This document shows, in pieces, positions 1 to 64,000 of a DNA stretch of 64,000 nucleotides. The DNA is from an uncultured Actinomycetes bacterium. GTDB lineage: Bacteria > Actinomycetota > Acidimicrobiia > IMCC26256 > JBBRZM01. Positions within the stretch are counted from its first letter, which is position 1. The number at the start of each line of letters is the position of its first letter. Both the position numbers and the translations under genes were made by a program. The stretch spans positions 70,193 through 134,192 of the forward strand of contig CAWEZO010000008.1 of NCBI GenBank assembly GCA_963813635.1, given 5' to 3'. The notes beneath the pieces were generated by a model that saw nothing but the letters and a program-made list of their open reading frames with translations, had not been told where the DNA came from and did no database searches.

Positions 1-245
1 TTGCGGATCAACTCGCGATCGATGGCGATCACCTTGTCCGCATCCTGCGCCGTCGGCTGCCGGCCCGAGGGCACCGCCGTGCTGACCTCGCTGCGTTGAG
101 CGCTTGCCTGGGTGCAGTACCCGTTGCTCTTCGAGGCGAACGACGACTTCGAGAGCGAGCCATTGCCGCTGCCGCTGCTGCCGCAGGCGAGCAAGAGGGC
201 CGGCAAGAGCGCGACCGGTAGCAATGTTGCGACTTTTCGGTGCAC
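1..245 (-). CDS. putative secreted lipoprotein, 3' end lies beyond the window start
   Basis: A minus-strand GTG at 243-245 opens VHRKVATLLPVALLPALLLACGSSGSGNGS. That is a signal peptide followed by an LLLAC lipobox. The frame stays open to position 1 and GC3 is high. Confidence 0.45.
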   Translation of the reverse strand, partial: MHRKVATLLPVALLPALLLACGSSGSGNGSLSKSSFASKSNGYCTQASAQRSEVSTAVPSGRQPTAQDADKVIAIDRELIR

Positions 246-353
246 ACGGTGATCTCCCTGCTGTGCCGGGTCGAGCAGGTCACGCTAGTTGAACGCCCCG
301 CGTGGGTGAGTAACCGAACGCCGCCGGATGCGGGCGGGACTAGCCTCGACACC

Positions 354-2139
354 GTGCTCCCCGATTACGCGTCGTACGAGCAGGCGATCGGCCTCGACTG
401 GTACGAGACCGATCCCAACCTGCACTTCCTGCTCGACCGACACCTGCCCGACCCGTCCGACCGGGCCTTCGCCGAGGAGCACACGGCGCGGTTCGGCACG
501 CTCACCGGCGGCCCGCTGGCGACACGGGCCGAGATCACCGACAAGCACGGTCCCGTGCTCTCCCGCTACGACCGCTGGGGCCAGGAAGTCGACACGATCG
601 TGCACCACCCCACCTGGCTCGAGAGCAAGGCCGACCTGGTGCGGGCCGGCTTCGTCGAGCTTCGTTCAGGGAGCGACCGACCGGTGCCGGCGGTGCTCAC
701 CGCCGCGATCGCGTACCTCGTGTGCCAAGCGGAGACCGCGATCTACTGCGGTCTCGGGATGACGGCCGGCGCGGCCGACATCGTCGAGCGTTACGCACCC
801 GACTCGGTGCGTAACGATCTCCTCGGCCGGCTCAGAAACCTCGACCCCGACGAAGCGTGGGAAGGCGGGATGTTCCTGACGGAGCGTCAGGGCGGCAGCG
901 ACGTCGGCGCCAACACGACGCGTGCGGTGCCCGATGGGGCCGAGTGGCGGCTGTTCGGCGAGAAGCACTTCTGCTCCAACGTCGACGCCGAGGTCTTCAT
1001 CGTGCTGGCCCGGCCCGACGGCGCACCCGACGGCGCGAGCGGCCTCGCCACGTTCATCGTGCCGCGCGTGATGCCCGACGGCTCGGCCAACGGCTTTCGG
1101 ATCAAGCGGCTGAAGCCGAAGCTGGGCACGGTCGGCGTGCCGACGGCCGAAGTCAGCCTCGAGGGCGCCCGCGCGTGGATGGCCGGAACGCCCCGCACCA
1201 GTGACGGCGCACCTGCGGCCGGGAGCGCGGCCGCGGACCAGCGCGGCTTGAACAAGATGATGGAGATGGTCAACGGCAGCCGGTTCGGTGTCGCGATCAT
1301 GGGCCTGGGCATTCATCGCCGTTCGTTCCTCGAAGGCGCGATCTACGCCGCGCACCGCGAACAGTGGGGCCAGCGCATCGACCGGTACCCGCTCGTGCGC
1401 GAAACCCTCATCGACCTGGTGACGGAGCTCGAAGCAGGGCTCGCGCTCACATTCGAGTGCGCGTCGGCCAATCGTGGCGCGACGTCCGAAGACGAGGGCC
1501 GGCGGTTGCGGCGCATCCTGGTGCCGTTGGCGAAAGTTCGGGCCACGCGCGAAGCGGTCGGCGCCGCGAGTCAGGCGCTCGAGCTGTTCGGCGGGAACGG
1601 GTACATGGAAGATTGGCCGATGGCCCGGCAGCTGCGCGACGCGGCAGTGCCACACCATCTGGGAAGGCACCGAAAACATCTGTTGCCTCGACGTGCGCCG
1701 CGCGATGCGTACCGACGCCGCACACGAGGCGTTGATCGCACGGGTGGAACGCGCGCTCGACGAGGCAAATGGAGAGAAGGTGCTGACGCCGGTCGTCGAT
1801 GCGGTCGCGATCACGTTGGGCGAGACGCACGACGCGATCGCGCATCTCGAGCTGGCCGACACCGAGCTGCAGTTGCTCCACGCGCGCCGGTTTGCGCATC
1901 TGCTCGCCGATCTCGCTGAGGGCGCGTTGGTGCTCGATGACGCGCGCTGGGCGCTTGCGCGTGACGGCAATGCCCGCAAGGCCGTGATCGCACGGCGCTT
2001 CGCGACCCGGCACCTCGCGCCGCCACGGGCACGGGGCATCCTCGACGACGACCGCACCGACGTCGACCTCTTCGAACCGATCATTCGCTACGGCACCATC
2101 GATCCCGATCAGGCGATCGCCGTGAGCCCCGCGGCCTAA
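354..2139 (+). CDS. AidB-like acyl-CoA dehydrogenase, single-base frameshift near 1650
   Basis: ORFs 240-1919 and 1474-2139 join into one ACAD. The C-terminal motif RDAAV / HTIWEGTENICCLDVRRA is split by an extra C at about 1650. I chose GTG 354 as the start so the gene clears the divergent lipoprotein gene. Confidence 0.75.
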
Positions 2140-2148
2140 CCCGCCGCG

Positions 2149-2649
2149 ATGAGTGAGCCGGCGCGGGTTGCCACCACAGTGTGGAAGGTCTCGGCCGAGC
2201 TCGTGCTGGCGCTCGACGAGCACCTCGGGCCGCCTGTCGACACCTACGTGAACGGCACGCAGACCTGGCTGACCGACAACGGCCCCAGCCGGGAAGCGCT
2301 CGAATGGCGCTTGCATCCCGTTGCTCGCTATCGGCAGCCTGCCGGGCTCTCGCACTACGACCTCTGGGAACAGGTTGTGTCGCAGCTCTCGCGTGGCGGC
2401 GATCCCGACCGCCTCGAGCTCGGCGACGAGGCCCGTTCGCTCAGCACGCTCTGGGACGGCCTCGAATGCTTCGCTGCGTACGGCGACGACCTCGAGCCCG
2501 CGCCGCTCGCAGCAGCCGCCGGTCACGCGCTCGGGCGCCCACCCGACGCCGCGGGACTCGTCAACCACACCGCGATCGGCGACGCGTGGGAGCGCTCGAA
2601 GGGTGCGGCGTCCATCGTCGGCCTTCTCAGCGAACAGCTCGCCAACTAG
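2149..2649 (+). CDS. hypothetical protein
   Basis: A 166-aa ORF with coding-like composition, packed tightly between neighbouring genes. I recognised no family. Confidence 0.5.
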   Translation: MSEPARVATTVWKVSAELVLALDEHLGPPVDTYVNGTQTWLTDNGPSREALEWRLHPVARYRQPAGLSHYDLWEQVVSQLSRGGDPDRLELGDEARSLSTLWDGLECFAAYGDDLEPAPLAAAAGHALGRPPDAAGLVNHTAIGDAWERSKGAASIVGLLSEQLAN

Positions 2650-2661
2650 CGTCCGCCCGGC

Positions 2662-3666
2662 ATGAACCGCCAGATCCGTCTCGCCGCGCATCCCGACGGC
2701 ATGGTGCGCGACTCCGATTTCGAGCACGTTGTCGTGCCGGTGCCCGAGCCCGACGAGGGTGAGGCACTCGTGCGCAACTTGTACGTGTCGATCGACCCGG
2801 CGATTCGCGGGTGGATGAACGGCGCCGACACGTACGTGCCGGGCATCCATGTCGGCGATGTGATGCGCAGCGCCGGAATCGGTGAGGTCGTCGAGTCGCG
2901 CACTCCTCGCTACAACCCCGGCGATCGCGTGTTGGGCTTCGTGGGCTGGCAGGACTGGTCGATCATCGACAGTGAGGCGCGCAGCGTCGAGGTGATCCCG
3001 CCCGTTGATCCGGTCACCGCGTTTCTCAGCGTGTACGGCGTCACGGGATGCACGGCGTACTTCGGGATGCTCGACATTGCCCAACCGCAACCGGGTGAGA
3101 CAGTCGTCGTGTCGGGCGCCGCGGGCGCGGTGGGCTCGATCGTGGGCCAGATCGCGAAGCTGCGCGGCTGTTACGTCGTCGGCACCGCCGGAACGGATGC
3201 GAAGTGTGCGTGGATCACCGACGAGCTCGGCTTCGACGCGGCGATCAACTACAAGACCGACGACCTCGGCGCCGTGCTGTCACGCGTGTGCCCGGAAGGC
3301 ATCGACGTCTACTTCGACAACGTCGGCGGCGAGATGCTCGAGCTGGTGCTCCAGCGCATCAACGAGCGCGCCCGCATTGCACTCTGCGGTTCGATCTCGC
3401 AGTACAACGCCACCGAGCTCGCCCCCGGGCCGCGCAATCTCTTCCAGCTGGTCCCCAAGCGCGGCCGCATGGAGGGCTTCATCGTGCTCGACTATCTCCC
3501 GCGGTTCCTCGAAGCGATTCTCCAGATGGGCGAGTGGGTCGCAGCCGGCGAGGTGAAGTACGCAGAGGAGATCGTCGAAGGTCTGGATGGCGCGCCGGGT
3601 GCACTTCGGCGGCTGTTCACCGGCGATCACGTCGGCAAGTTGATCGTGCGGGTGGGCGACGGCTGA
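2662..3666 (+). CDS. NADP-dependent oxidoreductase, medium-chain reductase family (YncB/CurA/PTGR-like)
   Basis: The ORF has the nucleotide-binding motif VVVSGAAGAVGSIVGQIAKLRG. Its overall layout is typical of zinc-free MDR alkenal/one reductases. Confidence 0.85.
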   Translation: MNRQIRLAAHPDGMVRDSDFEHVVVPVPEPDEGEALVRNLYVSIDPAIRGWMNGADTYVPGIHVGDVMRSAGIGEVVESRTPRYNPGDRVLGFVGWQDWSIIDSEARSVEVIPPVDPVTAFLSVYGVTGCTAYFGMLDIAQPQPGETVVVSGAAGAVGSIVGQIAKLRGCYVVGTAGTDAKCAWITDELGFDAAINYKTDDLGAVLSRVCPEGIDVYFDNVGGEMLELVLQRINERARIALCGSISQYNATELAPGPRNLFQLVPKRGRMEGFIVLDYLPRFLEAILQMGEWVAAGEVKYAEEIVEGLDGAPGALRRLFTGDHVGKLIVRVGDG

Positions 3667-3681
3667 AGTTCTCTCGGCCGA

Positions 3682-4378
3682 TCAGCTGACGTCGTCGCCG
3701 CCGCCTCGCCACGGTGGCGTGCGCGGGTGATCGAAGTCGCACGGCAGTTGCTCGCCGCCGATCGCGGCGAAGGCCGTCTCGAGCCAACGGTCGCCGCCGG
3801 CGAGCGGCCATGGCAACGCGTCGCCGTGCGAAGAAGCCGACTTGGCGCGTCTCGAGCGGGTGGCCGCGGAACTCGCCGCCGAGCATGCGGCAGTGGAATA
3901 CGAGTGAGTAGAGGGCAGCCGCGCGAATCCGAGGCGCAAGCCGTCGAACACCGCGATGAGCGAGAGAGGCTCCACCTCGATCCCCGTCTCTTCGTACACC
4001 TCTTTGACGGCCACCTCCGACGGCGAGTAGCCGACGTCGGCCCAACCGACGGGGTACAGCCACACGCCGGAGTCGGACCGCTGCGTGAGCAGGATCTCGC
4101 CTGCCTCGTTGCCCACGACGGCAGCGACCGCGACCTTCGGCGTCACGTACCCGCCCACGCCCTCGCCAACCGTCGCCAGCCACTCCTCGAACAGGGCGTC
4201 GGACTCGGCCTCTTCGATCGCGCGCGGCACGCATGTCGGCCGCGACGCGCAAGACCTCCTGGAAGCGCTCCTTCTCGTACAGGCTCTCGGTGAAACCGAG
4301 ACCCGTGCGTGCCACGCCCGACAGCGTCTCCGCCCACCGGAGGAGATCGACGGCGGAAACGACATGCGGCTCGGTCAC
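3682..4378 (-). pseudogene. NUDIX hydrolase with Nudix_N_2-type N-terminal domain, at least three frameshifts
   Basis: The protein can only be rebuilt by alternating between ORFs 3617-4492 and 3682-4365. The pieces are LLRWAETLSGVARTGLGFTESLYEKERF, then the Nudix box GWADVGYSPSEVAVKEVYEETGIEV, then YSLVFHCRMLGGEF, then the C-terminal tail. Frame switches fall near 4222, 3915 and 3830. Confidence 0.7.
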
Positions 4379-4519
4379 AGCGCGCAGCCTAGGTGAGTGT
4401 CCCGACACCTCACCGCGTAACGAATCTTCGTTGACTCGAGGATTTCCCCCGGTATTTGCCGGTAATGCCTCGAGTGAACGCAGCGGTCGCACGTGCGTAG
4501 TGTCGCAGGTGCCCGGCGG

Positions 4520-7500
4520 TCAGGGCTTCATGACGGACGTGCCGGGCGGACGCCACGGTCGCGAGCGTGCGATCAGCTGGGAGAGATCGGGTGCGGATTG
4601 CGGCGGCGCGAAGAAGAAGCCCTGCGCGTCGTCGCAACCGAGCGCGATCAGTTCCGCGAGCTGGAGCTCGGTCTCGACGCCTTCGGCGACCACCCGCAGG
4701 CCGAGCGCGTGGCCGAGGCTCACGACCGCCGCAACGATCGCGGAATCCTCGGCCTCGGTGCCGAGCCCGTCGACGAACGAGCGGTCGACCTTCACGAAGT
4801 CGACGGGGAACCGCTTGAGGTAGCCGAGCGACGAGTAGCCCGTGCCGAAGTCGTCGATGCTGAGCCGCACGCCGAGCGCTTTGAGTGCCTTGATCGCGAC
4901 GATCGTCGCCTCGGCATCTTCCATCAGCACGCTCTCGGTGATCTCGAGACAGAGCAGCGGCGCGTCGAAGCCGGACTCTTCGAGCGCGTTGCTCACCTGG
5001 CTCGCCAGACCCGGGTATGCGAGCTGTCGACCGGACAGGTTGACCGCGACGCAGAACGGGTCGGCGTCCGGTCGTTCGGCCTTCCAGCGCGCGCCCTGAC
5101 GACAGGCTTCGTTGAGCACCCACTCGCCGATCGGCACGATCATGCCCGTCTCCTCGGCAAGGTTGATGAACTCGTACGGCGGCACGAGCCCGCGTTCGGG
5201 ATGCTGCCAACGGACGAGCGCCTCGGCCCCCACGCATCGGGCCTCGGTGAGCGAGATGATCGGCTGGTAGAAGAGACGGAACTCGCCGCGCTCGATCGCG
5301 CGGTGCAGCGAGTTCTCGGTCTCGAGGCGCACGATCGCCGACTCACGCATTGCCTCGTCGAACACTTCCCAGCGTCCCTTGCCAAGCTCCTTGGCCCGGT
5401 ACATGGCCGAGTCGGCATCACGCAGCAGCTCGTGGGGCCGTTCGCCGCCGGTTGCGCCGAGCGCGATGCCGATGCTGGCACTGAGGAACTGCTCCTCACC
5501 TCCCAGGAGGAACGGTTGCTGCATCACTTCGAGGAGCCGCTCGGCCACCTCGATGGCCTGGTGGCGGGCCCCGACGCCGGAGAGGTCCTCGCACAGCACG
5601 GTGAACTCGTCGCCGCCGAAACGCGCCACGGTGTCACCGGGTCGCAGGACGCCGCGCAGCCGTTCGCCAAGTGACACGAGCAACGCGTCGCCGGCGTCGT
5701 GGCCGAGGCTGTCGTTGACGAACTTGAACCGGTCGAGGTCGAGGAACAGCACCGCGACGGTCGTGTGGTAACGACGGGCGCGCGCGAGGGCAAGCATGAG
5801 GAACTCGAGGAACAACGCGCGATTCGGAAGTCCGGTCAGCGGGTCGTGATGGGCCTGGTGCGCGAGCTGAGCCTCGAACTCTTTGCGCTCGATCGCGATG
5901 CTCGCCAGCTGCACGGCCAACGAGACGAGGTGTTCTTGCTCCCGGGTCGGCGCGGTGGGCTCGGAGTGGTACATGGCGACCGTGCCGCGCACCCGATCAT
6001 CGCCGGACGCGACGATCGGCGTCGCCCAGCAGGCTCGCAGACCGTGCGCCGCCGCGAGCTCGCGGGAGCGATCCCAAAGGGGATCGTGCTCGATATCGGT
6101 GACGATGACCTGTTCACCGCGAAACGCGGCCCTGCCGCTCGAGCCGGCATTCGGTCCGACGATCGTGCCATCGAGACCCTGTACGAACTTGGTCGGCAAG
6201 CTCGGCGCCGCGCCGTGCCGCAACGTCGCGCCATCGTCGTCGAGCACCATGATGGAGCAGCGACCGTCGGGTATGTGCGCTTCGACCACATGGCACAACT
6301 CGGTAAGGGTGTCGGTGAGCGGCGTGCCTTTGGCAATCGTCTCCAAGATCCGCGCCTGGTCGACGACGAGAGCCTCGGCCCGACGCTGCTCGGTGACGTC
6401 GCGCCCGACCGCCTGGTACTCGACGACCTCTCCGTGCTCGTCGAGCACCGCACGCTCGGCCCATTGCTGCCAGCGGATACGACCGTCGTCGAGCGCGACC
6501 CGGTGCTCGACCATCGTGACCGGTTTGCGAGGGCCCAGCGAGCCCAGCGCACGCTGGAGCCGCGCGCGATCCTCTTCGGGCACCCGGGGCTCGAACGACG
6601 TGCCGACGAGCGCCTCGACGGTCGTGCCGAAGAAGCGCGCGTATGCCTCGTTGACGAACGTCATCGTGCCGTCAGCCTGGAACCGGCAGATCAGATCGGT
6701 CTGGTCCTCGACGATCCCGCGATACCGGTCTTCGCTCGCGCGCACCCGCGCCTCGGCCTCGCGGTGCTCCGTAATGTCACGGGTCGTGACGACAAGCCCG
6801 CCGACGGCGGGAACATTCGACAGATCCCGCACGACGGACTCGAGATGTCGCCAGCTGCCGTCGACGTGTCGGGCGCGGAATTCCACCGGCTCCGGTTTGT
6901 CGGGAGCGTCGAGCTGTGCCCGTATTGCCGCGCGCACACGGGCGCGATCGTCGGGATGCACGTGCGCGTACGAATCGGTCTCATAGTCATCTCGCGCGAT
7001 GCCGAGAATCTGCTCGATCGCCGGACTGCTCCAAAGCGTGTGGCCCACGGAATCGACGATCGTGACCACCTCGGAGAGGTTCTCGACCAGCGCACGAAAG
7101 CGCTCCTCGTTCGCGCGCAGCGCCTCCTCGGCGTTGCGTTGCTCGGTGACATCGCGCGCCGTGATCACCGTGCCCTCGACGGCCGGCTCATCGAGCAGGT
7201 TGTTGGCAACTGCTTCGACCACGCGCCACTCTCCGGCGGCGTTGTGCATCCGGAACTGCGCGGTCTCACTCAGACCTTGCTGCTGCTTCGCTCTCTCGAA
7301 GAGCTTGAGCACCCGGGGCAGGTCGTACGGGTGGACGAGCTGGAATGCGTTCCCGTCCACTCCGAAACCCACCGGATACCCGAAGATCTGGTGCGACGAG
7401 GGACTGGTATAGCGCACGGTACCGTCGGCCCCGACGATCGTGATGATGACCGACGTGTTGTCGACCAGCGCGCGGAACCGCTCTTCGCTCTCCCGCAGCG

Positions 7501-8023
7501 CCAGCTCATTCGCCTTCTGGGCGGTGATGTTCGCAGACAATTCGAGCACCGCGGTGATCGAGCCGTGCTCGTCGCGCATCGGCGCGGCGGCAAAGCTGAC
7601 ATCGATCTCGTGGCCCCACTTGGTCAGGCGCCGCGCCTCGGTGGGCTGGATCACCTCGCCGGCCATCACGCGGTCGCGCACGTCGGTGGCCTCCTCGAGG
7701 TCTTCCTCGCGCACGACACGCGAGAACCGGCCGATCACCTCGGGCCCGGCCCAACCGAAGATCTCCTCGCACGCGAGGTTCCAGAGCACGATCTTGCCGT
7801 CGCCGTCGAACGCGTAGATAGCGACCGGAGCGTTCTCGAAGATCGCGCTCAGGGTTTCGCGCGAGCGGCGCAGTGCGTCGGCGACCGCTCGGAGAGGCTC
7901 GGTCGCTTCCGACTCGCTGCCGGCCTCGAGGATCAAGTCGAGTTGCGCGACAAGTCGCGGCTCGTGCTCGCCGGCAGATCCGCCGGGACCGATCGCCGGG
8001 GCGGCTTCGTGAGCGTTCGACAC
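4520..8023 (-). CDS. multi-PAS / GAF / GGDEF / EAL signalling protein (c-di-GMP turnover)
   Basis: An intact 1167-aa ORF. It has repeated PAS segments and a GAF region. The GGDEF motif reads RFGGDEFTV and the EAL domain contains EALVRW, DDFGTGYSSL and EGVE. Confidence 0.9.
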   Translation of the reverse strand: MSNAHEAAPAIGPGGSAGEHEPRLVAQLDLILEAGSESEATEPLRAVADALRRSRETLSAIFENAPVAIYAFDGDGKIVLWNLACEEIFGWAGPEVIGRFSRVVREEDLEEATDVRDRVMAGEVIQPTEARRLTKWGHEIDVSFAAAPMRDEHGSITAVLELSANITAQKANELALRESEERFRALVDNTSVIITIVGADGTVRYTSPSSHQIFGYPVGFGVDGNAFQLVHPYDLPRVLKLFERAKQQQGLSETAQFRMHNAAGEWRVVEAVANNLLDEPAVEGTVITARDVTEQRNAEEALRANEERFRALVENLSEVVTIVDSVGHTLWSSPAIEQILGIARDDYETDSYAHVHPDDRARVRAAIRAQLDAPDKPEPVEFRARHVDGSWRHLESVVRDLSNVPAVGGLVVTTRDITEHREAEARVRASEDRYRGIVEDQTDLICRFQADGTMTFVNEAYARFFGTTVEALVGTSFEPRVPEEDRARLQRALGSLGPRKPVTMVEHRVALDDGRIRWQQWAERAVLDEHGEVVEYQAVGRDVTEQRRAEALVVDQARILETIAKGTPLTDTLTELCHVVEAHIPDGRCSIMVLDDDGATLRHGAAPSLPTKFVQGLDGTIVGPNAGSSGRAAFRGEQVIVTDIEHDPLWDRSRELAAAHGLRACWATPIVASGDDRVRGTVAMYHSEPTAPTREQEHLVSLAVQLASIAIERKEFEAQLAHQAHHDPLTGLPNRALFLEFLMLALARARRYHTTVAVLFLDLDRFKFVNDSLGHDAGDALLVSLGERLRGVLRPGDTVARFGGDEFTVLCEDLSGVGARHQAIEVAERLLEVMQQPFLLGGEEQFLSASIGIALGATGGERPHELLRDADSAMYRAKELGKGRWEVFDEAMRESAIVRLETENSLHRAIERGEFRLFYQPIISLTEARCVGAEALVRWQHPERGLVPPYEFINLAEETGMIVPIGEWVLNEACRQGARWKAERPDADPFCVAVNLSGRQLAYPGLASQVSNALEESGFDAPLLCLEITESVLMEDAEATIVAIKALKALGVRLSIDDFGTGYSSLGYLKRFPVDFVKVDRSFVDGLGTEAEDSAIVAAVVSLGHALGLRVVAEGVETELQLAELIALGCDDAQGFFFAPPQSAPDLSQLIARSRPWRPPGTSVMKP

Positions 8024-8155
8024 TGCGTCCTTTCCGGTGCATGCTAACCCACATTGCGCGGTTCTCCGACCACTACCAGTGCCAGCACCGTGAGCCTACG
8101 CCATGCCGTCGAGACCGAATCCGCAACGGTCGCCTACGGGTAGGAAAAGGACGGA

Positions 8156-8725
8156 TCAGGTCGGCTGTGCCCGCCGAGCTCTGAGCACGGTCGCCTTGGC
8201 GACGCCCCACGCGAGCTGCAGCGGTGCGAGCTCGTCGTCACCGAGATCGCCGAGCGTCCGCGGTACCAGGCCGTACACGTCGTCGGGCCACGCCCGCTCG
8301 TCGAAGTCGTCGCGCACGACCGGGGGGATGCCGGCGCGCTCGAGGAGAGCGGTCGGCTCCCGGTACACCGTGCGCACGATCTCGAGGGGCGTCGACGCCT
8401 GCGACTCCGGGTCGGTGCGCAGAAGCGGCCTCAGGCGCTCGACGACGCGCTGTGTCGCGGCCCGGCCCGCTCCGGGCACGGCGTCATCAAGTGCGCGACG
8501 AGCTTGGGGGTCGAGCCGTCCCCAGGCGCCGGCAATCCGTGAGACCTGCGCCGCGACCCAGGACGGGACCGTGCGCTCGACCCCGGCGATGATCGCAGCA
8601 CCGGTCGCGTCGAGCGTCTCGCGACCACGAGCCTCGGCGGCGACCGGATCGCGCTCGATCGACGCATCGCGTGCCGTGCGCACGCCGTGGGGCAGCTCGT
8701 GTTCACGGCCCATCCGCACGCTCAC
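8156..8725 (-). CDS. hypothetical protein
   Basis: A 189-aa ORF lying 5 nt downstream of the NIL-domain gene on the same strand. I recognised no family. Confidence 0.5.
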   Translation of the reverse strand: MSVRMGREHELPHGVRTARDASIERDPVAAEARGRETLDATGAAIIAGVERTVPSWVAAQVSRIAGAWGRLDPQARRALDDAVPGAGRAATQRVVERLRPLLRTDPESQASTPLEIVRTVYREPTALLERAGIPPVVRDDFDERAWPDDVYGLVPRTLGDLGDDELAPLQLAWGVAKATVLRARRAQPT

Positions 8726-8730
8726 GTTGC

Positions 8731-8973
8731 TCAGCCCTCGAGGACGTCACCCTCCATGCGGTTGACCGTGCAACCGACGCCCTCGAGGTAGGCGATCGCG
8801 GCGTCGAGCTGGTCGTTGACGCCGGTGAGCTCGAGAATGACCCAACCGGAATGCGCCTCGACGTTGGCCCGCCGGATGTTGGGAACGACATCGAACTGCT
8901 TCACCATCTCGTAGATCATGGGCCGGTCGACGAGGTCCTCGGGAAACCAGACGAACAGGCGCTCACGGTCCAT
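8731..8973 (-). CDS. stand-alone NIL-domain protein (80 aa)
   Basis: From the internal ATG at 8971-8973 the product is MDRERLFVWFPEDLVDRPMIYEMVKQFDVVPNIRRANVEAHSGWVILELTG. This resembles the NIL domain found at the MetN C-terminus. The upstream part of ORF 8731-9171 looks like non-coding read-through. Confidence 0.6.
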   Translation of the reverse strand: MDRERLFVWFPEDLVDRPMIYEMVKQFDVVPNIRRANVEAHSGWVILELTGVNDQLDAAIAYLEGVGCTVNRMEGDVLEG

Positions 8974-9028
8974 CAACGCCTCCGCGGTAGCTTCGAATGG
9001 ACCGGCAGCGTAGCGAGTCGGAGCGCGA

Positions 9029-9814
9029 TCAGCCCGTGAGCCCGATCCGTGCGAGGGCGTCGGCCGGTTCGAGCGGCAAGCCGGTGATGAACGTACCGAA
9101 GTCGGCGTACCGCGTCGACACTTCGTCGAACCGCATCTCGTAGACGATCTCCTTGAGCGCGAGCGGATCATCGGCCAGCAAGGTCACGCCCCACTCCCAG
9201 TCGTCGAGCCCTACAGAGCCCGTGATCAGCTGCAGGACGCGTCCCGCGTAGGTGCGGCCGACGCGCGCGTGACCCGCCATGAGCTGCTTGCGTTGTTCGA
9301 ACGGCAGTGCGTACCAGTTGTCGTCGCCCGTGCGACGCTTCGACATGGGATAGAAGCAGATCACATTCTTGAGCGGCAGCTTCGGGTGTAACCGCTGCTC
9401 CTGGTAGTGCGCGATGCGTTCGCGCCACACGGCGAGACGCGTCTCGAGCTCGGTCGGGTCCGTCACGCCGTCCTCGCGTGCCAGCCGGTCACGTTCGTCG
9501 GCCTCGGTTGACGTGTACTCGCTCAGCTCGGTCAACGAGACGTAGGAGTCGACGAGATCGAGCGGCGCGGCCGCAAGGTCGTGCTGGAACGCCTGGAGCC
9601 GCGCGAGATCGGGGCCGAGCGCCATGACGCCGAGGTCTGCTTTGTGCCCGAGCGCTGCAAACACCAGTGCCTGATGACCGTCCGCCTCGAGCGACGCGAC
9701 CGCATCGAGCACCCGTTTCGCGCCACCGGCTTCTGTGTCCGCGCGGGCCCGGTCGATCCGGTAGAAGAGATGGAGAACGCCCCAACCTTGGGAAGGTTCG
9801 ACTGGCTCGGTCAC
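9029..9814 (-). CDS. hemQ: coproheme decarboxylase (HemQ/ChdC, chlorite-dismutase family)
   Basis: Family hallmarks are WGVLHLFYRI, FYPMSKRR, NWYALPFEQRKQLMAGH and YEMRFDE. I prefer the GTG at 9812-9814 because the ORF's first ATG (9892) lies inside the groEL terminator. Confidence 0.8.
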   Translation of the reverse strand: MTEPVEPSQGWGVLHLFYRIDRARADTEAGGAKRVLDAVASLEADGHQALVFAALGHKADLGVMALGPDLARLQAFQHDLAAAPLDLVDSYVSLTELSEYTSTEADERDRLAREDGVTDPTELETRLAVWRERIAHYQEQRLHPKLPLKNVICFYPMSKRRTGDDNWYALPFEQRKQLMAGHARVGRTYAGRVLQLITGSVGLDDWEWGVTLLADDPLALKEIVYEMRFDEVSTRYADFGTFITGLPLEPADALARIGLTG

Positions 9815-9866
9815 GTCGTCGAGGTTATCGGGAGCACGGTGCCCTGCCGACGTTGCACGCAAAGAG

Positions 9867-9892
9867 ATGGGGCGCCCCGCAGGGCGCCCCAT
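9867..9892 (-). terminator. intrinsic terminator hairpin downstream of groEL
   Basis: A perfect 11-bp GC-rich stem (ATGGGGCGCCC / GGGCGCCCCAT) with a 4-nt loop lies 27 nt after the groEL stop. On the minus strand it is followed by CTCTTTGCG. Confidence 0.7.
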
Positions 9893-9918
9893 CCACGTGT
9901 TGTCGCCGACCGGCGTGC

Positions 9919-11656
<1,738 letters not shown>

Positions 11657-11662
11657 GCCATG

Positions 11663-11689
11663 CTGGCACTCAGGCTCTTCGAGTGCAAG
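11663..11689 (-). promoter_or_regulatory. second, degenerate CIRCE-like inverted repeat
   Basis: The sequence is CTGGCACTC-N9-GAGTGCAAG, with the same 9-N9-9 geometry. It lies 6 nt from the first element. Confidence 0.65.
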
Positions 11690-11750
11690 TCCCGGTTCTG
11701 CAGCGCTCGCCCCCAACCGGTCGTCGTTCGGCACCGGTATCCTCGCCGCG

Positions 11751-12410
11751 ATGGCCGAGTTCCACGACACGACCGAGGAGTACCTCGAGACGATCCTCGA
11801 GATCGAGGAAGAGGGCATCGTCCCGATCCGGGCGCGGCTCGTCGAGCGACTCGGCCTGTCGGCGCCGGCTGTCTCCGAAACCGTCAACCGGCTCGTGGAG
11901 CACGGCTACGCCGAGCTGCTCGACGACCGCACGCTTCGCCTCACGCCGAAGGGCCGCACGGTTGCGGTCTCGATCGTGCGCAAGCACCGCCTCGCCGAAC
12001 GGCTCCTCACCGACATCATCGGCCTCGAGTGGGAGAAGGTGCACCGCGAAGCCGACCGCTGGGAGCACGCGATCTCGGGCGATGTCGAAGAGAAGCTCGT
12101 CCTGCTGCTGGGTGATCCCGCGACGTGTCCGCATGGCAACCCGATCCCGGGGTCCAAGCAAAAGGTCGACACGACGCACTCGGTCACGCTGTCGAAGGCC
12201 AACCCTGGGGCGGTCACGGTGAAGCGCATCTCGGAGAAGATCGAGCTCGACGATTCCGCGCTTCGCCTACTCGCTGATGCCGCGTTGATTCCCGGATCAC
12301 CTGCTGTGGTCGTCGGTGCGGCCAACGACGGTGTGGTCGTCAAGACCGACGCCGGCGAGCAGACCGTGCCGAGCTACATCGCGGAGCTGATGTTCGTCGC
12401 TCCCGCGTAA
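11751..12410 (+). CDS. DtxR-family metalloregulator, Mn-type (MntR-like) with C-terminal SH3-like domain
   Basis: The sequence follows the DtxR/IdeR layout throughout. The site-2 positions read TEEYL (Glu where IdeR has Met10) and EADRWEH (Asp where IdeR has Cys102), as in Mn-responsive family members. Confidence 0.8.
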   Translation: MAEFHDTTEEYLETILEIEEEGIVPIRARLVERLGLSAPAVSETVNRLVEHGYAELLDDRTLRLTPKGRTVAVSIVRKHRLAERLLTDIIGLEWEKVHREADRWEHAISGDVEEKLVLLLGDPATCPHGNPIPGSKQKVDTTHSVTLSKANPGAVTVKRISEKIELDDSALRLLADAALIPGSPAVVVGAANDGVVVKTDAGEQTVPSYIAELMFVAPA

Positions 12411-12415
12411 ACGAC

Positions 12416-13264
12416 TCAGGCGCCCGCGGCAACCAGCACGAAGTCGGTGCCGAACCCGATGACGATGCCGAGCAACAGGCCCCACATCAGTTGTTCCTTG
12501 TGGCCGAGCTTTGCCCCGACGTTGAGCAGCTGCACGACGACATACAGGATCGAGCCGGCGGCGAGCGCGAGGAACGCCGTGTCGAGGGTCTCGCTGACCC
12601 ACGCCTGACCGACGATGGTCCCGACGAATGTCGGGCCGCCGCCGATGACTCCCATCGTCGCGAGGAACGCCCAAGTCGGACGGTCGGCTTCACCGGAGAG
12701 CGGCGCGCAGATCCCGAAGCCTTCGGTCGCGTTGTGCAGACCGAAGCCGACGATGAGCAGCAACGCGAGCTTGATCTCATTGTTCGCAGCCGACTGGCCG
12801 ATCGCCAGGCCCTCGGAAAAATTGTGGAGCCCGATGCCGAGCGCGATGAACAAGGCGAGTCGTTTCGGGTCGCTCAAACGAGCGATGCTGATGCGGGACA
12901 GCTCTTGTGTCGCGGCCGCACCCGGCCCGAAACGACGCCCTTGCGCCCGCGCTGCGAGCCACCGGTCGTAGTACACGAGGCCGAGGAGCCCGACGCCGAA
13001 CAACACCACGAAGACCACCGTCAGCCACAAGAAGTGCACCCACGACCCGTGGCTGGTCCGGCTCGCAGCGGTGAGTGCCTTCTCGACCGGCTCGATGCCG
13101 TGCTGGAAGACCTCGATGAGCAGGAAGATCAAGACTCCGGTCGCGACAGCGTTGAGGAGGGCCCGGGTCTCGCTGCTGAGATTGCGGAGCCGCCCGATCG
13201 GCAGGCCGAGAAAGATCGTGAACCCGGCGATCGCCCCGAGCAGCACCACGTTGGTTGACGACAT
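12416..13264 (-). CDS. ZIP-family divalent metal transporter (ZupT-like)
   Basis: A polytopic membrane ORF with the ZIP signatures GLHNFSEGLAIG and GLHNATEGFG. Confidence 0.85.
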   Translation of the reverse strand: MSSTNVVLLGAIAGFTIFLGLPIGRLRNLSSETRALLNAVATGVLIFLLIEVFQHGIEPVEKALTAASRTSHGSWVHFLWLTVVFVVLFGVGLLGLVYYDRWLAARAQGRRFGPGAAATQELSRISIARLSDPKRLALFIALGIGLHNFSEGLAIGQSAANNEIKLALLLIVGFGLHNATEGFGICAPLSGEADRPTWAFLATMGVIGGGPTFVGTIVGQAWVSETLDTAFLALAAGSILYVVVQLLNVGAKLGHKEQLMWGLLLGIVIGFGTDFVLVAAGA

Positions 13265-13367
13265 GTGTCGGGCCCCGGGGGTTGACTGTCCGACCGATTA
13301 CTAAGGGCAGCCTAACCAACGAAGGGCCGAGGGTCAACCCGGACCTTCTGCCTTGTTGGGGCCCTGC

Positions 13368-13643
13368 TCAGCCGCCGGCGACGGCCGGCACGATGCTCAC
13401 GGTCTGGCCCTCGGCGACCGCCGTCTCGAGGCCCTGCGCGAAGCGGATGTCCTCGTCGGCCACGAACACGTTCACGAACCGGCGAAGCTCGCCCTTGCCA
13501 TCGAACAGCCGCTCCGCGAAGCCGGGATGCTCGGACTCGAGTTGCTGGAGCACCTGGGCAACGGTGCCGGGGAGGAGCTTCACCTCGGACGCCCCGCCGG
13601 AGAGCTCGCGCAGCTGGGTCGGAATGCGGACGGAGACCGGCAT
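13368..13643 (-). CDS. MoaD/ThiS/CysO-family sulfur-carrier protein ending in Gly-Gly
   Basis: A 91-aa ORF whose C-terminus reads VSIVPAVAGG followed by the stop. It starts 3 nt after the stop of the ThrC-like gene. Confidence 0.75.
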   Translation of the reverse strand: MPVSVRIPTQLRELSGGASEVKLLPGTVAQVLQQLESEHPGFAERLFDGKGELRRFVNVFVADEDIRFAQGLETAVAEGQTVSIVPAVAGG

Positions 13644-13646
13644 CGG

Positions 13647-14892
13647 CTACTGCTCCTGGATCGTGTCGGCGGGAAATGCTTCGTGGAACGCATCGAGCGA
13701 CGGGCCGATGGTGGCGGTCGGCCCGACTTCGGCCGCGACAGCGTCGAGCGTCTTGAGCCCGTGGCCCGTGATGTACGCGACAACACGTTCGTCGGGCGTG
13801 ATGACACCCTGCTCCGCAAGGCGCTTGAGCGAGGCGATCGTGACGCCGCCGGCGGTCTCGGCGAAGATCCCCTCGGTGCGGGCGAGCAGCCGGATTCCTT
13901 CGACGACTTCGTCATCGGTGACCGCAGCGAGCGCGCCGCCGCTCTGGCGGACGGCGTCGAGGGCGAAGTAGCCGTCGGCCGGGTTACCGATCGCGAGCGA
14001 CTTGGCGATCGTGTCCGGCTTCACCGGCTTGATCGTGTCGGAGCGGTTGATCCACGCGGTCGCCACGGGCGAGCAGCCGGTTGCCTGCGCGCCCGACACC
14101 CGCACCTGCGGCTCGGCGTCGAGCAGGCCGACCGTGTGCAGCTCATGGAAGCCCTTGCGGATCTTCGTGAGAAGCGAGCCGCTCGCGACGGGCACGACGA
14201 CGTGATCGGGAGTCTGCCAGTCGAGCTGCTCCGCGGTCTCGAACGCGATGGTCTTCGAGCCTTCCGCGTAGTACGGCCGCACGTTGACGTTGACAAACGC
14301 CCATGGATACGTGCCGGCCAGCTCCGCACACAGCCGGTTGACGTCGTCGTAGTTGCCGTTGATCGCGACCACGTTGCCGCCGTACACGGCAGTGGTGACG
14401 ATCTTGGCCGCTTCGAGGTTGGCGGGTATGAACACGAAGCTGCGCAGCCCCGCGTGGGCAGCGTGCGCGGCCACAGAGTTGGCGAGATTGCCCGTCGACG
14501 CGCGACGCAGCGGTCTTGAAGCCGAACTCGAGCGCCTTCGACAACGCGACCGACGCGACGCGGTCTTTGAACGAGTTCGTGGGATTGAGAGTGTCGTTCT
14601 TGATCCACAGCTCGCCGAGCCCGATCGCGTTCGCGAGCCGATCGGCGCGCACGAGCGGTGTGCAACCCGCGCCGAGGTCGACGGCGTTGCCACGGTCGAC
14701 CGGCAGGAGATCGGCGTAGCGCCAGATCGTGCGCGGCCCGGCCGCGATCTTCTCGCGACTCATCGCCTTGGTGATCGCGTCGTAGTCGTAGGCGACCTCG
14801 AGCGGCCCGAAGCACCAGTCGCAGGTGTAGATCGGCGCGACCTCGTACTCGCGTCCGCATTCCCGACATCGCAGCCCTTGCACGTGCGCCAT
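13647..14892 (-). CDS. threonine-synthase-like PLP enzyme with N-terminal zinc ribbon, single-base frameshift near 14503
   Basis: ORFs 14143-14892 and 13647-14693 join at FKTAA / CASTGNLANSVAAH once one C is removed. The PLP-lysine motif NSFKDR is present. The N-terminus carries CRECGREY...CDWCFGP. Confidence 0.85.
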
Positions 14893-14984
14893 GGCGCGGT
14901 CTCCTCGCTCCGGGGGACCGGACGTGTGCCCGATCCCGTGCCTCGACGCGCCCTCGAGCGCCCCGAGCGGAAACCGCTGCGGAG

Positions 14985-15090
14985 GCTGCTCATCGTTCAG
15001 GCATTAGCACCTGGCCCAACCGGTTTCCCGGTGGAGCTGGTTGCCGCGGCGTCGTCGGGCCTGTCCCTCGGCCGCTCTTGATGAGCGCGT
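14985..15090 (-). promoter_or_regulatory. SAM-I-superfamily riboswitch aptamer (5' leader of the ThrC-like gene)
   Basis: The minus strand reads CUCAUCAAGAGCGGCCGAGGGACAGGCCCGACGACGCCGCGGCAACC...GGUGCUAAUGCCUGAACGAUGAG. The P1 strands sit at 15080-15085 and 14989-14994. An anti-SD-like CCUCC follows P1, and the SD GGAGCGAGGAG lies before the AUG at 14892. Confidence 0.85.
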
Positions 15091-15149
15091 GTATTTGGTA
15101 GAAACGGTAGCACTCCGGTTCCGCCCGTCTCGACCCATACAGTGCCGGT

Positions 15150-16076
15150 GTGCGCCTCGTCGATCCGCCCGCCGAGCATCCGGATCCCGGGCTGCTGGCA
15201 GCGCAGAAGCGCGAGCAGGGCCTCGGCATCTCGGTATGCCTGCCGGCCCGTAACGAGGAGGCGACGGTCGGCCACATCGTCGCGACGGTGCGCCGAAACC
15301 TGATGGAGCGGGTCGACGTCGTCGATGAGGTGGTCGTGCTCGACGACGGCTCGACCGATGCCACAGCCGAGGCGGCCCGCTGGGAAGGCGCTCGCGTGCT
15401 CGCGGTCGACGACGTGCTCCCCGATGCGGAGGCCGGCACGGGCAAGGGCAACGCCATGTGGAAGTCGCTGTACGCGTGCGACGGCGACATCGTGTGCTGG
15501 GTCGACGCCGACATCCGCAACTTCGGCGCGCACTTTGTCACCGCGCTGCTCGCGCCGCTCCTGCACCGGCCACAGGTTGCGTTCGTGAAGGGCTTCTATC
15601 GACGGCCATTGCACGGTGAGCCGTCAGGTGGCGGACGTGTGACCGAGCTGATGGCGCGGCCGGCACTGTCGCTCCTCTTCCCGTCGCTCACACCGTTCGT
15701 CCAGCCGCTCTCGGGTGAGTATGCGGGGCGCCGCAGGCTCCTCGAGACGTTGCCGTTCGTCGAAGGGTGGGGCGTCGACATCGGTTTGCTCGTCGACGTC
15801 GTCGCACGCGGCGGGATCGAGCGTGTTACACAGGCCGATCTCGGTGTTCGTGAGCACCGCAACCGCGGGCTCGACGAGCTCGGCGCGCCCGTGCTCGCGA
15901 TTCTCGCGACGGTCCTGCGGCGCGCCGGTTTCACGACCGCGGCGATCGAAGCGACGCTCGTGCGCTTCGACGACACGCTTGGCGAGCAACGGGTGCCCGT
16001 CGAGCTTCGCGAGCGGCCGCCGATGATCACCGTGCCCGAGTACCGCGCCAAGTTCGGACGCGAGCTCTCGGCGTAG
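15150..16076 (+). CDS. gpgS: glucosyl-3-phosphoglycerate synthase (GT81)
   Basis: The sequence follows the GpgS layout throughout, including ISVCLPARNEEATVG, VLDDGSTD, GKGNAMW, VDADI and GGRVTEL. Confidence 0.8.
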   Translation: MRLVDPPAEHPDPGLLAAQKREQGLGISVCLPARNEEATVGHIVATVRRNLMERVDVVDEVVVLDDGSTDATAEAARWEGARVLAVDDVLPDAEAGTGKGNAMWKSLYACDGDIVCWVDADIRNFGAHFVTALLAPLLHRPQVAFVKGFYRRPLHGEPSGGGRVTELMARPALSLLFPSLTPFVQPLSGEYAGRRRLLETLPFVEGWGVDIGLLVDVVARGGIERVTQADLGVREHRNRGLDELGAPVLAILATVLRRAGFTTAAIEATLVRFDDTLGEQRVPVELRERPPMITVPEYRAKFGRELSA

Positions 16077-16096
16077 TCAGGAGCGCGGCGATCACG

Positions 16097-16147
16097 CGTT
16101 CTTGCGTCGCAAACCGTGGTGACATCCCGGCTGTTGACGCAAGAATG
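16097..16147. repeat. long-loop inverted repeat between convergent gpgS and glycerate kinase (possible bidirectional terminator)
   Basis: The arms are CGTTCTTGCGTC and GACGCAAGAATG. They give a 12-bp stem (one G-U pair) with a 27-nt loop. Confidence 0.4.
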
Positions 16148-16160
16148 AAGTGGGCTCGGC

Positions 16161-17196
16161 CTAGTCGGCGTGACCGAGGGCGTGGCGGCCGGCTTCGAGC
16201 GCCGCTTCCTCGACAAGCAGCGCCGCCCGACTGAAGGCCTCGCCCGACTGGAAGACACGGTCGGTCAGCGCGAGCAGCTCCACATCGCCGCGCACGGAAA
16301 GCTCCTCAAGAGCTTCCGGCGTGACTTGGCCGACGATGACGGCCCGGTGCGCGACGCCCTCGTCGGCCGCCCAATCGAGCACGCCGCCCACGACCTTGCC
16401 CTCGAAGCTCGTCGTGTCGAGCTTGCCTTCGCCGGTGACCACCAATGCGGCTCCGTCCATGGCGGTTTCGAGCCCCGCCGCGCGGGCGACAACGTCGAAA
16501 CCCGGTTCGAGTTGCGCGCCGATGGCGGCGAGCCCGCCGGCAAGGCCCCCCGCGGCGCCGCCGCCCTCCAACGCGCGCACATCGACACGGGTGCGTTCGT
16601 CGTACTGCTCCGCCAGCCGTTCAAGGCGGCGTGTCAGGAGCGCGACCTGCGCGTCGGTCGCGCCCTTCTGGGGCGCAAACGTCGCTGCCGCGTCGACGAA
16701 CGTCGTGGCCACGTCGCATGCAACCGTGACGTCAAGGCCGGCGAGCGACCAGCCGAGCGCGTCGATCGCGCCGAGCCCGCCGTCGGTCGTGGCGCTCCCG
16801 CCGACCGCAACGACGATCCTGCGGGCACCGCCGCGCGCGGCAGCGGCAACCAGCTCGCCGGTCCCGCGACTCGTCGCTCGCAAAGGATCGTTTCGCGGTT
16901 CGACCAGCGCGAGCCCGCTCGCTTGTGCCATCTCGATGATCGCGGTGCCGTCCGACAGGAGACCCCAGCTTGCGTCGACCGGATCCCCGAGTGGGCCGCT
17001 GACGCGCGCCACGCGCTTCGAACCGCCGCGAGCCGCGAGCAGCGCATCGAGCGTGCCTTCGCCGCCGTCGGCGAGCGGCAACTCGCGCACGTCGTCGAAC
17101 CCGGCCCGGCGCAGACCCGCTCCGATGGCGCCGGCAGCACCCGCCGCGCTCGAGGGTGCCGCGGAACTTGTCGGGACACGCGAGGGCACAGGCCAT
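16161..17196 (-). CDS. glycerate kinase, single-base frameshift near 17155
   Basis: The N-terminus MACALACPDKFRGT (in the frame of ORF 16732-17388) continues as SSAAGAAGAIGAGLRRAGF...LADGGEGTLDAL in ORF 16161-17189. An extra C in the ACCCTCG run explains the shift. Confidence 0.8.
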
Positions 17197-17254
17197 GCGT
17201 AATAGATTGGCCCAACTCGGGGCGCTCGCCCCCTCGTCCCCGAAGGAACCCGCC

Positions 17255-18508
17255 GTGCTCGAACGTGTGCCCCTGCTCGAAAAGGAGCTCGCCCAGTACG
17301 CCGAGGTCGCAGGGGCCGATGCCATCGAGCGGATCCGGGCCGGGGCCGACCCGCTGCAAGGCGCCCGGGTGCTCCATATCAGCGCCACTGCCTACGGCGG
17401 CGGGGTCGCGGAGCTGCTGGCGACACACGTACCGCTCCTCCGCAACGCCGGCATCGACGCCGAATGGCAGGTGATGCGCGGGAGCGACGAGTTCTTCACG
17501 GTCACCAAGGCGGTGCACAACGCGTTGCAGGGCGGTGACGTCGAATGGACGCACGAGATGCAACGCATCTATCTCGAACGGGTACTCGACAACGCGCTGC
17601 TGATCGAGGGCGACTACGACTTCATCGTGGTGCACGACCCGCAGCCGGCCGCGCTCTTGGGCTTCTTGCAAGAAACCGGGAGGCTCACCAACGTCGACAC
17701 CCACTGGGTGTGGCGTTGCCATCTCGACCTCACCGCTGCCGACCCGACGGTGTGGGAGTTCCTTCGTCCCTACATCGAGATGTACGACGCGTCCGTCTGG
17801 ACCATGGCCGAGTTCGTGCCCGAATCGCTGTCGATGCACAGGGTCGTGCACGCGCCCCCGTGCATCGACCCGCTCTCGGTGAAGAACCTCGATCTCGCCC
17901 GTCCTTTTTGCGAGGAGATCACCAAGCAGTACGGCGTCGACCTGCGACGGCCGATCGTCTGCCAGGTGAGCCGCTTCGATCCGTGGAAGGACCCGGTCGG
18001 CGTGATCGCGGCGTTCCGGATCATCAAGGAGCGCGTCACCGACGCCCAGCTCGTGCTCGCGGGCTCGATGGCCACCGACGATCCCGAGGGATTCCATGTG
18101 TGGGAGCTCACGGAAACCGCGCGTGACGGCGATCGCGACATCCACCTCCTCTCCAACATCCAGCAGGTCGGCTCGGTGCAGATCAACGCGTTCCAGCGGG
18201 TCGCCGACGTCGTCATCCAGAAATCGTTGCGAGAGGGATTCGGGCTGACGGTGAGCGAAGCGCTCTGGAAGTCCCGACCGGTCGTCGGGGGGCGGGCCGG
18301 CGGCATCGCATTGCAGCTTCGCGACGGCTACGACGGCTTCCTCGTCAACTCGATCGAGGAATGCGCCGCGCGCACGATCGACCTGCTGGCCGATCCGGTC
18401 GGCGCCGACGCGATGGGCATGCAGGGCCGGGAACACGTGCGCGATAACTTCCTGTCGACACGAGAGATGGAAGACTGGCTGCGCTTGTTCTCGGAGTTGC
18501 GCAAATGA
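17255..18508 (+). CDS. treT: trehalose glycosyltransferring synthase TreT-like (GT4)
   Basis: The ORF is collinear with archaeal and Rubrobacter TreT as I remember them: SATAYGGGVAELL, FFTVTKAVHNALQG, VVHDPQPAAL, WRCHLDL, SRFDPWKDP, REGFGLTVSEALWK. I chose GTG 17255 as the start. The alternative ATG at 17195 would overlap the glycerate kinase start. Confidence 0.7.
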   Translation: MLERVPLLEKELAQYAEVAGADAIERIRAGADPLQGARVLHISATAYGGGVAELLATHVPLLRNAGIDAEWQVMRGSDEFFTVTKAVHNALQGGDVEWTHEMQRIYLERVLDNALLIEGDYDFIVVHDPQPAALLGFLQETGRLTNVDTHWVWRCHLDLTAADPTVWEFLRPYIEMYDASVWTMAEFVPESLSMHRVVHAPPCIDPLSVKNLDLARPFCEEITKQYGVDLRRPIVCQVSRFDPWKDPVGVIAAFRIIKERVTDAQLVLAGSMATDDPEGFHVWELTETARDGDRDIHLLSNIQQVGSVQINAFQRVADVVIQKSLREGFGLTVSEALWKSRPVVGGRAGGIALQLRDGYDGFLVNSIEECAARTIDLLADPVGADAMGMQGREHVRDNFLSTREMEDWLRLFSELRK

Positions 18509-19881
18509 TCATCGTCTCGCATCGCGGCCCGTACCGCTTCGCGTTGCAGGCGGACGGCACCTTTCGGGCGGAGCCCGGCGCGGGCGGCATCGCGAGCGCG
18601 TTGGCGCCGCTCGTTCTCGGAACTGGCGACATCACCTGGGTCGCTGCGACAATGAACGACGACGATCGCGCCGCGGTGCGGGAAGGTGCAGCGGTCGTGC
18701 ATGGCGTCGACCTCCAGCTGCTCGCACTCGATCCCGAGTTGCACCGCCTGCACTACGACGTCGTCTCGAACGCGACGTTGTGGTTTCTGTTGCACGGCAT
18801 GTTCGACCTTCCGCGGCGGCCGCGAATCGACCGTCGGTTCCGGGAGGCGTGGGACGCCTACGTGAGCGTCAATCAGGTGTTCGCCGACCGGGTCGCCGAG
18901 TCGGCCCAACCCGCGGAGATCGTGCTCGTACAGGACTACCAGCTCGCCCTCGTTCCCGGGATGGTGCTCGCCCGCCGTCCCGATCTACGCGTCGTGTTCT
19001 TCATCCACACACCGTTCTGCGGGCCGACCTCCATGCGCGTCCTCCCCGATGACGTCGCCTGGGAGCTGTGCGACTCCATGAGCCGGGTGCGGAGCGGCTT
19101 CCATACCAAGCGATGGGCCCGCAGCTATGAGGCGTCGGCGTCGGCGACGATCGGTTCCGGCTCTCCCGTCGCGCCCGCGTTCAGCGCCCCGCTGGGCATT
19201 GATCGTCAGGCGCTCGACGCGGTCGCATCCTCAGAAGCCGTGCGAGCCGAGGTTGCAGCGCTCGACGAGCTCGTCGGCGACCGGAGCCTCATCCTTCGGT
19301 CGGATCGCATCGACCCGTCGAAGAACATCGTGCGGGGGTTCCACGCGTACGACGCGCTGCTCGCCGACCAGGCGCAGTGGCGTGAGCGAGTGGTATTCGT
19401 GGCCATGCTCAACGCCTCGCGCCAAGGGCTGGCCGAGTATCTGGCATACCACCAGGAGGTGGAGGACGCCGCGGCGCGTGTCAACGAGCGGTGGGCGACG
19501 CGCGACTGGCAACCAATCGTGCTCGACACCCGCGACAATTACGAGCGCAGCGTCGCGGGACTGACGCGCTACGACGTGCTGCTCGTCAACTCAATGAGCG
19601 ATGGGCTCAACCTCGTGGCCAAGGAAGGTCCGGCCGTCAACCGACACAACGGCACTGTCTGCCTCTCGCGAGAGGCCGGCGCATACGAAGAGCTCCATGA
19701 CGCCGTGATGCCGGTGCACCCGTTCGACCTGCAGCAGACCGCAGACGCTTTGCACCAGGCGCTTTCGGCATCGAGCGAGGAACGAGCGGCGCGCGCCGCG
19801 GCACTGCGCGATCTCGCCACGGCGCGCACGTCTCGCGATTGGCTCGACGATCTGGTGCGGGAAGCCGCGCTCACGCGCTGA
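18505..19881 (+). CDS. otsA: trehalose-6-phosphate synthase-like glycosyltransferase (GT20, OtsA)
   Basis: The sequence follows the GT20 layout, with VQDYQLALVP, FFIHTPF, RSDRIDPSKN and LVNSMSDGLNLVAKE. Its ATG overlaps the treT stop as ATGA. Confidence 0.8.
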   Translation: MIIVSHRGPYRFALQADGTFRAEPGAGGIASALAPLVLGTGDITWVAATMNDDDRAAVREGAAVVHGVDLQLLALDPELHRLHYDVVSNATLWFLLHGMFDLPRRPRIDRRFREAWDAYVSVNQVFADRVAESAQPAEIVLVQDYQLALVPGMVLARRPDLRVVFFIHTPFCGPTSMRVLPDDVAWELCDSMSRVRSGFHTKRWARSYEASASATIGSGSPVAPAFSAPLGIDRQALDAVASSEAVRAEVAALDELVGDRSLILRSDRIDPSKNIVRGFHAYDALLADQAQWRERVVFVAMLNASRQGLAEYLAYHQEVEDAAARVNERWATRDWQPIVLDTRDNYERSVAGLTRYDVLLVNSMSDGLNLVAKEGPAVNRHNGTVCLSREAGAYEELHDAVMPVHPFDLQQTADALHQALSASSEERAARAAALRDLATARTSRDWLDDLVREAALTR

Positions 19882-20653
19882 GCGCGCCGGCCACCTGATC
19901 GAGCAGCGCCGCCAACCCGAGCGGGCCGTCCACGACGACGTCGGCAGCGTCGAGCACCTCCTTCGGCGCCTCCGGTGAGCTGACCACGATCTTGGCGCCG
20001 TGCGCCAGCGAACCCGCGGCAACAAGTCGATCGATCGCCGCGAACGTGGGGATGTCACCACGATCGTCGCCCGCGAACGCAACCGCGTCGAAACCGGTGG
20101 CGAGCATCTCGACCCCGTCGCCCTTGTCGAGGTCGATCGGTGGCCGGAGCTCGACGGCCATGCGGCCGCGCTGCGGCGCGTCGAATCCAAACTCCTCGTG
20201 CAGCCGCTGGGCTTCGGCGCGCACGTCGGCCTCGCGGCTCGGGTCCTGGCGCCAGTGCAACGTGAGGCTCACGCCTTGCTTGCGTTCGACCAGAAGGCCC
20301 GGTAGCGCCACTTCGGCTTCGTCCGCGGCACGGGCGAACTGGTCGCGCCAGGGCTCGACGCGGTGATCAATGGCGACCCGACCGTCGATCCAGCGCTCGA
20401 ACCCGTAAAGCCCGACGTACTCGACTCCGTCGAGTCCCACCTCCCGACGGAGAAACTCGACCGAGCGGCCACTGATCACACCGACCCGCCCGAGCCGTCC
20501 GACAAGGCGAGCGAGCGCGTCCCGGGCCGCCGGTAGGGCGACCGCTGCCGCAGGGTCGTCGACGATCGGCGAGAGCGAGCCGTCGAAGTCGACCAGCACC
20601 GCCGCCCGGGCCGGGTGCTGCGCGAACGGGCGGAGTGCCGGCGGCAGTGTCAT
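19871..20653 (-). CDS. otsB: trehalose-phosphatase (HAD family, OtsB)
   Basis: The last 260 aa of ORF 19871-21304, starting MTLPPALRPF, form the gene. HAD motif I is LVDFDGSL and a later motif is FAGDDRGD. The gene converges on otsA with an 11-nt overlap. Confidence 0.75.
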   Translation of the reverse strand: MTLPPALRPFAQHPARAAVLVDFDGSLSPIVDDPAAAVALPAARDALARLVGRLGRVGVISGRSVEFLRREVGLDGVEYVGLYGFERWIDGRVAIDHRVEPWRDQFARAADEAEVALPGLLVERKQGVSLTLHWRQDPSREADVRAEAQRLHEEFGFDAPQRGRMAVELRPPIDLDKGDGVEMLATGFDAVAFAGDDRGDIPTFAAIDRLVAAGSLAHGAKIVVSSPEAPKEVLDAADVVVDGPLGLAALLDQVAGALSA

Positions 20654-20706
20654 CGAGGCGTTCTCGGCCCCACGGGCGACGTCACGACCGGGCGCACGAG
20701 ATGTGA

Positions 20707-21249
20707 CTACTTTCCGATGATGACGATGCAGTCGACGTTGTCGGTATTCGGCGGCGGCGGTGTCGGGAAGGCGACGACCTTCGCGGTCGTGCCGACCGCC
20801 TTCGCCAGTGCCTCCGACTCGCGCTCGAATCCCACCTTGCACTCGGCGACGGTACCGGTGCGCGTCTGCGTGTCGGTGGGCGTGAGCGTGTTGTATCCAA
20901 GTGCGCGCAGCTGATTGGTCTTTGTCTTCGCCGCGCCCGTGACCCCCGAGCCGTTGAGCACCAGCACGCGAACTTGCGCCGGCGGCTTCACGGGTCCTGC
21001 GTTGGCAGCCGTCGTCGGCGGAGCAGCGGTGGTGCTGCTGGCGGCCTTTGTCGTCGACGTTGCTCCCGCCTTGGCCCCGCCCGACTTGGCCGGGCCGCTC
21101 GAACCGTTGTCGACGACTTGTAGGAGCAGGATGCCGACGATGACGGCCAGGCCGATGAGCAGGGCACCACGGAGCGCCGAAAACGCGACGGATTTCTGGA
21201 AATGGGCCCCGTTGCGTGGCGTTGGACGTGGAAAGGCGGCCTCGGTCAT
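20707..21249 (-). CDS. membrane-anchored LytR_C (LytR/CpsA/Psr C-terminal) domain protein
   Basis: An N-terminal TM segment (LLIGLAVIVGILLLQVV) is followed by a Ser/Thr/Ala-rich linker. The C-terminal part reads VRVLVLNGSGVTGAAKTKTNQLRALGY. Confidence 0.65.
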   Translation of the reverse strand: MTEAAFPRPTPRNGAHFQKSVAFSALRGALLIGLAVIVGILLLQVVDNGSSGPAKSGGAKAGATSTTKAASSTTAAPPTTAANAGPVKPPAQVRVLVLNGSGVTGAAKTKTNQLRALGYNTLTPTDTQTRTGTVAECKVGFERESEALAKAVGTTAKVVAFPTPPPPNTDNVDCIVIIGK

Positions 21250-21545
21250 CGTGATCCGGGATCGGCTCGACGGCCTTCGATGCGGTGCCGGCGGCGCCGC
21301 TCACGGTCGCGCTGCAAGCGCTTCACTGTGAGCGGGTCGTGCGCGAACGCGGCCGGCTCATTGAGCAGCGCGGTGAGCAGCCGGTAGTACCTGGTGCTGG
21401 AGAGTCCGAACCGTTCACGAATCGCCTCCTCCTTCGAGCCGGGCACACGCCACCATGCCTGTTCGAACTCGAGAATGCCACGTTCCTGCTCGGAGAGCTC
21501 CATCGACAGACGATCCTTGTTGCTCCACTGGCGCGGGTCAAGCAT
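21246..21545 (-). CDS. DUF3263-family protein (start uncertain)
   Basis: The sequence LSEQERGILEFEQAWWRVPGSKEEAIRERFGLSSTRYYRLLTALL matches the family. The 5' part of ORF 21246-21713 runs through the tRNA gene, so an internal ATG (21545 or 21503) must be the start. Confidence 0.6.
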   Translation of the reverse strand: MLDPRQWSNKDRLSMELSEQERGILEFEQAWWRVPGSKEEAIRERFGLSSTRYYRLLTALLNEPAAFAHDPLTVKRLQRDRERRRRHRIEGRRADPGSR

Positions 21546-21655
21546 TGTCGCCGTCCGCGCTCCTCGTTCTTGCGTCAACAACTGTCGTGTCATGACCATT
21601 TCTGACGCTGAGCCGGCGGGTATCCCGACGGCGCAGGGAGCGCGATCGGGAACTG

Positions 21656-21728
21656 AGCCGGGTGTCGGATTCGAACCGACGACATCTTCTTTACAAGAGA
21701 AGTGCTCTGCCAACTGAGCTAACCCGGC
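21656..21728 (-). tRNA. tRNA-Thr (anticodon UGU)
   Basis: A full cloverleaf can be drawn: acceptor GCCGGGT/ACCCGGC, D arm GCTC-AGTTGGCA-GAGC, anticodon arm CTTCT-CTTGTAA-AGAAG, and T arm GTCGG-TTCGAAT-CCGAC. Confidence 0.95.
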
Positions 21729-21740
21729 GGTGCGACAACG

Positions 21741-22538
21741 CTACCCGCGCCGACGTCGCGCGACCTCGAAGCAGGCAACCGCAGCCGCGGCGGACACGTT
21801 GAGTGACGTGAGCGACCCGAACATCGGGATGCCGGCGAGCACGTCGCAGCGCTCGCGTGCGAGCCGGGAGATGCCACGGCCCTCGGCGCCGAGCACGAGC
21901 ATGAGTGCGCGGTCGGCGACGTTGAGATCGAAGAGCGACGTGTCGCCGGTCGCGTCGAGGCCGACTGTCCACACGCCGGCGCGCGCAGCGCGGTCGAGCA
22001 CTGCCGGAATCCCGGCGACGCTCACGACCGGCAGGTATTCCAGCGCACCGGCCGCGGCCTTCGCGACGGTTGGGGTCAGCCGCGCGCTGCGGTGGCGCGG
22101 CACGACAATGCCGGTTGCACCGGCGAGCTCAGCCGTTCGCATCACCGCGCCGAGGTTCTGCGGATCGGTGACACCGTCGACTCCGACGAGGAATGCCTCG
22201 GGATCCGCGAGCAGTGCGTCGATGTCGCCGAATTGCAGCGGGTCGGCGAACGCGACGACGCCCTGGGGTGAGTCGGTGCGGGCGAGCTCGGCGACGCGGG
22301 CCGGCGCGACCCAACGCACCTCCGCCCCGGTGATGTCCGCGAGCGCGACCAGCTCGTCGAGCGCATCACCACCGGTGGCCAGCCACAGCGTGCGCACCCG
22401 CCGCCGACCGGCCACGAGGAGCTCCCGTACCGCGCGGCGACCTTCGACCTGACCGCCCGGCGACGCACCATCGTCGGGCGCCGGGGCGCCGCGGCGCTCG
22501 GGCCGTTGGCGGCCACCGTCCGGCCTGCGACGGCTCAT
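21741..22538 (-). CDS. rlmB: TrmH/SpoU-family 23S rRNA 2'-O-methyltransferase (RlmB-like)
   Basis: SpoU motifs are present: DGVTDPQNLGAVMRTAE, LVLGAEGRGIS and IPMFGSLTSLNVSAAAAV. The ATG overlaps the cysS stop as ATGA. Confidence 0.8.
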   Translation of the reverse strand: MSRRRPDGGRQRPERRGAPAPDDGASPGGQVEGRRAVRELLVAGRRRVRTLWLATGGDALDELVALADITGAEVRWVAPARVAELARTDSPQGVVAFADPLQFGDIDALLADPEAFLVGVDGVTDPQNLGAVMRTAELAGATGIVVPRHRSARLTPTVAKAAAGALEYLPVVSVAGIPAVLDRAARAGVWTVGLDATGDTSLFDLNVADRALMLVLGAEGRGISRLARERCDVLAGIPMFGSLTSLNVSAAAAVACFEVARRRRG

Positions 22539-23905
22539 CGGTGCCAGATCGTGCCGGTCGGCGTGTCTTCGAGCGCCACGCCCTGTCGAGCCAGCTCATC
22601 GCGGACGCGATCCGCAGCTGCGAAATCACCGGCGCGCCGCGCCGCGTCACGCTCGCTGACCAGCGCGTCGACGTCGGCGTCGTTGTCATTGCCGGCGCCG
22701 TCGTCGAGCTCGAGGCCGAGCACTGCAGCGAGCGCCTTGACCGTCGCGACGAGTGACGCGGCTCGCGCCGCGTCACCGCTGTCGATCGCCGCGTTCGCGT
22801 TGCGCACCGCCTCGAAGATCACCGCGACTGCGGCCGGCGTGCCGAAGTCGTCGTCCATCGCGTCGCGGAATGCCTGCACCGCGCCGCTGTCGAGCGCGTC
22901 GGAGTCATCGAAGCCCGCAGCGCGGGCTCGCCGGAGCAATGCATCGAGACCGTCGAGCGCCCGCGACGCCGCTTCGAGCTCGTCGGCTCCGAGCTCGGTC
23001 GGTGATCGGTAGTGCGTCTGCAGAACGCGGAGGCGGAACGCACGCGAGCCGTGCGCGTCGAGCGCGTCGGCGAGCATGGTGTAGTTCCCGAGCGACTTCG
23101 CCATCTTCTCCCCACCGACCGTCACCATCGCGCTGTGCAACCAGTGACGCGCGAAGTGGTGGCCCGCGGCTTCGGCCTGCGCGCGCTCGTTTTCGTGATG
23201 CGGGAACACGAGGTCGTCTCCACCACCATGAATGTCGAACTGCTCGCCGAGGATCTGCAGCGACATCGCGGTGCATTCGATGTGCCAACCCGGACGCCCC
23301 GGGCCCCACGGTGAATCCCATGCGGGCTCACCCGGCTTCGCCGTCTTCCACAGCGCGAAGTCGACCGGGCTGCGCTTCCGCTCCGCGACGGCGACGCGCG
23401 CGCCGGCCGCATCGACGAGGTCGGCGAGCTTGCGATGCGACAGCGCCCCGTAGCCTTCGTAGGTCTCCACCGCGAAGTACACGTCGTCGCCTTCGATGAC
23501 ATACGCGTGGCCGCTGGCGACGAGCTCCGCGATCAGCTCCAGCATGGGCCCGATGAACGCCGTCGCGTACGGCGTCTCGTCGGGCCGGCGCACACCGAGC
23601 CGGTCGATCTGGTCCCAGTAGGCCGCCGCAAAACGCTCCGCGACGTCGGTCTCGGTCGATCCTTCGGCGGCAGCCCGGGCGATGATCCGGTCCTCGACGT
23701 CGGTGACGTTGCTGACATGTGTGACCTCGAGCCCCGACCATTCGAGGTAGCGGCGCATCATGTCGAACGCGAGCGCGGTGCGGCCGTGACCGAGATGCGG
23801 TACGTCGTACACTGTCGGACCGCACACGTACATCGACACCCTGCCGGGCACCCGGGGCTCGAACTCGACCTTGCGGCCGGCCATGGTGTCGTGGATGCGC
23901 AGCAC
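22535..23905 (-). CDS. cysS: cysteine--tRNA ligase
   Basis: Class I hallmarks are CGPTVYDVPHLGHGR (HIGH region), WHIEC and KMAKSLGN (KMSKS region). Confidence 0.95.
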   Translation of the reverse strand: MLRIHDTMAGRKVEFEPRVPGRVSMYVCGPTVYDVPHLGHGRTALAFDMMRRYLEWSGLEVTHVSNVTDVEDRIIARAAAEGSTETDVAERFAAAYWDQIDRLGVRRPDETPYATAFIGPMLELIAELVASGHAYVIEGDDVYFAVETYEGYGALSHRKLADLVDAAGARVAVAERKRSPVDFALWKTAKPGEPAWDSPWGPGRPGWHIECTAMSLQILGEQFDIHGGGDDLVFPHHENERAQAEAAGHHFARHWLHSAMVTVGGEKMAKSLGNYTMLADALDAHGSRAFRLRVLQTHYRSPTELGADELEAASRALDGLDALLRRARAAGFDDSDALDSGAVQAFRDAMDDDFGTPAAVAVIFEAVRNANAAIDSGDAARAASLVATVKALAAVLGLELDDGAGNDNDADVDALVSERDAARRAGDFAAADRVRDELARQGVALEDTPTGTIWHR

Positions 23906-23965
23906 CGCGAGGAGGCTACCGGCGGTCCGACGCGACGCGAGTCGGATTGGCGAGCCGCACGCGTA

Positions 23966-24460
23966 TCAGGCTCGGTCGAGCAGCGCGACCGCCCACACGG
24001 CGATGCCCTCGGCGCGTCCGACGGCACCGACACCCTCACCACGCTTTGGCTTCACCGACACGTGCACACCCGCGCCGCTCGGCTCCCGCGCCGGGCTGAG
24101 CGCGTCGGCCAGATTGACAGCCATCGCGTCGAGATGGGGCGCGAGCCGCGGCTGTTCGGCCGCGATGACGACGTCGACGTTGGCGACCCACCACCCCGTC
24201 CCTGCCACCTTGGCCGCGACCTCACGTATCAAGGCGATCGACGACGCGCCGCTGTAGCGCTCGTCGTCATCGGGAAACAGCGCACCGAGATCGGGCAGCC
24301 CGGCCGGACCGAGGATCGCGTCGGCAACGGCGTGCGCGACGGCATCGGCGTCGGAGTGGCCCAGCAAACCGCGGCCCTCGATCGAAACGCCACCCAGCAC
24401 CAGCGGACCATCGCCGCCGAACGCGTGCACGTCGTAACCGAGCCCGACGCGTGTGCTCAT
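23966..24460 (-). CDS. ispF: 2-C-methyl-D-erythritol 2,4-cyclodiphosphate synthase
   Basis: The motifs GLGYDVHAF and GHSDADAVAHAVADAILG are present in a 164-aa product. Confidence 0.95.
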   Translation of the reverse strand: MSTRVGLGYDVHAFGGDGPLVLGGVSIEGRGLLGHSDADAVAHAVADAILGPAGLPDLGALFPDDDERYSGASSIALIREVAAKVAGTGWWVANVDVVIAAEQPRLAPHLDAMAVNLADALSPAREPSGAGVHVSVKPKRGEGVGAVGRAEGIAVWAVALLDRA

Positions 24461-25101
24461 GCCGGTACCTGCCCCGCGACGAGCAGCGCCGATGCGACGA
24501 CGAGGTCGTCAGCTGTCGTGATCTTCACGTTCGTGTGCTCGCCCGGCACGATCACCACGGCGCCACCGAGCGTCTCCACGAGTGCAGCATCATCACTCGC
24601 TTCGCGATTGTTCGCGTGGGCGTCACGCAGCATCGACGCGCGGAACGCCTGCGGTGTCTGCACCGCGACCAGCTCGTCACGCGGAATCGTCGCGATCACG
24701 CGCTGCCCGTCGACCTGCTTGATCGTGTCGCTCACTCGCAGCGCCGGAACCGCCGCGTCGGCCCCACCGCGCACAGCCTTCACGACAGCGGCGAAGAGAC
24801 GACGGCTCGCGAGCGGTCGGGCCGCGTCGTGCACGACGATCACGTCGGCTTCGGCCGGGATACACGTCAGCCCTGCCCGTACAGAGTCCGACCTGGTGAC
24901 GCCACCGGCCACGGTGGTTTTGACTGGGGGGCCGTCCCAATTGATGTCCGGTGGAAGCACGAGAACAACGCGATCGCACGTCGCGACAGCTGTGCTGACT
25001 GCCCGATCAACCAGACGTGACTCGCCGAGCAGCTCGAACTGCTTCGGGCTCCCGAAGCGCTCGCCCCGGCCGCCGGCGACGACGATGCCCCAGACGCTCA
25101 T
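24457..25101 (-). CDS. ispD: 2-C-methyl-D-erythritol 4-phosphate cytidylyltransferase
   Basis: The motifs VVAGGRGERFG, VHDAARP and VQTPQAF are present. The gene overlaps ispF by 4 nt. Confidence 0.9.
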   Translation of the reverse strand: MSVWGIVVAGGRGERFGSPKQFELLGESRLVDRAVSTAVATCDRVVLVLPPDINWDGPPVKTTVAGGVTRSDSVRAGLTCIPAEADVIVVHDAARPLASRRLFAAVVKAVRGGADAAVPALRVSDTIKQVDGQRVIATIPRDELVAVQTPQAFRASMLRDAHANNREASDDAALVETLGGAVVIVPGEHTNVKITTADDLVVASALLVAGQVPA

Positions 25102-25119
25102 ACGGCACGGAGACGGCGG

Positions 25120-25608
25120 CTAGCTCTTGCCCGCCAGCACTTCGTCGAGCTTCGCCTCCGCGGCCTCCTCGTCGACACCGATGGCGAAGGTGAGCTCCGA
25201 GACCAGGATCTGGCGCGCTCGAGCGAGCATGCGCTTCTCGCCGGCGGAGAGGCCCTTGTCCTTCTCACGGATCGACAGGTTTCTCACGACTTCGGCGACC
25301 TGATAGATGTCGCCGCTCTTCAGCTTCTCGACGTGGTTCTTGAAGCGGCGCGACCAGTTGGTGGGCATGCGGGCCTCCTTCTTGCGGAGGACGGCAAACA
25401 CCTCTTCGACCTCCTCGTCGTTGATCACGTCGCGGAGCCCGATCTCTTCGGCGTTGTCGGCCGGCACCATCAGCGTGAGATCGCCGTACGCCAGGCGCAG
25501 CACGAGGTAGTCGCGCTTCTCGCCGAACACGTCCTTCTTCTCCCGCTTCTCGATCGTCGCGGCGCCATGGTGCGGGTAAACGACCTTGTCACCGACGTCG
25601 AACGTCAT
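25120..25608 (-). CDS. carD: CarD-family RNA-polymerase-binding transcription regulator
   Basis: The product starts MTFDVGDKVVYPHHGAATIEKREKKDVFGEKRDYLVL and contains the conserved W in PTNWSRRFK. Confidence 0.9.
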   Translation of the reverse strand: MTFDVGDKVVYPHHGAATIEKREKKDVFGEKRDYLVLRLAYGDLTLMVPADNAEEIGLRDVINDEEVEEVFAVLRKKEARMPTNWSRRFKNHVEKLKSGDIYQVAEVVRNLSIREKDKGLSAGEKRMLARARQILVSELTFAIGVDEEAAEAKLDEVLAGKS

Positions 25609-25762
25609 GCAATGCTCCTCGCGGGGTCGCCGCTGAACGCGGCGCAAACACCAATGATACCAAAGTCCCCGCGGTCGGCCTCCAAGCGCGACTGTTGCAT
25701 TCGGGACGGCCGGCTCCGCTCGCCGCTACGCTGTGCCGCCCGCACGCAGGAGCTGCCGACCC

Positions 25763-26429
25763 GTGCCCGAACGCCGACTTCTCGACACGACCGAGCTCTT
25801 CGCCGCCCTTCCCGAGCGTGTGTTGACAGCGCTGCGCGAGCGGGCCGAGCTCCGCACGTATCCGCGCAACGCTCTGCTCTTCAGCCAAGGTGACCCGTCG
25901 ACAGAATTGTTCGTGGTGCACGAAGGACGCATCGCAATCGCGACGCGCTCACCCGACGGGCGCGCCTCGGTCGTCGCGGTGTTGGAGCAGGGCGGATTGT
26001 TCGGTGAGCTGGGCCTCTTCGACGACGTCCCGAGGTCAGCCGACGCCCGCGCCCTCACCGACGCGCAGGTCGTCGTGTTGGAGTTCACGCCGGTGCGGGC
26101 AGTGCTCGAGGCGAACCCCGAGCTCCTCTGGATCATCGTGCGCCTGCTGGCCCGGCGCCTCCGCGCGACCGACGAGGCGCTCGCCGACGCGGTCTTCCTC
26201 GACGTGCCCGCGCGCGTCGCCAAGCGCCTGCTCGAGCTCGCCGGCGGCGCCGCCGAGTTCACCCTTCCCGTCACGCAGGAGGAGCTCGCGGCGATGGTCG
26301 GCGCGTCGCGGCGAACGCGTCAACAAGGCGCTCGCGATCTTCACCCGCCTCGGGTGGATCGAGGTCGAAGGCCGAAACCACTACCGCTTCCTCGACCGCA
26401 AGGCGCTCGACGACCGCGCCAATCTCTAA
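25763..26429 (+). CDS. Crp/Fnr-family transcription regulator, single-base frameshift near 26310
   Basis: The cNMP-binding domain (LFSQGDPSTELFVVHEGRIAI...GGLFGELGLFD) lies in ORF 25733-26638. The HTH tail (RVNKALAIFTRLGWIEVEGRNHYRFLD) lies in ORF 25890-26429. An extra G after TCGCG explains the shift. Confidence 0.75.
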
Positions 26430-27512
26430 CCCCGCCTTCTCGACCGCTGACGCGGCAGCGCATCCGCCTCCCTAGCGAGGGGCGATGGGCGATGCTCCGC
26501 ACCGTAGGCCCGTCCGGTCGAGACCCATCCCGAAGGGACGCGTTCGGCCGGAGGCCGGACGCGCCGGGGCTCGGCCGGAGAAGCGGCACCGTACCCGCCT
26601 CCCTGGCGAGGGGCGATGGGCGATGCTCCGCACCGTAGGCCCGCCCGGTCGAGACCCATCCCGAAGGGACGCGTTCGGCCGGAGGCCGGACGCGCCGGGG
26701 CTCGGCCGGAGAAGCGGGCCTTGTGCGGAGCAACGGCCGTCGCCCCTGGCTACGCGCCGCTCTCGCGTCGCTCACGTCGCCCAGGAACTCGAGCGCGCGA
26801 CGCCACGCGTCGGCCGCGTCGTCGGCGCGGTGAGCCGGACGGTCGGGATCGTGCACGAAGCCGTGCTCGGCTCCGGGATACACGACGATCTCGTGATCAG
26901 GGAGGCCGGCCCACGCCGCTCGCAGCGCGTCCACGTCTGCTGCGGGTGTGAACGGGTCGGCGTCGCCGAAGATCGCGAGTGTGGGACATGTCTGCGCCGC
27001 GGTGTCGAGGGGCTCGGCCAGGCCCGGACCGCGCCACTCGTCCGGCAGTCGGATCATCCCGTAGAACGCGACCCGCGCGATCGAAACGTCCCGTCGCAGC
27101 GGCCTTCAACGTGTACATGCCGCCCATGCAGAATCCCGCGACGAAGACAGACGACACGCCGTCGGCAACGACCAGGTGGTCGGCTGCAGCCTCCAGGTCG
27201 CCGAGCTGGAGCTCGTCGTCGAGCTCGGGAATCAATGCCATACGGCCCGGCGGGTCGAGCGCGGCACGCTCGTCGGCCGGCACCCGGGCGAACGGCTCGG
27301 GCGCGCAGACGGCGAAACCATGGGTCGCGAGCCGGCGGCACAGGTCGTCGAACAGCGGACGCACTCCCATGAGGTCGGGATGCACCACGAGCCCGGCCAT
27401 CGGCATGCCCGTGGGTCGCGGCATGGATGGCGTCAACCGGCGCGCGGTCGGCCCCCCTGATTGCGAGGCGCTCGACCTCCGCCTCATGACGCCCGTCAGC
27501 GAGTGCAGCCAT
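26341..27512 (-). pseudogene. dienelactone hydrolase-family protein, one firm and one probable frameshift, 3' boundary uncertain
   Basis: FCMGGMYTLKAAATGRFDRA (ORF 26897-27487) continues as VAFYGMIRLPDEW...IFGDADPFTP...YPGAEHGF (ORF 26341-27057) across an extra G near 27073. An N-terminal piece, MAALADGRHEAEVERLAIRGADRAPVDAI, lies in a third frame. The frame then reads through the tandem repeat as far as 26341. Confidence 0.65.
26464..26717. repeat. tandem direct repeat, two 123-nt near-identical units with 131-nt period
   Basis: Units at 26464-26586 and 26595-26717 differ at two positions that I could see. The ORF-track ATGs at 26485 and 26616 confirm the 131-nt period. Several short GC-rich hairpins lie inside each unit. 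Confidence 0.9.
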
Positions 27513-27539
27513 GGGCGGGAACCGTAGCGGGGGCGCCCG

Positions 27540-28613
27540 TCAGACGTAGCGCTCCAGTATCGACGTCTCCGCGAGCCGCGAGAGCCCTTCCTTGATGGCG
27601 CGCGCCCTCGCCTCGCCCACGCCCTCGACTTCAGTCAGATCGGTCACGCCGGCGCGGATGATCTTCTGCAGGACGCCGAAGCGTGTCACCACATGATCAG
27701 AGACGATCTCGGGAAGGCGCGGGATCTTGTGGAGCAAACGGTAGCCACGCGGCTGCAGCGCGGTGTCGAGTGAGACGTCGTTCGGGAGATGGAGCACCGA
27801 GGCGACATCCCAGAGGTCGACCAGGTCTTCCGTGTCGAGCTCGGCAAGCCGACGCATCACGTCGTGCAGGTCGAGGTCGGTCTCGTCGGCGAAGTAGTCC
27901 TTGGCAACCAGGCGCTGGTCGTCTTCGACGCCACCCATGAGCTCCTCGAGTTGGAGGAGCACCAGCCGGCCGTCGTTGCCGAGCTCGACGACATAGCCCT
28001 CGATCTCCTCCGCGATGCGGCGCACCATCTCCGCGCGCTGCAACACCGTCGCGACATCGCGTACGGTCACGAGGTCTTCGACCTCGAGCGCAGAGAGGGA
28101 GCCGCTGACCGCATCCAAGCGCGCCTTGTAGCGCTCGAGGATTTGCAGCGCCTGGTCGGCCCGGGCGAGGACGCGCGGAGTGGGTTCGAGCGTGCGCTTG
28201 AGCCCGCGCCGGTGGATCGCGACGACCGACATGTCTTCCGACACCGTGATGCAAGGCACGTCGATCTGGCGCCCGACCCGTTCGGCGGTGCGATGCCGGG
28301 TGCCGGTCTCCGAGGTGGGGACGTCGGGATCCGGCACGAGGTGCACGTTGGCCCGGGCGACGCGCGACGTGTCTGCCGCCAGGATGATCGCGCCGTCCAT
28401 CTTCGCCAGCTCCGACAAGCGTTGCGGCGTGAACTCGGCGTCGAGCAGGAAGCCGCCGGAGCAGATGCTCAGCACGTTGGGGCCGTCGCCCACGACGATG
28501 AGCGCGCCCATGCGGGCCTGCAGGATGCGGTCGAGACCCTCACGCAGCGGCGTGCCCGGGGCGACCAGCCGCATGGCGGCGAGCATGGCTTCGGTTCGAG
28601 GCTGCGGTGGCAC
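27540..28613 (-). CDS. disA: DNA integrity scanning protein DisA (diadenylate cyclase)
   Basis: The sequence includes VAPGTPLREGLDRILQARMGALIVVG, DGAIIL and TRHRTAERV, plus a C-terminal HhH region. The start is either GTG 28613 or ATG 28586. Confidence 0.9.
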   Translation of the reverse strand: MPPQPRTEAMLAAMRLVAPGTPLREGLDRILQARMGALIVVGDGPNVLSICSGGFLLDAEFTPQRLSELAKMDGAIILAADTSRVARANVHLVPDPDVPTSETGTRHRTAERVGRQIDVPCITVSEDMSVVAIHRRGLKRTLEPTPRVLARADQALQILERYKARLDAVSGSLSALEVEDLVTVRDVATVLQRAEMVRRIAEEIEGYVVELGNDGRLVLLQLEELMGGVEDDQRLVAKDYFADETDLDLHDVMRRLAELDTEDLVDLWDVASVLHLPNDVSLDTALQPRGYRLLHKIPRLPEIVSDHVVTRFGVLQKIIRAGVTDLTEVEGVGEARARAIKEGLSRLAETSILERYV

Positions 28614-28745
28614 CGGCGACGTGCCTTCCTGGACCGCCTTCGAGACGCGGCCTGGCGGTGTGAGCGCCCAAAGATAGCCCACCCCGGGGCGGCCCCGGCG
28701 GCTCTCCGCGGCCGGCGGTCGCCGCGCGGCGCCCACGGATTGGCC

Positions 28746-30113
28746 TCAGTCGCTGACCGGGGGCTCGAGGCCCATCTCGAGCGCGATCGCGAGGTCGGCG
28801 GCTCGCAGAATCTGCAAGCCCGCGACGTCGGGGAGTGACGAAGGCCCCACCACGCGGGTGAACCCGAGCCGGGCGGCCTCGCCGAGGCGCCGGGCAGCTT
28901 GCGGAACCTGCCGTAGCTCACCGCCGAGCCCGACTTCGCCGAGTGCGACCGTGGCGCTCGCGACCGGACGATCGAGACGCGCGCCGGCGACACTCAAGGC
29001 CACGGCGAGATCGACACCCGCCTCCGCGACCCGGGCACCACCCGCAACGCTTGCGTACACGTCAGCGCCGCCGACCGTCACGCCGGCGCGTCGTTCGAGC
29101 ACCGCGAGCAACATTGCGAGCCGCCCGGCGTCGAGCCCCTGCGCGGCCCTGCGCGGCATCGGCGTCGCACTCGGAGCGACGAGGGCCTGCACCTCGACGA
29201 GCATCGGCCGCGCGCCGTCGAGCACCGGAGCCACCACCGATCCGGAAGCGCCCGTGCGCCTGTCGGCAAGGAACATCGCGGAGGCGTCCACCACCTCGGT
29301 GAGACCTCGCTCACCCATGTCGAAGAGCCCCAGCTCGTCGGTGGAGCCGAAGCGGTGCTTCAGCGCGTGGAGCATGCGCAATGACTGATGACGATCGCCG
29401 TCGAACGAGAGCACCGTGTCGACAACATGCTCGAGCACGCGCGGCCCTGCCAGGCTGCCGTCTTTGGTGACGTGGCCGACCAGCAGGACAGTGACGCCGC
29501 GCTCCTTGGCCAGGCGCACGAGCCGGTGCGCGGACTCGCGTACCTGGGCCACCGATCCGGGACTTCCCGGCAGGTCGGGATCGAGCACCGTCTGGATCGA
29601 GTCGATCGCCAGGACGTGCGGTGCGAGCTCGTCGACGTGGGCGAGCACGTGGGGCAGCGAGGTCTCCGAGAGAAGGAGCAGGTCGGGCGCCAGCGCACCG
29701 ACTCGTTGCGCCCGGAGCCGAACCTGCTCGGTCGACTCCTCCGCGCTCACGAGGAGGCACGGAGCGCCCCGGGTCGCGAGATGACCGAGCGCCTGGAGCA
29801 ACAGCGTGCTCTTGCCCATGCCGGGCTCTCCGCCGATCAGGGTGACGGATCCGGCGACAAGACCGCCGCCGAGCACACGGTCGAGCTCCCCGATGCCGGT
29901 GGAGCGGCGCGAGGCACCGCTGGGATCGACGTCGGCGATGGGGACGGGCCGAGCGGCACCCACGGGCAACACGAGCGGGGCCGTGCGGGCGGACGTGTCA
30001 CCGGGGTCTTCCACAAGGGTGCCCCACGAAGCGCAGTCGGGGCAGCGGCCCAGCCAGCGGGTGGCTTCGCCTCCACACTCGTTGCACCGGTATCGAACAT
30101 GTGTTCGGGTCAT
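28746..30113 (-). CDS. radA: DNA repair protein RadA
   Basis: The N-terminus has the zinc ribbon YRCNECGGEATRWLGRCPDC. Walker A reads GGEPGMGKSTLL, and KNRFG is replaced by the equivalent KHRFG. A Lon-like C-terminal domain follows. Confidence 0.95.
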   Translation of the reverse strand: MTRTHVRYRCNECGGEATRWLGRCPDCASWGTLVEDPGDTSARTAPLVLPVGAARPVPIADVDPSGASRRSTGIGELDRVLGGGLVAGSVTLIGGEPGMGKSTLLLQALGHLATRGAPCLLVSAEESTEQVRLRAQRVGALAPDLLLLSETSLPHVLAHVDELAPHVLAIDSIQTVLDPDLPGSPGSVAQVRESAHRLVRLAKERGVTVLLVGHVTKDGSLAGPRVLEHVVDTVLSFDGDRHQSLRMLHALKHRFGSTDELGLFDMGERGLTEVVDASAMFLADRRTGASGSVVAPVLDGARPMLVEVQALVAPSATPMPRRAAQGLDAGRLAMLLAVLERRAGVTVGGADVYASVAGGARVAEAGVDLAVALSVAGARLDRPVASATVALGEVGLGGELRQVPQAARRLGEAARLGFTRVVGPSSLPDVAGLQILRAADLAIALEMGLEPPVSD

Positions 30114-30195
30114 CCGGGGATCGTACCGTCGGGGTGTGACACCGATCGCGGACCCCGATGCCCGAGAGTCCGCTCGAGTTCCCGGCTCCCCGCCG

Positions 30196-30961
30196 TCAGC
30201 GACGCCCGAGGGCCCGACGCTCCCGGCGGCGGCGCACGGCCCGTAGCTCACCGACAACCAGGAACAGCACCGCGAACACGGCGATGCCGGCGCCGATGAC
30301 GAGCCACGCGAGCTGCGTCTGGTTCGCCACCGACGACGACGAGCGCATCACGAGCTTCGTTCCCGGCTTCGGGCTCCACGTGCTCACATGCTGGTCCGCC
30401 AGGCCGGCTCGCACATGCAGCGTGAACCCGTCGCGCAGCTCTCCGAGCAGCCGCTGATCGATCGCGGCGCACGTCGACCTGCTGCGCAGTGAGGCTCGCG
30501 ACGAGCGCCGGATCTGCGAGCACGCCGGTCTTCATCGCAGCCAGGTCCGCGGTGCCCCGAAAGGCGAAGTTGATCGTCCCGATCTTTTCCTTGCGCGTGA
30601 CATGCACCTCGCGGAGCGGGCCGTCCGCGCCGTTGAGCTCACGGATGATCGCGTTGACCTGGCTGACGTTGACAAACGGCTTGACCAGCAACAACGTGGC
30701 CGTGCCGTCGAGCGCGCGCGCCCAGGGCGCCACCTTCCAGCCGGCGCTCGTCAGGTCGCCCAGGCGGACCCGGTCGTCGAGCTTGCCGCCATTCGACTCG
30801 GCTGCGGCAACCGCCGCGGCGTCGAGCACCGCCCGGACGCGGACTTCGCCGCTGCCGTTCTCCTTGACGACGACATTGACCGTCGTGTCGACCTTGCAGC
30901 CGGCGAACAGAACGGCGAGCAGCAGTGCGGCCAGAACGGGCCGCCAACGGGGACGCGACAC
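30196..30961 (-). CDS. lipoprotein with C-terminal TM anchor, single-base frameshift near 30468
   Basis: The N-terminus MSRPRWRPVLAALLLAVLFAGC carries a lipobox. The body in ORF 30248-30961 joins ORF 30196-30414 (AIDQRLLGELRDGFTLHVRAG...LAWLVIGAGIAVFAVLFLVV) once one C is removed. Confidence 0.55.
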
Positions 30962-30991
30962 GACGACCGGGGGCGGCGAAGCGCCGAGCGC

Positions 30992-33481
<2,490 letters not shown>

Positions 33482-33773
33482 GGTGTCAACCGCCTCTCAT
33501 GCTGCGCTGTCGGCTTCCGTCCCCAGTTCGTTGCGGCGAGTGGGAACGGACGTCGGCTGGGTCACAGTGTATCGGCCAGTGCTCTTTTCCAATTGGCGGG
33601 ATTCGTTGGTTCCTCTGGTCTCTCCTGATCGGATATTGAGCGGCGGAGCTGTAGGCGCCGGAGAAGAAAGAACAGGGTCCCAAGAAGGACGCTTCCGGCT
33701 TGGAGATTGTTCCCGGCCCTGCGTACGGTGGTCGCATGCGAACGAGCTCTCGGGCTGTGTGCGGCCATTACGC

Positions 33774-34755
33774 ATGAAGGTTGCCGAGACGCTCCAATTG
33801 ACGCCCCTGCCCGGCGACCTGGCGCGGGTCGAAACTGCGCTCCGTGACGCTGTTCGCCACCAGCACGACCCGTTCCTGGGTGAGGTGGCCGGCCATCTCA
33901 TCGAGGCCGGGGGCAAGCGGATCCGGCCGACGCTGACCCTCTGCGCGGCGTACGCGTCGATGAACGGCGATCACAAGGTGCATGTGGACGCGATCACCGG
34001 CGCCGCGGCCGTCGAGCTCGTGCACCTCGGCTCCCTGTACCACGACGACGTGATCGACGAGGCGGAAGTCCGCAGGGGTGTGCCGAGCGTCAACGCCCGG
34101 TGGAGCAACATCGTCGCGATCCTCGCCGGTGATTATCTCCTCGCACGCGGTGTCGTCCCTGGCCGCATCACTCGGGGCCGAGTGTGCTTCGCTGCTGGCA
34201 ATGACGATCGGCGAGCTGTGCCGCGGCCAGGTGCTCGAGTTGCAGCACCTCTTCGACGTCGACCGTTCCGTCGACGACTACTTCTCCGCGATCGAAGGCA
34301 AGACCGCCTCGCTGTTCGCGACATCGTGCCGTGTCGGCGGAATGGTGTGCGCGGTGCCCGAGCCCACACTCGACGCGCTCACCGACTTCGGCCGCCACCT
34401 GGGCATGTGCTTCCAGATCGTCGACGACGTGCTCGACCTCACGGCCACCGACGACGAGCTCGGAAAGCCGTCGGGCCAGGATCTCGTCGAGGGTGTGTAC
34501 ACGCTCCCGGTCATTCACGCGCTCACCGAATCGGGCGAGTTGCGCGAGCAACTCGGCCGGCCGCTCGACTCTGATCGACTCGCCGCCGTACGCGCCCTGG
34601 CGACGGCAACCGGCGGCGTGCCTGCTGCGCTCGGTGTGGCGCGAGACCACGCCGCCAAGGCCGGCGAGGCGCTCAGCGGAGCCGAGGCATTGGCGCCTGA
34701 GGTGGTCGACGGCCTGCGCCGTCTCGTCGACGGACTCGTCACCCGCAACGCGTAA
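33774..34755 (+). CDS. trans-polyprenyl diphosphate synthase, single-base frameshift near 34149
   Basis: The first DDxxD motif is LYHDDVIDEA and the second is QIVDDVLD. ORF 33405-34574 (GDYLLAR) joins ORF 34078-34755 (VSSLAASLG) once one G is removed. Confidence 0.85.
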
Positions 34756-34897
34756 ATCTCGGAACTGCAACGCCGAAATCTCGGAACTGGCCCGCGTTTG
34801 CTCAAGAAATAGCTGAGTGATCGCGGGCCAGTTGGGTTGAGTTCTGGAACTGGCCCGCGTTTGCTCAAGAAATAGCTGAGTGAATCGCGGGCCAGTT
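34755..34897. repeat. nested direct repeats carrying two copies of a 12-bp-stem / 25-26-nt-loop hairpin
   Basis: AAATCTCGGAACTG occurs twice. Then AACTGGCCCGCG-loop-CGCGGGCCAGTT appears at 34785-34833 and again at 34848-34897. The loops (TTTGCTCAAGAAATAGCTGAGTGA) are nearly identical and AT-rich. Confidence 0.85.
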
Positions 34898-34900
34898 CGA

Positions 34901-35755
34901 TTAGGCGAGGCCTGCGCCGGCGACGTCGTCGAGGCCCGTGGCGGCCTCGGTGCTCACACGCTCGAGGAACTTCAACACCGCGCGGTTGAACGCGTTGGGT
35001 GCCTCGACCATCAAACCGTGCGCGGCGCCCCGGACCTCGAAGAGCTCGGCGCCGGGAATGAGCTCGGCCAGCTCCTCGGCGTCACCGATCGGCGTGAGCG
35101 CGTCCTGCGAACCGGTGATCACGAGCGTCGGCGCGGCCAGCTTGACGAGCTCCAAGCGCAACTCGTCGGACGCATTCAGGATGGCCTGGATCTGTGAGAT
35201 GAACGGCTCCGGCGGCGATTGCAGCACCAGTCGGGCCAGCAGGTTGAGCCATACACCGAAGCGCTTGCGGAGACGCGGACCGATGAGCCAGTGCAACGAG
35301 TCCTCGGACAGCGCCGACATGCCCCGGCCGCCGCCCACTGCCGCGGCCCACTCGGCAAGCAGCTCGCGACGCCACTCGTGGTGCCGGCACGCCGTGCACG
35401 CAAGCACGACCGACCTGACGCGATCCGGGTTGCGCACGGCGATGATCTGCGCGATCACGCCGCCCATCGAGGCACCCATCACGTGGGCGCGCTCCACGCG
35501 CTCCGCATCGAGCACGGCAACCGCGTCGACGGCCATCTGTTCGAGGTCGTAGGGGCCGGACGGGCGTCCCGAGTGGCCGGTGCCACGGTTGTCGAGCGCG
35601 TAACACCGGTATTGGCGACCGAAGGCCATGCGCTGGAGCGCCCAGCCACGCGAATCGGTACCGAGACCCTGGATCATGAGGAGCGGCTCGCCGTCGCGTT
35701 TGCCCCACACGTCGTAGGCGATGTCGACGCCGTCAGCGGCTTGCAGGTGCTTCAC
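34901..35755 (-). CDS. alpha/beta-fold hydrolase
   Basis: The sequence has HVMGASMGG as the nucleophile elbow, the oxyanion-region motif LLMIQGLG, and a C-terminal GAAHGLMVE. I chose the GTG at 35753-35755 as the start. Confidence 0.8.
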   Translation of the reverse strand: MKHLQAADGVDIAYDVWGKRDGEPLLMIQGLGTDSRGWALQRMAFGRQYRCYALDNRGTGHSGRPSGPYDLEQMAVDAVAVLDAERVERAHVMGASMGGVIAQIIAVRNPDRVRSVVLACTACRHHEWRRELLAEWAAAVGGGRGMSALSEDSLHWLIGPRLRKRFGVWLNLLARLVLQSPPEPFISQIQAILNASDELRLELVKLAAPTLVITGSQDALTPIGDAEELAELIPGAELFEVRGAAHGLMVEAPNAFNRAVLKFLERVSTEAATGLDDVAGAGLA

Positions 35756-36102
35756 GAGCGGCCCCCCAGGCACGTCGCACCCTAGTGCTCGCGAGCGCGA
35801 ACCCAATGTATAGCCCACAGTGCGCGCGTGGAACGCAACGTGCCGCGACCTCGCCCGTCCAAGGGACACCGGCGCGCAAATCCCCTGATACGCGTGTCGG
35901 TCCCGGCGCCACGATGCCGCAGGGGCCGACGCTCCGAACCAGCGACCCGGGGACCACTTGGGCGGTCGCAGCTTCTTGCATTTGCAAGGATGAAGTCGCC
36001 AGATATGAGACGCTTCAGCCCGTTCTGTTGTTCATGGGCACGAGTGTCTTCCGGGCCCGGCGATTGCTGCGGGCGATTGCTGCCGGGCCCCGCCGGGCGC
36101 GG

Positions 36103-36786
36103 TCAGCCCAGCAGTGCCTCGACGGCCTCACGGGTCAGCTCTCCCAACTCCGCCGCGCCGACGGGCTCTGCCGCGCCGAGGCCGGCGGCAAGCTCGATGG
36201 GCTCGCCGAACGCGACCCGCCACGGCCGCACGGGCAGGCCGAGGGGCCCGACCGGCGAGACGGCGACCGGGATCACCGGGAAGCCGGCACTCGCGCCGAA
36301 CAACGCCCGCGGCGGCTCACCCGCGCCGATGCGCAGCCATGTGGGCGTGAGCGGCGCGACCACGAGGTATCCGGCACGCAGAGCGGCGGCGACGTCATCG
36401 CCGCGAGACGCGATCGCACCGAGCTTCGTAAGCACGGGACCGATCAGCGGCAGTGACGGTGCCCCGACGACCCGGGCGCGGCGGCCGGCGACTTCGCGCA
36501 CGGCAACCGTGATTGCAGCCGGCTCCACGATGCCCAGGCCGCGGTTGGCAATCAAGAGCGCTGCACCCGACCGCGGAATGTGCTCCGGGTACACGACGTC
36601 GACGCGCACAACCGCGCTGACGAACGGCGCGCAGAGATCGTTCAGCTGTCCGTCGCCACCGAAGGGGTCGATCGGGAAGCGCCCGTCGAACCTGCGCCGC
36701 AACGACGCGCCGACCGACTCGCGCGCATGCACCCGGTCGTCGTCATATCCGAACGCCGCACCGCGTTCGCCGGCAGTGACAGTCAT
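36103..36786 (-). CDS. PlsC-like (lysophospholipid) acyltransferase-family protein, tentative
   Basis: A 227-aa ORF containing LLIANRGLGIVEPAAI and a later VIPVAV segment. The layout resembles acyltransferases, but I did not see a clean HxxxxD motif. Confidence 0.5.
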   Translation of the reverse strand: MTVTAGERGAAFGYDDDRVHARESVGASLRRRFDGRFPIDPFGGDGQLNDLCAPFVSAVVRVDVVYPEHIPRSGAALLIANRGLGIVEPAAITVAVREVAGRRARVVGAPSLPLIGPVLTKLGAIASRGDDVAAALRAGYLVVAPLTPTWLRIGAGEPPRALFGASAGFPVIPVAVSPVGPLGLPVRPWRVAFGEPIELAAGLGAAEPVGAAELGELTREAVEALLG

Positions 36787-36835
36787 ATGCAGTCTCCACT
36801 CATGGCCCGTGCGGCCCGACCGGCGTCAATCACGA

Positions 36836-37798
36836 TCAAGCCACCGCCTCGGTCGGGCGCAGCGCCGTGACCGTGGCCCACTCATAGAGCTCGGCGCACA
36901 CCTCCTGCGTCGAGCGCATGGGCGCGAGCCCGAGCGCCTCGATCGCGCGACTCCCGTCGGCGGTGCGGCCGCGCTGCATGAGCTCGAGCACATGCGGCGG
37001 CACCGGCGCGCCCGCGAGCTCCGCGACACGACACGCCAGCTTCCACGACGGGCCGAGCATCGGCACCGGCACACGCCCGCCGAGGCGCACGACCTGCCAC
37101 GGGCTGGCGGCACCAGGACCCACGATGTTGAGCGGACCGTCGTAGCCCCGGCACAGCGCTTCGACCATCGCGCGCGCCGCATCTTCCTGATGCAGCAGCG
37201 AGAACGGCGGGTCGGCGAGCGCGGGAACCGGCACCGCCGGCAGTCGCAGCAAACGACCCAACGGGCTCGGCACATGCGACCCCACCACTGGCGCCATCCG
37301 CAGCAACGACACGGGGATGCCATGGCCCCGCCCGAGGCCGGTGGCGATGGCCTCGACCTCGAGGCACGTGCGGCCGTACGGTGTCGTCGGCGCCGGTTGG
37401 ACGCTCTCGTCCGGTACCGCGGGACGACCGGGTCCACGCCCGTAGACGGTGAGGCCGCTGCGCACGGCGACGCGCAGGAGCCGGCCACCGCGGGCAGCGG
37501 CCTCGAGCGCGACAAGGGTGCCGGACGCCGTGGCTTCCGCCGCCTCACGTTGATCAAGCCGTGAGTCGGGCTCGTAGACGCCGTAGTGCGCGACGACCGT
37601 GGGCGCGTAGTCGGTTACGAACGCGGCGAGCTTGTCGCTATCGCGCGGATCGATACGACGGAACTCACTGCGGAGCAACCGGCGGCGCGGGGGCACGAAG
37701 TCGACGCCGACGATCTCGTCGACGTCGCTGCGTTGCTCGAGGAGCTGCGCAACCCGCGTGCCCAGCTCTCCGCCCATGCCCGTGACCAGCACGCGCAT
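36836..37798 (-). CDS. NAD-dependent epimerase/dehydratase-family (extended SDR) protein
   Basis: The N-terminal Rossmann motif is MRVLVTGMGGELG and a later YGRTC fits YxxxK-like positioning. The product is 320 aa. Confidence 0.75.
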   Translation of the reverse strand: MRVLVTGMGGELGTRVAQLLEQRSDVDEIVGVDFVPPRRRLLRSEFRRIDPRDSDKLAAFVTDYAPTVVAHYGVYEPDSRLDQREAAEATASGTLVALEAAARGGRLLRVAVRSGLTVYGRGPGRPAVPDESVQPAPTTPYGRTCLEVEAIATGLGRGHGIPVSLLRMAPVVGSHVPSPLGRLLRLPAVPVPALADPPFSLLHQEDAARAMVEALCRGYDGPLNIVGPGAASPWQVVRLGGRVPVPMLGPSWKLACRVAELAGAPVPPHVLELMQRGRTADGSRAIEALGLAPMRSTQEVCAELYEWATVTALRPTEAVA

Positions 37799-37799
37799 C

Positions 37800-39302
37800 T
37801 CAGCCGTCCTCCTCGAACCCGAAGCCCGCTTCGGTCCGCAAGTGGGGAAACAAGATCACTTCCCGGATCGACGATACGCCCGCGAGCAGCATCACCAGCC
37901 GGTCGATCCCGATTCCCAGCCCGCCACACGGAGGCATCCCGTACTCGAGCGCCCGCACGTAATCATCGTCGATCTCGTTGGCTTCGAGGTCGCCGGCAGC
38001 AGCGAGCGCGGCCTGGGCCTCGAACCGGGCGCGCTGGTCGACGGGATCATTGAGCTCGCTGAACGCGTTGCCGAGCTCGCGCCCGAGCACGACGGGCTCG
38101 AACCGCTCAACGAGGGCGGGATCGTCACGATGCGAACGTGCCAGCGGAGAGACCTCGCGCGGATAGTCGGTCACGAACACCGGACCGACGAGCCCCGGCT
38201 CCACCGTCTTCTCGTACAGCTCGAGCACGAGCTTGCCGGCACCCCAGCCCGGGTCGTACGTCAGATCGAGGTCGTCGCAGACCTTCTGCAGCTTCTCGAC
38301 TGCCATCGTGGGATGCACGTCGACGCCGGCGTGCTCGCGAACGAGCTCGAGCAGCGTGCGCCGCGGCCACGGCGGCGCGAGGTCGACGGTGACGTCGTCG
38401 ACCACAACGGTTGTCGTGCCGATCGCGGCTGAGGCCACGTCGGCCACGAGCTCCTCGGTGAGCGTCATCATGTCGCGGTAGTCGGCGAATGCTTCATACA
38501 GCTCGAGCATCGTGAACTCGGGGTTGTGGCGCGTTGACAGGCCTTCGTTGCGGAAGACCCGTCCGATCTCGAACACCTTCTCCATGCCGCCGACGATGAG
38601 ACGCTTGAGATGCAGCTCGAGCGCGATCCGCAGCGAGAGGTCCATGTCGAGCGAGTGGTGATGTGTGAGGAACGGACGCGCCGCCGCGCCGCCCGCGATG
38701 GCGTGGAGCACCGGCGTCTCGACCTCGATGAAGCCGCGCTCGCTCAGGAACCGCCGCACCGCGGCGATGGTGGCGAAACGAATCTCGAAGACTCGGCGTG
38801 CGTCGTCGTTCGCGATGAGGTCGACGTACCGCTGGCGGAACCGGGTGTCGACGTCGGCGAGGCCGTGCCACTTGTCGGGAAGCGGCCGGAGCGCCTTGGC
38901 CAGCAGCCGGCACGAGGCGATCTTGATCGAGAGCTCGCCCTTGCGCGTGCTCATCACCACGCCTTCGACGCCGATCCAGTCGCCGAGGTCGAGCTCGTCG
39001 AACGCGTCGAACGCGTCATCACCGATGACGGCGCGCGACACGAACAGCTGGATCGAGCCGGTGCCGTCGCGCATCGTCGCGAAGATGAGCTTGCCTTGGC
39101 GGCGGATGAGCAGGAGCCGACCGGCAACCGTGACGTGCGCATCGGTCTCTTCGCCGGGTCCGAGGTCACCGAACTCGGCGCGCAGCGCCGCGACCGTGTG
39201 GTCGCGATCGAAGCGCACCGGGTAGGGATCGATGCCACCCGCGCGCAACGCGTCGAGCTTCGCCAATCGACGGGCGCGCTCGGCAACGGGCTCTTCGGCC
39301 AC
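37800..39302 (-). CDS. lysS: lysine--tRNA ligase (class II)
   Basis: This is the C-terminal 500 aa of ORF 37800-40931, starting from GTG 39302. Class II motifs FRNEG and [12 protein letters not shown] are present, along with the anticodon-binding OB fold. Confidence 0.95.
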
Positions 39303-39304
39303 GG

Positions 39305-40069
39305 TTACTGATTCCGCTCGAAGACGATGCGGAGCCCCATGAGCGTGAGCCAGGGCTCGTTGTGCTGGATCGTGCGCGAGTGCGGGATGATCAGCTCGGC
39401 GAGGCCGCCGGTGGCCACGACCGTGCACTCTCCGAGCTCGGCTTGAAACCGCTCGACCAGCGCGTCGACCTGTCCCGAGAACCCGTACACCGAGCCCGAC
39501 TGGATCGACTCGACCGTCGACTTGCCGATGACGTTCTTCGGCGCCACGAGCTCGACGCGGCGCAACGCGGCCGCCCGCCCGAACAGCGCGTCCATCGAGA
39601 TCTCGATGCCGGGAAAGATCGCGCCGCCGAGGTACTCGCCGGCTTCGCTGATCGCCTCGACCGTGTTGGCGGTGCCGAAATCGACGACGATCGACGGACC
39701 ACCGTAGAGGTCGTACGCCGCGACCACGTTCGCGATGCGGTCGGCGCCCACCTCCTTGGGGTTGTCGTAGAGAATCGGCATGCCGGTGCGCACCCCCGGC
39801 TCGATGACGAGCGGCGCGAAGCGAAAGTACTTCTCGGTCATCTCTCGCAGCGCCGCGGTGACGCGCGGCACGCCGGATGCAATGGCGACGCCGGTCACCT
39901 GGGCGTCGAACGAAAAGCCGTGGAAACCGAGGAACTGCTGGATCATGAGTGCGAGCTCGTCGGACGTGCGTTCCGCGGCGGTGGCGATGCGCCAGTGGTC
40001 GGCGAGCTCGCCGCCGTTGAACAGGCCGATCACGGTGGAGGTGTTGCCCGCGTCGATGGTGAGCAGCAC
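39305..40069 (-). CDS. coaX: type III pantothenate kinase
   Basis: The product starts MLLTIDAGNTSTVIGLF and also contains VDFGTANT and ATGGLA. Confidence 0.9.
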   Translation of the reverse strand: MLLTIDAGNTSTVIGLFNGGELADHWRIATAAERTSDELALMIQQFLGFHGFSFDAQVTGVAIASGVPRVTAALREMTEKYFRFAPLVIEPGVRTGMPILYDNPKEVGADRIANVVAAYDLYGGPSIVVDFGTANTVEAISEAGEYLGGAIFPGIEISMDALFGRAAALRRVELVAPKNVIGKSTVESIQSGSVYGFSGQVDALVERFQAELGECTVVATGGLAELIIPHSRTIQHNEPWLTLMGLRIVFERNQ

Positions 40070-40072
40070 TCG

Positions 40073-40931
40073 CTACGTCTCCGTGTGCAGGTCGAGCCCG
40101 AGATCGAGCGCGGGCGCCGACTGGGTGATCACACTGGTGGAGATCAGGTCGGCACCCGCGGCAGCGTATGCCGCGACGTTGTCGAGAGTAACGCCGCCGG
40201 AGACCTCGATGAGCACGCCCGGTCGATGCTCGGCGCGTACCGCAACAACACACTCGCTGACCTGATCGGGAGTCATGTTGTCGAGCATCACCATGCCTGC
40301 CCCGGCGGCGAGGGCCTCGTGCACTTGTTCCAGCCGTTCGCACTCGACTTCCACCAGGCGGCCCGGCCAGCGCGCGTCGCGCGCGCTCGACGGCTTGCGT
40401 GATCGTGAGGTCGGCAAGGTGGTTGTCCTTGACGAGGACGAATTCGGACAGACTCGCGCGGTGGTTGACCCCACCGCCGGCGCGCACCGCGGCTTTCTCG
40501 AGTGCCCGCAGCCCCGGAAGTGTCTTGCGGGTGTCCCAGATTCGTGTGGTCTCGCCCGCGGCGCGGACGAACGCTCGCGTGAGCGTGGCGACACCCGAGA
40601 GGTGGCACAGGAAGTTGAGCGCGCTGCGCTCGCCGGTGAGCACGGATCGCAGCGGTCCTTCGATGCGGGCAACTTTCGCACCCGGTTCGAGCTCGGCACC
40701 GTCGTCGGCGAGCCAAGCAACCCTGACTGCCTCATCGAGCTGCGCGAACACCTCGGTCGCGCACGCGGTGCCCGCCAGCACGCCGCCCCGGTGCACGACG
40801 ATGTCGGCGACGGCCCGGGCGCCGGGCGCCACGAGCGCGGCGGTGACATCGCCGAGCGGGCCGAGATCCTCCGCCAGCGCACGCGCGGCGGCATCGCGCA
40901 CCACCTGCACCGGCGGGTCGAACGTGCTCAT
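40073..40931 (-). CDS. nadC: nicotinate-nucleotide diphosphorylase (carboxylating), single-base frameshift near 40375
   Basis: The N-terminal half (LTGERSALNFLCHLSGVAT, VKDNH) lies in ORF 37800-40931. The C-terminal half (VEVECERLEQVHEALAAGAGMVMLDNM...EVSGG) lies in ORF 40073-40894. Confidence 0.85.
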
Positions 40932-40990
40932 TGTGCGGGCACGGCAACGAGTGCCGCGAACGGCACGAGGACGTCGTACATGAAGTCAGC

Positions 40991-41380
40991 CTAGGAGGTG
41001 AGGTCGTGCAGCTCTCGGTCGAGCTCCTGGAATGCGGGATCGGTCGGCCGGTTTCGTGAGTCGACCAGCACGACCTTTGGCGCGTACTCCTCGAGCTCGG
41101 CATCGTCGTACTGCGCGTAGGTGATGACGATCACACGGTCGCCGGTGTGCACCAACCGCGCCGCCGCACCGTTGAGAATCACGTCACCGGGACCACCCTT
41201 GATCGCATAGGTCTCGAAGCGCGCGCCGTTATCGATGTCGAGCACGTGCACCTGCTCGTGCTCGCAGATGTCGGCGAGCTCCATGAGCCGCGGATCGAGC
41301 GTGATCGAGCCCACGTAGTTGAGATCCGCGCCGACGACCGTGGCTCGGTGGATCTTGGACTTCATCATCGTGCGGCGCAT
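40991..41380 (-). CDS. panD: aspartate 1-decarboxylase
   Basis: The product starts [29 protein letters not shown], which includes the GS self-cleavage site. Confidence 0.95.
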
Positions 41381-42299
41381 CTACGCCCTCGCTTTCGCTG
41401 CTTCTCGGGTGGACTTGCCGGACTGGACGCCGAGGTCGACCTCGACGCGGTCATCGACGTGCACGGAGATGTTGTCGATCAGTCGCGTGCCGCCGACGTG
41501 CGCGGCGACCGCGATCAACACCTCGCCGTCGACGCGGTCGATCGGCTCGAGATCGGAGGCGCGCCGTACTGCCGCGTATTCGAGCTCACAGCGCGGCTCG
41601 GCGGACACGGTGTCGGCGATGATCTTTGTGACGGTGTCGGTGTCGCGGACGCCGTGGTGAAGCGCTTCGGACACGAAGTAGAGCGAGCGTGAGAGCACCG
41701 TCGCCGCCTCGCGCTCGGTGAGCGACAGGTGCGCATTGCGACTCGACATCGCCAGGCCGTCAGGCTCACGAACGAGGGCACAGCCCACGACGTCGACCGG
41801 CAGGTCGAGATCCGCCGCCATGCGGCGCACCACCGCCAGCTGCTGCGCGTCCTTGCGACCGAAGTACGCGCTGCACGGACCGACGATCGAGAAGAGCTTC
41901 GCGACCACGGTCGTGACGCCGTCGAAATGTGTCGGGCGCGCGTCGCCGCACAAGCCGTCGGTGAGGCCGCTGACATGAACCGTCGTGCGCGGGGGCTCGG
42001 GATACATCTCGGCGACACTGGGTGCGAAGAGCGCGTCGATGTCTTCGGCTTCGGCGACGGCGGCGTCGCCTGCAGGGTCGGTCGGGTAGCTGTCGAGGTC
42101 CTCGGCCGCGCCGAACTGCAACGGGTTGACGAAGATCGAGACGACGACGAAGTCATGATTGGCGCGCGCGGTGCGCATGAGCGTGCGGTGGCCATCGTGG
42201 AAGAAGCCCATAGTCGGCACGAGACCGACGGAGCCGCCGTCGCGACGGGCACGCGCGCGACGCGGCGCGCACGTCGTCGATCCGGTCGAGGGTGATCAT
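41381..42299 (-). CDS. panC: pantoate--beta-alanine ligase, single-base frameshift near 42265
   Basis: ORF 41381-42220 starts abruptly at VPTMGFFHDGH. The missing N-terminus, MITLDRIDDVRA..RRDGGSVGL, begins at the ATG 42297-42299 in another frame. That ATG overlaps the stop of the upstream gene as ATGA. Confidence 0.85.
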
Positions 42300-43150
42300 G
42301 CCGGCACCTCGTCGAGCAGCGCGGCCAGCGCGGGATCGTCACGGCCGGCCAGTCGCAGCGCCTCGCGCGCGAGCGCGCGGTACGTGGACTGTTCCTCCGG
42401 GGGCAGCGCGTCGAGGTGGGAGCGCACGGTGTCGACGTCGCCACGCGCGACCGGTCCGGTGAGAGCGTCGGCGGGGCCGAGCGCGGCCGCGTGGTCGAGC
42501 GATGCCTGCACGAGCGGCAGGAACGCCTCGAGCGGCACACCGGCCGACGCGGCAAGGCGGTCGAGCTGACCGAGCAACGCCACGACATGATTCGAGGCGA
42601 CGCTCGCGGCGGCGTGGTATCGCCCACGGTCGGCGACGCGGAACGGATGGAGCCCGAGATCGGTCGCGAGGTCGACGACCCGTTCGGATCCGTCGACCGC
42701 CGCCCACGCGCCCGTGAGGCCTGCGACGGCGCGCTCGGCGTCACTGGGCAAGGTCTGGAGTGGATGCAGCGCGCCGACGGCGACGTCGGCGCGGCACTGA
42801 ACGAGCGGGTCGAGCTCGTCGAGCCCGCGCGCGCCCGAGAGGTGCACGACGAGCGCGCCGGGTCGCAGCGACGGTGCGAGCGCGACGGCGGCGTCGGAGA
42901 TCGCGGCGTCGGGCGTCGCGATGATCACGAGGCCGGCATCGCGGCCCGCGGTCGCGACCTCTACCGCGGGCGCATCGAAGCGTGCCGACGCGGCAGACGT
43001 GGAAGGAGCGCCGGCGGTGCGGCCCGCAACCGCGGACACCGTGTAGCCCCGCCGGGTGAGCGCGAGCGTGATCGCCGTACCGGCTCGTCCGGGCCCCACG
43101 AGGGAGACGCGACGTGCGTCACGCGCTCGAACGGCGCTGTGGTGCTCCAT
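42296..43150 (-). CDS. Rossmann-like plus DUF2520 domain protein (Rv3603c-type)
   Basis: The N-terminal motif is VSLVGPGRAGTA. The gene sits directly upstream of panC, as in mycobacteria. Confidence 0.7.
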   Translation of the reverse strand: MEHHSAVRARDARRVSLVGPGRAGTAITLALTRRGYTVSAVAGRTAGAPSTSAASARFDAPAVEVATAGRDAGLVIIATPDAAISDAAVALAPSLRPGALVVHLSGARGLDELDPLVQCRADVAVGALHPLQTLPSDAERAVAGLTGAWAAVDGSERVVDLATDLGLHPFRVADRGRYHAAASVASNHVVALLGQLDRLAASAGVPLEAFLPLVQASLDHAAALGPADALTGPVARGDVDTVRSHLDALPPEEQSTYRALAREALRLAGRDDPALAALLDEVPA

Positions 43151-43186
43151 GAGACCTCTTCGTTCCAGCCCTCGGTGGGTGCCGGA

Positions 43187-43675
43187 CTACTGGTGGTCAG
43201 GTACCGACAATTCTAGTGCGATTTGCCCCACACCGGTCCAGCCGGCCGGGGGAGGCGGGAACCGGCCCGGATCGAGGTCGCCGAGCGGCGCCAGCACGAA
43301 GGCCCGTTCGTGGAGCCGGGGGTGCGGCACCTCCAGGTCGGCCTCGTGCACCTCTTCGTCCCCGATCAGCAGGAGATCGACATCGAGGGTGCGCGGCCCC
43401 CATCGCTCGGTCCGCACCCGCTGCGCAACGGCTTCGAGGCGCTGGGCCAGCCCGAGCAGGTCACGGGCGCTCAGGGCGGTGTCGACCGCGACCACGGTGT
43501 TGAGGTAGTCGCCCTGCGCGGGTCCGCCGACGGGCGCCGTCTCGTAGACGGGCGCGACCGCGACGACCGTCACCCCCGGCTCGGCAGCCAGCCCGTCGAC
43601 GGCGCGCTGGAGGTGGACGGCGCGATCACCAAGGTTGGACCCGAGCCCGAGGTAGGCGCGCCGAACCGCGCTCAT
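43187..43675 (-). CDS. folK: 2-amino-4-hydroxy-6-hydroxymethyldihydropteridine diphosphokinase
   Basis: The sequence contains AYLGLGSNLGDR, RWGPRTLDVDLL and PHPRLHERAFVL. Confidence 0.9.
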   Translation of the reverse strand: MSAVRRAYLGLGSNLGDRAVHLQRAVDGLAAEPGVTVVAVAPVYETAPVGGPAQGDYLNTVVAVDTALSARDLLGLAQRLEAVAQRVRTERWGPRTLDVDLLLIGDEEVHEADLEVPHPRLHERAFVLAPLGDLDPGRFPPPPAGWTGVGQIALELSVPDHQ

Positions 43676-43676
43676 G

Positions 43677-44027
43677 TCACTGCTCGATACGCACGGCGAC
43701 GTGATCGAGCATTGCACGCACCGGGGGGTGCAGCTTGCGCACCGTGACGGTCACGCCTTTGACGCGCGGGTCGGCGCGACACACTTCCGCAATGCGCGTC
43801 GCGAGCCGTTCCAGCAACTGGTATCGCTCCGACTTCACGACCCGGCTCACCGCCTCCGCTACAGCCGAGTAGTCGACTGTGTCGTCGAGCCGGTCGCTCT
43901 CACCTGCGGCGCTGAGATCGACGCGCAGCTCGACGTCGACCTCGAACGGTTGCGGACGTGCCTGCTCCTCCGGCAACACCCCGTGGATGCCGAGCTCGCG
44001 CAGTCCGGCGATCGCGATCGTGTCCAT
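43677..44027 (-). CDS. folB: dihydroneopterin aldolase
   Basis: The product starts MDTIAIAGLRELGIHGVLPEEQARPQPFEVDVEL and also contains TVDYS. Confidence 0.9.
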   Translation of the reverse strand: MDTIAIAGLRELGIHGVLPEEQARPQPFEVDVELRVDLSAAGESDRLDDTVDYSAVAEAVSRVVKSERYQLLERLATRIAEVCRADPRVKGVTVTVRKLHPPVRAMLDHVAVRIEQ

Positions 44028-44077
44028 GTCGGAAGCCTACGCGTCACGAAGCAGGGACCCGACCGGCATCACGCCGT

Positions 44078-44593
44078 TCAGGTCGAGCGGACGATGTGCT
44101 CGTCAATGGTCAACGACACGAGCTCGCGCGCCTGTGACCCGAGCTGCCGCTTCGTGATCCGCTCCATGATCACAATCGCGTGTGGACCCTCGGTCACCGC
44201 GCCGGTGTAGAGGAGGTAACCGGTGAGCACGCCCAGGATCTTGTCGCCGAACTCCTCGTGGTGCACCAGCACCTTTTCCTCGGGATCGTCGAGCCAGCCC
44301 GCGATGGTCTTGTAGATCAACGCGAGCCGTTCCGCCAACTCGTCGTGACGGCCGAGCGGGATGTGCTCGTATGCGAGCCCGGCTTCCTCGTAGGCGTGCA
44401 GGTTGTGCGGCGAGTCGAGCAGCGACAGCACGTGCGTAAAGCCGTGACCGGCAAGCCAGATGAGCTCCTCGTGACGGCGAACCTTGCGATGGTTGCGGGC
44501 GAAGCCACCGGGTCGCTCCGATGCGCTCAGGCGGTCCTGAATGATCCAGCAGAAGTTGCGGGGCTCGAGGCCCTGAGCCCATCGCCCTCTCAT
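44078..44593 (-). CDS. dual-specificity-phosphatase-fold protein lacking the catalytic Cys and Arg
   Basis: The layout resembles DSPs (NFCWII..RLSASERPGG, GFTHVLSLLD, YEHIPLGRHD). The P-loop position, however, reads VLVHHEEFGDKILGV instead of HCxxGxxR. The ATG overlaps the folP stop as ATGA. Confidence 0.55.
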   Translation of the reverse strand: MRGRWAQGLEPRNFCWIIQDRLSASERPGGFARNHRKVRRHEELIWLAGHGFTHVLSLLDSPHNLHAYEEAGLAYEHIPLGRHDELAERLALIYKTIAGWLDDPEEKVLVHHEEFGDKILGVLTGYLLYTGAVTEGPHAIVIMERITKRQLGSQARELVSLTIDEHIVRST

Positions 44594-45444
44594 GCCGCGG
44601 CTTCCTCGGCCCGGCGCATGACGTCGAGCAGCCGTACCGCGCGTGCCGCGCTGCGCGCGTCGTGGACGCGCACCACGGAAGCTCCTCGGTCGAGCGCCCA
44701 CACAACGGTCGCCAGCGTGCCCTCCTCGCGTGCACCCGGCTCCGGCGGCTCACCGCCGGCCGCAAGCACGCGCGCGATGAATCCCTTCCGCGACGGACCG
44801 ACGAGCAGCCGCACGTCGAGCAGCGCGACCAGCTCGTCGAGCCGTGCGAGCAATTCCAAGTTGTGCGCGACCGACTTGCCGAACCCGAGACCCGGATCCG
44901 CGATCAACGACTCGCTCGCGATCCCCGCGTCACGCGCGACTGCGAGCCGCTCGACGAGGAACCGGCCCACGTCGACGACGACGTCGTCATAACGAGGGTC
45001 CTGTTGCATCGTTCGGGGCTCGCCCAGCATGTGCATGGCGACGTAGCCCGCCCCCGAGCCGCCGCTGACGCTGAGGATTTCGGGATCGAAACGGCCGGCC
45101 GAGACATCGTTGACAATCGACGCGCCGGCCTCGAGCGCGGCCGCGGCGACCGCGGCCTTCGTCGTGTCGATGCTCACCGGCACGTCGGTCTCGGCCACGA
45201 GCCCGTTGATCACGGGAATCACCCTTTGCAGCTCCTCGGCCTCGCTCACCGGCTCGGCGCCGGGACGGGTCGACTCGCCGCCGACGTCGAGGAGGTCGGC
45301 ACCGTCGGCCACCAGTTCGAGGCCGTGCCAGATCGCGGCGTCCGCGTCGAGCCAGCGGCCACCGTCAGAGAACGAGTCGGGGGTGACGTTGACGATCCCC
45401 ATGACCGCCGGCCGTCCACGACACACGTCCACCCACTGGAACAT
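44590..45444 (-). CDS. folP: dihydropteroate synthase
   Basis: The sequence contains MGIVNVTPDSFSDGG, DVGGESTRPG, SIDT, DPGLGFGK and VRVHD. Only the last 284 aa of ORF 44590-46266 belong to this gene. Confidence 0.92.
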   Translation of the reverse strand: MFQWVDVCRGRPAVMGIVNVTPDSFSDGGRWLDADAAIWHGLELVADGADLLDVGGESTRPGAEPVSEAEELQRVIPVINGLVAETDVPVSIDTTKAAVAAAALEAGASIVNDVSAGRFDPEILSVSGGSGAGYVAMHMLGEPRTMQQDPRYDDVVVDVGRFLVERLAVARDAGIASESLIADPGLGFGKSVAHNLELLARLDELVALLDVRLLVGPSRKGFIARVLAAGGEPPEPGAREEGTLATVVWALDRGASVVRVHDARSAARAVRLLDVMRRAEEAAA

Positions 45445-45554
45445 CGGTCGCAGCGTACCGGCGCAGAAACGGGAAGACGGCCGGCTGGGAACCGTTTCTC
45501 GGATCGATTTTGGCACCGATGCGACCCGATCGCAGCCGCCGGCAAGAACGAGTG

Positions 45555-46181
45555 TCAGAAACGAGCGGCCGTCTGGCCGATGAAGCTCATCGCCTCGGCC
45601 CGGGTGGCGGGGTTGTCCTTGAACAGCCCGCGCACGGCTGACGTGACCGTGATCGATCCCGGCTTTCGGACCCCGCGCATCGACATGCACAGGTGCTCGG
45701 CCTCGACGACCACGAACACGCCCGACGGCTCGAGCGCCTTGACGAGCGCGTCGGCGATCTGGGTGGTCAGGCGTTCCTGCACCTGGGGCCGATGCGAGAA
45801 ACCGTCGACGAGCCGGGCGAGCTTGGAGAGGCCGGTGATGCGGCCGTCGGCGCCGGGAATGTACGCCACGTGCGCGCGGCCGTAGAACGGGATGAGGTGG
45901 TGCTCGCACAAGCTCGCGAGCGGGATGTCGCGCACCATCACCATCTCGTCGTGGTCGGCCTCGAACATCACGGTGAGATGCCGCGCCGGGTCGTCGTGCA
46001 GGCCGGCAAACAGCTCCTTGTACATCTCCGCGATCCGTTGCGGTGTGCGGGCGAGGCCGTCGCGCTCGGGATCCTCGCCGATCGCCTCGATGATCTCGCG
46101 CACGGCGCGCTCGATGCGCGGCTTGTCGACGGACGTGTGCTCGGACTCGGGTTCGGGCAGGAGATGGACAGGATCGCTCAT
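45555..46181 (-). CDS. folE: GTP cyclohydrolase I
   Basis: The sequence contains [23 protein letters not shown] and [12 protein letters not shown]. Confidence 0.95.
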
Positions 46182-48071
46182 TGTGGCGGCCGTCGTGCCG
46201 GCGGGATGTCGCTGCTGGCGACAGCTGAAGGACGGCCGGCACCATCGGCGTCGAGATCGGATGCATGGGGCTTGACCGTCTCGAAGATGCGCATCACCTG
46301 CTCGGCTTCGAGCGTCTCGTGCTCCACCAGGTCGGCCGCGAGCCGATCGAGCACCGCCCGGTTGGTCTCGAGCACATCGCGCGCGACGTCGTGTGCCGAC
46401 TCGATGAGCCCTCGGATCTCGGCGTCGATATGCGACGCGACGCCGTCGGAGTAATCGGGTGTGGATGTGAAGTCGCGACCGAGGAACACCTCGCCGGAAG
46501 TGTGGCCGAAGCGCATCGGGCCGAGCTCGTCGCTCATCCCGTACTCGGTGACCATCTGCCGCGCGATCGTGGTGGCACGCTCGATGTCGTTCTGCGCACC
46601 GGTCGTGCTGTCGGCGAAGATCAGCTCCTCCGCGGTACGGCCCCCGAGCAGCATTGCGAGCTCGTCGGTGAGCTCGCTGCGCGTGACGAGGAACTTGTCT
46701 TCGATCGGCAGCGTGAGCGTGTAGCCGAGCGCCCGCCCCCGCGGGATGATCGACACCTTGTGCACAGGGTCGGTGTTGGGCAGCGCATGCGCGACGAGCG
46801 CATGACCGCCCTCGTGGTACGCGATCACGCGCTTCTCACGATCGGAGATCAGCCGGCTCTTGCGCTCGGGACCGGCCATCACCCTGTCGATCGACTCCTC
46901 GAGCTGTGGCATCCCGATGAGCTTCAGGTCGAAGCGCGCGGCGAGCAGCGCGGACTCGTTCATCAGGTTGGCGAGGTCGGCACCGGTGAACCCCGACGTG
47001 CGGCGCGCGATCACGTCGAGATCGACGCCCGGAGCGAGCGGCTTGCTCCTCGCGTGCACACGCAGGATCGCCTTGCGGCCCTCGAGGTCGGGCCGGTCGA
47101 CCACGATCTGGCGGTCGAAACGTCCGGGACGCAGCAGCGCCGGGTCGAGAATGTCGGGGCGGTTGGTCGACGCGAGGAGGATCACGCCGGTCTTGACGTC
47201 GAAGCCGTCCATCTCCACCAGGAGCTGGTTGAGCGTCTGCTCGCGTTCGTCGTGGCCACCGCCGAGACCCGCGCCACGATGCCGGCCCACCGCGTCGATC
47301 TCGTCGATGAAGATGATGGCGGGCGCCGCCGCCTTCGCCTGCTCGAACAGATCGCGGACGCGCGACGCGCCCACACCGACGAACATCTCGACGAAGTCGG
47401 ACCCGCTGATCGAGAAGAACGGCACGCCGGCCTCGCCGGCAACGGCCTTGGCGAGCAGCGTCTTGCCGGTGCCGGGCGGCCCGAAGAGCAGCACGCCTTT
47501 CGGGATCTTCGCTCCCATCTCGTGGAACTTGGCCGGCGACGCGAGGAACTCCTTGATCTCCTCGAGCTCCTCGACCGCTTCGTCGAGACCGGCGACGTCG
47601 CTGAACCCGACCTTCGGTTGGTCCTTGGTGACGAGCTTCGCTTTCGACTTGCCGAAGCTCATCACCCGGTTGCCGCCGCCCTGCATCTGGTTGAGCAGGA
47701 AGAAGAGGAATCCGCCGATCAGCAGGAACGGCAGGAGGCTGATGATGAGGCCCCACCACGGGTTGTCCTTCTGGCTGTTGACCTCGAACTTCTTGACCTT
47801 GGCGTCAACGACCTGCTGCGTGATCCGCTCGGTGTAGCCGTCGGGGTACTTCACGACATAGGTCGTGCCGCCGCGCGAACTCGCCTTTGATCTCGTGGCT
47901 CTTGTCGTAGAGAGTGGCCTGGGTGACGTGACGCTTCTTCAGCTCGCTCTGGAACTGGTTGAGCGTGAACTGCTTGCGGTCGTTGCCCCCACCGACCAGC
48001 TGGAGCACGACGAAGACCGCGATGACAGCCACCAGGAGGTAGAGAAGGGAACTGCGCCGGAACTTTCTCAC
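46178..48071 (-). CDS. ftsH: ATP-dependent zinc metalloprotease FtsH, single-base frameshift near 47875
   Basis: The N-terminal TM piece ([25 protein letters not shown]...KGEF) lies in ORF 47805-48071. The rest ([13 protein letters not shown]..., [15 protein letters not shown]) lies in ORF 46178-47854. Removing one C restores the frame. Confidence 0.92.
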
Positions 48072-48153
48072 GGGCTCCTCGGGATTCTGCGCGTCGCACG
48101 AGCCGGCGGGACGGCGGGGTCGTCCATCCTACCGCGCCCTTCCCGCTGCCCGG

Positions 48154-48699
48154 TCAGGCGGGCTCGGATCCTCGATACTCCGCGACATACGGCAGGTTGC
48201 GGTAGCGCTCGGCTGCGTCGAGGCCGTAGCCCACCACGAACGCCGGCGGGATCCGGAAACCGACATATCGAAGCTCGGGATCGACCTTCTGCAAGCCCTC
48301 TTTGACGAGGAGCGCGCAGACTTCGAGCGAGGCCGGGTGGCGCGCCGCAAGGTTCTTGCGCAGGTACGCGAGCGTGAGTCCCGAGTCGACGATGTCTTCG
48401 ACGATCACGACGTGCCGGCCGGTGAGATCGAGGTCGAGGTCCTTCAGGATTCGCACCACGCCGCTCGTGCGGGTGGCCGACCCGTACGACGACACCGCCA
48501 TGAAGTCGAACTCGACCGGCAGGTCGATCGCGCGCGACAGGTCGCTCATGAACATGAACGCGCCCTTGAGCACCCCGACGAGCAGTGGCGGCCGGCCGGC
48601 GTAGTCGGACGTGAGCTCCTTGCCGAGCTCCCCGATCCGCTGCTGGAGCTCTTCGGCGTCGACCACGATGCGGCCGATGTCGCGCTCGGCGTCCTTCAC
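48154..48699 (-). CDS. hpt: hypoxanthine phosphoribosyltransferase
   Basis: The PRPP motif is VVIVEDIVDSGLT, and FVVGYGLD is present. I chose the GTG at 48697-48699 as the start. Confidence 0.88.
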   Translation of the reverse strand: MKDAERDIGRIVVDAEELQQRIGELGKELTSDYAGRPPLLVGVLKGAFMFMSDLSRAIDLPVEFDFMAVSSYGSATRTSGVVRILKDLDLDLTGRHVVIVEDIVDSGLTLAYLRKNLAARHPASLEVCALLVKEGLQKVDPELRYVGFRIPPAFVVGYGLDAAERYRNLPYVAEYRGSEPA

Positions 48700-48712
48700 G
48701 GCTGCCTGCCCT

Positions 48713-49964
48713 TCATGACGCGGCCCGATCGACGCGAATCCAGAGGAAATGGCGAGTCGCCGCCCGGACCCGCACGCGACCATCGACACGGTAGCCCAGC
48801 CTCCAAATCGACTCTCCGGTGCGCGGGACCGACAGCTGCGGCGCGCCGCCGTCGTCGACTGCAAGGCTCGCTTCGCGGCCCGCGCGCTCGGCGTCGATCA
48901 CACAGGTCCAGCGGCCGTCCGGCCACGACACCGGTGCTTCACGTTCCACCCACGACTCGATGACGAAGCCCGCGGCGGCGGTACAACCGGGAAGCGGCAC
49001 CACGACGTCGTCGGCGCGTCCGTGAGCCGCCGCACTCGGGCTGACCTCCTCGCGAACCAGTAGTCCGGCATGCCGGGCGACGCGACGTCCGCCCGCGAGG
49101 TCGACGGCACGCCGTTGACCTCGCGCGACCGCAAGCACGGTGTCGATCTCATCGAGTGAGGGGGGTGGGTACCCGAGCCAGACCCGAACCGCGCGGCGCG
49201 CCAACGCGAGCGGGAGGCCGGCGAGATCTCGTGCCCGTGCCGCACCCGCGACCGGCCACGCTGCGGCACCGAGCTCGTCGAGCAGCTCGCTTTCGGAGCG
49301 CAGCACGTCGCTCTGGCGCGCGAGCACCGTGCTGAGATCGCGTCCGGCTGCCCGCTCGAGACTGGGAATGACCTCCCGCCGCAGCCATACTCGCCGAAAA
49401 GCGAGATCGTCGTTCATCGGATCGTGCACCGGGGCGAGCCCGAGCCGGGCACACAGCTCGACCGTGTCGGCGTGACGCAGGCCGAGCAGTGGCCGGACGA
49501 GCGAACCCCGGCGCGCGGCCATGCCGCCGAGCCCGGCGCGTCCGCTCCCTCGTAACAGATTGAGCAGCACGGTCTCGGCCTGGTCATCGGTCGTGTGCCC
49601 GACGAGCACGGCCGACGCGCCCGACCGTCTTCGCACCTCCTCGAGCGCGGCATACCGCGCGTCGCGGGCGCGCGCCTCGAGATTCGGACCAGGATCGACG
49701 TTGACCCGCACGCGGTCGAACACGCGCGCCGAGCGCCTCGGCAGCACTGGCGACGCGCGCGGCTTCGCCCGCGCTGTCGATTCGCAGACCGTGATCGACG
49801 TGCACGGCGACGGGGGCCAGCCCCGCATCGAGCGCCACCGCGAGGGTCGCGAGCGAATCGGCACCGCCCGAGCAGCCCACGACCACGGGAGCGACGACGT
49901 CATCGAGACCGACAAGGCACGCGCGCCACGGAGCGACCGCGCGCCCGATGCGGGTGACGACCAT
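48713..49964 (-). CDS. tilS: tRNA(Ile)-lysidine synthase, single-base frameshift near 49727
   Basis: The PP-loop VGCSGGADS lies in ORF 49584-49964. It continues as VFDRVRVNVDPGPNLEARARDARY...HTTDDQAETVLLNLLRG in ORF 48713-49915. Confidence 0.8.
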
Positions 49965-49966
49965 GT

Positions 49967-50747
49967 TCAGGGGCGCGGTTCGGGCCGGCGGTCGAGCAAC
50001 GCGCCCTGACGCACCAGCGCGAGGAGCTCGTTGCTGCCTTGCAACCCGAGCTTGCGACCGATGCGCCGCAAGCTCGCGTAGATGTTGCTGCGGCTCATCC
50101 CGAGATCCGTCGCGACGTTGGTAACCGGAGCACCGTCGGCGAGCGCCTCGAGCAGCTGCCGTTGCTTGGGTGTGAGCTCGGACAGCTTGTCGCGCGCCTG
50201 GCGGAGACGCGGCGGCGGGGCCGGCAATGACGGCACGTGCTCCAGCCGCGTGAGTCGCACCCGGGGTTCCTCACCGCTGTCGGCGACGTCCTCGTCACCG
50301 GTGCGCTCGTACCGAGCCAGCGCCTCGAGCGAATCGCGCTGCACCTGGCGGCGCAGCTCCTGCTCGGGCGGACCGTCCGGGTCGAGCACCTTCTCGAGCA
50401 CCCGCACGAGATCGGCGGGATCGAACGGCTTGGTGATGTAGTGGAGCGCGCCCTCGATGCCGCCGCGGATGCGGTGCTCGGTCTCGGTGACCGCGCTCGA
50501 CCATCACCACGGGGATGTGCGAGAGGTCGTAGTCGGCGCCGGCTTTGAGCTCCTCGAGCACGCTGAACCCGTCGACGCCGGGCATCATGACATCGAGGAA
50601 CATGGCGTCGGGTACCTCGTCGTGCACGAGTTGGAGTGCCTCGGAGCCGTTGGCCGCTGTGACAACGAGGTAGCCCGCGGCCTCGAGATTGATCTGGATG
50701 AGCTCTCGGATATCGGGCTCGTCGTCGACGACGAGGACCGTTTGCAT
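49967..50747 (-). CDS. response regulator: receiver domain, long acidic/Pro-rich linker, LuxR-type HTH; single-base frameshift near 50498
   Basis: The REC domain (MQTVLVVDDEPDIRELI...DVMMPGVDGF...VVMV) lies in ORF 50295-50747. It joins SAVTETEHRIRGGIEGALHYITKPFD and the HTH LTPKQRQLLEALADGAPVTNVATDLGMSRSNIYASLRRIGRKLG in ORF 49967-50407. Confidence 0.8.
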
Positions 50748-50757
50748 GGCTGCCAGG

Positions 50758-51856
50758 TTACCGAGCGCTCCCGGTAGCTGCGGCGGGCATGCCGACGCGG
50801 GACAGCCACGCTGCCGGCTGGGCGAGCTCGGTCATCGTGGGAAGCGACTCAGGGCCGCGCCACGCTGCGTCGACGGCGTGCGGCCCGGCTTCGCGCTCGA
50901 TCGCGGCAATGAACGCCTCGCCGACCTCGTACTGACGCATCTTCGACTCGAGGCCGAGCAGCTTGTGCAACAGCCCGGTGATGCCCCGCGCCTGCCGTCG
51001 TGCGCTGAGGACGCGCGCCATGCGCTCCTGACCGCGGACGTGCTCGCGCCCGAGCTCGTTCATCACACGATTGCCATGGCCTTCGAGCAACGACATGAGC
51101 GCCTGAACCTGCGACAGCACGCCACGCTGCTCCGGCGACGCGAGCAAGGCGACCAGACCACCTTCGTCGAGCGGGTTACGGCCATTACGCATCTCGTCGA
51201 CCACGCGGCATCAGCGCCTGGAGCACGCGCCTGGGATCAGGATCGACAATAGTGAGCGCTTGGTCGACGAGAGACAGGAAGTAGCCCTTCATCCAGGGCA
51301 CGCCTGTGAACTGCGCCCTGTGCGTGACCTCGTGGATCGCGATCCAACGGCGGAACTCACGCGGCGGGAACGCGAAGCGCTTCTCGAGCTCGAGCACGTT
51401 GGCGCCGACGTAATAGACCGCGTCGGCGTTGAGCGTGCCTGTGCCGTCGGTGGGTACGAGGAGGTCGTACTGGCCGAGCACGCGTTGCGACAGGTAGCCG
51501 AGCAGCACGCCCATCTCGGTGCCGGCGACCGCGCGCCCCACGCCTGCGACCGGACTGCGCCCCATGCGTTCGCCCATACGGCGGGTCAGCGGCGCGAGCA
51601 TCCGTCGCATCGAGGCCACGTTGGCCTCGACCCAGCCGGCCCGATCCAGCACCGCGGCCGTTGCTGCACTCGGCGAGCGCAAGCCGGTGAAATCAGCGAC
51701 GAGTGCTTCGGCTTCAACGGTGACCGCATGGAAGTCGGGTTGCAACGACTCGCCGAGGTAGGAGTTTGCGAGCGGGGCGCGTCCGGAGAAACGGCGAGCG
51801 ACGCGTTCGGCCAGCGCCCAGTCGACCGGTTCCTGTGCGGGGCCGGTGTCGGTCAT
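50758..51856 (-). CDS. zinc-dependent metalloprotease, DUF2342 family (Rv3626c-type), single-base frameshift near 51202
   Basis: The HExxH-like motif AIHEVTHRAQF lies in ORF 51185-51973. The C-terminal half (VVDEMRNGRNPLDEGGL...) lies in ORF 50758-51204. The gene sits next to tilS and hpt, as in mycobacteria. Confidence 0.7.
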
Positions 51857-51861
51857 CGTCG

Positions 51862-52068
51862 TTACCGGCCCCGGTACTTGGGGATCACGACTTTGACGCA
51901 GTAGCCGACGGCGAGCGCGAGGAGGGAGAGCACGCCCAGGAGCGCGAGCAGCGGCGCGATCCAAAAGAACCACTTGTGCTCTTCCTTGTAGTGCGTGGCG
52001 GCAGCCGCCGGCGCTGCGGTGAGGACGAGCGCCACCATCGACAGCAGTGCGACACGGATGGTCTTCAC
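51862..52068 (-). CDS. small exported/membrane protein (68 aa)
   Basis: The GTG at 52066-52068 is preceded by GGAGGGAACGAGG. The product has a signal-like VKTIRVALLSMVALVLTAAPAAAA and a TM segment WFFWIAPLLALLGVLSLLALAVGY. Confidence 0.45.
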   Translation of the reverse strand: MKTIRVALLSMVALVLTAAPAAAATHYKEEHKWFFWIAPLLALLGVLSLLALAVGYCVKVVIPKYRGR

Positions 52069-52153
52069 CCTCGTTCCCTCCGAGACGTGACGGCGACGGA
52101 AGGAATCATCGTAGAGCGGGCTCGGAGCGCGGAGCGGGTCGGGATGGACCGGC

Positions 52154-52384
52154 TCACTCGGCGAGCGGCTCACCCAGCGCCTCGGCGATGCGGCGCTTCA
52201 GATCGGGGGGCACTTCGTCGCGACACTTGGAGGCGATCACCTGGCGGAGCTCGATCTCGAAATCGAAGCCGTGCGCACACGGCGGACACTCGTCGAGATG
52301 GCGGGTGATCTGCTGTCGTCGCCAGAAGGTGAGCTCGCCGTCGAGATAGAAGTAGATCTGATGGATCGTCTCTTCGCAGTCCAT
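52154..52384 (-). CDS. rsrA: zinc-associated anti-sigma factor (RsrA/RshA-type)
   Basis: The product is 76 aa and carries HLDECPPC, the HxxxCxxC motif, plus an N-terminal Cys. It lies directly downstream of the ECF sigma gene. Confidence 0.8.
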   Translation of the reverse strand: MDCEETIHQIYFYLDGELTFWRRQQITRHLDECPPCAHGFDFEIELRQVIASKCRDEVPPDLKRRIAEALGEPLAE

Positions 52385-52393
52385 CCCGGTGTC

Positions 52394-52987
52394 CTATCCC
52401 CCCGCTCCGGCGGCTCCGGTCGCAGCCTTCGGCAGCAACCCGCGTTCCCCGGCAAAGTTCCACAACCGCTTCTGCAGCTGCTTTCTTCCGCGATGCAGCC
52501 GGCTCATGACCGTACCGATGGGGACGTCCATGATCTCGGCGATCTCCTTATAGGAGAAACCTTCGACATCGGCGAGCAGCACGGCCATCCGGAACTGCTC
52601 GGGGAGGTCTTCCAGGGCTTCCTTCACGATCGACTCGGGAATCTGGTCGAGCACGATGTTCTCGGGTGTCTGATCGGCATCGACCGCCTCGAGGCCACCG
52701 AGTCGCTTATAGAGGTAGAAGTCTTCGACGTCATCGAGCTCGGTCTGCTCCGGACGGCGCTTCTTCGCCCGGTAGGTGTTGATGAACGTGTTGGTGAGGA
52801 TCTTGTAGAGCCACGCCTTCAAGTTGGTGCCGTCCTTGAAGCCACCGAAGCCGCGGTATGCGCGGAGATACGTCTCCTGCACGAGATCCTCGGCGTCGGA
52901 CGGGTTGCGCGTCATGCGCAGCGCGGCGGAGTAGAGCGCCGACATGTACGGCATCGCGAGCTCAGCGAAGCGCGCTTGATCGGCCAT
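52394..52987 (-). CDS. sigH: ECF sigma factor, SigH/SigR type
   Basis: Region 2 reads [17 protein letters not shown] and region 4 reads [28 protein letters not shown]. The gene is paired with the ZAS anti-sigma gene. Confidence 0.85.
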
Positions 52988-53036
52988 GGCGCAACTGTAC
53001 CCATCACGCCGCTCGCAACTCTGCGCGAACCGAGCC

Positions 53037-54206
53037 TCAGCTCGGAGTCACCCTCCAGATCGCGCCGGTGGGCGAGCCGTCGTCGGTCGCGATGTAGAGC
53101 CTGCCGTCGGGGCCTTCGACCGCGCTCCGGAGCCGCGGCACCGAGCCGCCGAGATTGGCGACGAAGTTGTTGCCCGCGATGATCCCCATCGAGCTCGGCA
53201 ACATGATGCGCAGCTGCATGCCCTTGAGCACTGCGACCGCGACGGCGCCGTTCCAACCCTTCCATTGCCGGCCCGACAGGAACGTCGCGCCGGACGGCGC
53301 GATCGTGACGCCGGGGTTGCTCGGTGGTGTCAGCGAGTCGCCGGAGCGCCAGACCGCGCCGATTCCGCCCGGCCGGGTCATTGGCGTCGACTCGTCGTAG
53401 CCGCCCGCGCCGTTGTCGGGGTTCCAGCCGAAGTTGCCCGGCACGATCAAGTTGACCTCGTCATCAACGCCGGTGCCGTGCTCGACACTCAACCCCGACC
53501 CGGTACCGGGCTGGAACGCGATGCCCTGCACGTTGCGGTGGCCCCACGAGTAGATCCGGGGGTCGTACACGCCGCCGGGGTTGCCCGGAATGCCGACGCC
53601 GTTCCCGTCGACGCGCAAGATCTTGCCGGCGAGCGACCACGGGTTCTGGGGGAAGCTGCCGGTCGCGGCGTCGCCGGTGCCGACATACAAGTGGAGCGTG
53701 CCGGGCTTGAAGCGCGGCCGGCATCCCGAGTGACGCCCGGAGCTGTAGTTGATCCCGGTCACGATGTCGGTGCGGTTCGAGAGGCCGGTAACCGAGCTGT
53801 TGACGACCCACCGCACCACGCGGACGTCGGTCGAACTCCCCCTGTTCGAGGTCATGCACGCGTACAAGAAGCGATTCATCGCGAAGCCCGGGTCGATCGC
53901 GATGCCGAGCATGCCGCCTTCGCCGCCTTGCACCACGTCCGACGGTGCGCCAAGCAAGTTGATGGCGCCCCCGGGAAGACGCGCCTTGATGCGTCCGGCA
54001 CGCTCGGTAAAGAACATTGTCCCGTTCGGGATGAACGCGATGTCCCACGGATGGTCGAGACCCGTGATGTACCTGCGATTGACGCTGAGCCTCGGCGCAG
54101 GTGTCCGCGTCGCCCTGGCCGGGCCGAAGCGTTCGACTCCACAACTGACGCACGCGAGCGCGGCCACAAGGCCGACAGCGACAGTGAACGGACGAAGGCG
54201 CGACAT
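53037..54206 (-). CDS. PQQ-dependent sugar (glucose/sorbosone) dehydrogenase-family lipoprotein
   Basis: The N-terminus [22 protein letters not shown] is a signal peptide with a lipobox. Beta-propeller motifs follow: [27 protein letters not shown] and [12 protein letters not shown]. Confidence 0.8.
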
Positions 54207-54292
54207 ATTGGACTCCCTGCTCGGCGGTTCCCCCACAAAGCATCGGAAGGTCGCGGCGCGGCCTTGACCACGTATCGGAGGTCCACTGACCA

Positions 54293-54342
54293 AGCGTTTG
54301 TGCGCGAGCGCGCCGCATAGGGGCCGCTTCTGCACAAGCGCT
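54293..54342. repeat. ATAG-centred palindromic element, copy 1
   Basis: The sequence is AGCGTTTGTGC-(GCGAGCGCGCCGCATAGGGGCCGCTTC)-TGCACAAGCGCT. Its first 23 nt are identical to copy 3. It lies in the divergent gap between the PQQ-dehydrogenase gene and the membrane-protein gene. Confidence 0.8.
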
Positions 54343-54375
54343 CACTTGTGAGGGGTCCGACCTACGATCGCCCGC

Positions 54376-55790
54376 GTGTCAGCCCGAGCGGACTCCCACG
54401 CGCCCATCGAGGCGTCTGCGGTCGCGCTCGACGCACGGCGGCGTCGCCTGCTGCCGGTGCTCATGGGCGCCGCCTTCGGCGTCGTCACCTTCGCCGTGTA
54501 CACGGCCGGGAGCCGGCGCGGGCTGAGCTGGGACAGCGCCCTCACCGTGTCGTTGTTCATCACGCGCGGCAATGTCATCTATCCGTTTCTCCATCAGCAC
54601 GTGTACACGAACCACCCGCTCCTCACGTTCTTGGAGCACGTGGTCTTCGACATCACCGGCTCTCGCTCCGCGCTGGTGCTTCGCGTGTTGCCGATCACGT
54701 TCGGCGCGCTGACCGTCGCGCTGATCACGACCTGGACGACGCGGCGGTTGGGCGTGCTCGCCGGGTGTGTCACGGGGGCACTTGTCGCACTGAACCCCTC
54801 GTTCGCGTTCGAGGCCACGGAGGTTCGCGGTTACAGCCTCTTCGTGCTCGCTGCGGTCGCATCGACGATCTTGCTCATCGGTGACCCCGCGCGTCTGAGC
54901 CCGCGGCACCGGAGGGTGCTGTATGGGCTGTCACTCGCCGTTGGCGTCGGCGCTCATCTCGGCATGCTTGCCGTCCTCGCGGTCCACTTCAGTGTGCTCG
55001 CCATCGACCGCGCGCGCCGCGCGCAATTGCTGACGCCCTTCATCGTCGGATCGGCCTTCGGGCTGTTGATGTACGTCGGGCTCGTGTCCGTGATGACACG
55101 TACGACGCATCGCGACTTTCATCTGCGGTTCGCGAGCGACCTGTGGCGCGAGATGTTGGGCGGAACGCTGCTCCCCGCATGTCTGCTGACGATCGTGCTG
55201 TTGGTCGGCATCTGGGGAAGCCCCCGCCACACCGTCCTGGTCGTTCCCGCGGCCGTTCTGACGTTGCTGATGTTCACTGCGTGGCAGATCGGCCCGCAGA
55301 ACTTCTTTCCCCGCTTCTTCCTGTGGCTCGTACCGTTGGCGGCGGTCGCGATCCGCGGCCGGCGTGCGGCGGGTTCCCGTGCTTGCGGTTGTCGTGGTGA
55401 TCGCGCTCGTGCCACAGGCTCGCGACGTGTACCGCTTCCTGAGCAGGGACGAGTTCGCGAATCGCATCGGCGCCGCGATCCTGCTCTCCGAGGCCCGGCA
55501 CGGGCGGCGCGTGTGCCGCGACCGGCCCCGACTCCCAGACGCTGCTTGGCTCGCTCGACTCTGACGACTTTCACGTGATTCGCTCGGCTGGAAGCCTGAA
55601 TGGCTGTCAAGTCGTCGTGGTCGTGTCGCCGGCGCGACACCGAAATCTCATTGCGTCAGCGAGAACCACATTCCCGCACTGCTTCGTGCTGCCGGCACGG
55701 TTGCACCCGGGGTACGTGTTGTCGCGGCGACGGCTGGCCGAACCACCGCCGTCCAACTCCACCCCGTGCCTACCGGCGCGGGGCGGCTGA
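54376..55790 (+). pseudogene. polytopic membrane protein (ArnT/PMT-like glycosyltransferase fold, tentative), two single-base frameshifts
   Basis: About 10 hydrophobic segments are visible. The reading frame must move from ORF 54376 to ORF 55364 (near 55353) and then to ORF 55575 (near 55516) to reach a soluble C-terminal part, CATGPDSQTLLGSLDSDDFHVIRS. Confidence 0.5.
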
Positions 55791-55802
55791 GCGCTCGGCA
55801 GC

Positions 55803-55848
55803 CGTTTGTGCAATCAGGGCCCCTATAGGGGGCCCGATTGCACAAACG
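55803..55848. repeat. ATAG-centred palindromic element, copy 2 (near-perfect 46-nt palindrome)
   Basis: The sequence is CGTTTGTGCAATC-A-GGGCCCC-TATA-GGGGGCCC-GATTGCACAAACG. That gives roughly 20 paired positions with one bulge. It starts 13 nt after the membrane-protein stop. Confidence 0.85.
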
Positions 55849-55918
55849 CTGGGGTTGCGCCGTGGTCGCGTGCTAGCCATTGCCTGACGACCGTCGAGAC
55901 AATGCATGGAGTGCTCTG

Positions 55919-56377
55919 ATGACTGACAAGTCGGTGTTCAGCGACGACGAGTGGAGTGCCCTGCGCGACGCTCCGGCGCTCGTGACGATGGCGGCCTTCG
56001 CCGCCGGCGAGCACGGCCCGATCTCAATGATGAAAGAGGCCACCGCGAGCGCCCGCGCGATCGCACGTCCCGGTGATCGCGGCGCTGCGAACGCGCTGAT
56101 CGCCGAGCTCGCGCAGCACGCGGAGAGCAAAGAGGTCCGCCACGACGTGAAACAACATCAGCGCGCGACGATCGAGGCGACGATCGACGAGGTGCTGGCC
56201 GCCTTGCAGCCGGCGGCTGCGGCCCTGGAGAAGTTGCCGCCCGACGAGGCGGTCCAGATCGGCGCCTGGCTCGTCGACATTGCCAAGGCGGAGGCCACAG
56301 CGGCCAAGGAAGTCAACCCGGTCGAGCAGGCGACGATCGGCAAGATCGCGGCACTCTTCAACGTCACCGCGACCTGA
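55919..56377 (+). CDS. hypothetical helical protein
   Basis: From ATG 55919 the ORF reads MTDKSVFSDDEWSALRDAPALVTMAAFAAGEHGP. Composition is coding-like. I could not securely recognise a family. Confidence 0.5.
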   Translation: MTDKSVFSDDEWSALRDAPALVTMAAFAAGEHGPISMMKEATASARAIARPGDRGAANALIAELAQHAESKEVRHDVKQHQRATIEATIDEVLAALQPAAAALEKLPPDEAVQIGAWLVDIAKAEATAAKEVNPVEQATIGKIAALFNVTAT

Positions 56378-56410
56378 TTGCTGCACCGGTACGGGCGGCA
56401 GGGCGCCACA

Positions 56411-56458
56411 GCGTTTGTGCGCGAGCGCGCCGTATAGAGGCCACTTTTGCACAAACGC
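56411..56458. repeat. ATAG-centred palindromic element, copy 3
   Basis: The sequence is GCGTTTGTGC-(GCGAGCGCGCCGTATAGAGGCCACTTTT)-GCACAAACGC, with perfect 10-bp arms. It lies between the convergent 55919-56377 and 56472-57500 genes. Confidence 0.85.
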
Positions 56459-56471
56459 ACGTGGGAGCCGT

Positions 56472-57500
56472 TCAGCGTGTCGAATGAATGCGGCGAGCTC
56501 CGAGCGCGGTGAGGCCGAGCAGTACGAAGGCGAGGCCGGCGAGCGCGAGTGCGATGGTGTCGCGTCGGGAACGGTCGGTCATGCCGGTCGCCGGTAGGGT
56601 CGCGGCCGTGCTTGCGGCGGGCGTTGTGGACGGGGTCGTCGCGACCGCTTCGTTCGTCAATGCGAAGGTCGCACGCGTGTTCGCGAGGTCCGCGGTCGCG
56701 GTGACGTCGTAGGTGCCGGCGGTGGCGCTGGCGCTCGGCGTCGGTGACGTCGCGACGCCGTTTGCGTCGGTCACAGCCGTCGCCGAAGACGCGCCGTCCG
56801 CGAACGTCGCGCTCGCACCGCTGCTCGGAGCGCTGAACGTGACCGTGATCCCCTCGAGCGGTGTGCCGTCCGCGTCGGCGACCACGACGCCTAGGGGCTG
56901 CGCGAAGGCCTGATCAACAGTGGTGCTCTGCGCGGCGGTGCCGCTCGCTGTGTCGACGGTCCACGGAGTACCGAGGCTCACGCGGACGAGCTCGTGGGTC
57001 GCCGGCGCGGCGACCCACATGTGCCCGTCCGGTCCGGGAGTGGGCACCCGGGGCTGGCTATCGGGAGTCGGAAGCGGGAACTCGGTGATCGTGCCACCGA
57101 CGGTGACGCGCCCGACCTTCCCCACAACCTCCCCGAACCAGACGTTGCCGTCCCAACCGAGAGTGATGCCCGCCGGTAAGGCCCCGGCCGTCGGAACCGG
57201 GAGCTCGTCGGTCAGCACACCGCCGGTCGTCATCCGGCCGATCTTGTCGGCGCCCAACTCGGTGAACCAAAGGGCACCGTCGGCACCGAACGTGATCGAG
57301 GCCGGGGCCGCGCCCGGCGTCAGCGGAGATTCGGTCACTGTGCCGTCGGCCGTCATGCGCCCGATGTTGCTGCCGTTGATCTCGGTGAACCAGACGCCAC
57401 CGTCGGGAGCCGCGACCATGCCGGCCGGGTTACTCGCCGCGACGTTCCGCCAATGCCGTATCCGGGCGATACCACCCAGCCGCGACGAGTTCAGAACCAC
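56472..57500 (-). CDS. Vgb-like beta-propeller plus Ig-like domain surface protein with LPXTG anchor, apparently 5'-truncated
   Basis: It has repeated blades (GGVWFTEINGSNIGRMTADGTVTE, GALWFTELGADKIGRMTTGG, GNVWFGEVVGKVGRVTVGGTITEF). The C-terminus carries LPATG, a hydrophobic segment and RRIHSTR. No signal peptide is present, and a stop closes the frame at 57555. Confidence 0.6.
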   Translation of the reverse strand: MVLNSSRLGGIARIRHWRNVAASNPAGMVAAPDGGVWFTEINGSNIGRMTADGTVTESPLTPGAAPASITFGADGALWFTELGADKIGRMTTGGVLTDELPVPTAGALPAGITLGWDGNVWFGEVVGKVGRVTVGGTITEFPLPTPDSQPRVPTPGPDGHMWVAAPATHELVRVSLGTPWTVDTASGTAAQSTTVDQAFAQPLGVVVADADGTPLEGITVTFSAPSSGASATFADGASSATAVTDANGVATSPTPSASATAGTYDVTATADLANTRATFALTNEAVATTPSTTPAASTAATLPATGMTDRSRRDTIALALAGLAFVLLGLTALGARRIHSTR

Positions 57501-57607
57501 TCCACCGGCAACTACCGTGCTGCTGTGGATCGCGCGTCGCAGGGTCGGCGGTCTCTACCGGCACAAACGTCTGGCGGCGGGCTCGCGCACCTTCAACCGC
57601 TGTCGCG

Positions 57608-57820
57608 TTGCTGGTCGCGGTCGCCGCGGCGTGCGGCGGGAGTGGCAGCAGCACGCAGGACGAAGTGAATCCCGACACGGGCGAGACGTACAAGGTCGCG
57701 TCGGGCTCCAACTACTACTGGCAGGGGCCCGGCGGTGACGTCGTCGGGACCGACACGAGCGACCCGCCCGGCTACGACATGAAGCCGTTGGGGGACGTCC
57801 CGCTGAACGGCGGTTCCTGA
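57608..57820 (+). CDS. small lipoprotein-like ORF (start unresolved)
   Basis: It reads LLVAVAAACGGSGSSTQDEVNPDTGETYKVASGSNYYWQGPGG with high GC3 and a AAAC lipobox. Only a TTG start is in frame. A basic n-region (HKRLAAGSRTF) lies just upstream in another frame. Confidence 0.45.
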   Translation: MLVAVAAACGGSGSSTQDEVNPDTGETYKVASGSNYYWQGPGGDVVGTDTSDPPGYDMKPLGDVPLNGGS

Positions 57821-57854
57821 CCGCCAACGGTCCGATGCGCGGGTGAGTGCGAAG

Positions 57855-58823
57855 CTATCTGCGCGCGTGTGGGATGGCGCGGCGGCGTGCGCGGGGCCCG
57901 AGCTCGAGGAGCGTACCCAGCGCAAGGAGCGTGGCACCGAGCAGCGCGAGACCGGGGCCGGGGCCGCCCGTGGCGGGCAGCGTCCCGCTCCCACCCGAAC
58001 CTGCGGCCTCGTCAGCCGCGGGCGCGACCGCACCGGTTGTCGTTGTCGCGGTGCCGGGTGTCGTCGTGGTCGGCGGCGGCGGGGCGGGCACGAGCTCGAA
58101 CGCGCCGATGTCACACGCGTCGCCTTGCGGTCGCGTCACGCCACGCGCGTCGGTGGCCGGCGGCGGGCACCCGGTCGTCACGACATCGAGCGCGGGACTA
58201 CTCGCCGAGAGCGCCATCGTGGGCACGAGCGCCGCTGGCGAGTTGAGCGTCAGGGCGGCGAGCACGGGGTCCGCGCCGGGCACGTCGCTCGCCGCGTCAA
58301 AGACACACGAGCCTGCGTCCGCGTTGAACAAGAGGTTGAAGCCACAATCCGTGATCGGGGTGGTCGTGTCACACGCCGGGCCGGTGCTGTTCGACAGGAT
58401 CGTCGACACCACAGTGGTCACCGGGGCGTTCGGGGAGACGAATATGCCGGCGCCCGCCGTGGCCGTGTTCCCATCGATCGTCGACGACCCGATCGTGACG
58501 GTATCGGGACTGGGCGTCTGGCCAGTTGTCGCGACCACGATCCCACCACCGCGCGCGGCGGCAGCGGTGTTGCCGCTGATCGTCACGTTGGTGAGGGTCG
58601 CGCTGGTGTCGACCAGCACCATGCCGCCTCCGGTGAACCCGCCCGGGTCGGTCTGTTCGTTGTTGCTGAACGTCGAGTCCGAGATCGATGCCGTGTCGGC
58701 ACCGACGATCAAGAGGCCCCCGCCGACACTGGGCGACGTGTTCTGATCGAACCACGAGCCCGTGATCGACACGTCAATTGAGGTGACATCGGACGCATCG
58801 CACTCCCTACCTGGACCGCCCAC
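57855..58823 (-). CDS. beta-helix / choice-of-anchor-Q-type surface protein with LPXTG anchor, no signal peptide detectable
   Basis: Pectate-lyase-like repeats are present (ISDSTFSNN, LTNVTISGNTA, IGSSTIDGNTA). They are followed by DARGVTRPQGDACDIGAFE, a Thr/Pro linker, LPATGG and a TM segment. The only in-frame start after the upstream fragment is GTG 58823. Confidence 0.6.
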   Translation of the reverse strand: MGGPGRECDASDVTSIDVSITGSWFDQNTSPSVGGGLLIVGADTASISDSTFSNNEQTDPGGFTGGGMVLVDTSATLTNVTISGNTAAAARGGGIVVATTGQTPSPDTVTIGSSTIDGNTATAGAGIFVSPNAPVTTVVSTILSNSTGPACDTTTPITDCGFNLLFNADAGSCVFDAASDVPGADPVLAALTLNSPAALVPTMALSASSPALDVVTTGCPPPATDARGVTRPQGDACDIGAFELVPAPPPPTTTTPGTATTTTGAVAPAADEAAGSGGSGTLPATGGPGPGLALLGATLLALGTLLELGPRARRRAIPHARR

Positions 58824-58863
58824 ATTCTGACCCTGATCCTGCACACCAACTACCGAGCCGCCG

Positions 58864-58910
58864 TTCTGGGATGACTTTTCTACCGATACGGTCGAAAACT
58901 CATCCCGGAA
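58864..58910 (-). repeat. degenerate copy of the 14-bp-stem hairpin seen next to tRNA-Thr
   Basis: The sequence is TTCTGGGATGACTT-loop-AACTCATCCCGGAA, with two mismatches in the stem. It lies inside a roughly 120-nt block homologous to 59540-59680. Confidence 0.6.
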
Positions 58911-58956
58911 GCCGCGAGTTGTGCGCTGCCGGACGAGCGGATCGCGGGACGAGCAC

Positions 58957-59556
58957 CTATCTGCTCCCGCGGGCGATGCCGCGCCCGCGTGCGCGTGGCG
59001 CGAGCTCGAGCAGCGCGCCGAGCGCGAGCAGCGCGGCGCCGAGGAGCGCGAGGCCGTGGCCGGGACCGCCCGTTGCCGCCAACGTGCCGCTGTCATCAGA
59101 TCCCGCATTCTCACCGGTCGCCGGTCCGACGGTCGCCGGTCCGACGGTGGGCGTCGTCGTGGGCGTCGTCGTGGGCGTCGTCGTGGGCGTCGTTGTGGTG
59201 GTGGTCGGGGGCGGCGGGGTGACTGCGAGCTCGAACACGCCGACGTCGCACGCGTCACCTTGGGGTCGCGTCACGCCACGCGCGTCGGTGGCCGGTGGCG
59301 GGCAACCAGTGGTCACGGCATCGAGCGCGGGACTGGTAGCCGAGAGCGCCATCGTGGGCACGAGCGTCGCGGGCGCGTTGAGCGTCAGCGCGCTGAGCTC
59401 GGGATCCGCGCCGGTGACGTCGCTCGCGGCATCGAAGACACACGTACCGGCATCCGTGTTGAACAAGAGGTTGAACCCGACGTCGGTGATCGCGCGGCCG
59501 CGCCGGCAAGCCACGCCCGTCGAACCATCATTTGCGTGACGCCGAACGCATCGCAC
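58957..59556 (-). pseudogene. internally deleted paralog of the 57855-58823 surface-protein gene (C-terminal third only), LAATG sorting motif
   Basis: ITDVGFNLLFNTDAGTCVFDAASDV...DARGVTRPQGDACDVGVFEL aligns residue by residue with the neighbouring gene. The upstream GGPGRGCDAFGVT segment is in a different frame. The beta-helix repeats are missing. The linker is expanded to TTPTTTPTTTPTTTPTVGPATVGPATG. Confidence 0.6.
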
Positions 59557-59628
59557 CCCCTACCTGGACCGCCCACAGTCTGACCGCGATCGGGCGCACC
59601 GCTGAGCGGGCCCGCCTCGCACGCGCCC

Positions 59629-59676
59629 TTCTGGGATGAGTTCTCCTACGCATACGGTCGAAAACTCATCCCAGAA
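59629..59676 (-). repeat. perfect 14-bp-stem hairpin immediately 3' of tRNA-Thr(CGU) (terminator or recombination scar)
   Basis: The sequence is TTCTGGGATGAGTT-(20-nt loop)-AACTCATCCCAGAA, 23 nt downstream of the tRNA 3' end on the minus strand. Confidence 0.7.
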
Positions 59677-59698
59677 AGCAGAGAACCGGCAACAGGGG

Positions 59699-59771
59699 AG
59701 CCGGGGAGGGGATTCGAACCCCTGACCTGCTCATTACGAGTGAGCTGCTCTACCGACTGAGCTACCCCGGC
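59699..59771 (-). tRNA. tRNA-Thr (anticodon CGU)
   Basis: A cloverleaf can be drawn: acceptor GCCGGGG/CCCCGGC, D arm GCTC-AGTCGGTA-GAGC, anticodon arm GCTCA-CTCGTAA-TGAGC, and T arm AGGGG-TTCGAAT-CCCCT. Confidence 0.95.
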
Positions 59772-59784
59772 GAAGGACGGGAGT

Positions 59785-60867
59785 CTATTCGCGCGTCCCT
59801 GCGCTCGAACCCGGGAGTTGCAACAGCAGATGCTCCAGTAGCAGTGACTCGCTGGGATTGAACTCGAACGCAGCGCGCGCCCCACTGCACACGTCGAGCG
59901 CCTGCGCGCACGCGCGCGCCGACACATTCAAGCGCGGCCGGTCGATGTTGCGTGGCGACGCGTCGGGGCCCGCCAACGCGTCGCGGTACAGAGTCTCGAG
60001 CGCGGTGATTCCCTCCAGGAGCGCCGCGGTGCGGGCACGCCGGTGTTGACGCTTGTGCCGCTCGGCGAGGCGTTTCACCAGCGCGTTCGCAGCGCGGTCG
60101 GGGTATCCGGCGCGCTCGATCTCGGCGGCGAGCTCATCGACCTCGTGCTGTTGCTCGGCTTCGAGCGCGGTCAATGCGTCTTGCATCGCCGCGTTGATCC
60201 CCTCTCCAGCTCGCACGACCGACGCACCGCTACCGTCGAGGTCGGCCGCAGCGACGACGAACGCGTCGCGCACAACTCCCATGGGACCGGCCAGGAGCTC
60301 TGCCCGGTCGAGGCGTCCTCCGGCGAGACGCGCCGCGACGTCCGCGCGCCGAGCTTCGACGCCCGATTCCACCAGCGCGTCACGCAACGTCGTCTCCGAC
60401 AGCGCGACGAGATCGACGCGCTGGCACCGGGAACGCACCGTGTCGAGCAGGTCGTCGGGCGAGGAAGTGACGAGCACCAGCGTGGTGGACGCGGGCGGCT
60501 CCTCGAGCGTCTTGAGTAGCTTGTTGGACGACGCTTCGTTGAGCCGGTCGGCTTCGAGGACGATCACGATCTTGCGCTCGCCTTCGATCGGGCTCCGATA
60601 CGCCTCGCGCATGATCGCATCGGCCTGCGCGACGAGTATCTGATTGCCGTCGGGCTCGAACTCCACGACATCGGGATGCAACCCACGTAACGCACGGCGG
60701 CTCACCTCGCCGGCACTCGCATCGACAGGATCGAGGATCGCCGCGGCGAACCCGCGGGCGGCGACCTCCGTGCCACGCGGACCCGCAAGGAGGTAGGCGT
60801 GCGCAGGCCGTTCGGCCACGCGCCGCAACCGTTCGACCGCTCGGTCCTGGCCCACGAGGACGTCCAT
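59785..60867 (-). CDS. holB: DNA polymerase III subunit delta'
   Basis: The sequence contains HAYLLAGPRGT, NKLLKTLEEPP and TVRSRCQ. The gene lies downstream of tmk, as is usual in Actinobacteria. Confidence 0.85.
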   Translation of the reverse strand: MDVLVGQDRAVERLRRVAERPAHAYLLAGPRGTEVAARGFAAAILDPVDASAGEVSRRALRGLHPDVVEFEPDGNQILVAQADAIMREAYRSPIEGERKIVIVLEADRLNEASSNKLLKTLEEPPASTTLVLVTSSPDDLLDTVRSRCQRVDLVALSETTLRDALVESGVEARRADVAARLAGGRLDRAELLAGPMGVVRDAFVVAAADLDGSGASVVRAGEGINAAMQDALTALEAEQQHEVDELAAEIERAGYPDRAANALVKRLAERHKRQHRRARTAALLEGITALETLYRDALAGPDASPRNIDRPRLNVSARACAQALDVCSGARAAFEFNPSESLLLEHLLLQLPGSSAGTRE

Positions 60868-60885
60868 GGCGGGGAGTGTACGGGC

Positions 60886-61500
60886 CTAGCTCGCGTCGAT
60901 CCCGAGTCGCTCGCTGACCACGGCCGACACGCGGGCCGCGACCACGTCGACGTCGGCGTCGCCGTCGATAACCGCCCACTCGCGCTCCGTCGCGAGCGCG
61001 CGGTAGGCATCACGGACGCGAGCGTGGAACTCGGCATCCTCACGCTCGAAACGATCGGGCGTAGCACCAGCGCGCGCCCGCGCCACGCGTTCGGAGATGT
61101 CGATGACGATCACCAGATCGGGTGCGAGGCCGCCGGTCGCCCAGCGGTTGACGGCATCGACCAGTTCGGGGCTCAACCCTCGTCCTCCCCCCTGATACGC
61201 GAGCGACGAAGCCACATAGCGATCACTCACCACATCCGCGCCACGGGCAAGCGCGGGGCGCACGATCTCGGCGATGTGTTGCGCACGATCCGCAGCCATC
61301 AACAACGCCTCCGCGACCGGCACGACGTGCGCGTCGCGTTCCAACAGCACGTTGCGAACCGCCGCGCCGACCGGCGTGGCTCCGGGCTCGAACGTTGCCA
61401 CGACGTCGCGACCCGACGACCGCAAACGCTCGGCCAAGCGCGCCACCTGGGTGCTCTTACCGCTTCCGTCGGCGCCTTCGAGCACGATGAACACGCCCAT
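60886..61500 (-). CDS. tmk: thymidylate kinase
   Basis: The product starts MGVFIVLEGADGSGKSTQ (P-loop) and contains the DRY motif in SDRYVASSLAYQ. Translation starts at the internal ATG 61500. Confidence 0.9.
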   Translation of the reverse strand: MGVFIVLEGADGSGKSTQVARLAERLRSSGRDVVATFEPGATPVGAAVRNVLLERDAHVVPVAEALLMAADRAQHIAEIVRPALARGADVVSDRYVASSLAYQGGGRGLSPELVDAVNRWATGGLAPDLVIVIDISERVARARAGATPDRFEREDAEFHARVRDAYRALATEREWAVIDGDADVDVVAARVSAVVSERLGIDAS

Positions 61501-61501
61501 C

Positions 61502-62995
61502 TCAGGTACCACCTTCGGGAGCAACGTCGCGCGGTGGCTCGGGGCGGACGTCGGGTACGGGATCCGAAAGCGCCTCCGGCGCTTCTCCAACCGGACGTTG
61601 CGCACTTCGCAACAGGTGCCGCGACACGAGTCCGGCGGCGAGACAGATGAACCCACCGGTCCAGAGCGCGAAGCGAACACCGGGCAGCGCGTAGCTCAGG
61701 CCCAGGAACTCGACCGCACGGTGCGAGAACAAGTGATCGGACATCCAGTCGTACAGATCAGCCAGGAGTGGCGACACGGTCAGCGACACCAACAGGCACA
61801 GTCGGATCACCGAGTAGAGCGTGGCAAACGTACGCCCACGCATCTCGTCCTCAACGGATTCCTGTAACACGGTGAAGCCGGTGACATACGTGGCGCCGGC
61901 ACACGCGCCGGTGGCACCGATGAAGAATGCCGCGGGCGCGAGATTCGAGAAGCACACCGCGATGATGAGAAAGAGTCCTGTTCCCATCACACCGAAGGTG
62001 AACACCGTCTCTCGGGGAAGGCGCTTCTGCACCCACAACAAGGTCACGACGCCGCTCGCGGCGCCGAAACCGAGCGCGGTCATCAACACTCCGAACGCCG
62101 CGCCGGCATTCAACGGGTCCAACACTTCGCTCGCGAACGCCGGCCCGAGCGGGATCATCGCCCCGCCGCCGATGAGGCCGGCGCCCAGCCCGATGATGAT
62201 CGCGCGAACCAGGCTGTGCGACGAGATGAACTTGAAGCCTTCACGAATGTCGCGGAACGTCTCCGTCCAGTCAACGCGCTTCTTCCCCGCCTTCCGTTCG
62301 GGGCGTGGGATCGGCAACGTCCAAACGATTGCGGCTGACGTCAGGAAGGTCAACACGTCGACCCAGAGCGCCAGCACTTCCCGGTCGACCGCCAGGTTCG
62401 AAAGCGCATCGATGCGCCCGAGCCACACCGCAAGCAGCGACAGGAAGGAGAACACGACCGAGGCGATCGGGAACGTGCCGTACGCGGCGACGAGCCCGAG
62501 CGAGTTGGCCGACGCGAGCTGGTCGGGCTCGACGAGGTTGGGAACCGTCGCGTCTTTCGCCGGGCTCCACAGCAACGTGAGGATCTCGATCAGGAACGAG
62601 AACACCACGAGCCCGGCCAGCGTGTCGACGAAGGGAAGGAGCGCGAGTAGGGAGGCGCGGCCGATGTCGCACAGCACCATGACTTTGCGGCGGTCGAATC
62701 GATCGACGATCACGCCGCCCACCGTGGCCAGGAAGAACCCGGGCACGACTCGAGCCACCATGACCAGGCTCACGGCAGCGCCCGAGTTGTCGGAAACGCG
62801 TGCCGCGATCGCGAGGATCGCGATGAGCCCAATCCAGTCGCCCATGCTCGACGTGACCTGGGCGAGCCAGAGCTTGAAGAACGACTTCGTGCCGAACACG
62901 CGCCACGGCGCGTTGGGCATCGGCACCTCGTCGGCATGCGCCGGGATAAACGGCGCGTGCGGCGGTCGGTTGGCAGCGCCGGCGTCGTCGGCCAT
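61502..62995 (-). CDS. MFS transporter (DUF894/EntS-like)
   Basis: A 497-aa ORF with about 12 TM segments and the motif VIVDRFDRRKVM. Confidence 0.85.
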   Translation of the reverse strand: MADDAGAANRPPHAPFIPAHADEVPMPNAPWRVFGTKSFFKLWLAQVTSSMGDWIGLIAILAIAARVSDNSGAAVSLVMVARVVPGFFLATVGGVIVDRFDRRKVMVLCDIGRASLLALLPFVDTLAGLVVFSFLIEILTLLWSPAKDATVPNLVEPDQLASANSLGLVAAYGTFPIASVVFSFLSLLAVWLGRIDALSNLAVDREVLALWVDVLTFLTSAAIVWTLPIPRPERKAGKKRVDWTETFRDIREGFKFISSHSLVRAIIIGLGAGLIGGGAMIPLGPAFASEVLDPLNAGAAFGVLMTALGFGAASGVVTLLWVQKRLPRETVFTFGVMGTGLFLIIAVCFSNLAPAAFFIGATGACAGATYVTGFTVLQESVEDEMRGRTFATLYSVIRLCLLVSLTVSPLLADLYDWMSDHLFSHRAVEFLGLSYALPGVRFALWTGGFICLAAGLVSRHLLRSAQRPVGEAPEALSDPVPDVRPEPPRDVAPEGGT

Positions 62996-63006
62996 CGCGG
63001 TCGAGC

Positions 63007-64000
63007 CTAGGTCTCGTCCTCCGACGGGTCAGGCGCTTCGGACGGCACCGGGTTGGAAGAACCGGCCGCGACCGCCTTTTTCGCGGTCGTTCGCTTCGCA
63101 GCTTTCTTCGCGCCGGTCTTCTTCGCTGCGGCCTTCTTGGCCGGCGGCTTCTTCTTCGGAGCCTTCTTCGCGGCCGGCTTCTTCTTCGCGGTCTTGCGCT
63201 TCTTCGCGGGTCCGCGCTCGGCGCGGGCCCGCAACAGCGCGACCGCCTCTTCCAACGTCACGCCTGCCGGATCCGTGCCCCGTGGAATCGTCGCGTTGTG
63301 CGTGCCGTCAGTGACGTACGGACCGAAGCGACCGTCGAGCACACGGATCGGCGCCGCTGAGTCGGGATGCGGACCAAGTTCCGCGATCGGCGGCTTCGCC
63401 GCCCTGCGACCACGTCGTTTCGGCAGGGCGAAGATCGCCTCGGCCTCGGGCATCGTGATCGTGAAGAGCTGCTCCTCGGTCTCCAGGCTGCGGCTGTCGG
63501 TTCCCTTCTTGAGATACGGCCCGTAGCGGCCGTTGAGCGCGGTGATTTCGTTGCCCTCGGCGTCGACGCCGACGATGCGCGGGAGCGAGAGCAGCTGGAG
63601 CGCGTCGTCGAGGGTCAACGAGTCGAGGGTCATCGTCTTGAGCAGCGATCCGGTCCTCGGCTTCTCACCGTTGTCGCCGTGCTCGCCGACAGAGACGTAC
63701 GGCCCGTAGCGGCCGTCGCGCGCGACGACTTCGAGACCCGTCGCCGGTTCGATGCCGAGCACCCGTCCGCCATCGGCCCCGCGCTCGAGGCGCTCGAGCG
63801 CATCGGCGATCGTCAGCTCGTCGGGGGCGAGATCCTCCGGTAGCGGCGCCGTGTCATCCCCGCGCTGGAGGTAGGGACCGTAACGACCGACGCGCACGGC
63901 GACGTCGTTGCCATCCGCGTCGACACCGAGCGGGATGGTGTTGACCTCGCGGGCGTCGATCGCCGTGAGGTGCTCATCGCTGACGAGCTCGAGCAGACCG
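63007..64000 (-). CDS. topA: DNA topoisomerase I, C-terminal part (5' end beyond the window)
   Basis: It has repeated GRYGPY / GRFGPYV C-terminal modules and a Lys/Ala-rich tail (KKRKTAKKKPAAKKAPKKKPPAKKAAAKK). The frame stays open to position 64000. Confidence 0.9.
   Translation of the reverse strand, partial: GLLELVSDEHLTAIDAREVNTIPLGVDADGNDVAVRVGRYGPYLQRGDDTAPLPEDLAPDELTIADALERLERGADGGRVLGIEPATGLEVVARDGRYGPYVSVGEHGDNGEKPRTGSLLKTMTLDSLTLDDALQLLSLPRIVGVDAEGNEITALNGRYGPYLKKGTDSRSLETEEQLFTITMPEAEAIFALPKRRGRRAAKPPIAELGPHPDSAAPIRVLDGRFGPYVTDGTHNATIPRGTDPAGVTLEEAVALLRARAERGPAKKRKTAKKKPAAKKAPKKKPPAKKAAAKKTGAKKAAKRTTAKKAVAAGSSNPVPSEAPDPSEDET

Follow-up and report, generated by a model that had tools for sequence, protein, structure and literature searches.

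The window analysed here, the whole stretch of 64,000 nucleotides from an uncultured member of the Acidimicrobiia, carries on its minus strand an RNA leader followed by two closely spaced genes. Judged by sequence and covariation, the leader segment at 14987-15087 is a SAM-I riboswitch aptamer from which helix P4 is deleted and in which P1, P2 with its K-turn, P3 and PK-1 remain. The genes encode a metM-like paralogue of threonine synthase (ThrC) and a small metO-like sulfur carrier. In the direction of transcription, the genes and the parts of the aptamer are as follows.

15104-15109, minus strand: candidate -10 element TACCGT (TANNNT type), proposed from its recurrence in relatives
14987-15087, minus strand: SAM-I aptamer without P4
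15080-15086, minus strand: 5' strand of P1, GCUCAUC, pairing with GAUGAGC
15046-15075, minus strand: P2, with P2a (GCGGC/GCCGC), the K-turn (CGA opposite GACGAC) and P2b (GGG/CCC), as defined by RF00162 and covariation
15060-15063, minus strand: 5' strand of PK-1, CAGG, in the P2 loop
15006-15045, minus strand: P3, from GGCAACC to GGUGCU, an extended stem with a GAAA tetraloop at its tip
14995-15005, minus strand: J3/4 (AAUG), 3' strand of PK-1 (CCUG, 14998-15001) and a 3-nt linker (AAC), at the usual site of P4
14988-14994, minus strand: 3' strand of P1, GAUGAGC, pairing with GCUCAUC
13647-14892, minus strand: metM-like gene for a zinc-ribbon ThrC paralogue with its PLP lysine in SFKDR; 1246 nt, equal to 414 codons, a stop and one extra base
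14503-14505, minus strand: +1 frameshift, an extra C in GCUGCGUCGCGCGUCG where GCUGCGUGCGCGUCG, encoding A-A-C-A-S, is expected
13368-13643, minus strand: metO-like sulfur-carrier gene, 91 aa, ThiS/MoaD fold, ending in ...PAVAGG

The sequence-only reading of this DNA had placed a SAM-I core without room for P4 in the leader and had proposed a comparison with covariance models of the SAM-I clan. In an Rfam search of 261 nt, run in E-value mode with overlapping clan matches suppressed so that RF00162 alone was displayed, the minus-strand leader matched RF00162 (SAM-I) as the best of its clan at 14987-15087, with 70 bits against a threshold of 44.4 (E 2.7e-14); the P4 positions of the model are deleted in the alignment. 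That reading had correctly located the AAGAG junction, the K-turn signature, GGCAACC and GGUGCUAA, and exactly 9 nt (UGCCUGAAC) separate GGUGCUAA from the 3' strand of P1. The folding energy of the aptamer is better than that of 200 out of 200 shuffled sequences (MFE z = -3.16), and all 15 P4-less relatives that were scanned match RF00162 as well, with 52.8-80.2 bits.

In 80 related loci, nearly all of them from Acidimicrobiia, this gene pair is likewise preceded by the P4-less aptamer, in 73 distinct sequences; in each of the 73, 8-11 nt follow GGUGCYAA. We tested covariation in a set of 74 distinct P4-less aptamers. Over P1, P2, P3 and PK-1, 93% of cells are paired, and none of 500 shuffles reached the observed covariation score. 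All four pairs of PK-1 are formed in every sequence, and the pair at columns 28/138 is GC in 44 of them, AU in 29 and CG in one, with none unpaired. Compensatory changes are also seen in P2a (GC to AU) and in P3. The K-turn was assessed by its sequence signature alone, which is invariant (GA at columns 20-21 and GA at columns 36-37), and RNAalifold independently finds P1, P2a and P2b. The apex of P3 varies between 13 and 74 nt among relatives and ends in unconserved loops of 4-6 nt that are often stable tetraloops. P4 is present in the orthologous leaders of Nonomuraea and of one relative, L070. With its core nucleotides invariant in all 74 sequences, the 14987-15087 RNA is predicted to sense SAM. 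According to PMC12714719, natural SAM-I aptamers without P4 are known in Actinomycetota, designed ones are SAM-responsive, and P4 deletion, concentrated in Actinomycetota, is the principal axis along which the family alignment varies; the same text cites Heppell 2011 for a lower SAM affinity with shorter P4 in the SAM-I aptamers studied.

Between the aptamer and the metM start codon lies a set of elements that may form the expression platform, listed here with the strand at the 5' edge of P1 that could take part in switching.

15083-15090, minus strand: switch strand 'a', ACGCGCUC, a 3-nt 5' flank followed by the 5' half of P1, with complementarity to 14946-14953
14981-14985, minus strand: CCUCC just 3' of P1
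14966-14978, minus strand: hairpin A, AGCGG-UUU-CCGCU, reading GCGGUUUCCGCUC with its flanks
14942-14967, minus strand: hairpin B, CUCGG-G-GCGCU-CGAG-GGCGC-G-UCGAG, whose 3' strand holds element c'
14946-14953, minus strand: element c', GGGCGCGU, partner of strand 'a'
14914-14937, minus strand: hairpin C, variable in sequence among relatives
14901-14911, minus strand: Shine-Dalgarno (SD) region, GGAGCGAGGAG, 8 nt before the ATG at 14892

Relatives, too, carry a hexamer of the TANNNT type (TAATGT, TAACGT, TACCTT, TAACTT, TAATCT), about 13-17 nt 5' of ACGCGCUC, and the candidate -10 element at 15104-15109 would put the transcript start a few nucleotides upstream of the aptamer. A scan of 13200-15300 for the sigma-70 consensus and for terminators returned nothing relevant on the minus strand.

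Translational control through a CCUCC that pairs with the SD had been suggested from the letters of the window. Both elements are at their sites, as is the small hairpin that had been described after P1, but the CCUCC is peculiar to the window, and the CUCC of relatives is part of the next hairpin, where it lies in loop and 3' strand. A different segment is a candidate anti-SD, since GCGGUUUCCGCUC is complementary to the SD region; in the minimum-energy fold with P1 enforced, the hairpin-A segment pairs with 14896-14911. In the 37 long-leader sequences, 97% of cells pair between ACGCGCUC and a conserved downstream element, GAGCGCGU; one pair changes from C-G to U-A in three of them (L022, L028 and L035), and conservation of the three bases that precede P1 is confined to loci with GAGCGCGU. 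This complementarity, with its one compensatory pair, points to an alternative helix in competition with P1, a modest new detail. When that helix was enforced instead of P1, the predicted openness of the initiation region rose from 0.30 to 0.54 in the window; across the 37 sequences it rose in 23 and fell in 7, a modest trend among phylogenetically non-independent sequences, with a subgroup (L004, L006, L009 and L010) shifting in the opposite direction. Comparing folds with P1 enforced and with P1 penalised revealed no consistent change in SD accessibility among the loci. Hairpins A and B are nearly invariant in the covariation tests, and covariation is therefore unable to separate the competing pairings of the platform.

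Based on these elements, we propose the following sequence of steps for the window together with the 36 relatives closest to it. When SAM is absent, ACGCGCUC (15083-15090) would pair with GGGCGCGU (14946-14953) in a long-range helix that excludes P1; this helix would topologically disfavour pairing of GCGGUUUCCGCUC with the SD, so that hairpin A forms and the ribosome site is open. High SAM would stabilise P1 and PK-1 and turn expression off: P1 would keep its 5' strand, GGGCGCGU would refold into hairpin B, and the hairpin-A segment would be free to pair with GGAGCGAGGAGACCGC, thereby masking the SD. The usual SAM-I platform captures the 3' strand of P1, whereas in this long-leader platform it appears to be the 5' strand that is captured. 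The form found in Acidimicrobiia might be a natural minimal SAM-I aptamer, consisting of three helices and PK-1 and having neither P4 nor PK-2 nor another peripheral substitute, that is fully functional in vivo, and in one subclade GAGCGCGU might capture the 5' strand of P1 to make a three-state translational switch; we put this forward tentatively.

The carrier was correctly recognised from the letters as a 91-aa ThiS/MoaD-fold open reading frame ending in GG, as was the spacing of 3 nt between the metM stop (TAG, 13647-13649) and the metO ATG. For the enzyme gene, the CxxC...CxxC and SFKDR motifs are present as described, but the gene is not an intact open reading frame in the window: its N-terminal part (from 14892) and its C-terminal part (to 13647) lie in different frames, and each frame across the gene meets stops. 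The cause is an extra C at about 14504, seen against a 98%-identical contig with an intact 414-aa gene; the gene is intact in a 99%-identical homologue. The earlier reading had missed this frameshift. We also considered programmed frameshifting and rejected it, as the 98%-identical strain lacks the extra base. Either the assembly is in error at this base or the gene was inactivated recently, and with metM frameshifted in the window the operon may be non-functional in the source organism.

The metM product has a PALP match of 248 bits and a zinc-ribbon-like N-terminus, namely an extension of about 50 aa with the CxxC...CxxC motif, whose four cysteines are found in 81 of 81 homologues (SFKDR in 80 of 81). 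MetO matches PF02597 (ThiS) with 56.7 bits and has a near-threshold match to SAMP1, and in 80 of the 81 loci the enzyme gene is immediately followed by a carrier homologue. Genes near the pair in the window include gpgS, ZIP, ideR and groEL; groEL, ideR, ZIP and a chlorite-dismutase-like gene are conserved neighbours across the 81 loci. Clustering of neighbouring open reading frames at these loci, in which many clusters were spurious high-GC antisense frames, yielded no E1, JAMM, hom or thrB gene. Scanning the window for the ThiF motif GxGGxG and the JAMM motif HxH...SxxD gave only two chance matches, out of frame and arginine-rich; no E1-like or JAMM gene was found in the window, in line with the earlier statement. 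An activating E1 (MoeZ-like) would have to be encoded elsewhere, and JAMM processing is unneeded because MetO already ends in GG.

Such a pair has a precedent. In Streptomyces albulus, MetM and MetO convert O-phosphohomoserine to homocysteine under the control of a SAM riboswitch, in a pathway whose members are MetM, MetO, MoeZ and Mec, according to papers that cite Hasebe et al. 2024 (AEM 90:e01247-24). In both systems a ThrC-homologous PLP enzyme is followed by a small GG carrier and preceded by a SAM riboswitch; the same holds for Nonomuraea and, by annotation, for S. lividans, where RF00162 precedes a two-gene 'threonine biosynthesis' operon. In contrast to S. albulus, the window comes from an uncultured member of the Acidimicrobiia, its riboswitch is P4-less, MoeZ and Mec are not nearby, and the enzyme gene is frameshifted. 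Nonomuraea served as a complete surrogate genome for comparing the paralogues, the window's own genome being covered for 64 kb. There, the order is RF00162, zinc-ribbon paralogue, 91-aa carrier ending in ...AVAGG and groEL. The window protein shares 56% identity with the riboswitch-linked paralogue, compared with 36% for the product of a 352-aa thrC that is followed by thrB. By this comparison, the window enzyme is a member of a paralogue group distinct from thrB-linked ThrC, and assignment as MetM, which the sequence-only reading had named for such a pair and the literature describes under a SAM riboswitch, fits the gene context and the surrogate genome. By analogy with S. albulus, the MetO thiocarboxylate and O-phosphohomoserine would yield homocysteine via MetM, and the two-gene operon most likely makes this methionine precursor. 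Both the trimmed switch and the metM-metO kind of operon are already known, and the window is a further example.

A related arrangement is that of CysO-CysM of Mycobacterium tuberculosis and other thiocarboxylate-dependent amino-acid synthases, in which a GG-ended ThiS/MoaD-fold carrier gives thiocarboxylate sulfur to a PLP enzyme of fold type II whose substrate is an O-phospho amino acid. The carrier and its pairing with a fold-type II PLP enzyme are alike. However, CysM is of the CysK/CysM type and makes cysteine from O-phosphoserine, whereas the window enzyme is of the ThrC type and its SAM control points to homocysteine.

Several other explanations have to be weighed, two of which concern the RNA. 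The aptamer could be SAM-IV (RF00634), SAM-I/IV (RF01725) or a hybrid, with the hairpin after P1 in the role of external helix (P5/P4) and internal P4 replaced by a PK-2 contact to the P3 loop; the sequence-only reading had taken it for a mixture of SAM-I with SAM-IV or SAM-I/IV features, with the hairpin in place of P4. These families share with the window aptamer the SAM-binding core of clan CL00012 and the missing internal P4, the window and the 36 relatives closest to it do have a hairpin after P1, and in the window alone the P3 apex GGAAACC complements GGUUUCC of hairpin A. Yet P3 loops and leader are no more complementary than expected by chance in 35 of 37 sequences, the exceptions being the window and L006, and 37 relatives with a P4-less aptamer have the start codon 7-28 nt past P1, which leaves no space for an external helix. 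In SAM-IV and SAM-I/IV the external helix and PK-2 replace P4; neither is conserved here, and relatives show no conserved complementarity for the SAM-IV combination of P5 3' of P1 with PK-2. SAM-IV has a 4-nt turn where the window aptamer has its K-turn signature, and SAM-I/IV lacks both the P2 internal loop and PK-1, whereas the window aptamer has the internal loop (GA/GA) and a covarying PK-1 but no PK-2 subdomain. With RF00162 as the best clan match, we regard SAM-IV-like membership as extremely improbable, and the mixture proposed earlier does not hold. The resemblance to SAM-I extends over the core (AUC-AGAG, GAGGGA, GGCAACC, GGUGCYAA), P1, the P2 K-turn, P3, PK-1 and the methionine-pathway operon, as well as an SD that adjoins the 3' strand of P1 in relatives, as described for actinobacterial SAM-I; the difference is that the whole of P4 is gone, with 3-5 nt linking the PK-1 strand to P1. 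Control of this SAM-I aptamer could also be transcriptional: SAM-stabilised P1 would let hairpin B act as a terminator without a U-tract or would expose a Rho entry site, and ACGCGCUC/GAGCGCGU would be the antiterminator. Hairpin B is strong, GC-rich, highly conserved and situated about 45 nt upstream of the SD, the SD of the L002-type subgroup is predicted to be open in both states, and L070 has a canonical intrinsic terminator on the same metM-metO operon. However, no U-tract follows hairpin B, the terminator scan was empty on the minus strand, the hairpin-A segment shares extensive complementarity with the SD region in the window and in many relatives, and direct SD masking by SAM-I has been reported as common in Actinobacteria. 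Transcriptional control is thus rather unlikely, although it keeps some weight.

Two further alternatives concern the genes. A locus decaying into a pseudogene, with a real frameshift and a riboswitch that is a relic free of selection, would account for the 1-nt insertion that splits metM and for frames that run into stops. Against such decay, the 98%-identical strain with the intact gene has the same aptamer (100% identity), and metO is intact. Other isolated single-base indels relative to the same strain occur in the NUDIX gene region (3824, 3913, 4224), and several other open reading frames of the window look truncated, a scatter more typical of sporadic assembly errors; we therefore consider decay unlikely. 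The enzyme could also be a true threonine synthase, with SAM control partitioning O-phosphohomoserine between threonine and methionine and with the GG protein unrelated. The protein exceeds the cut-offs of NCBIfam threonine synthase equivalogs (TIGR00260, 298.6 bits versus 167), homologues carry the name threonine synthase in all sources, and the best relatives in the PDB are authentic ThrCs (2ZSJ, 1UIM, 2D1F; E 1e-64 to 1e-55), which share the fold and the PLP lysine motif and align over residues 53-400 (E 1e-64). MetM is often misannotated as threonine synthase (GapMind). The solved ThrCs lack the extra 50-aa zinc ribbon, their matches beginning at about residue 53, and canonical ThrC is a protein of about 350 aa linked with hom/thrB, whereas the window-type enzyme has a sulfur-carrier gene next to its own in 80 of 81 loci; the thrB-linked ThrC of Nonomuraea is, as described above, a different paralogue. 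Repressing threonine synthesis at high SAM would moreover oppose the logic known from plants. A true threonine synthase is accordingly improbable here.

Considering the evidence jointly, we think it likely that the locus combines a P4-less SAM-I aptamer, a metM-metO operon and the proposed platform switch. None of these findings overturns current understanding. The 74 natural P4-less SAM-I sequences and the P4-bearing orthologues of L070 and Nonomuraea constitute a natural experiment on the contribution of P4 to SAM affinity and switching, and the ACGCGCUC/GAGCGCGU complementarity offers a testable design for switching via the 5' strand of P1. For the biology of the group, the thiocarboxylate route to homocysteine (MetM/MetO) would extend to the whole class Acidimicrobiia, abundant bacteria of soil and water. 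In this class the genes concerned are uniformly annotated 'threonine synthase', so that reconstructions of the methionine pathway would otherwise show a false gap.

Scanning the 64-kb window against Rfam returned a single riboswitch match, to RF00162 (SAM-I) at 14987-15087 on the minus strand (70 bits, E 2.7e-14; gathering score 44.4), which bears out the SAM-I-type element proposed in a sequence-only reading of this DNA. The alignment reaches both ends of the model, and every position of the P4 hairpin is deleted. The SAM-I elements named in that reading were found where it had placed them, and are listed here together with PK-1:

P1: GCUCAUC 15080-15086 with GAUGAGC 14988-14994, minus strand
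J1/2: AAGA(G), minus strand
P2a: GCGGC/GCCGC, minus strand
K-turn signature in P2: CGA opposite GACGAC, minus strand
P2b: GGG/CCC, minus strand
P3: GGCAACC...GGUGCU, 15006-15045, minus strand, capped by a GAAA tetraloop
PK-1, the pseudoknot between P2 loop and J3-4: 3' strand CCUG 14998-15001 with P2-loop CAGG 15060-15063, minus strand

The gap that had been estimated at about 9 nt, too short for P4, is exactly 9 nt (UGCCUGAAC, between GGUGCUAA and P1), and because four of these nucleotides (CCUG) form the 3' strand of PK-1, only AAC is left at the P4 position. The isolated aptamer folds at -46.9 kcal/mol, better than 200 of 200 shuffles (z = -3.16).

The absence of P4 had been read as a mixing of SAM-I with SAM-IV or SAM-I/IV features. 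SAM-IV is described as lacking P4 and as carrying instead a P5 hairpin after P1 and PK-2, a second pseudoknot between P3 loop and 3' tail, with a 4-nt turn in place of the K-turn; SAM-I/IV is described as having neither the P2 internal loop nor PK-1. The window RNA, in contrast, has both the K-turn signature and PK-1. Among relatives, P3 measures 13 to 74 nt in its apical part, where the 4-6-nt loops are not conserved; complementarity of the PK-2 kind between the P3 apex and the downstream leader is no better than chance for 35 of 37 sequences; and 37 relatives place the start codon 7-28 nt past P1, which leaves no space for an external helix. We therefore rejected a SAM-IV or SAM-I/IV identity, and the proposed mixing is contradicted by the same observations. 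In the window, the P3 apex GGAAACC (15020-15033) is complementary over 7 nt to GGUUUCC of hairpin A (14966-14978), the first leader hairpin after P1; this match has the look of a PK-2, is reached by 1% of shuffles and is not conserved among relatives.

The window aptamer is thus SAM-I minus P4, with nothing substituted. It departs from SAM-I in the P4 criterion only, a recognised variation within the family, and, judged by its sequence, it scores as and should work like a SAM-I riboswitch. The P4-less form itself is previously documented: P4 deletion is the first principal component of the RF00162 family alignment, a very short or absent P4 is noted in "A group of Actinomycetota", designed P4-less aptamers responded to SAM in SHAPE probing, and a shorter P4 is reported there to lower affinity (PMC12714719).

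The gene behind the aptamer, metM (zinc-ribbon ThrC-like; 13647-14892, minus strand), is not intact in the window. The frame from 14892 is ThrC-like up to ...FGFKTAA and continues with out-of-frame residues, while a different frame carries the remainder (ASTGNLANS..., ending with the TAG 13647-13649); the sequence-only reading missed this split, which an extra C at ~14504 introduces. With one base deleted, the gene again encodes an uninterrupted protein of 414 aa. A 260-kb JGI contig has the same gene order, a 99%-identical protein of 414 aa, DNA 98% identical over 13300-15200 with one C fewer at ~14504, and an identical aptamer. The other indels separating window and contig over 18 kb are mostly clustered in intergenic stretches. 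Isolated single-base indels occur in the NUDIX hydrolase gene region (3824, 3913 and 4224), and ORFs 222-1919, 34054-34755 and 50758-51210 have out-of-frame-looking ends or are far below expected length. Sporadic indel errors are thus probable in the window, and because of them we consider an assembly error a more likely reading of the metM frameshift than a real pseudogene. Small indels (21609-21648) also lie beside the first of two minus-strand tRNA genes (21656-21728 and 59699-59771; 71.6 and 74.5 bits).

The second gene, metO (13368-13643, minus strand), encodes the expected 91-aa carrier of ThiS/MoaD fold with a GG end (PF02597, 56.7 bits; NCBIfam SAMP1, 59.1 bits at a cut-off of 60). In 80 of 81 loci it is the next gene after the one for the enzyme; the remaining locus is interrupted by a contig end. 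The CxxC...CxxC N-terminus and the SFKDR lysine motif picked out earlier are conserved in 81/81 and 80/81 enzymes, respectively. Among solved structures, those closest to the enzyme come from authentic threonine synthases (E 1e-64 to 1e-55), and since the match starts at about residue 53, the zinc ribbon is an addition. Most carriers end exactly in GG, as in the window; about 15 extend 1-3 residues beyond it (A, T, Q, C, CEG, EGP, LA and others, at homologous loci L004, L005, L008, L010, L012, L015, L017, L022, L034, L046, L049, L062, L063, L070, L078 and L080) and would need a Mec/JAMM-type protease.

In Streptomyces albulus, homocysteine is described as being made from O-phosphohomoserine by a thiocarboxylate pathway, which comprises a sulfur carrier (MetO), a ThrC homologue (MetM, "often misannotated" as threonine synthase), an E1-like protein (MoeZ) and a hydrolase (Mec), with a SAM riboswitch upstream of metM; in S. 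lividans, RF00162 precedes a two-gene "threonine biosynthesis" operon. Compared by description, the architecture and regulation of the window operon agree with those of the MetM/MetO system. Nonomuraea gerenzanensis served as a surrogate genome for separating this enzyme from true ThrC. Its first locus reads RF00162, zinc-ribbon ThrC-like gene, 91-aa ...AVAGG carrier and groEL, and the enzyme shares 56% identity with the window protein over 403 residues. A second locus holds a 352-aa ThrC followed immediately by homoserine kinase; this paralogue is 36% identical to the window protein and 33% to the first. By these identities, the window protein groups with the paralogue that has the riboswitch and carrier beside it and not with housekeeping ThrC, the grouping that would have spoken against the earlier assignment. 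The record (PLSDB NZ_LT559118.1) is labelled "plasmid I" with 10 annotated features; a size of 11.85 Mb and the presence of housekeeping thrC-thrB and groEL make it evident that this is the chromosome.

As noted earlier, no E1-like or JAMM gene was found in the window, using the Pfam table of the near-identical contig within ±10 kb and a gene survey with motif scan elsewhere. Conserved neighbours (groEL, ideR, a ZIP transporter and a chlorite-dismutase-like gene) are unrelated genes. In Nonomuraea (2816-6902 of its locus L082) and about 50 Acidimicrobiia loci, metM-metO is closely followed by a groEL paralogue, a synteny across two actinobacterial classes with no obvious functional reason; in the window, ZIP and ideR intervene. 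Between metO and the ZIP gene (12416-13264), and upstream of the latter, UUGGUUAGGCUGCCCUUAG at 13301-13319 (minus strand) resembles a DtxR/IdeR-type operator, whose consensus we take to be TTAGGTTAGGCTAACCTAA; next to this lies a DtxR-family regulator gene (11751-12410, plus strand).

Searching species-representative genomes with the repaired protein yielded 80 loci, nearly all in Acidimicrobiia MAGs, whose proteins are 63-86% identical to it. The P4-less aptamer lies directly upstream in 75 of them (73 distinct sequences), with 8-11 nt from GGUGCYAA to GAUGAG. At L007 and L040 a contig end falls inside the aptamer, whose retained 3' part is P4-less; the riboswitch is absent upstream of two loci (Nitrospirae). 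All 15 P4-less relatives scanned were RF00162 (52.8-80.2 bits). When 74 distinct aptamers are aligned, 93.0% of cells are paired in the SAM-I structure with its pseudoknot, falling to 32-45% when partners are shifted by 1-3 columns. Two-sided changes occur at 11 pairs, P2a has G-C to A-U changes, and the covariation score was reached by none of 500 shuffles; a pseudoknot pair is the most informative (G-C 44, A-U 29, C-G 1, unpaired 0). Both K-turn GA dinucleotides are invariant, and RNAalifold independently recovered P1, P2a and P2b. One locus of the 80, L070 from a low-GC Acidimicrobiia genome, has a normal P4 (CUCGUGUGAUAUCACGAG; leader at 2587-2750) and a classical U-tract terminator before metM-metO, and the orthologous Nonomuraea leader has an 8-bp P4 with the SD adjoining P1. 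Since such leaders exist, P4 was lost by deletion in a particular lineage, inside a single orthologous unit of riboswitch and operon that uses three expression platforms:

Platform 1: intrinsic terminator; L070
Platform 2: SD right after the P1 3' strand (GAUGAGGAGG), an arrangement called typical of actinobacterial SAM-I; 37 Acidimicrobiales loci and Nonomuraea
Platform 3: long leader of 64-138 nt; window and 36 close relatives
Hairpin A of long leaders: base GAGCGG/CCGCUC
Hairpin B of long leaders: CUCGA-G-GCGCU-CGAG-AGCGC-G-UCGAG

Long leaders carry hairpins A, B and a variable C after P1, followed by the SD. The hairpin-B 3' strand GAGCGCGU (window GGGCGCGU, 14946-14953) is the reverse complement of ACGCGCUC (15083-15090), the P1 5' half plus three upstream bases. 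These three are conserved only in loci with the downstream element, and the 8-pair helix is paired in 97% of cells over 37 sequences, the pair just outside P1 changing from C-G to U-A in three loci (L022, L028, L035), with one mismatch; its G meets a G.G mismatch within hairpin B. From this complementarity and conservation we infer a helix competing with P1. In the window, with P1 enforced, GCGGUUUCCGCUC, the hairpin-A segment, is predicted to pair with GGAGCGAGGAGACCGC, the SD region, enclosing hairpins B and C, and because this pairing would be knotted with the long-range helix, a two-state logic can be proposed. Without SAM, the long-range helix would form, leaving hairpin A closed and the SD open; with SAM, P1 and hairpin B would form and the hairpin-A segment would mask the SD.

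The two states are predicted to lie within a few kcal/mol. Enforcing the long-range helix rather than P1 raises the predicted openness of the initiation region in 23 of 37 leaders (0.30 to 0.54 in the window) and lowers it in 7; a cruder folding model gave no consistent effect across leaders, and covariation did not discriminate between the competing leader helices, which are nearly invariant. Control may also be transcriptional rather than translational. The CCUCC after P1, earlier suggested to pair with the SD, is present at 14981-14985 but specific to the window; relatives have CUCC in the hairpin-A loop and 3' strand. One leader subgroup behaves differently; its leaders repeat the P1 3' strand (GAUGAGCG; so in L002, L004, L006, L008 and L009) ~10 nt past the first copy (e.g. 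L002 3895-3925), overlapping the hairpin-A 5' strand, and give a longer Rfam match (10 nt longer in L002, with the top score of 80.2 bits). Pairing of P1 with either copy may couple it directly to hairpin-A opening.

Modestly new here are the conserved candidate helix that would capture the P1 5' strand, the P4-containing orthologues at hand for comparison, and the rule that, for metM-metO in Acidimicrobiia, P4 is lost without a substitute element.

Follow-up and report, generated by a model that had tools for sequence, protein, structure and literature searches.

Short extragenic palindromes that occur in many copies per genome and fall into subfamilies are best known from REP/RAYT systems, and in the REPtron two copies of one palindrome enclose a single protein-coding gene. 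The elements described here share all of these features. They are longer, however (46-50 nt), lack a GTAG head, and have as their invariant part the outer 9 bp and an A+T-rich centre. The bracketed gene is also different: in the REPtron it encodes a Y1/HUH transposase, while here it encodes an AbiEi-type module joined to a Vsr-like PD-(D/E)XK nuclease. MITEs, for example the Correia elements of Neisseria, are likewise small non-coding intergenic repeats with terminal inverted repeats and an association with rearrangements. In contrast to these, the whole element here is a single palindrome of fixed length, with no target-site duplication seen and no DDE-transposase parent found among recurrent neighbours. 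The attC sites of integron cassettes resemble the elements in their conserved stem bases, variable interiors and location at gene 3' ends; in the window the elements also enclose single genes, as in cassettes. The core motif and polarity are not those of attC, neither an integrase nor an attI was found, and copies elsewhere are mostly solitary and of mixed orientation.

Two groups of proteins are relevant to the bracketed gene. EDxHD/Vsr-like homing endonucleases are represented by I-Bth0305I (PDB 3R3P), a multidomain homodimer whose footprint covers ~60 bp centred on a pseudopalindrome (PMC3239194). In the protein found here, the C-terminal domain resembles the catalytic domain of I-Bth0305I in fold and, weakly, in sequence, and the gene unit is sporadic, placed in varied contexts and diverging faster than its flanks. 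Unlike those enzymes, this putative nuclease is encoded outside any intron or intein, has an AbiEi-like DNA-binding part, and has a gene placed between two palindromes that stay intact, with many further palindromes standing alone. AbiEi antitoxins of type IV AbiE systems (PDB 6Y8Q; Rv2827c, 1ZEL) bind inverted repeats in their own promoters, upstream of their genes (PMC7319586). The gene found here also has a palindrome upstream and its product the two-domain AbiEi fold, but the module is fused to a nuclease, no AbiEii (DUF1814) toxin gene is adjacent, and inverted repeats are found at the gene 3' end and dispersed through the genome as well.

Palindromic elements and genes of the window

The window, i.e., the whole stretch of DNA analysed (64 kb), contains three elements with the common geometry CGTTTGTGC + 13 nt + ATAG + 11 nt + GCACAAACG, a core of 46 nt (Table 1). 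Three elements with shared arms and a central ATAG had been proposed in the initial annotation, and they are real and lie where it placed them: a covariance model derived from 24 members of the element family scores them at 61-68 bits (E 1e-17 to 1e-19) and detects nothing below E 0.1 in the rest of the window. The exact arm 9-mer or its complement occurs seven times in the 64 kb (~0.5 expected in random sequence), always within 54295-57569, and the single occurrence outside the three elements is the fragment at 57561. With one mismatch there are 15 occurrences in the window against 15.7 expected, so that only the exact, paired arm occurrences stand out.

Table 1. Coordinates of palindromic elements, genes and borders in the variable part of the window
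Feature	Position	Strand	Evidence or remark
sigH-like ECF sigma factor (52394-52987) and glucose/sorbosone dehydrogenase, GSDH (53037-54209); conserved left border of variable interval	52394..54209	-	
Copy 1, palindromic element	54293..54342 (core 54295-54340)	+	covariance model 61.2 bits, E 7.6e-17
Reading frame for membrane protein, between copies 1 and 2	54376..55790	+	two frame changes needed, near 55355 and 55565
Copy 2, palindromic element	55801..55849 (core 55803-55848)	.	covariance model 56-68 bits, both strands
152-aa helical protein, function unassigned, bracketed by copies 2 and 3	55919..56377	+	Pfam: no family above cut-off
Copy 3, palindromic element	56410..56458 (core 56412-56457)	+	covariance model 68.3 bits, E 4.7e-19
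5'-truncated gene for Vgb-lyase-like, LPXTG-anchored surface protein, between copy 3 and fragment	56472..57500	-	Pfam
Probable rearranged fragment	57561..57590	.	right-arm 9-mer GCACAAACG + TCTG + reverse complement of copy 1/3 left interior, one mismatch
tRNA-Thr(CGT), conserved right border of variable interval	59697..59771	-	alignment of L157 ends at 59697

Copies 1 and 3 are 90% identical. Their first 23 nt are common to both, as first described, and the five later positions at which they differ are all transitions. The interior of copy 1 is asymmetric and of the ATAG type (GCGAGCGCGCCG-CATAG-GGGCCGCTTCT); its right arm is GCACAAGCG, one transition away, with G-U pairing kept on the + strand. 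Copy 2 is a near-perfect palindrome with exact 13-nt arms (CGTTTGTGCAATC/GATTGCACAAACG) and the centre CCCCTATAGGGGG. Its 23-nt arms are 91% complementary, in agreement with the self-complementary interior that had been noted, and it folds with -42.6 kcal/mol (z -8.3). Hairpins of all window copies are stable (-27 to -43 kcal/mol, z -4.3 to -8.3), and copies 1 and 3 fold better on the + strand through G-U pairs. Close relatives of copy 2 occur at loci L033 and L047, and the element of L051 is nearly identical to copy 3.

The three copies occupy different kinds of intergenic space. Copy 1 is in a divergent gap, with the GSDH start (54209) 85 nt away on one side and a GTG (54376) 35 nt away on the other. 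Copy 2 begins 12 nt past the stop codon at 55790, and copy 3 is found between convergent stops, 34 nt from that at 56377 (+) and 14 nt from that at 56472 (-). No T-run follows any of the three (tails CTCACTTG, CTGGGGTT and CACGTGGG), and a search for terminator-like sites found none at any window copy. The divergent setting of copy 1 and the opinion that the elements are not pure terminators, both from the initial annotation, are thereby upheld.

The membrane-protein frame is probably a pseudogene or an assembly error. No gene with exactly the same product as the 152-aa helical protein is recorded in the assembly collection. The Vgb-like ORF matches positions 95-250 only of the Vgb_lyase profile, and its Gram_pos_anchor match is weak. 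The 64-kb window holds no AbiEi-Vsr nuclease gene or remnant of one, and no integrase or recombinase was found among the nine ORFs at 52-60 kb that were scanned against Pfam.

A remnant of the right arm had been reported where the Vgb-like gene loses its 5' end. The exact 9-mer is present at 57561-57569, and the ORF is without about the first 95 profile positions, but the fragment is missed by both nhmmer and the covariance model. The first codon of the truncated ORF is 61 nt downstream of it, and positions 57574-57590 show 94% complementarity to the copy 1/3 interior GTGCGCGAGCGCGCCGC. The fragment is probably a rearranged piece of an element, its membership in the family being uncertain. A supposed degenerate relative at 35785-35828 found no support, since neither nhmmer nor the covariance model detects the site.

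A dispersed family and its candidate partner gene

A search of 185,579 species genomes for the arms yielded more than 113 loci with exact arms, mostly from Acidimicrobiia (~83 from Acidimicrobiia or unclassified Actinomycetota MAGs), with several per genome and at least 14 exact copies in one MAG. The three window elements are members of a dispersed Acidimicrobiia repeat family. The suggestion of a REP/MITE-like or recombination-associated element is therefore confirmed as far as the existence of a family goes, and full-text literature searches found no earlier description of it, consistent with the initial annotation, which was aware of no described family with this consensus. The arms (9-13 nt) are exact, and many lineages keep an identical 9-bp arm sequence around differing interiors. 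The stem base is A+U-rich. Conservation in the ATAG subfamily covers the arms, TATAG and the right interior GGAACCACTTTT; the left interior is variable. Copies are intergenic, mostly past gene ends and typically 5-30 nt from a stop codon; their gene context is tandem in 32 cases, convergent in 17 and divergent in 2. Outside the window they are mostly solitary and of mixed orientation, without bias relative to the upstream gene, which argues for a role at the DNA level. No direct repeat that could be a target-site duplication flanks the aligned copies. None of 93 distinct copies has a GTAG head; their flanks are rich in C, and position -1 is G in roughly half of them.

Only one gene recurs as a neighbour among 113 element loci. 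It encodes AbiEi_4 and DUF559/MTES_1575 domains, is present in only ~10% of element-bearing loci, and is directly flanked by elements in L101, L031, L035, L042, L018, L067, L095, L008 and L084. No DDE-transposase parent sharing the element ends was found among recurrent neighbours. The association was also seen from the protein side. In 23 metagenome loci picked by the protein alone, a sample independent of the element-first one, matching palindromes of 45-53 nt occur on both sides of the nuclease gene in 12, compared to 0 of 54 control ORFs (the lone control match is a tandem paralogue pair). The same palindrome-gene-palindrome arrangement is found in the long contigs L151 and L152, and the L152 arms (CGTTGTCAC-N28-GTGACAACG) have the geometry of the window elements. 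In most loci one palindrome is 10-60 nt upstream of the gene; the 3' palindrome often overlaps its last codons, at or over the stop codon. The two palindromes around the L101 gene differ in their interiors, each of which is consistent in itself. No recombinase was found in the gene lists of L151-L157, and one unrelated DDE_Tnp_1 transposase gene lies near the unit in L153.

Arms of the CGTTTGTGC type occur in only 1 of 37 protein-selected loci, so the partnership appears as lineage-specific pairs and not as one conserved sequence. Arm sequences change along with the lineage of the nuclease gene that they flank, tracking protein clades loosely; the protein tree is star-like and agrees with arm classes only roughly. 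For the ATAG subfamily, linkage to the gene comes from the partial loci L018, L067 and L114.

The candidate partner, a protein of ~300 aa, joins an AbiEi-type DNA-binding module to a Vsr-like nuclease domain (AlphaFold model with mean pLDDT 93.8). A complete two-domain AbiEi module makes up the first ~190 residues, with Foldseek matches to AbiEi (6y8q, E 1.5e-7) and Rv2827c (1zel, E 7e-5) and PADLOC matches to AbiEi with E down to 1e-37. The nuclease domain matches the catalytic domain of I-Bth0305I (3r3p, E 2e-3, probability 1.00, target-normalised TM-score 0.66); by sequence its similarity to solved structures is weak (E 0.01). Its Pfam matches are DUF559 and MTES_1575, the latter defined as a Vsr-family REase domain (PMC3710099). 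Residues E210, D241, E252 and H259 show no variation, and D254-G255 is nearly invariant. No AbiEii (DUF1814 nucleotidyltransferase) toxin gene accompanies the gene in L151, L152 or L153, where its neighbours are unrelated housekeeping or metabolic genes.

The palindromes and the gene between them behave as a discrete unit, present in either orientation and in contexts that are unrelated. For example, L127 and L133 are similar (85.5% identity) only between the outer edges of the 5' and 3' palindromes, with unrelated flanks, and the unit of L130 is inverted relative to a flank shared with L133. At orthologous sites the units are 60-79% identical and their flanks 84-96%. Such selfish-like behaviour, with varied contexts and a divergence of the unit that exceeds that of the flanks, is seen in the pairs L127/L133, L130/L133, L132/L133, L120/L129 and L115/L129. 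In the classical homing model the gene inserts into the cut site and the target is lost. The intact palindromes on both sides of the nuclease gene depart from that prediction.

Proposed mechanism and alternatives

The reading we favour, at a probability of roughly 0.6, is that the window elements are solo copies of the 46-nt family, that the AbiEi-Vsr gene bracketed by palindromes of the same kind is the partner, and that binding by a dimer, cutting and recombinational repair connect the two. The window copies are linked to the gene via family membership only, and we read them as solo sites of this palindrome-nuclease system. We infer a scheme for how elements are bound and cleaved, how the unit travels and where solo copies come from. 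The protein would bind as a dimer, its two DNA-binding modules reading the invariant outer 9-bp arms, 28 bp apart, and its nuclease domains would act near the A+T-rich centre (TATAG); the loosely constrained stretch from arm to centre would be free to vary. Cutting followed by recombinational repair could move or replace the palindrome-gene-palindrome unit at such sites, and by the same process solo palindromes might become sites of deletion, inversion or exchange of the DNA next to them. A broader proposal falls a little short of even odds: that Actinomycetota harbour a very large class of selfish elements, so far undescribed, for which the palindromes are the recognition sites. Each element would be a ~1.1-kb unit with the AbiEi-Vsr gene between two cognate 46-50-bp palindromes, arms and protein would co-evolve, and solo palindromes would serve as REP-like landing and recombination sites that shape variable genome islands.

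There is a small but real chance that the palindromes are instead operators of AbiEi-type transcription factors, the 5' copy autoregulating the fusion gene and the solo copies forming an immobile regulon or a set of nucleoid-organising sites. Inverted repeats in the promoters of AbiEi and Rv2827c are bound by these proteins themselves (PMC7319586), the fusion protein has the complete module, and a palindrome lies upstream of the gene in most loci. Operators would not be expected to concentrate past gene ends and away from promoters, as solo copies do, or to include a second copy at the stop codon of the same gene. The unit occurs in unrelated contexts and both orientations and diverges much faster than its flanks, and the nuclease domain is kept with invariant catalytic-type residues. 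Selection for RNA structure, without mobility or a dedicated protein, is unlikely for other reasons. Factor-dependent or 'I-shaped' bidirectional terminators, or stabilisers of mRNA 3' ends, would explain the stable hairpins just past stops in tandem and convergent gaps, and the better folding of copies 1 and 3 on the + strand. They would not explain the lack of T-runs, the A+U-rich stem base, copy 1 in its divergent gap, copies upstream of the nuclease gene, or the lack of orientation bias. The arm sequence itself is kept beyond its pairing across lineages whose interiors differ, and the right interior is conserved though the left does not pair with it. Relatives also differ in the presence of elements, with a breakpoint beside one of them.

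In size, palindromy, extragenic position, copy number and subfamilies the elements resemble REP/BIME and MITE families, and could be moved by an unseen RAYT (Y1/HUH) or DDE transposase with the AbiEi-nuclease gene as frequent cargo or preferred neighbour; the transposase gene near the L153 unit fits this. It is nonetheless quite unlikely, given the absence of a GTAG-type head and target-site duplication, the lack of any other recurrent protein family beside the elements in the 113 loci, the change of arms together with nuclease lineage, and flanking on both sides that is specific to the nuclease gene (12/23 vs 0/54). Successive single genes bracketed in the window, conserved arms around variable interiors and location at gene 3' ends might suggest attC-like sites delimiting cassettes captured by a site-specific recombinase. 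In attC sites the order is RYYYAAC...GTTRRRY, with AAC and GTT adjoining the interior. In CGTTTGTGC...GCACAAACG, GTT and AAC are at the outer ends. Since no integrase is found among the nine scanned ORFs or in L151-L153, and copies elsewhere are mostly solitary with mixed orientation, such sites are very improbable.

The sigH to tRNA-Thr interval in related strains

The window copies sit beside decayed genes in the interval between sigH/GSDH and tRNA-Thr, which varies among strains. That this is an accessory patch, as the initial annotation had it, is borne out by L157 (65-85% identity), where the tRNA-Thr side and the GSDH-sigH side are kept and the 5.6 kb in between is different. In two further relatives the genes at this place are different again. 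Movement together with both palindromes was seen for the nuclease gene alone, and the idea that each bracketed gene is a moving cassette stays hypothetical. The palindromes look like stand-alone sites of a little-known selfish element at which gene content changes.

Direct support for the claim that elements mark junctions comes from L155, a strain 97.6% identical to window positions 42386-54449, copy 1 included. Just the first ~25 codons of the membrane-protein frame are kept in L155, up to ~10 nt before a further element. A second ATAG-type copy is found ~105 nt beyond copy 1, and the two strains become unrelated ~10 nt before it.

The three elements and their family

Direct inspection of the window, which has a G+C content of 68%, confirmed the positions at which the initial annotation had placed three palindromic elements of 46 nt (copies 1, 2 and 3; see the table). 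As had also been claimed, copies 1 and 3 are nearly identical, with 5 differing positions, every one a transition, and copy 2 is almost perfectly self-complementary. The exact 9-mer of the arms and its complement occur 7 times in the 64 kb, all within 54295-57569, where about 0.5 would be expected in random sequence. With one mismatch allowed, 15 are observed versus 15.7 expected from shuffles, so that only the exact, paired occurrences stand out. Strong hairpins are predicted for all three copies (-27 to -43 kcal/mol, z -4.3 to -8.3). A covariance model derived from 24 members of the palindrome family scores the copies at 61-68 bits and matches nothing else in the window below E 0.1; the degenerate relative suggested at 35785, missed by nhmmer as well as by this model, is therefore unsupported. 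The remnant reported at 57561 has fared better in part. At 57561-57590 a right arm precedes an inverted copy of the left interior; this piece is undetected by nhmmer and the covariance model and, to judge from the sequence, is at best a rearranged fragment.

Several familiar roles can be weighed for these elements. The central TATAG resembles part of a promoter; this role was rejected because any -35-like hexamer in the arm would be spaced by 12 nt and a scan of the window found no promoter-like site on copies 1-3. The same scan found no terminator-like site on them, and no T-run comes after any of the three. A strand-specific RNA function, considered because copies 1 and 3 contain G-U pairs, was rejected since the orientation of the family is unbiased relative to neighbouring genes. 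An Rfam scan of the window at gathering thresholds returned only two tRNAs and a SAM riboswitch, with no match at the elements. A DNA-uptake sequence was rejected because singleton 9-mers are not over-represented, and a phage origin because 2.9 million viral contigs contain only 2 pattern matches.

The initial annotation had proposed a family that pattern and model searches should reveal beyond the window, and such a family exists. The pattern CGTTTGTGC-N26-30-GCACAAACG, scanned over 185,579 species with one genome each, occurs at no fewer than 113 loci, about 43 being expected by chance in random sequence. Among the matches listed, about 83 are in MAGs of Acidimicrobiia, Ilumatobacteraceae or unclassified Actinomycetota and 10 in other Actinobacteria; about 20 are in unrelated phyla, consistent with chance hairpins. 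Several palindromes can occur in one genome (at least 14 exact copies in JBBRZM01, at least 9 in CAWJNE01 and at least 7 in DASVIY01). Subfamilies have interiors of 27 or 28 nt. The window's type, the ATAG subfamily, is common to JBBRZM01 and DASVIY01 and has the consensus CCCAG CGTTTGTGC (variable 12) TATAG GAACCACTTTT GCACAAACG G. A consensus stem is formed by no more than the outer 10 bp together with a few pairs further in. The right interior is conserved though often not complementary to the left, which argues for conservation of sequence and not of pairing alone. At two pairs of orthologous sites in other genomes (L101 3510-3555 versus L084 722-766, and L099 2115 versus L052) the arms CGTTTGTGC/GCACAAACG have become CGTTCGCGC/GCGCGAACG, changed on both sides; elements thus persist and evolve in place with arm complementarity kept.

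With gene positions taken from GC3-filtered ORFs, 32 copies of the family lie between tandem genes, 17 between convergent and 2 between divergent genes. The remainder are inside stop-to-stop ORFs (26, part of these calls being ORFs that run upstream of the true start, e.g., at window copy 1) or have an ORF neighbour on one side only (about 20). The usual distance to a stop codon is 5-30 nt, and copies of the asymmetric ATAG type show no preferred orientation with respect to the gene upstream. The 5' flanks are rich in C and the 3' flanks in G; neither a flanking direct repeat nor a GTAG-type head was seen at family copies.

The variable interval around the elements

Features of the window, in order of position
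Feature	Position	Strand	Remarks
SAM riboswitch	14987-15087	-	70 bits; ordinary
Palindrome, 47-48 nt	16099-16145		A+T-containing arms TTCTTGCGTC...GACGCAAGAA
tRNA-Thr (TGT)	21655-21728		second tRNA-Thr; ordinary
Tandem palindromes, ~50 nt	34785-34833, 34847-34898		arms GAACTGGCCCGCG...CGCGGGCCAGTTC, centre AAATAG; directly 3' of the stop of the hydrolase gene
alpha/beta-hydrolase gene	34901..35869	-	
sigH-like ECF sigma factor	52394-52987	-	
Glucose/sorbosone dehydrogenase (GSDH)	53037-54209	-	copy 1 next along + strand
Copy 1	54295-54340		CGTTTGTGC GCGAGCGCGCCGC ATAG GGGCCGCTTCT GCACAAGCG
Membrane-protein frame	54376-55790	+	between copies 1 and 2
Copy 2	55803-55848		CGTTTGTGC AATCAGGGCCCCT ATAG GGGGCCCGATT GCACAAACG
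152-aa helical protein	55919-56377	+	between copies 2 and 3
Copy 3	56412-56457		CGTTTGTGC GCGAGCGCGCCGT ATAG AGGCCACTTTT GCACAAACG
Vgb-lyase-like LPXTG gene	56472-57500	-	lacks about first 95 profile positions; then fragment at 57561
Lipoprotein-like ORF, small	57600-57820		just after the fragment; divergent from truncated Vgb-like gene
Two beta-helix proteins	57855-59556	-	between lipoprotein-like ORF and tRNA-Thr(CGT)
43-nt repeat	57855-57897, 58957-58999		at 3' ends of the two beta-helix paralogues
Palindrome, 47-48 nt	59629-59676		A+T-containing arms TTCTGGGATGAGTT...AACTCATCCCAGAA; 20 nt from tRNA-Thr(CGT)
tRNA-Thr(CGT)	59697-59771	-	

The idea that the elements mark junctions of an accessory patch was borne out by comparison of syntenic loci. 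The closest strain (contig L155) is 97.6% identical to window 42386-54449, copy 1 included. In this strain a second ATAG-type copy, CGTTTGTGCGTGAGCGCGCCCTATAGGAACCACTTCTGCACAAACG, follows about 105 nt past copy 1, among the first codons of the membrane-protein frame; similarity to the window ends about 10 nt before that copy, and beyond it are LMWPc and MIP genes not present in the window. A more distant relative (L157) keeps both borders, tRNA-Thr and GSDH-sigH, with a different intervening 5.6 kb, and in two others, likewise more distant, the genes upstream of sigH differ. This makes the interval a variable island in which elements are located at or close to internal junctions. In the closest strain the membrane-protein frame is truncated beside the second copy, and the window's Vgb-like gene ends beside the fragment at 57561, so that twice a gene stops at an element or within about 60 nt of one.

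In the window the membrane-protein frame requires two frame changes, near 55355 and 55565, and its match to ZIP transporters is weak and sub-threshold; it represents a pseudogene in decay or else an error of assembly. Exact-protein look-ups found no record of the window's helical protein or sigH. The small lipoprotein-like ORF (…LVAVAAACGGSGSS…) opens with a clipped signal peptide, and the starts of this ORF and of the Vgb-like gene may have been lost in a single event. The two genes that follow are paralogous and code for surface proteins, the longer with a beta-helix domain, both with Pro/Thr-rich linkers and similar anchor-like C-terminal tails.

Linkage to a gene for an AbiEi-Vsr nuclease

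All-against-all clustering of the ORFs of the listed 113 loci gave generic paralogue families with one exception, a protein of about 300 aa with Pfam AbiEi_4 and DUF559/MTES_1575 domains (here the AbiEi-Vsr nuclease). Elements touch its gene on both sides in L101, L031 (a Conexibacter MAG) and L035, and an element also touches it in L042, L018, L067, L095 and L008 (Cryobacterium); in L084 the flanking copy has the altered arms CGTTCGCGC...GCGCGAACG. The 5' copy precedes the start of the gene by a few tens of nt; the 3' copy begins within its last codons or just after them.

The linkage was also approached from the protein. Three AbiEi-Vsr proteins were aligned and metagenomes scanned with the alignment, which gave 37 loci (27-48% identity); only one of these has CGTTTGTGC arms. 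Significant matches between 5' and 3' flanks were found in 12 of the 23 loci with usable flanks, and each is a palindrome of 45-53 nt on both sides of the gene with lineage-specific arms. For example, the arms are CGTTCTGGTGACGA in L140, CGTTCTTCTGACG in L131, CGTTCCTGGCG in L133 and L127, CGAACTGGCCGC in L137 and CGAGCATGTGACG in L117; more types occur beyond these, and many begin with CGTT. As a control, 54 further long ORFs of these loci were compared; one reached threshold, a tandem paralogue pair with no palindrome. The picture was repeated for three homologues on long contigs, with GCTCGTTGTCGAC... on either side of the gene in L151, CGTTGTCAC-N28-GTGACAACG on either side in L152 and GCGTTTGTG...CGCAAACGC upstream of it in L153. 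The link between palindrome and nuclease gene is well supported statistically; for the ATAG subfamily itself it is suggested by partial loci. L153 also has a different palindrome (…ACCGCGATCGAC…) inside and just after the nuclease gene (10059-10105 and 11025-11061) and a DDE_Tnp_1 transposase gene 500 nt upstream.

The unit of palindrome, nuclease gene and palindrome appears, from sequence comparisons, to behave like a discrete, selfish insert. L127 and L133 share 85.5% identity that is confined to the unit, both palindromes included up to their outer edges, and their upstream flanks (about 2.9 kb) are unrelated. L130 and L133 have a flank in common, relative to which the unit of L130 is inverted, and L132, the positional orthologue of L133, is without the 3' palindrome. 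At orthologous sites (L133/L132, L120/L129 and L115/L129) units are 60-79% identical compared with 84-96% for the flanks. A clean case of insertion into housekeeping synteny is the unit at 9883-10944 of L152, between aspS and rarA within the conserved cluster ruvAB-secDF-relA-hisS-aspS-alaS. A neighbour-joining tree is star-like; in it CGTTCC-type and CGTTCT-type units form clades and most CGTT(T/G)GT-type units are placed together. Many contigs with homologues measure only 1.1-1.4 kb, and the two that were inspected stop within a few bases of the stop codon, as expected if assemblies break at repeats. Such contigs were rejected as proof of assembly breaks: L158 ends 1 nt past the stop with no clear palindrome upstream.

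No nuclease gene or remnant was found in the 64-kb window by tblastn at E up to 10 or by HMM search, so copies 1-3 are solo copies. The bracketing of two genes in the window is not the arrangement of the nuclease unit; around that unit the conserved half of ATAG-type copies faces outward, and in the window copies 1 and 3 point the same way. The finding of the initial annotation is real and its interpretation is supported. Two MAGs that are 94% identical, L027 (1296-1370) and L070 (2613-4750), differ by a 2.1-kb segment with one gene for a small membrane protein and another that is PLP-dependent decarboxylase-like; the segment directly adjoins a shared element, and a second element at its other end was not seen.

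The partner protein, a possible mechanism and related systems

The AbiEi-Vsr profile finds 16,250 representatives (50% identity level) at E up to 1e-30 and 46,376 at E up to 1e-10, with database names such as 'very-short-patch-repair endonuclease', 'AbiEi antitoxin domain-containing protein' and 'hypothetical'; NCBIfam has no family covering them. The AlphaFold model of P0001, a family member of the L035 type with CGTTTGTGC arms, is confident (mean pLDDT 93.8, pTM 0.76). With Foldseek, about 200 residues align with the AbiEi antitoxin 6Y8Q (E 1.5e-7) and Rv2827c (1ZEL), and about 95 with the homing endonuclease I-Bth0305I, in its catalytic domain (3R3P; E 2e-3, probability 1.00). A sequence search of solved structures recovers the same two nuclease relatives weakly (3r3p, E 0.01; 3hrl, E 0.027). 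Across 80 homologues E210, D241, E252 and H259 never vary, and D254-G255 hardly do. The promoters of AbiEi and Rv2827c contain inverted repeats to which these proteins bind (PMC7319586). I-Bth0305I, a homodimer of several domains whose nuclease fold is Vsr-like, leaves a footprint of about 60 bp around a central pseudopalindrome (PMC3239194), and MTES_1575 has been defined as a Vsr-family REase domain (PMC3710099).

Anatomy and the two structural relatives make a dimer the most likely arrangement. Two AbiEi-type modules would read the invariant outer arms, 28 bp apart, and the two nuclease domains would meet at the conserved A+T-rich centre; invariant arms at this spacing, a variable stretch and an A+T-rich centre fit such a model. 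Units might move by transposition of the entire palindrome-gene-palindrome, or by break-induced copying into an existing solo palindrome. Solo copies, in turn, could arise through mobilisation in trans or through loss of the gene by recombination between its flanks. Simple homing into the centre of a single palindrome finds no support in that form. It predicts complementary outer halves of the flanking copies; those of L101 are not complementary, and the interiors of its two copies differ from each other while each is consistent within itself.

Most of what is known of dispersed palindromic repeats comes from Proteobacteria, where their partner is an HUH transposase (RAYT). The REP/RAYT pair is the nearest analogue in architecture of a palindrome with a flanked gene; here, however, the head motif is absent and the gene comes from a different enzyme superfamily. 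The partner protein's nearest relatives are AbiEi antitoxins and Vsr-like homing endonucleases; no AbiEii partner gene lies beside its gene in L151-L153, and it has no intron or intein. Definitions of MITE, attC and terminator each fail in at least one feature tested. The family is certainly REP-like and new. Searches of open-access full text, which do not in themselves prove novelty, covered the motif, DUF559, MTES_1575, AbiEi with palindromes, and RAYT in Actinobacteria, and found no description of the repeats or of the gene-repeat association. Acidimicrobiia and other Actinomycetota have a REP/RAYT-like architecture with a different enzyme, in which a putatively sequence-specific DNA binder of AbiEi type is fused to a Vsr-like nuclease. 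If the link is functional, palindrome and nuclease would be a new variant of REP-like system and a second, independent route to such repeats, accounting for tens of thousands of orphan genes and giving a concrete cause of strain-level change in gene content at the elements. The nucleases would then be a family of natural enzymes with long palindromic targets that are apparent from the DNA flanking their genes, which would make them interesting for tool building and for studies of specificity.

Other palindromes occur in the window. The tandem pair beside the alpha/beta-hydrolase gene differs in arm class from copies 1-3; its class is that which flanks the nuclease gene in L137, and L134 has a frameshifted nuclease gene with its own palindrome, adjoining a homologue of window 33.0-34.5 kb. 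The palindromes at 16099 and at 59629, the latter at the edge of the variable interval, may represent further arm classes of the same kind of element.
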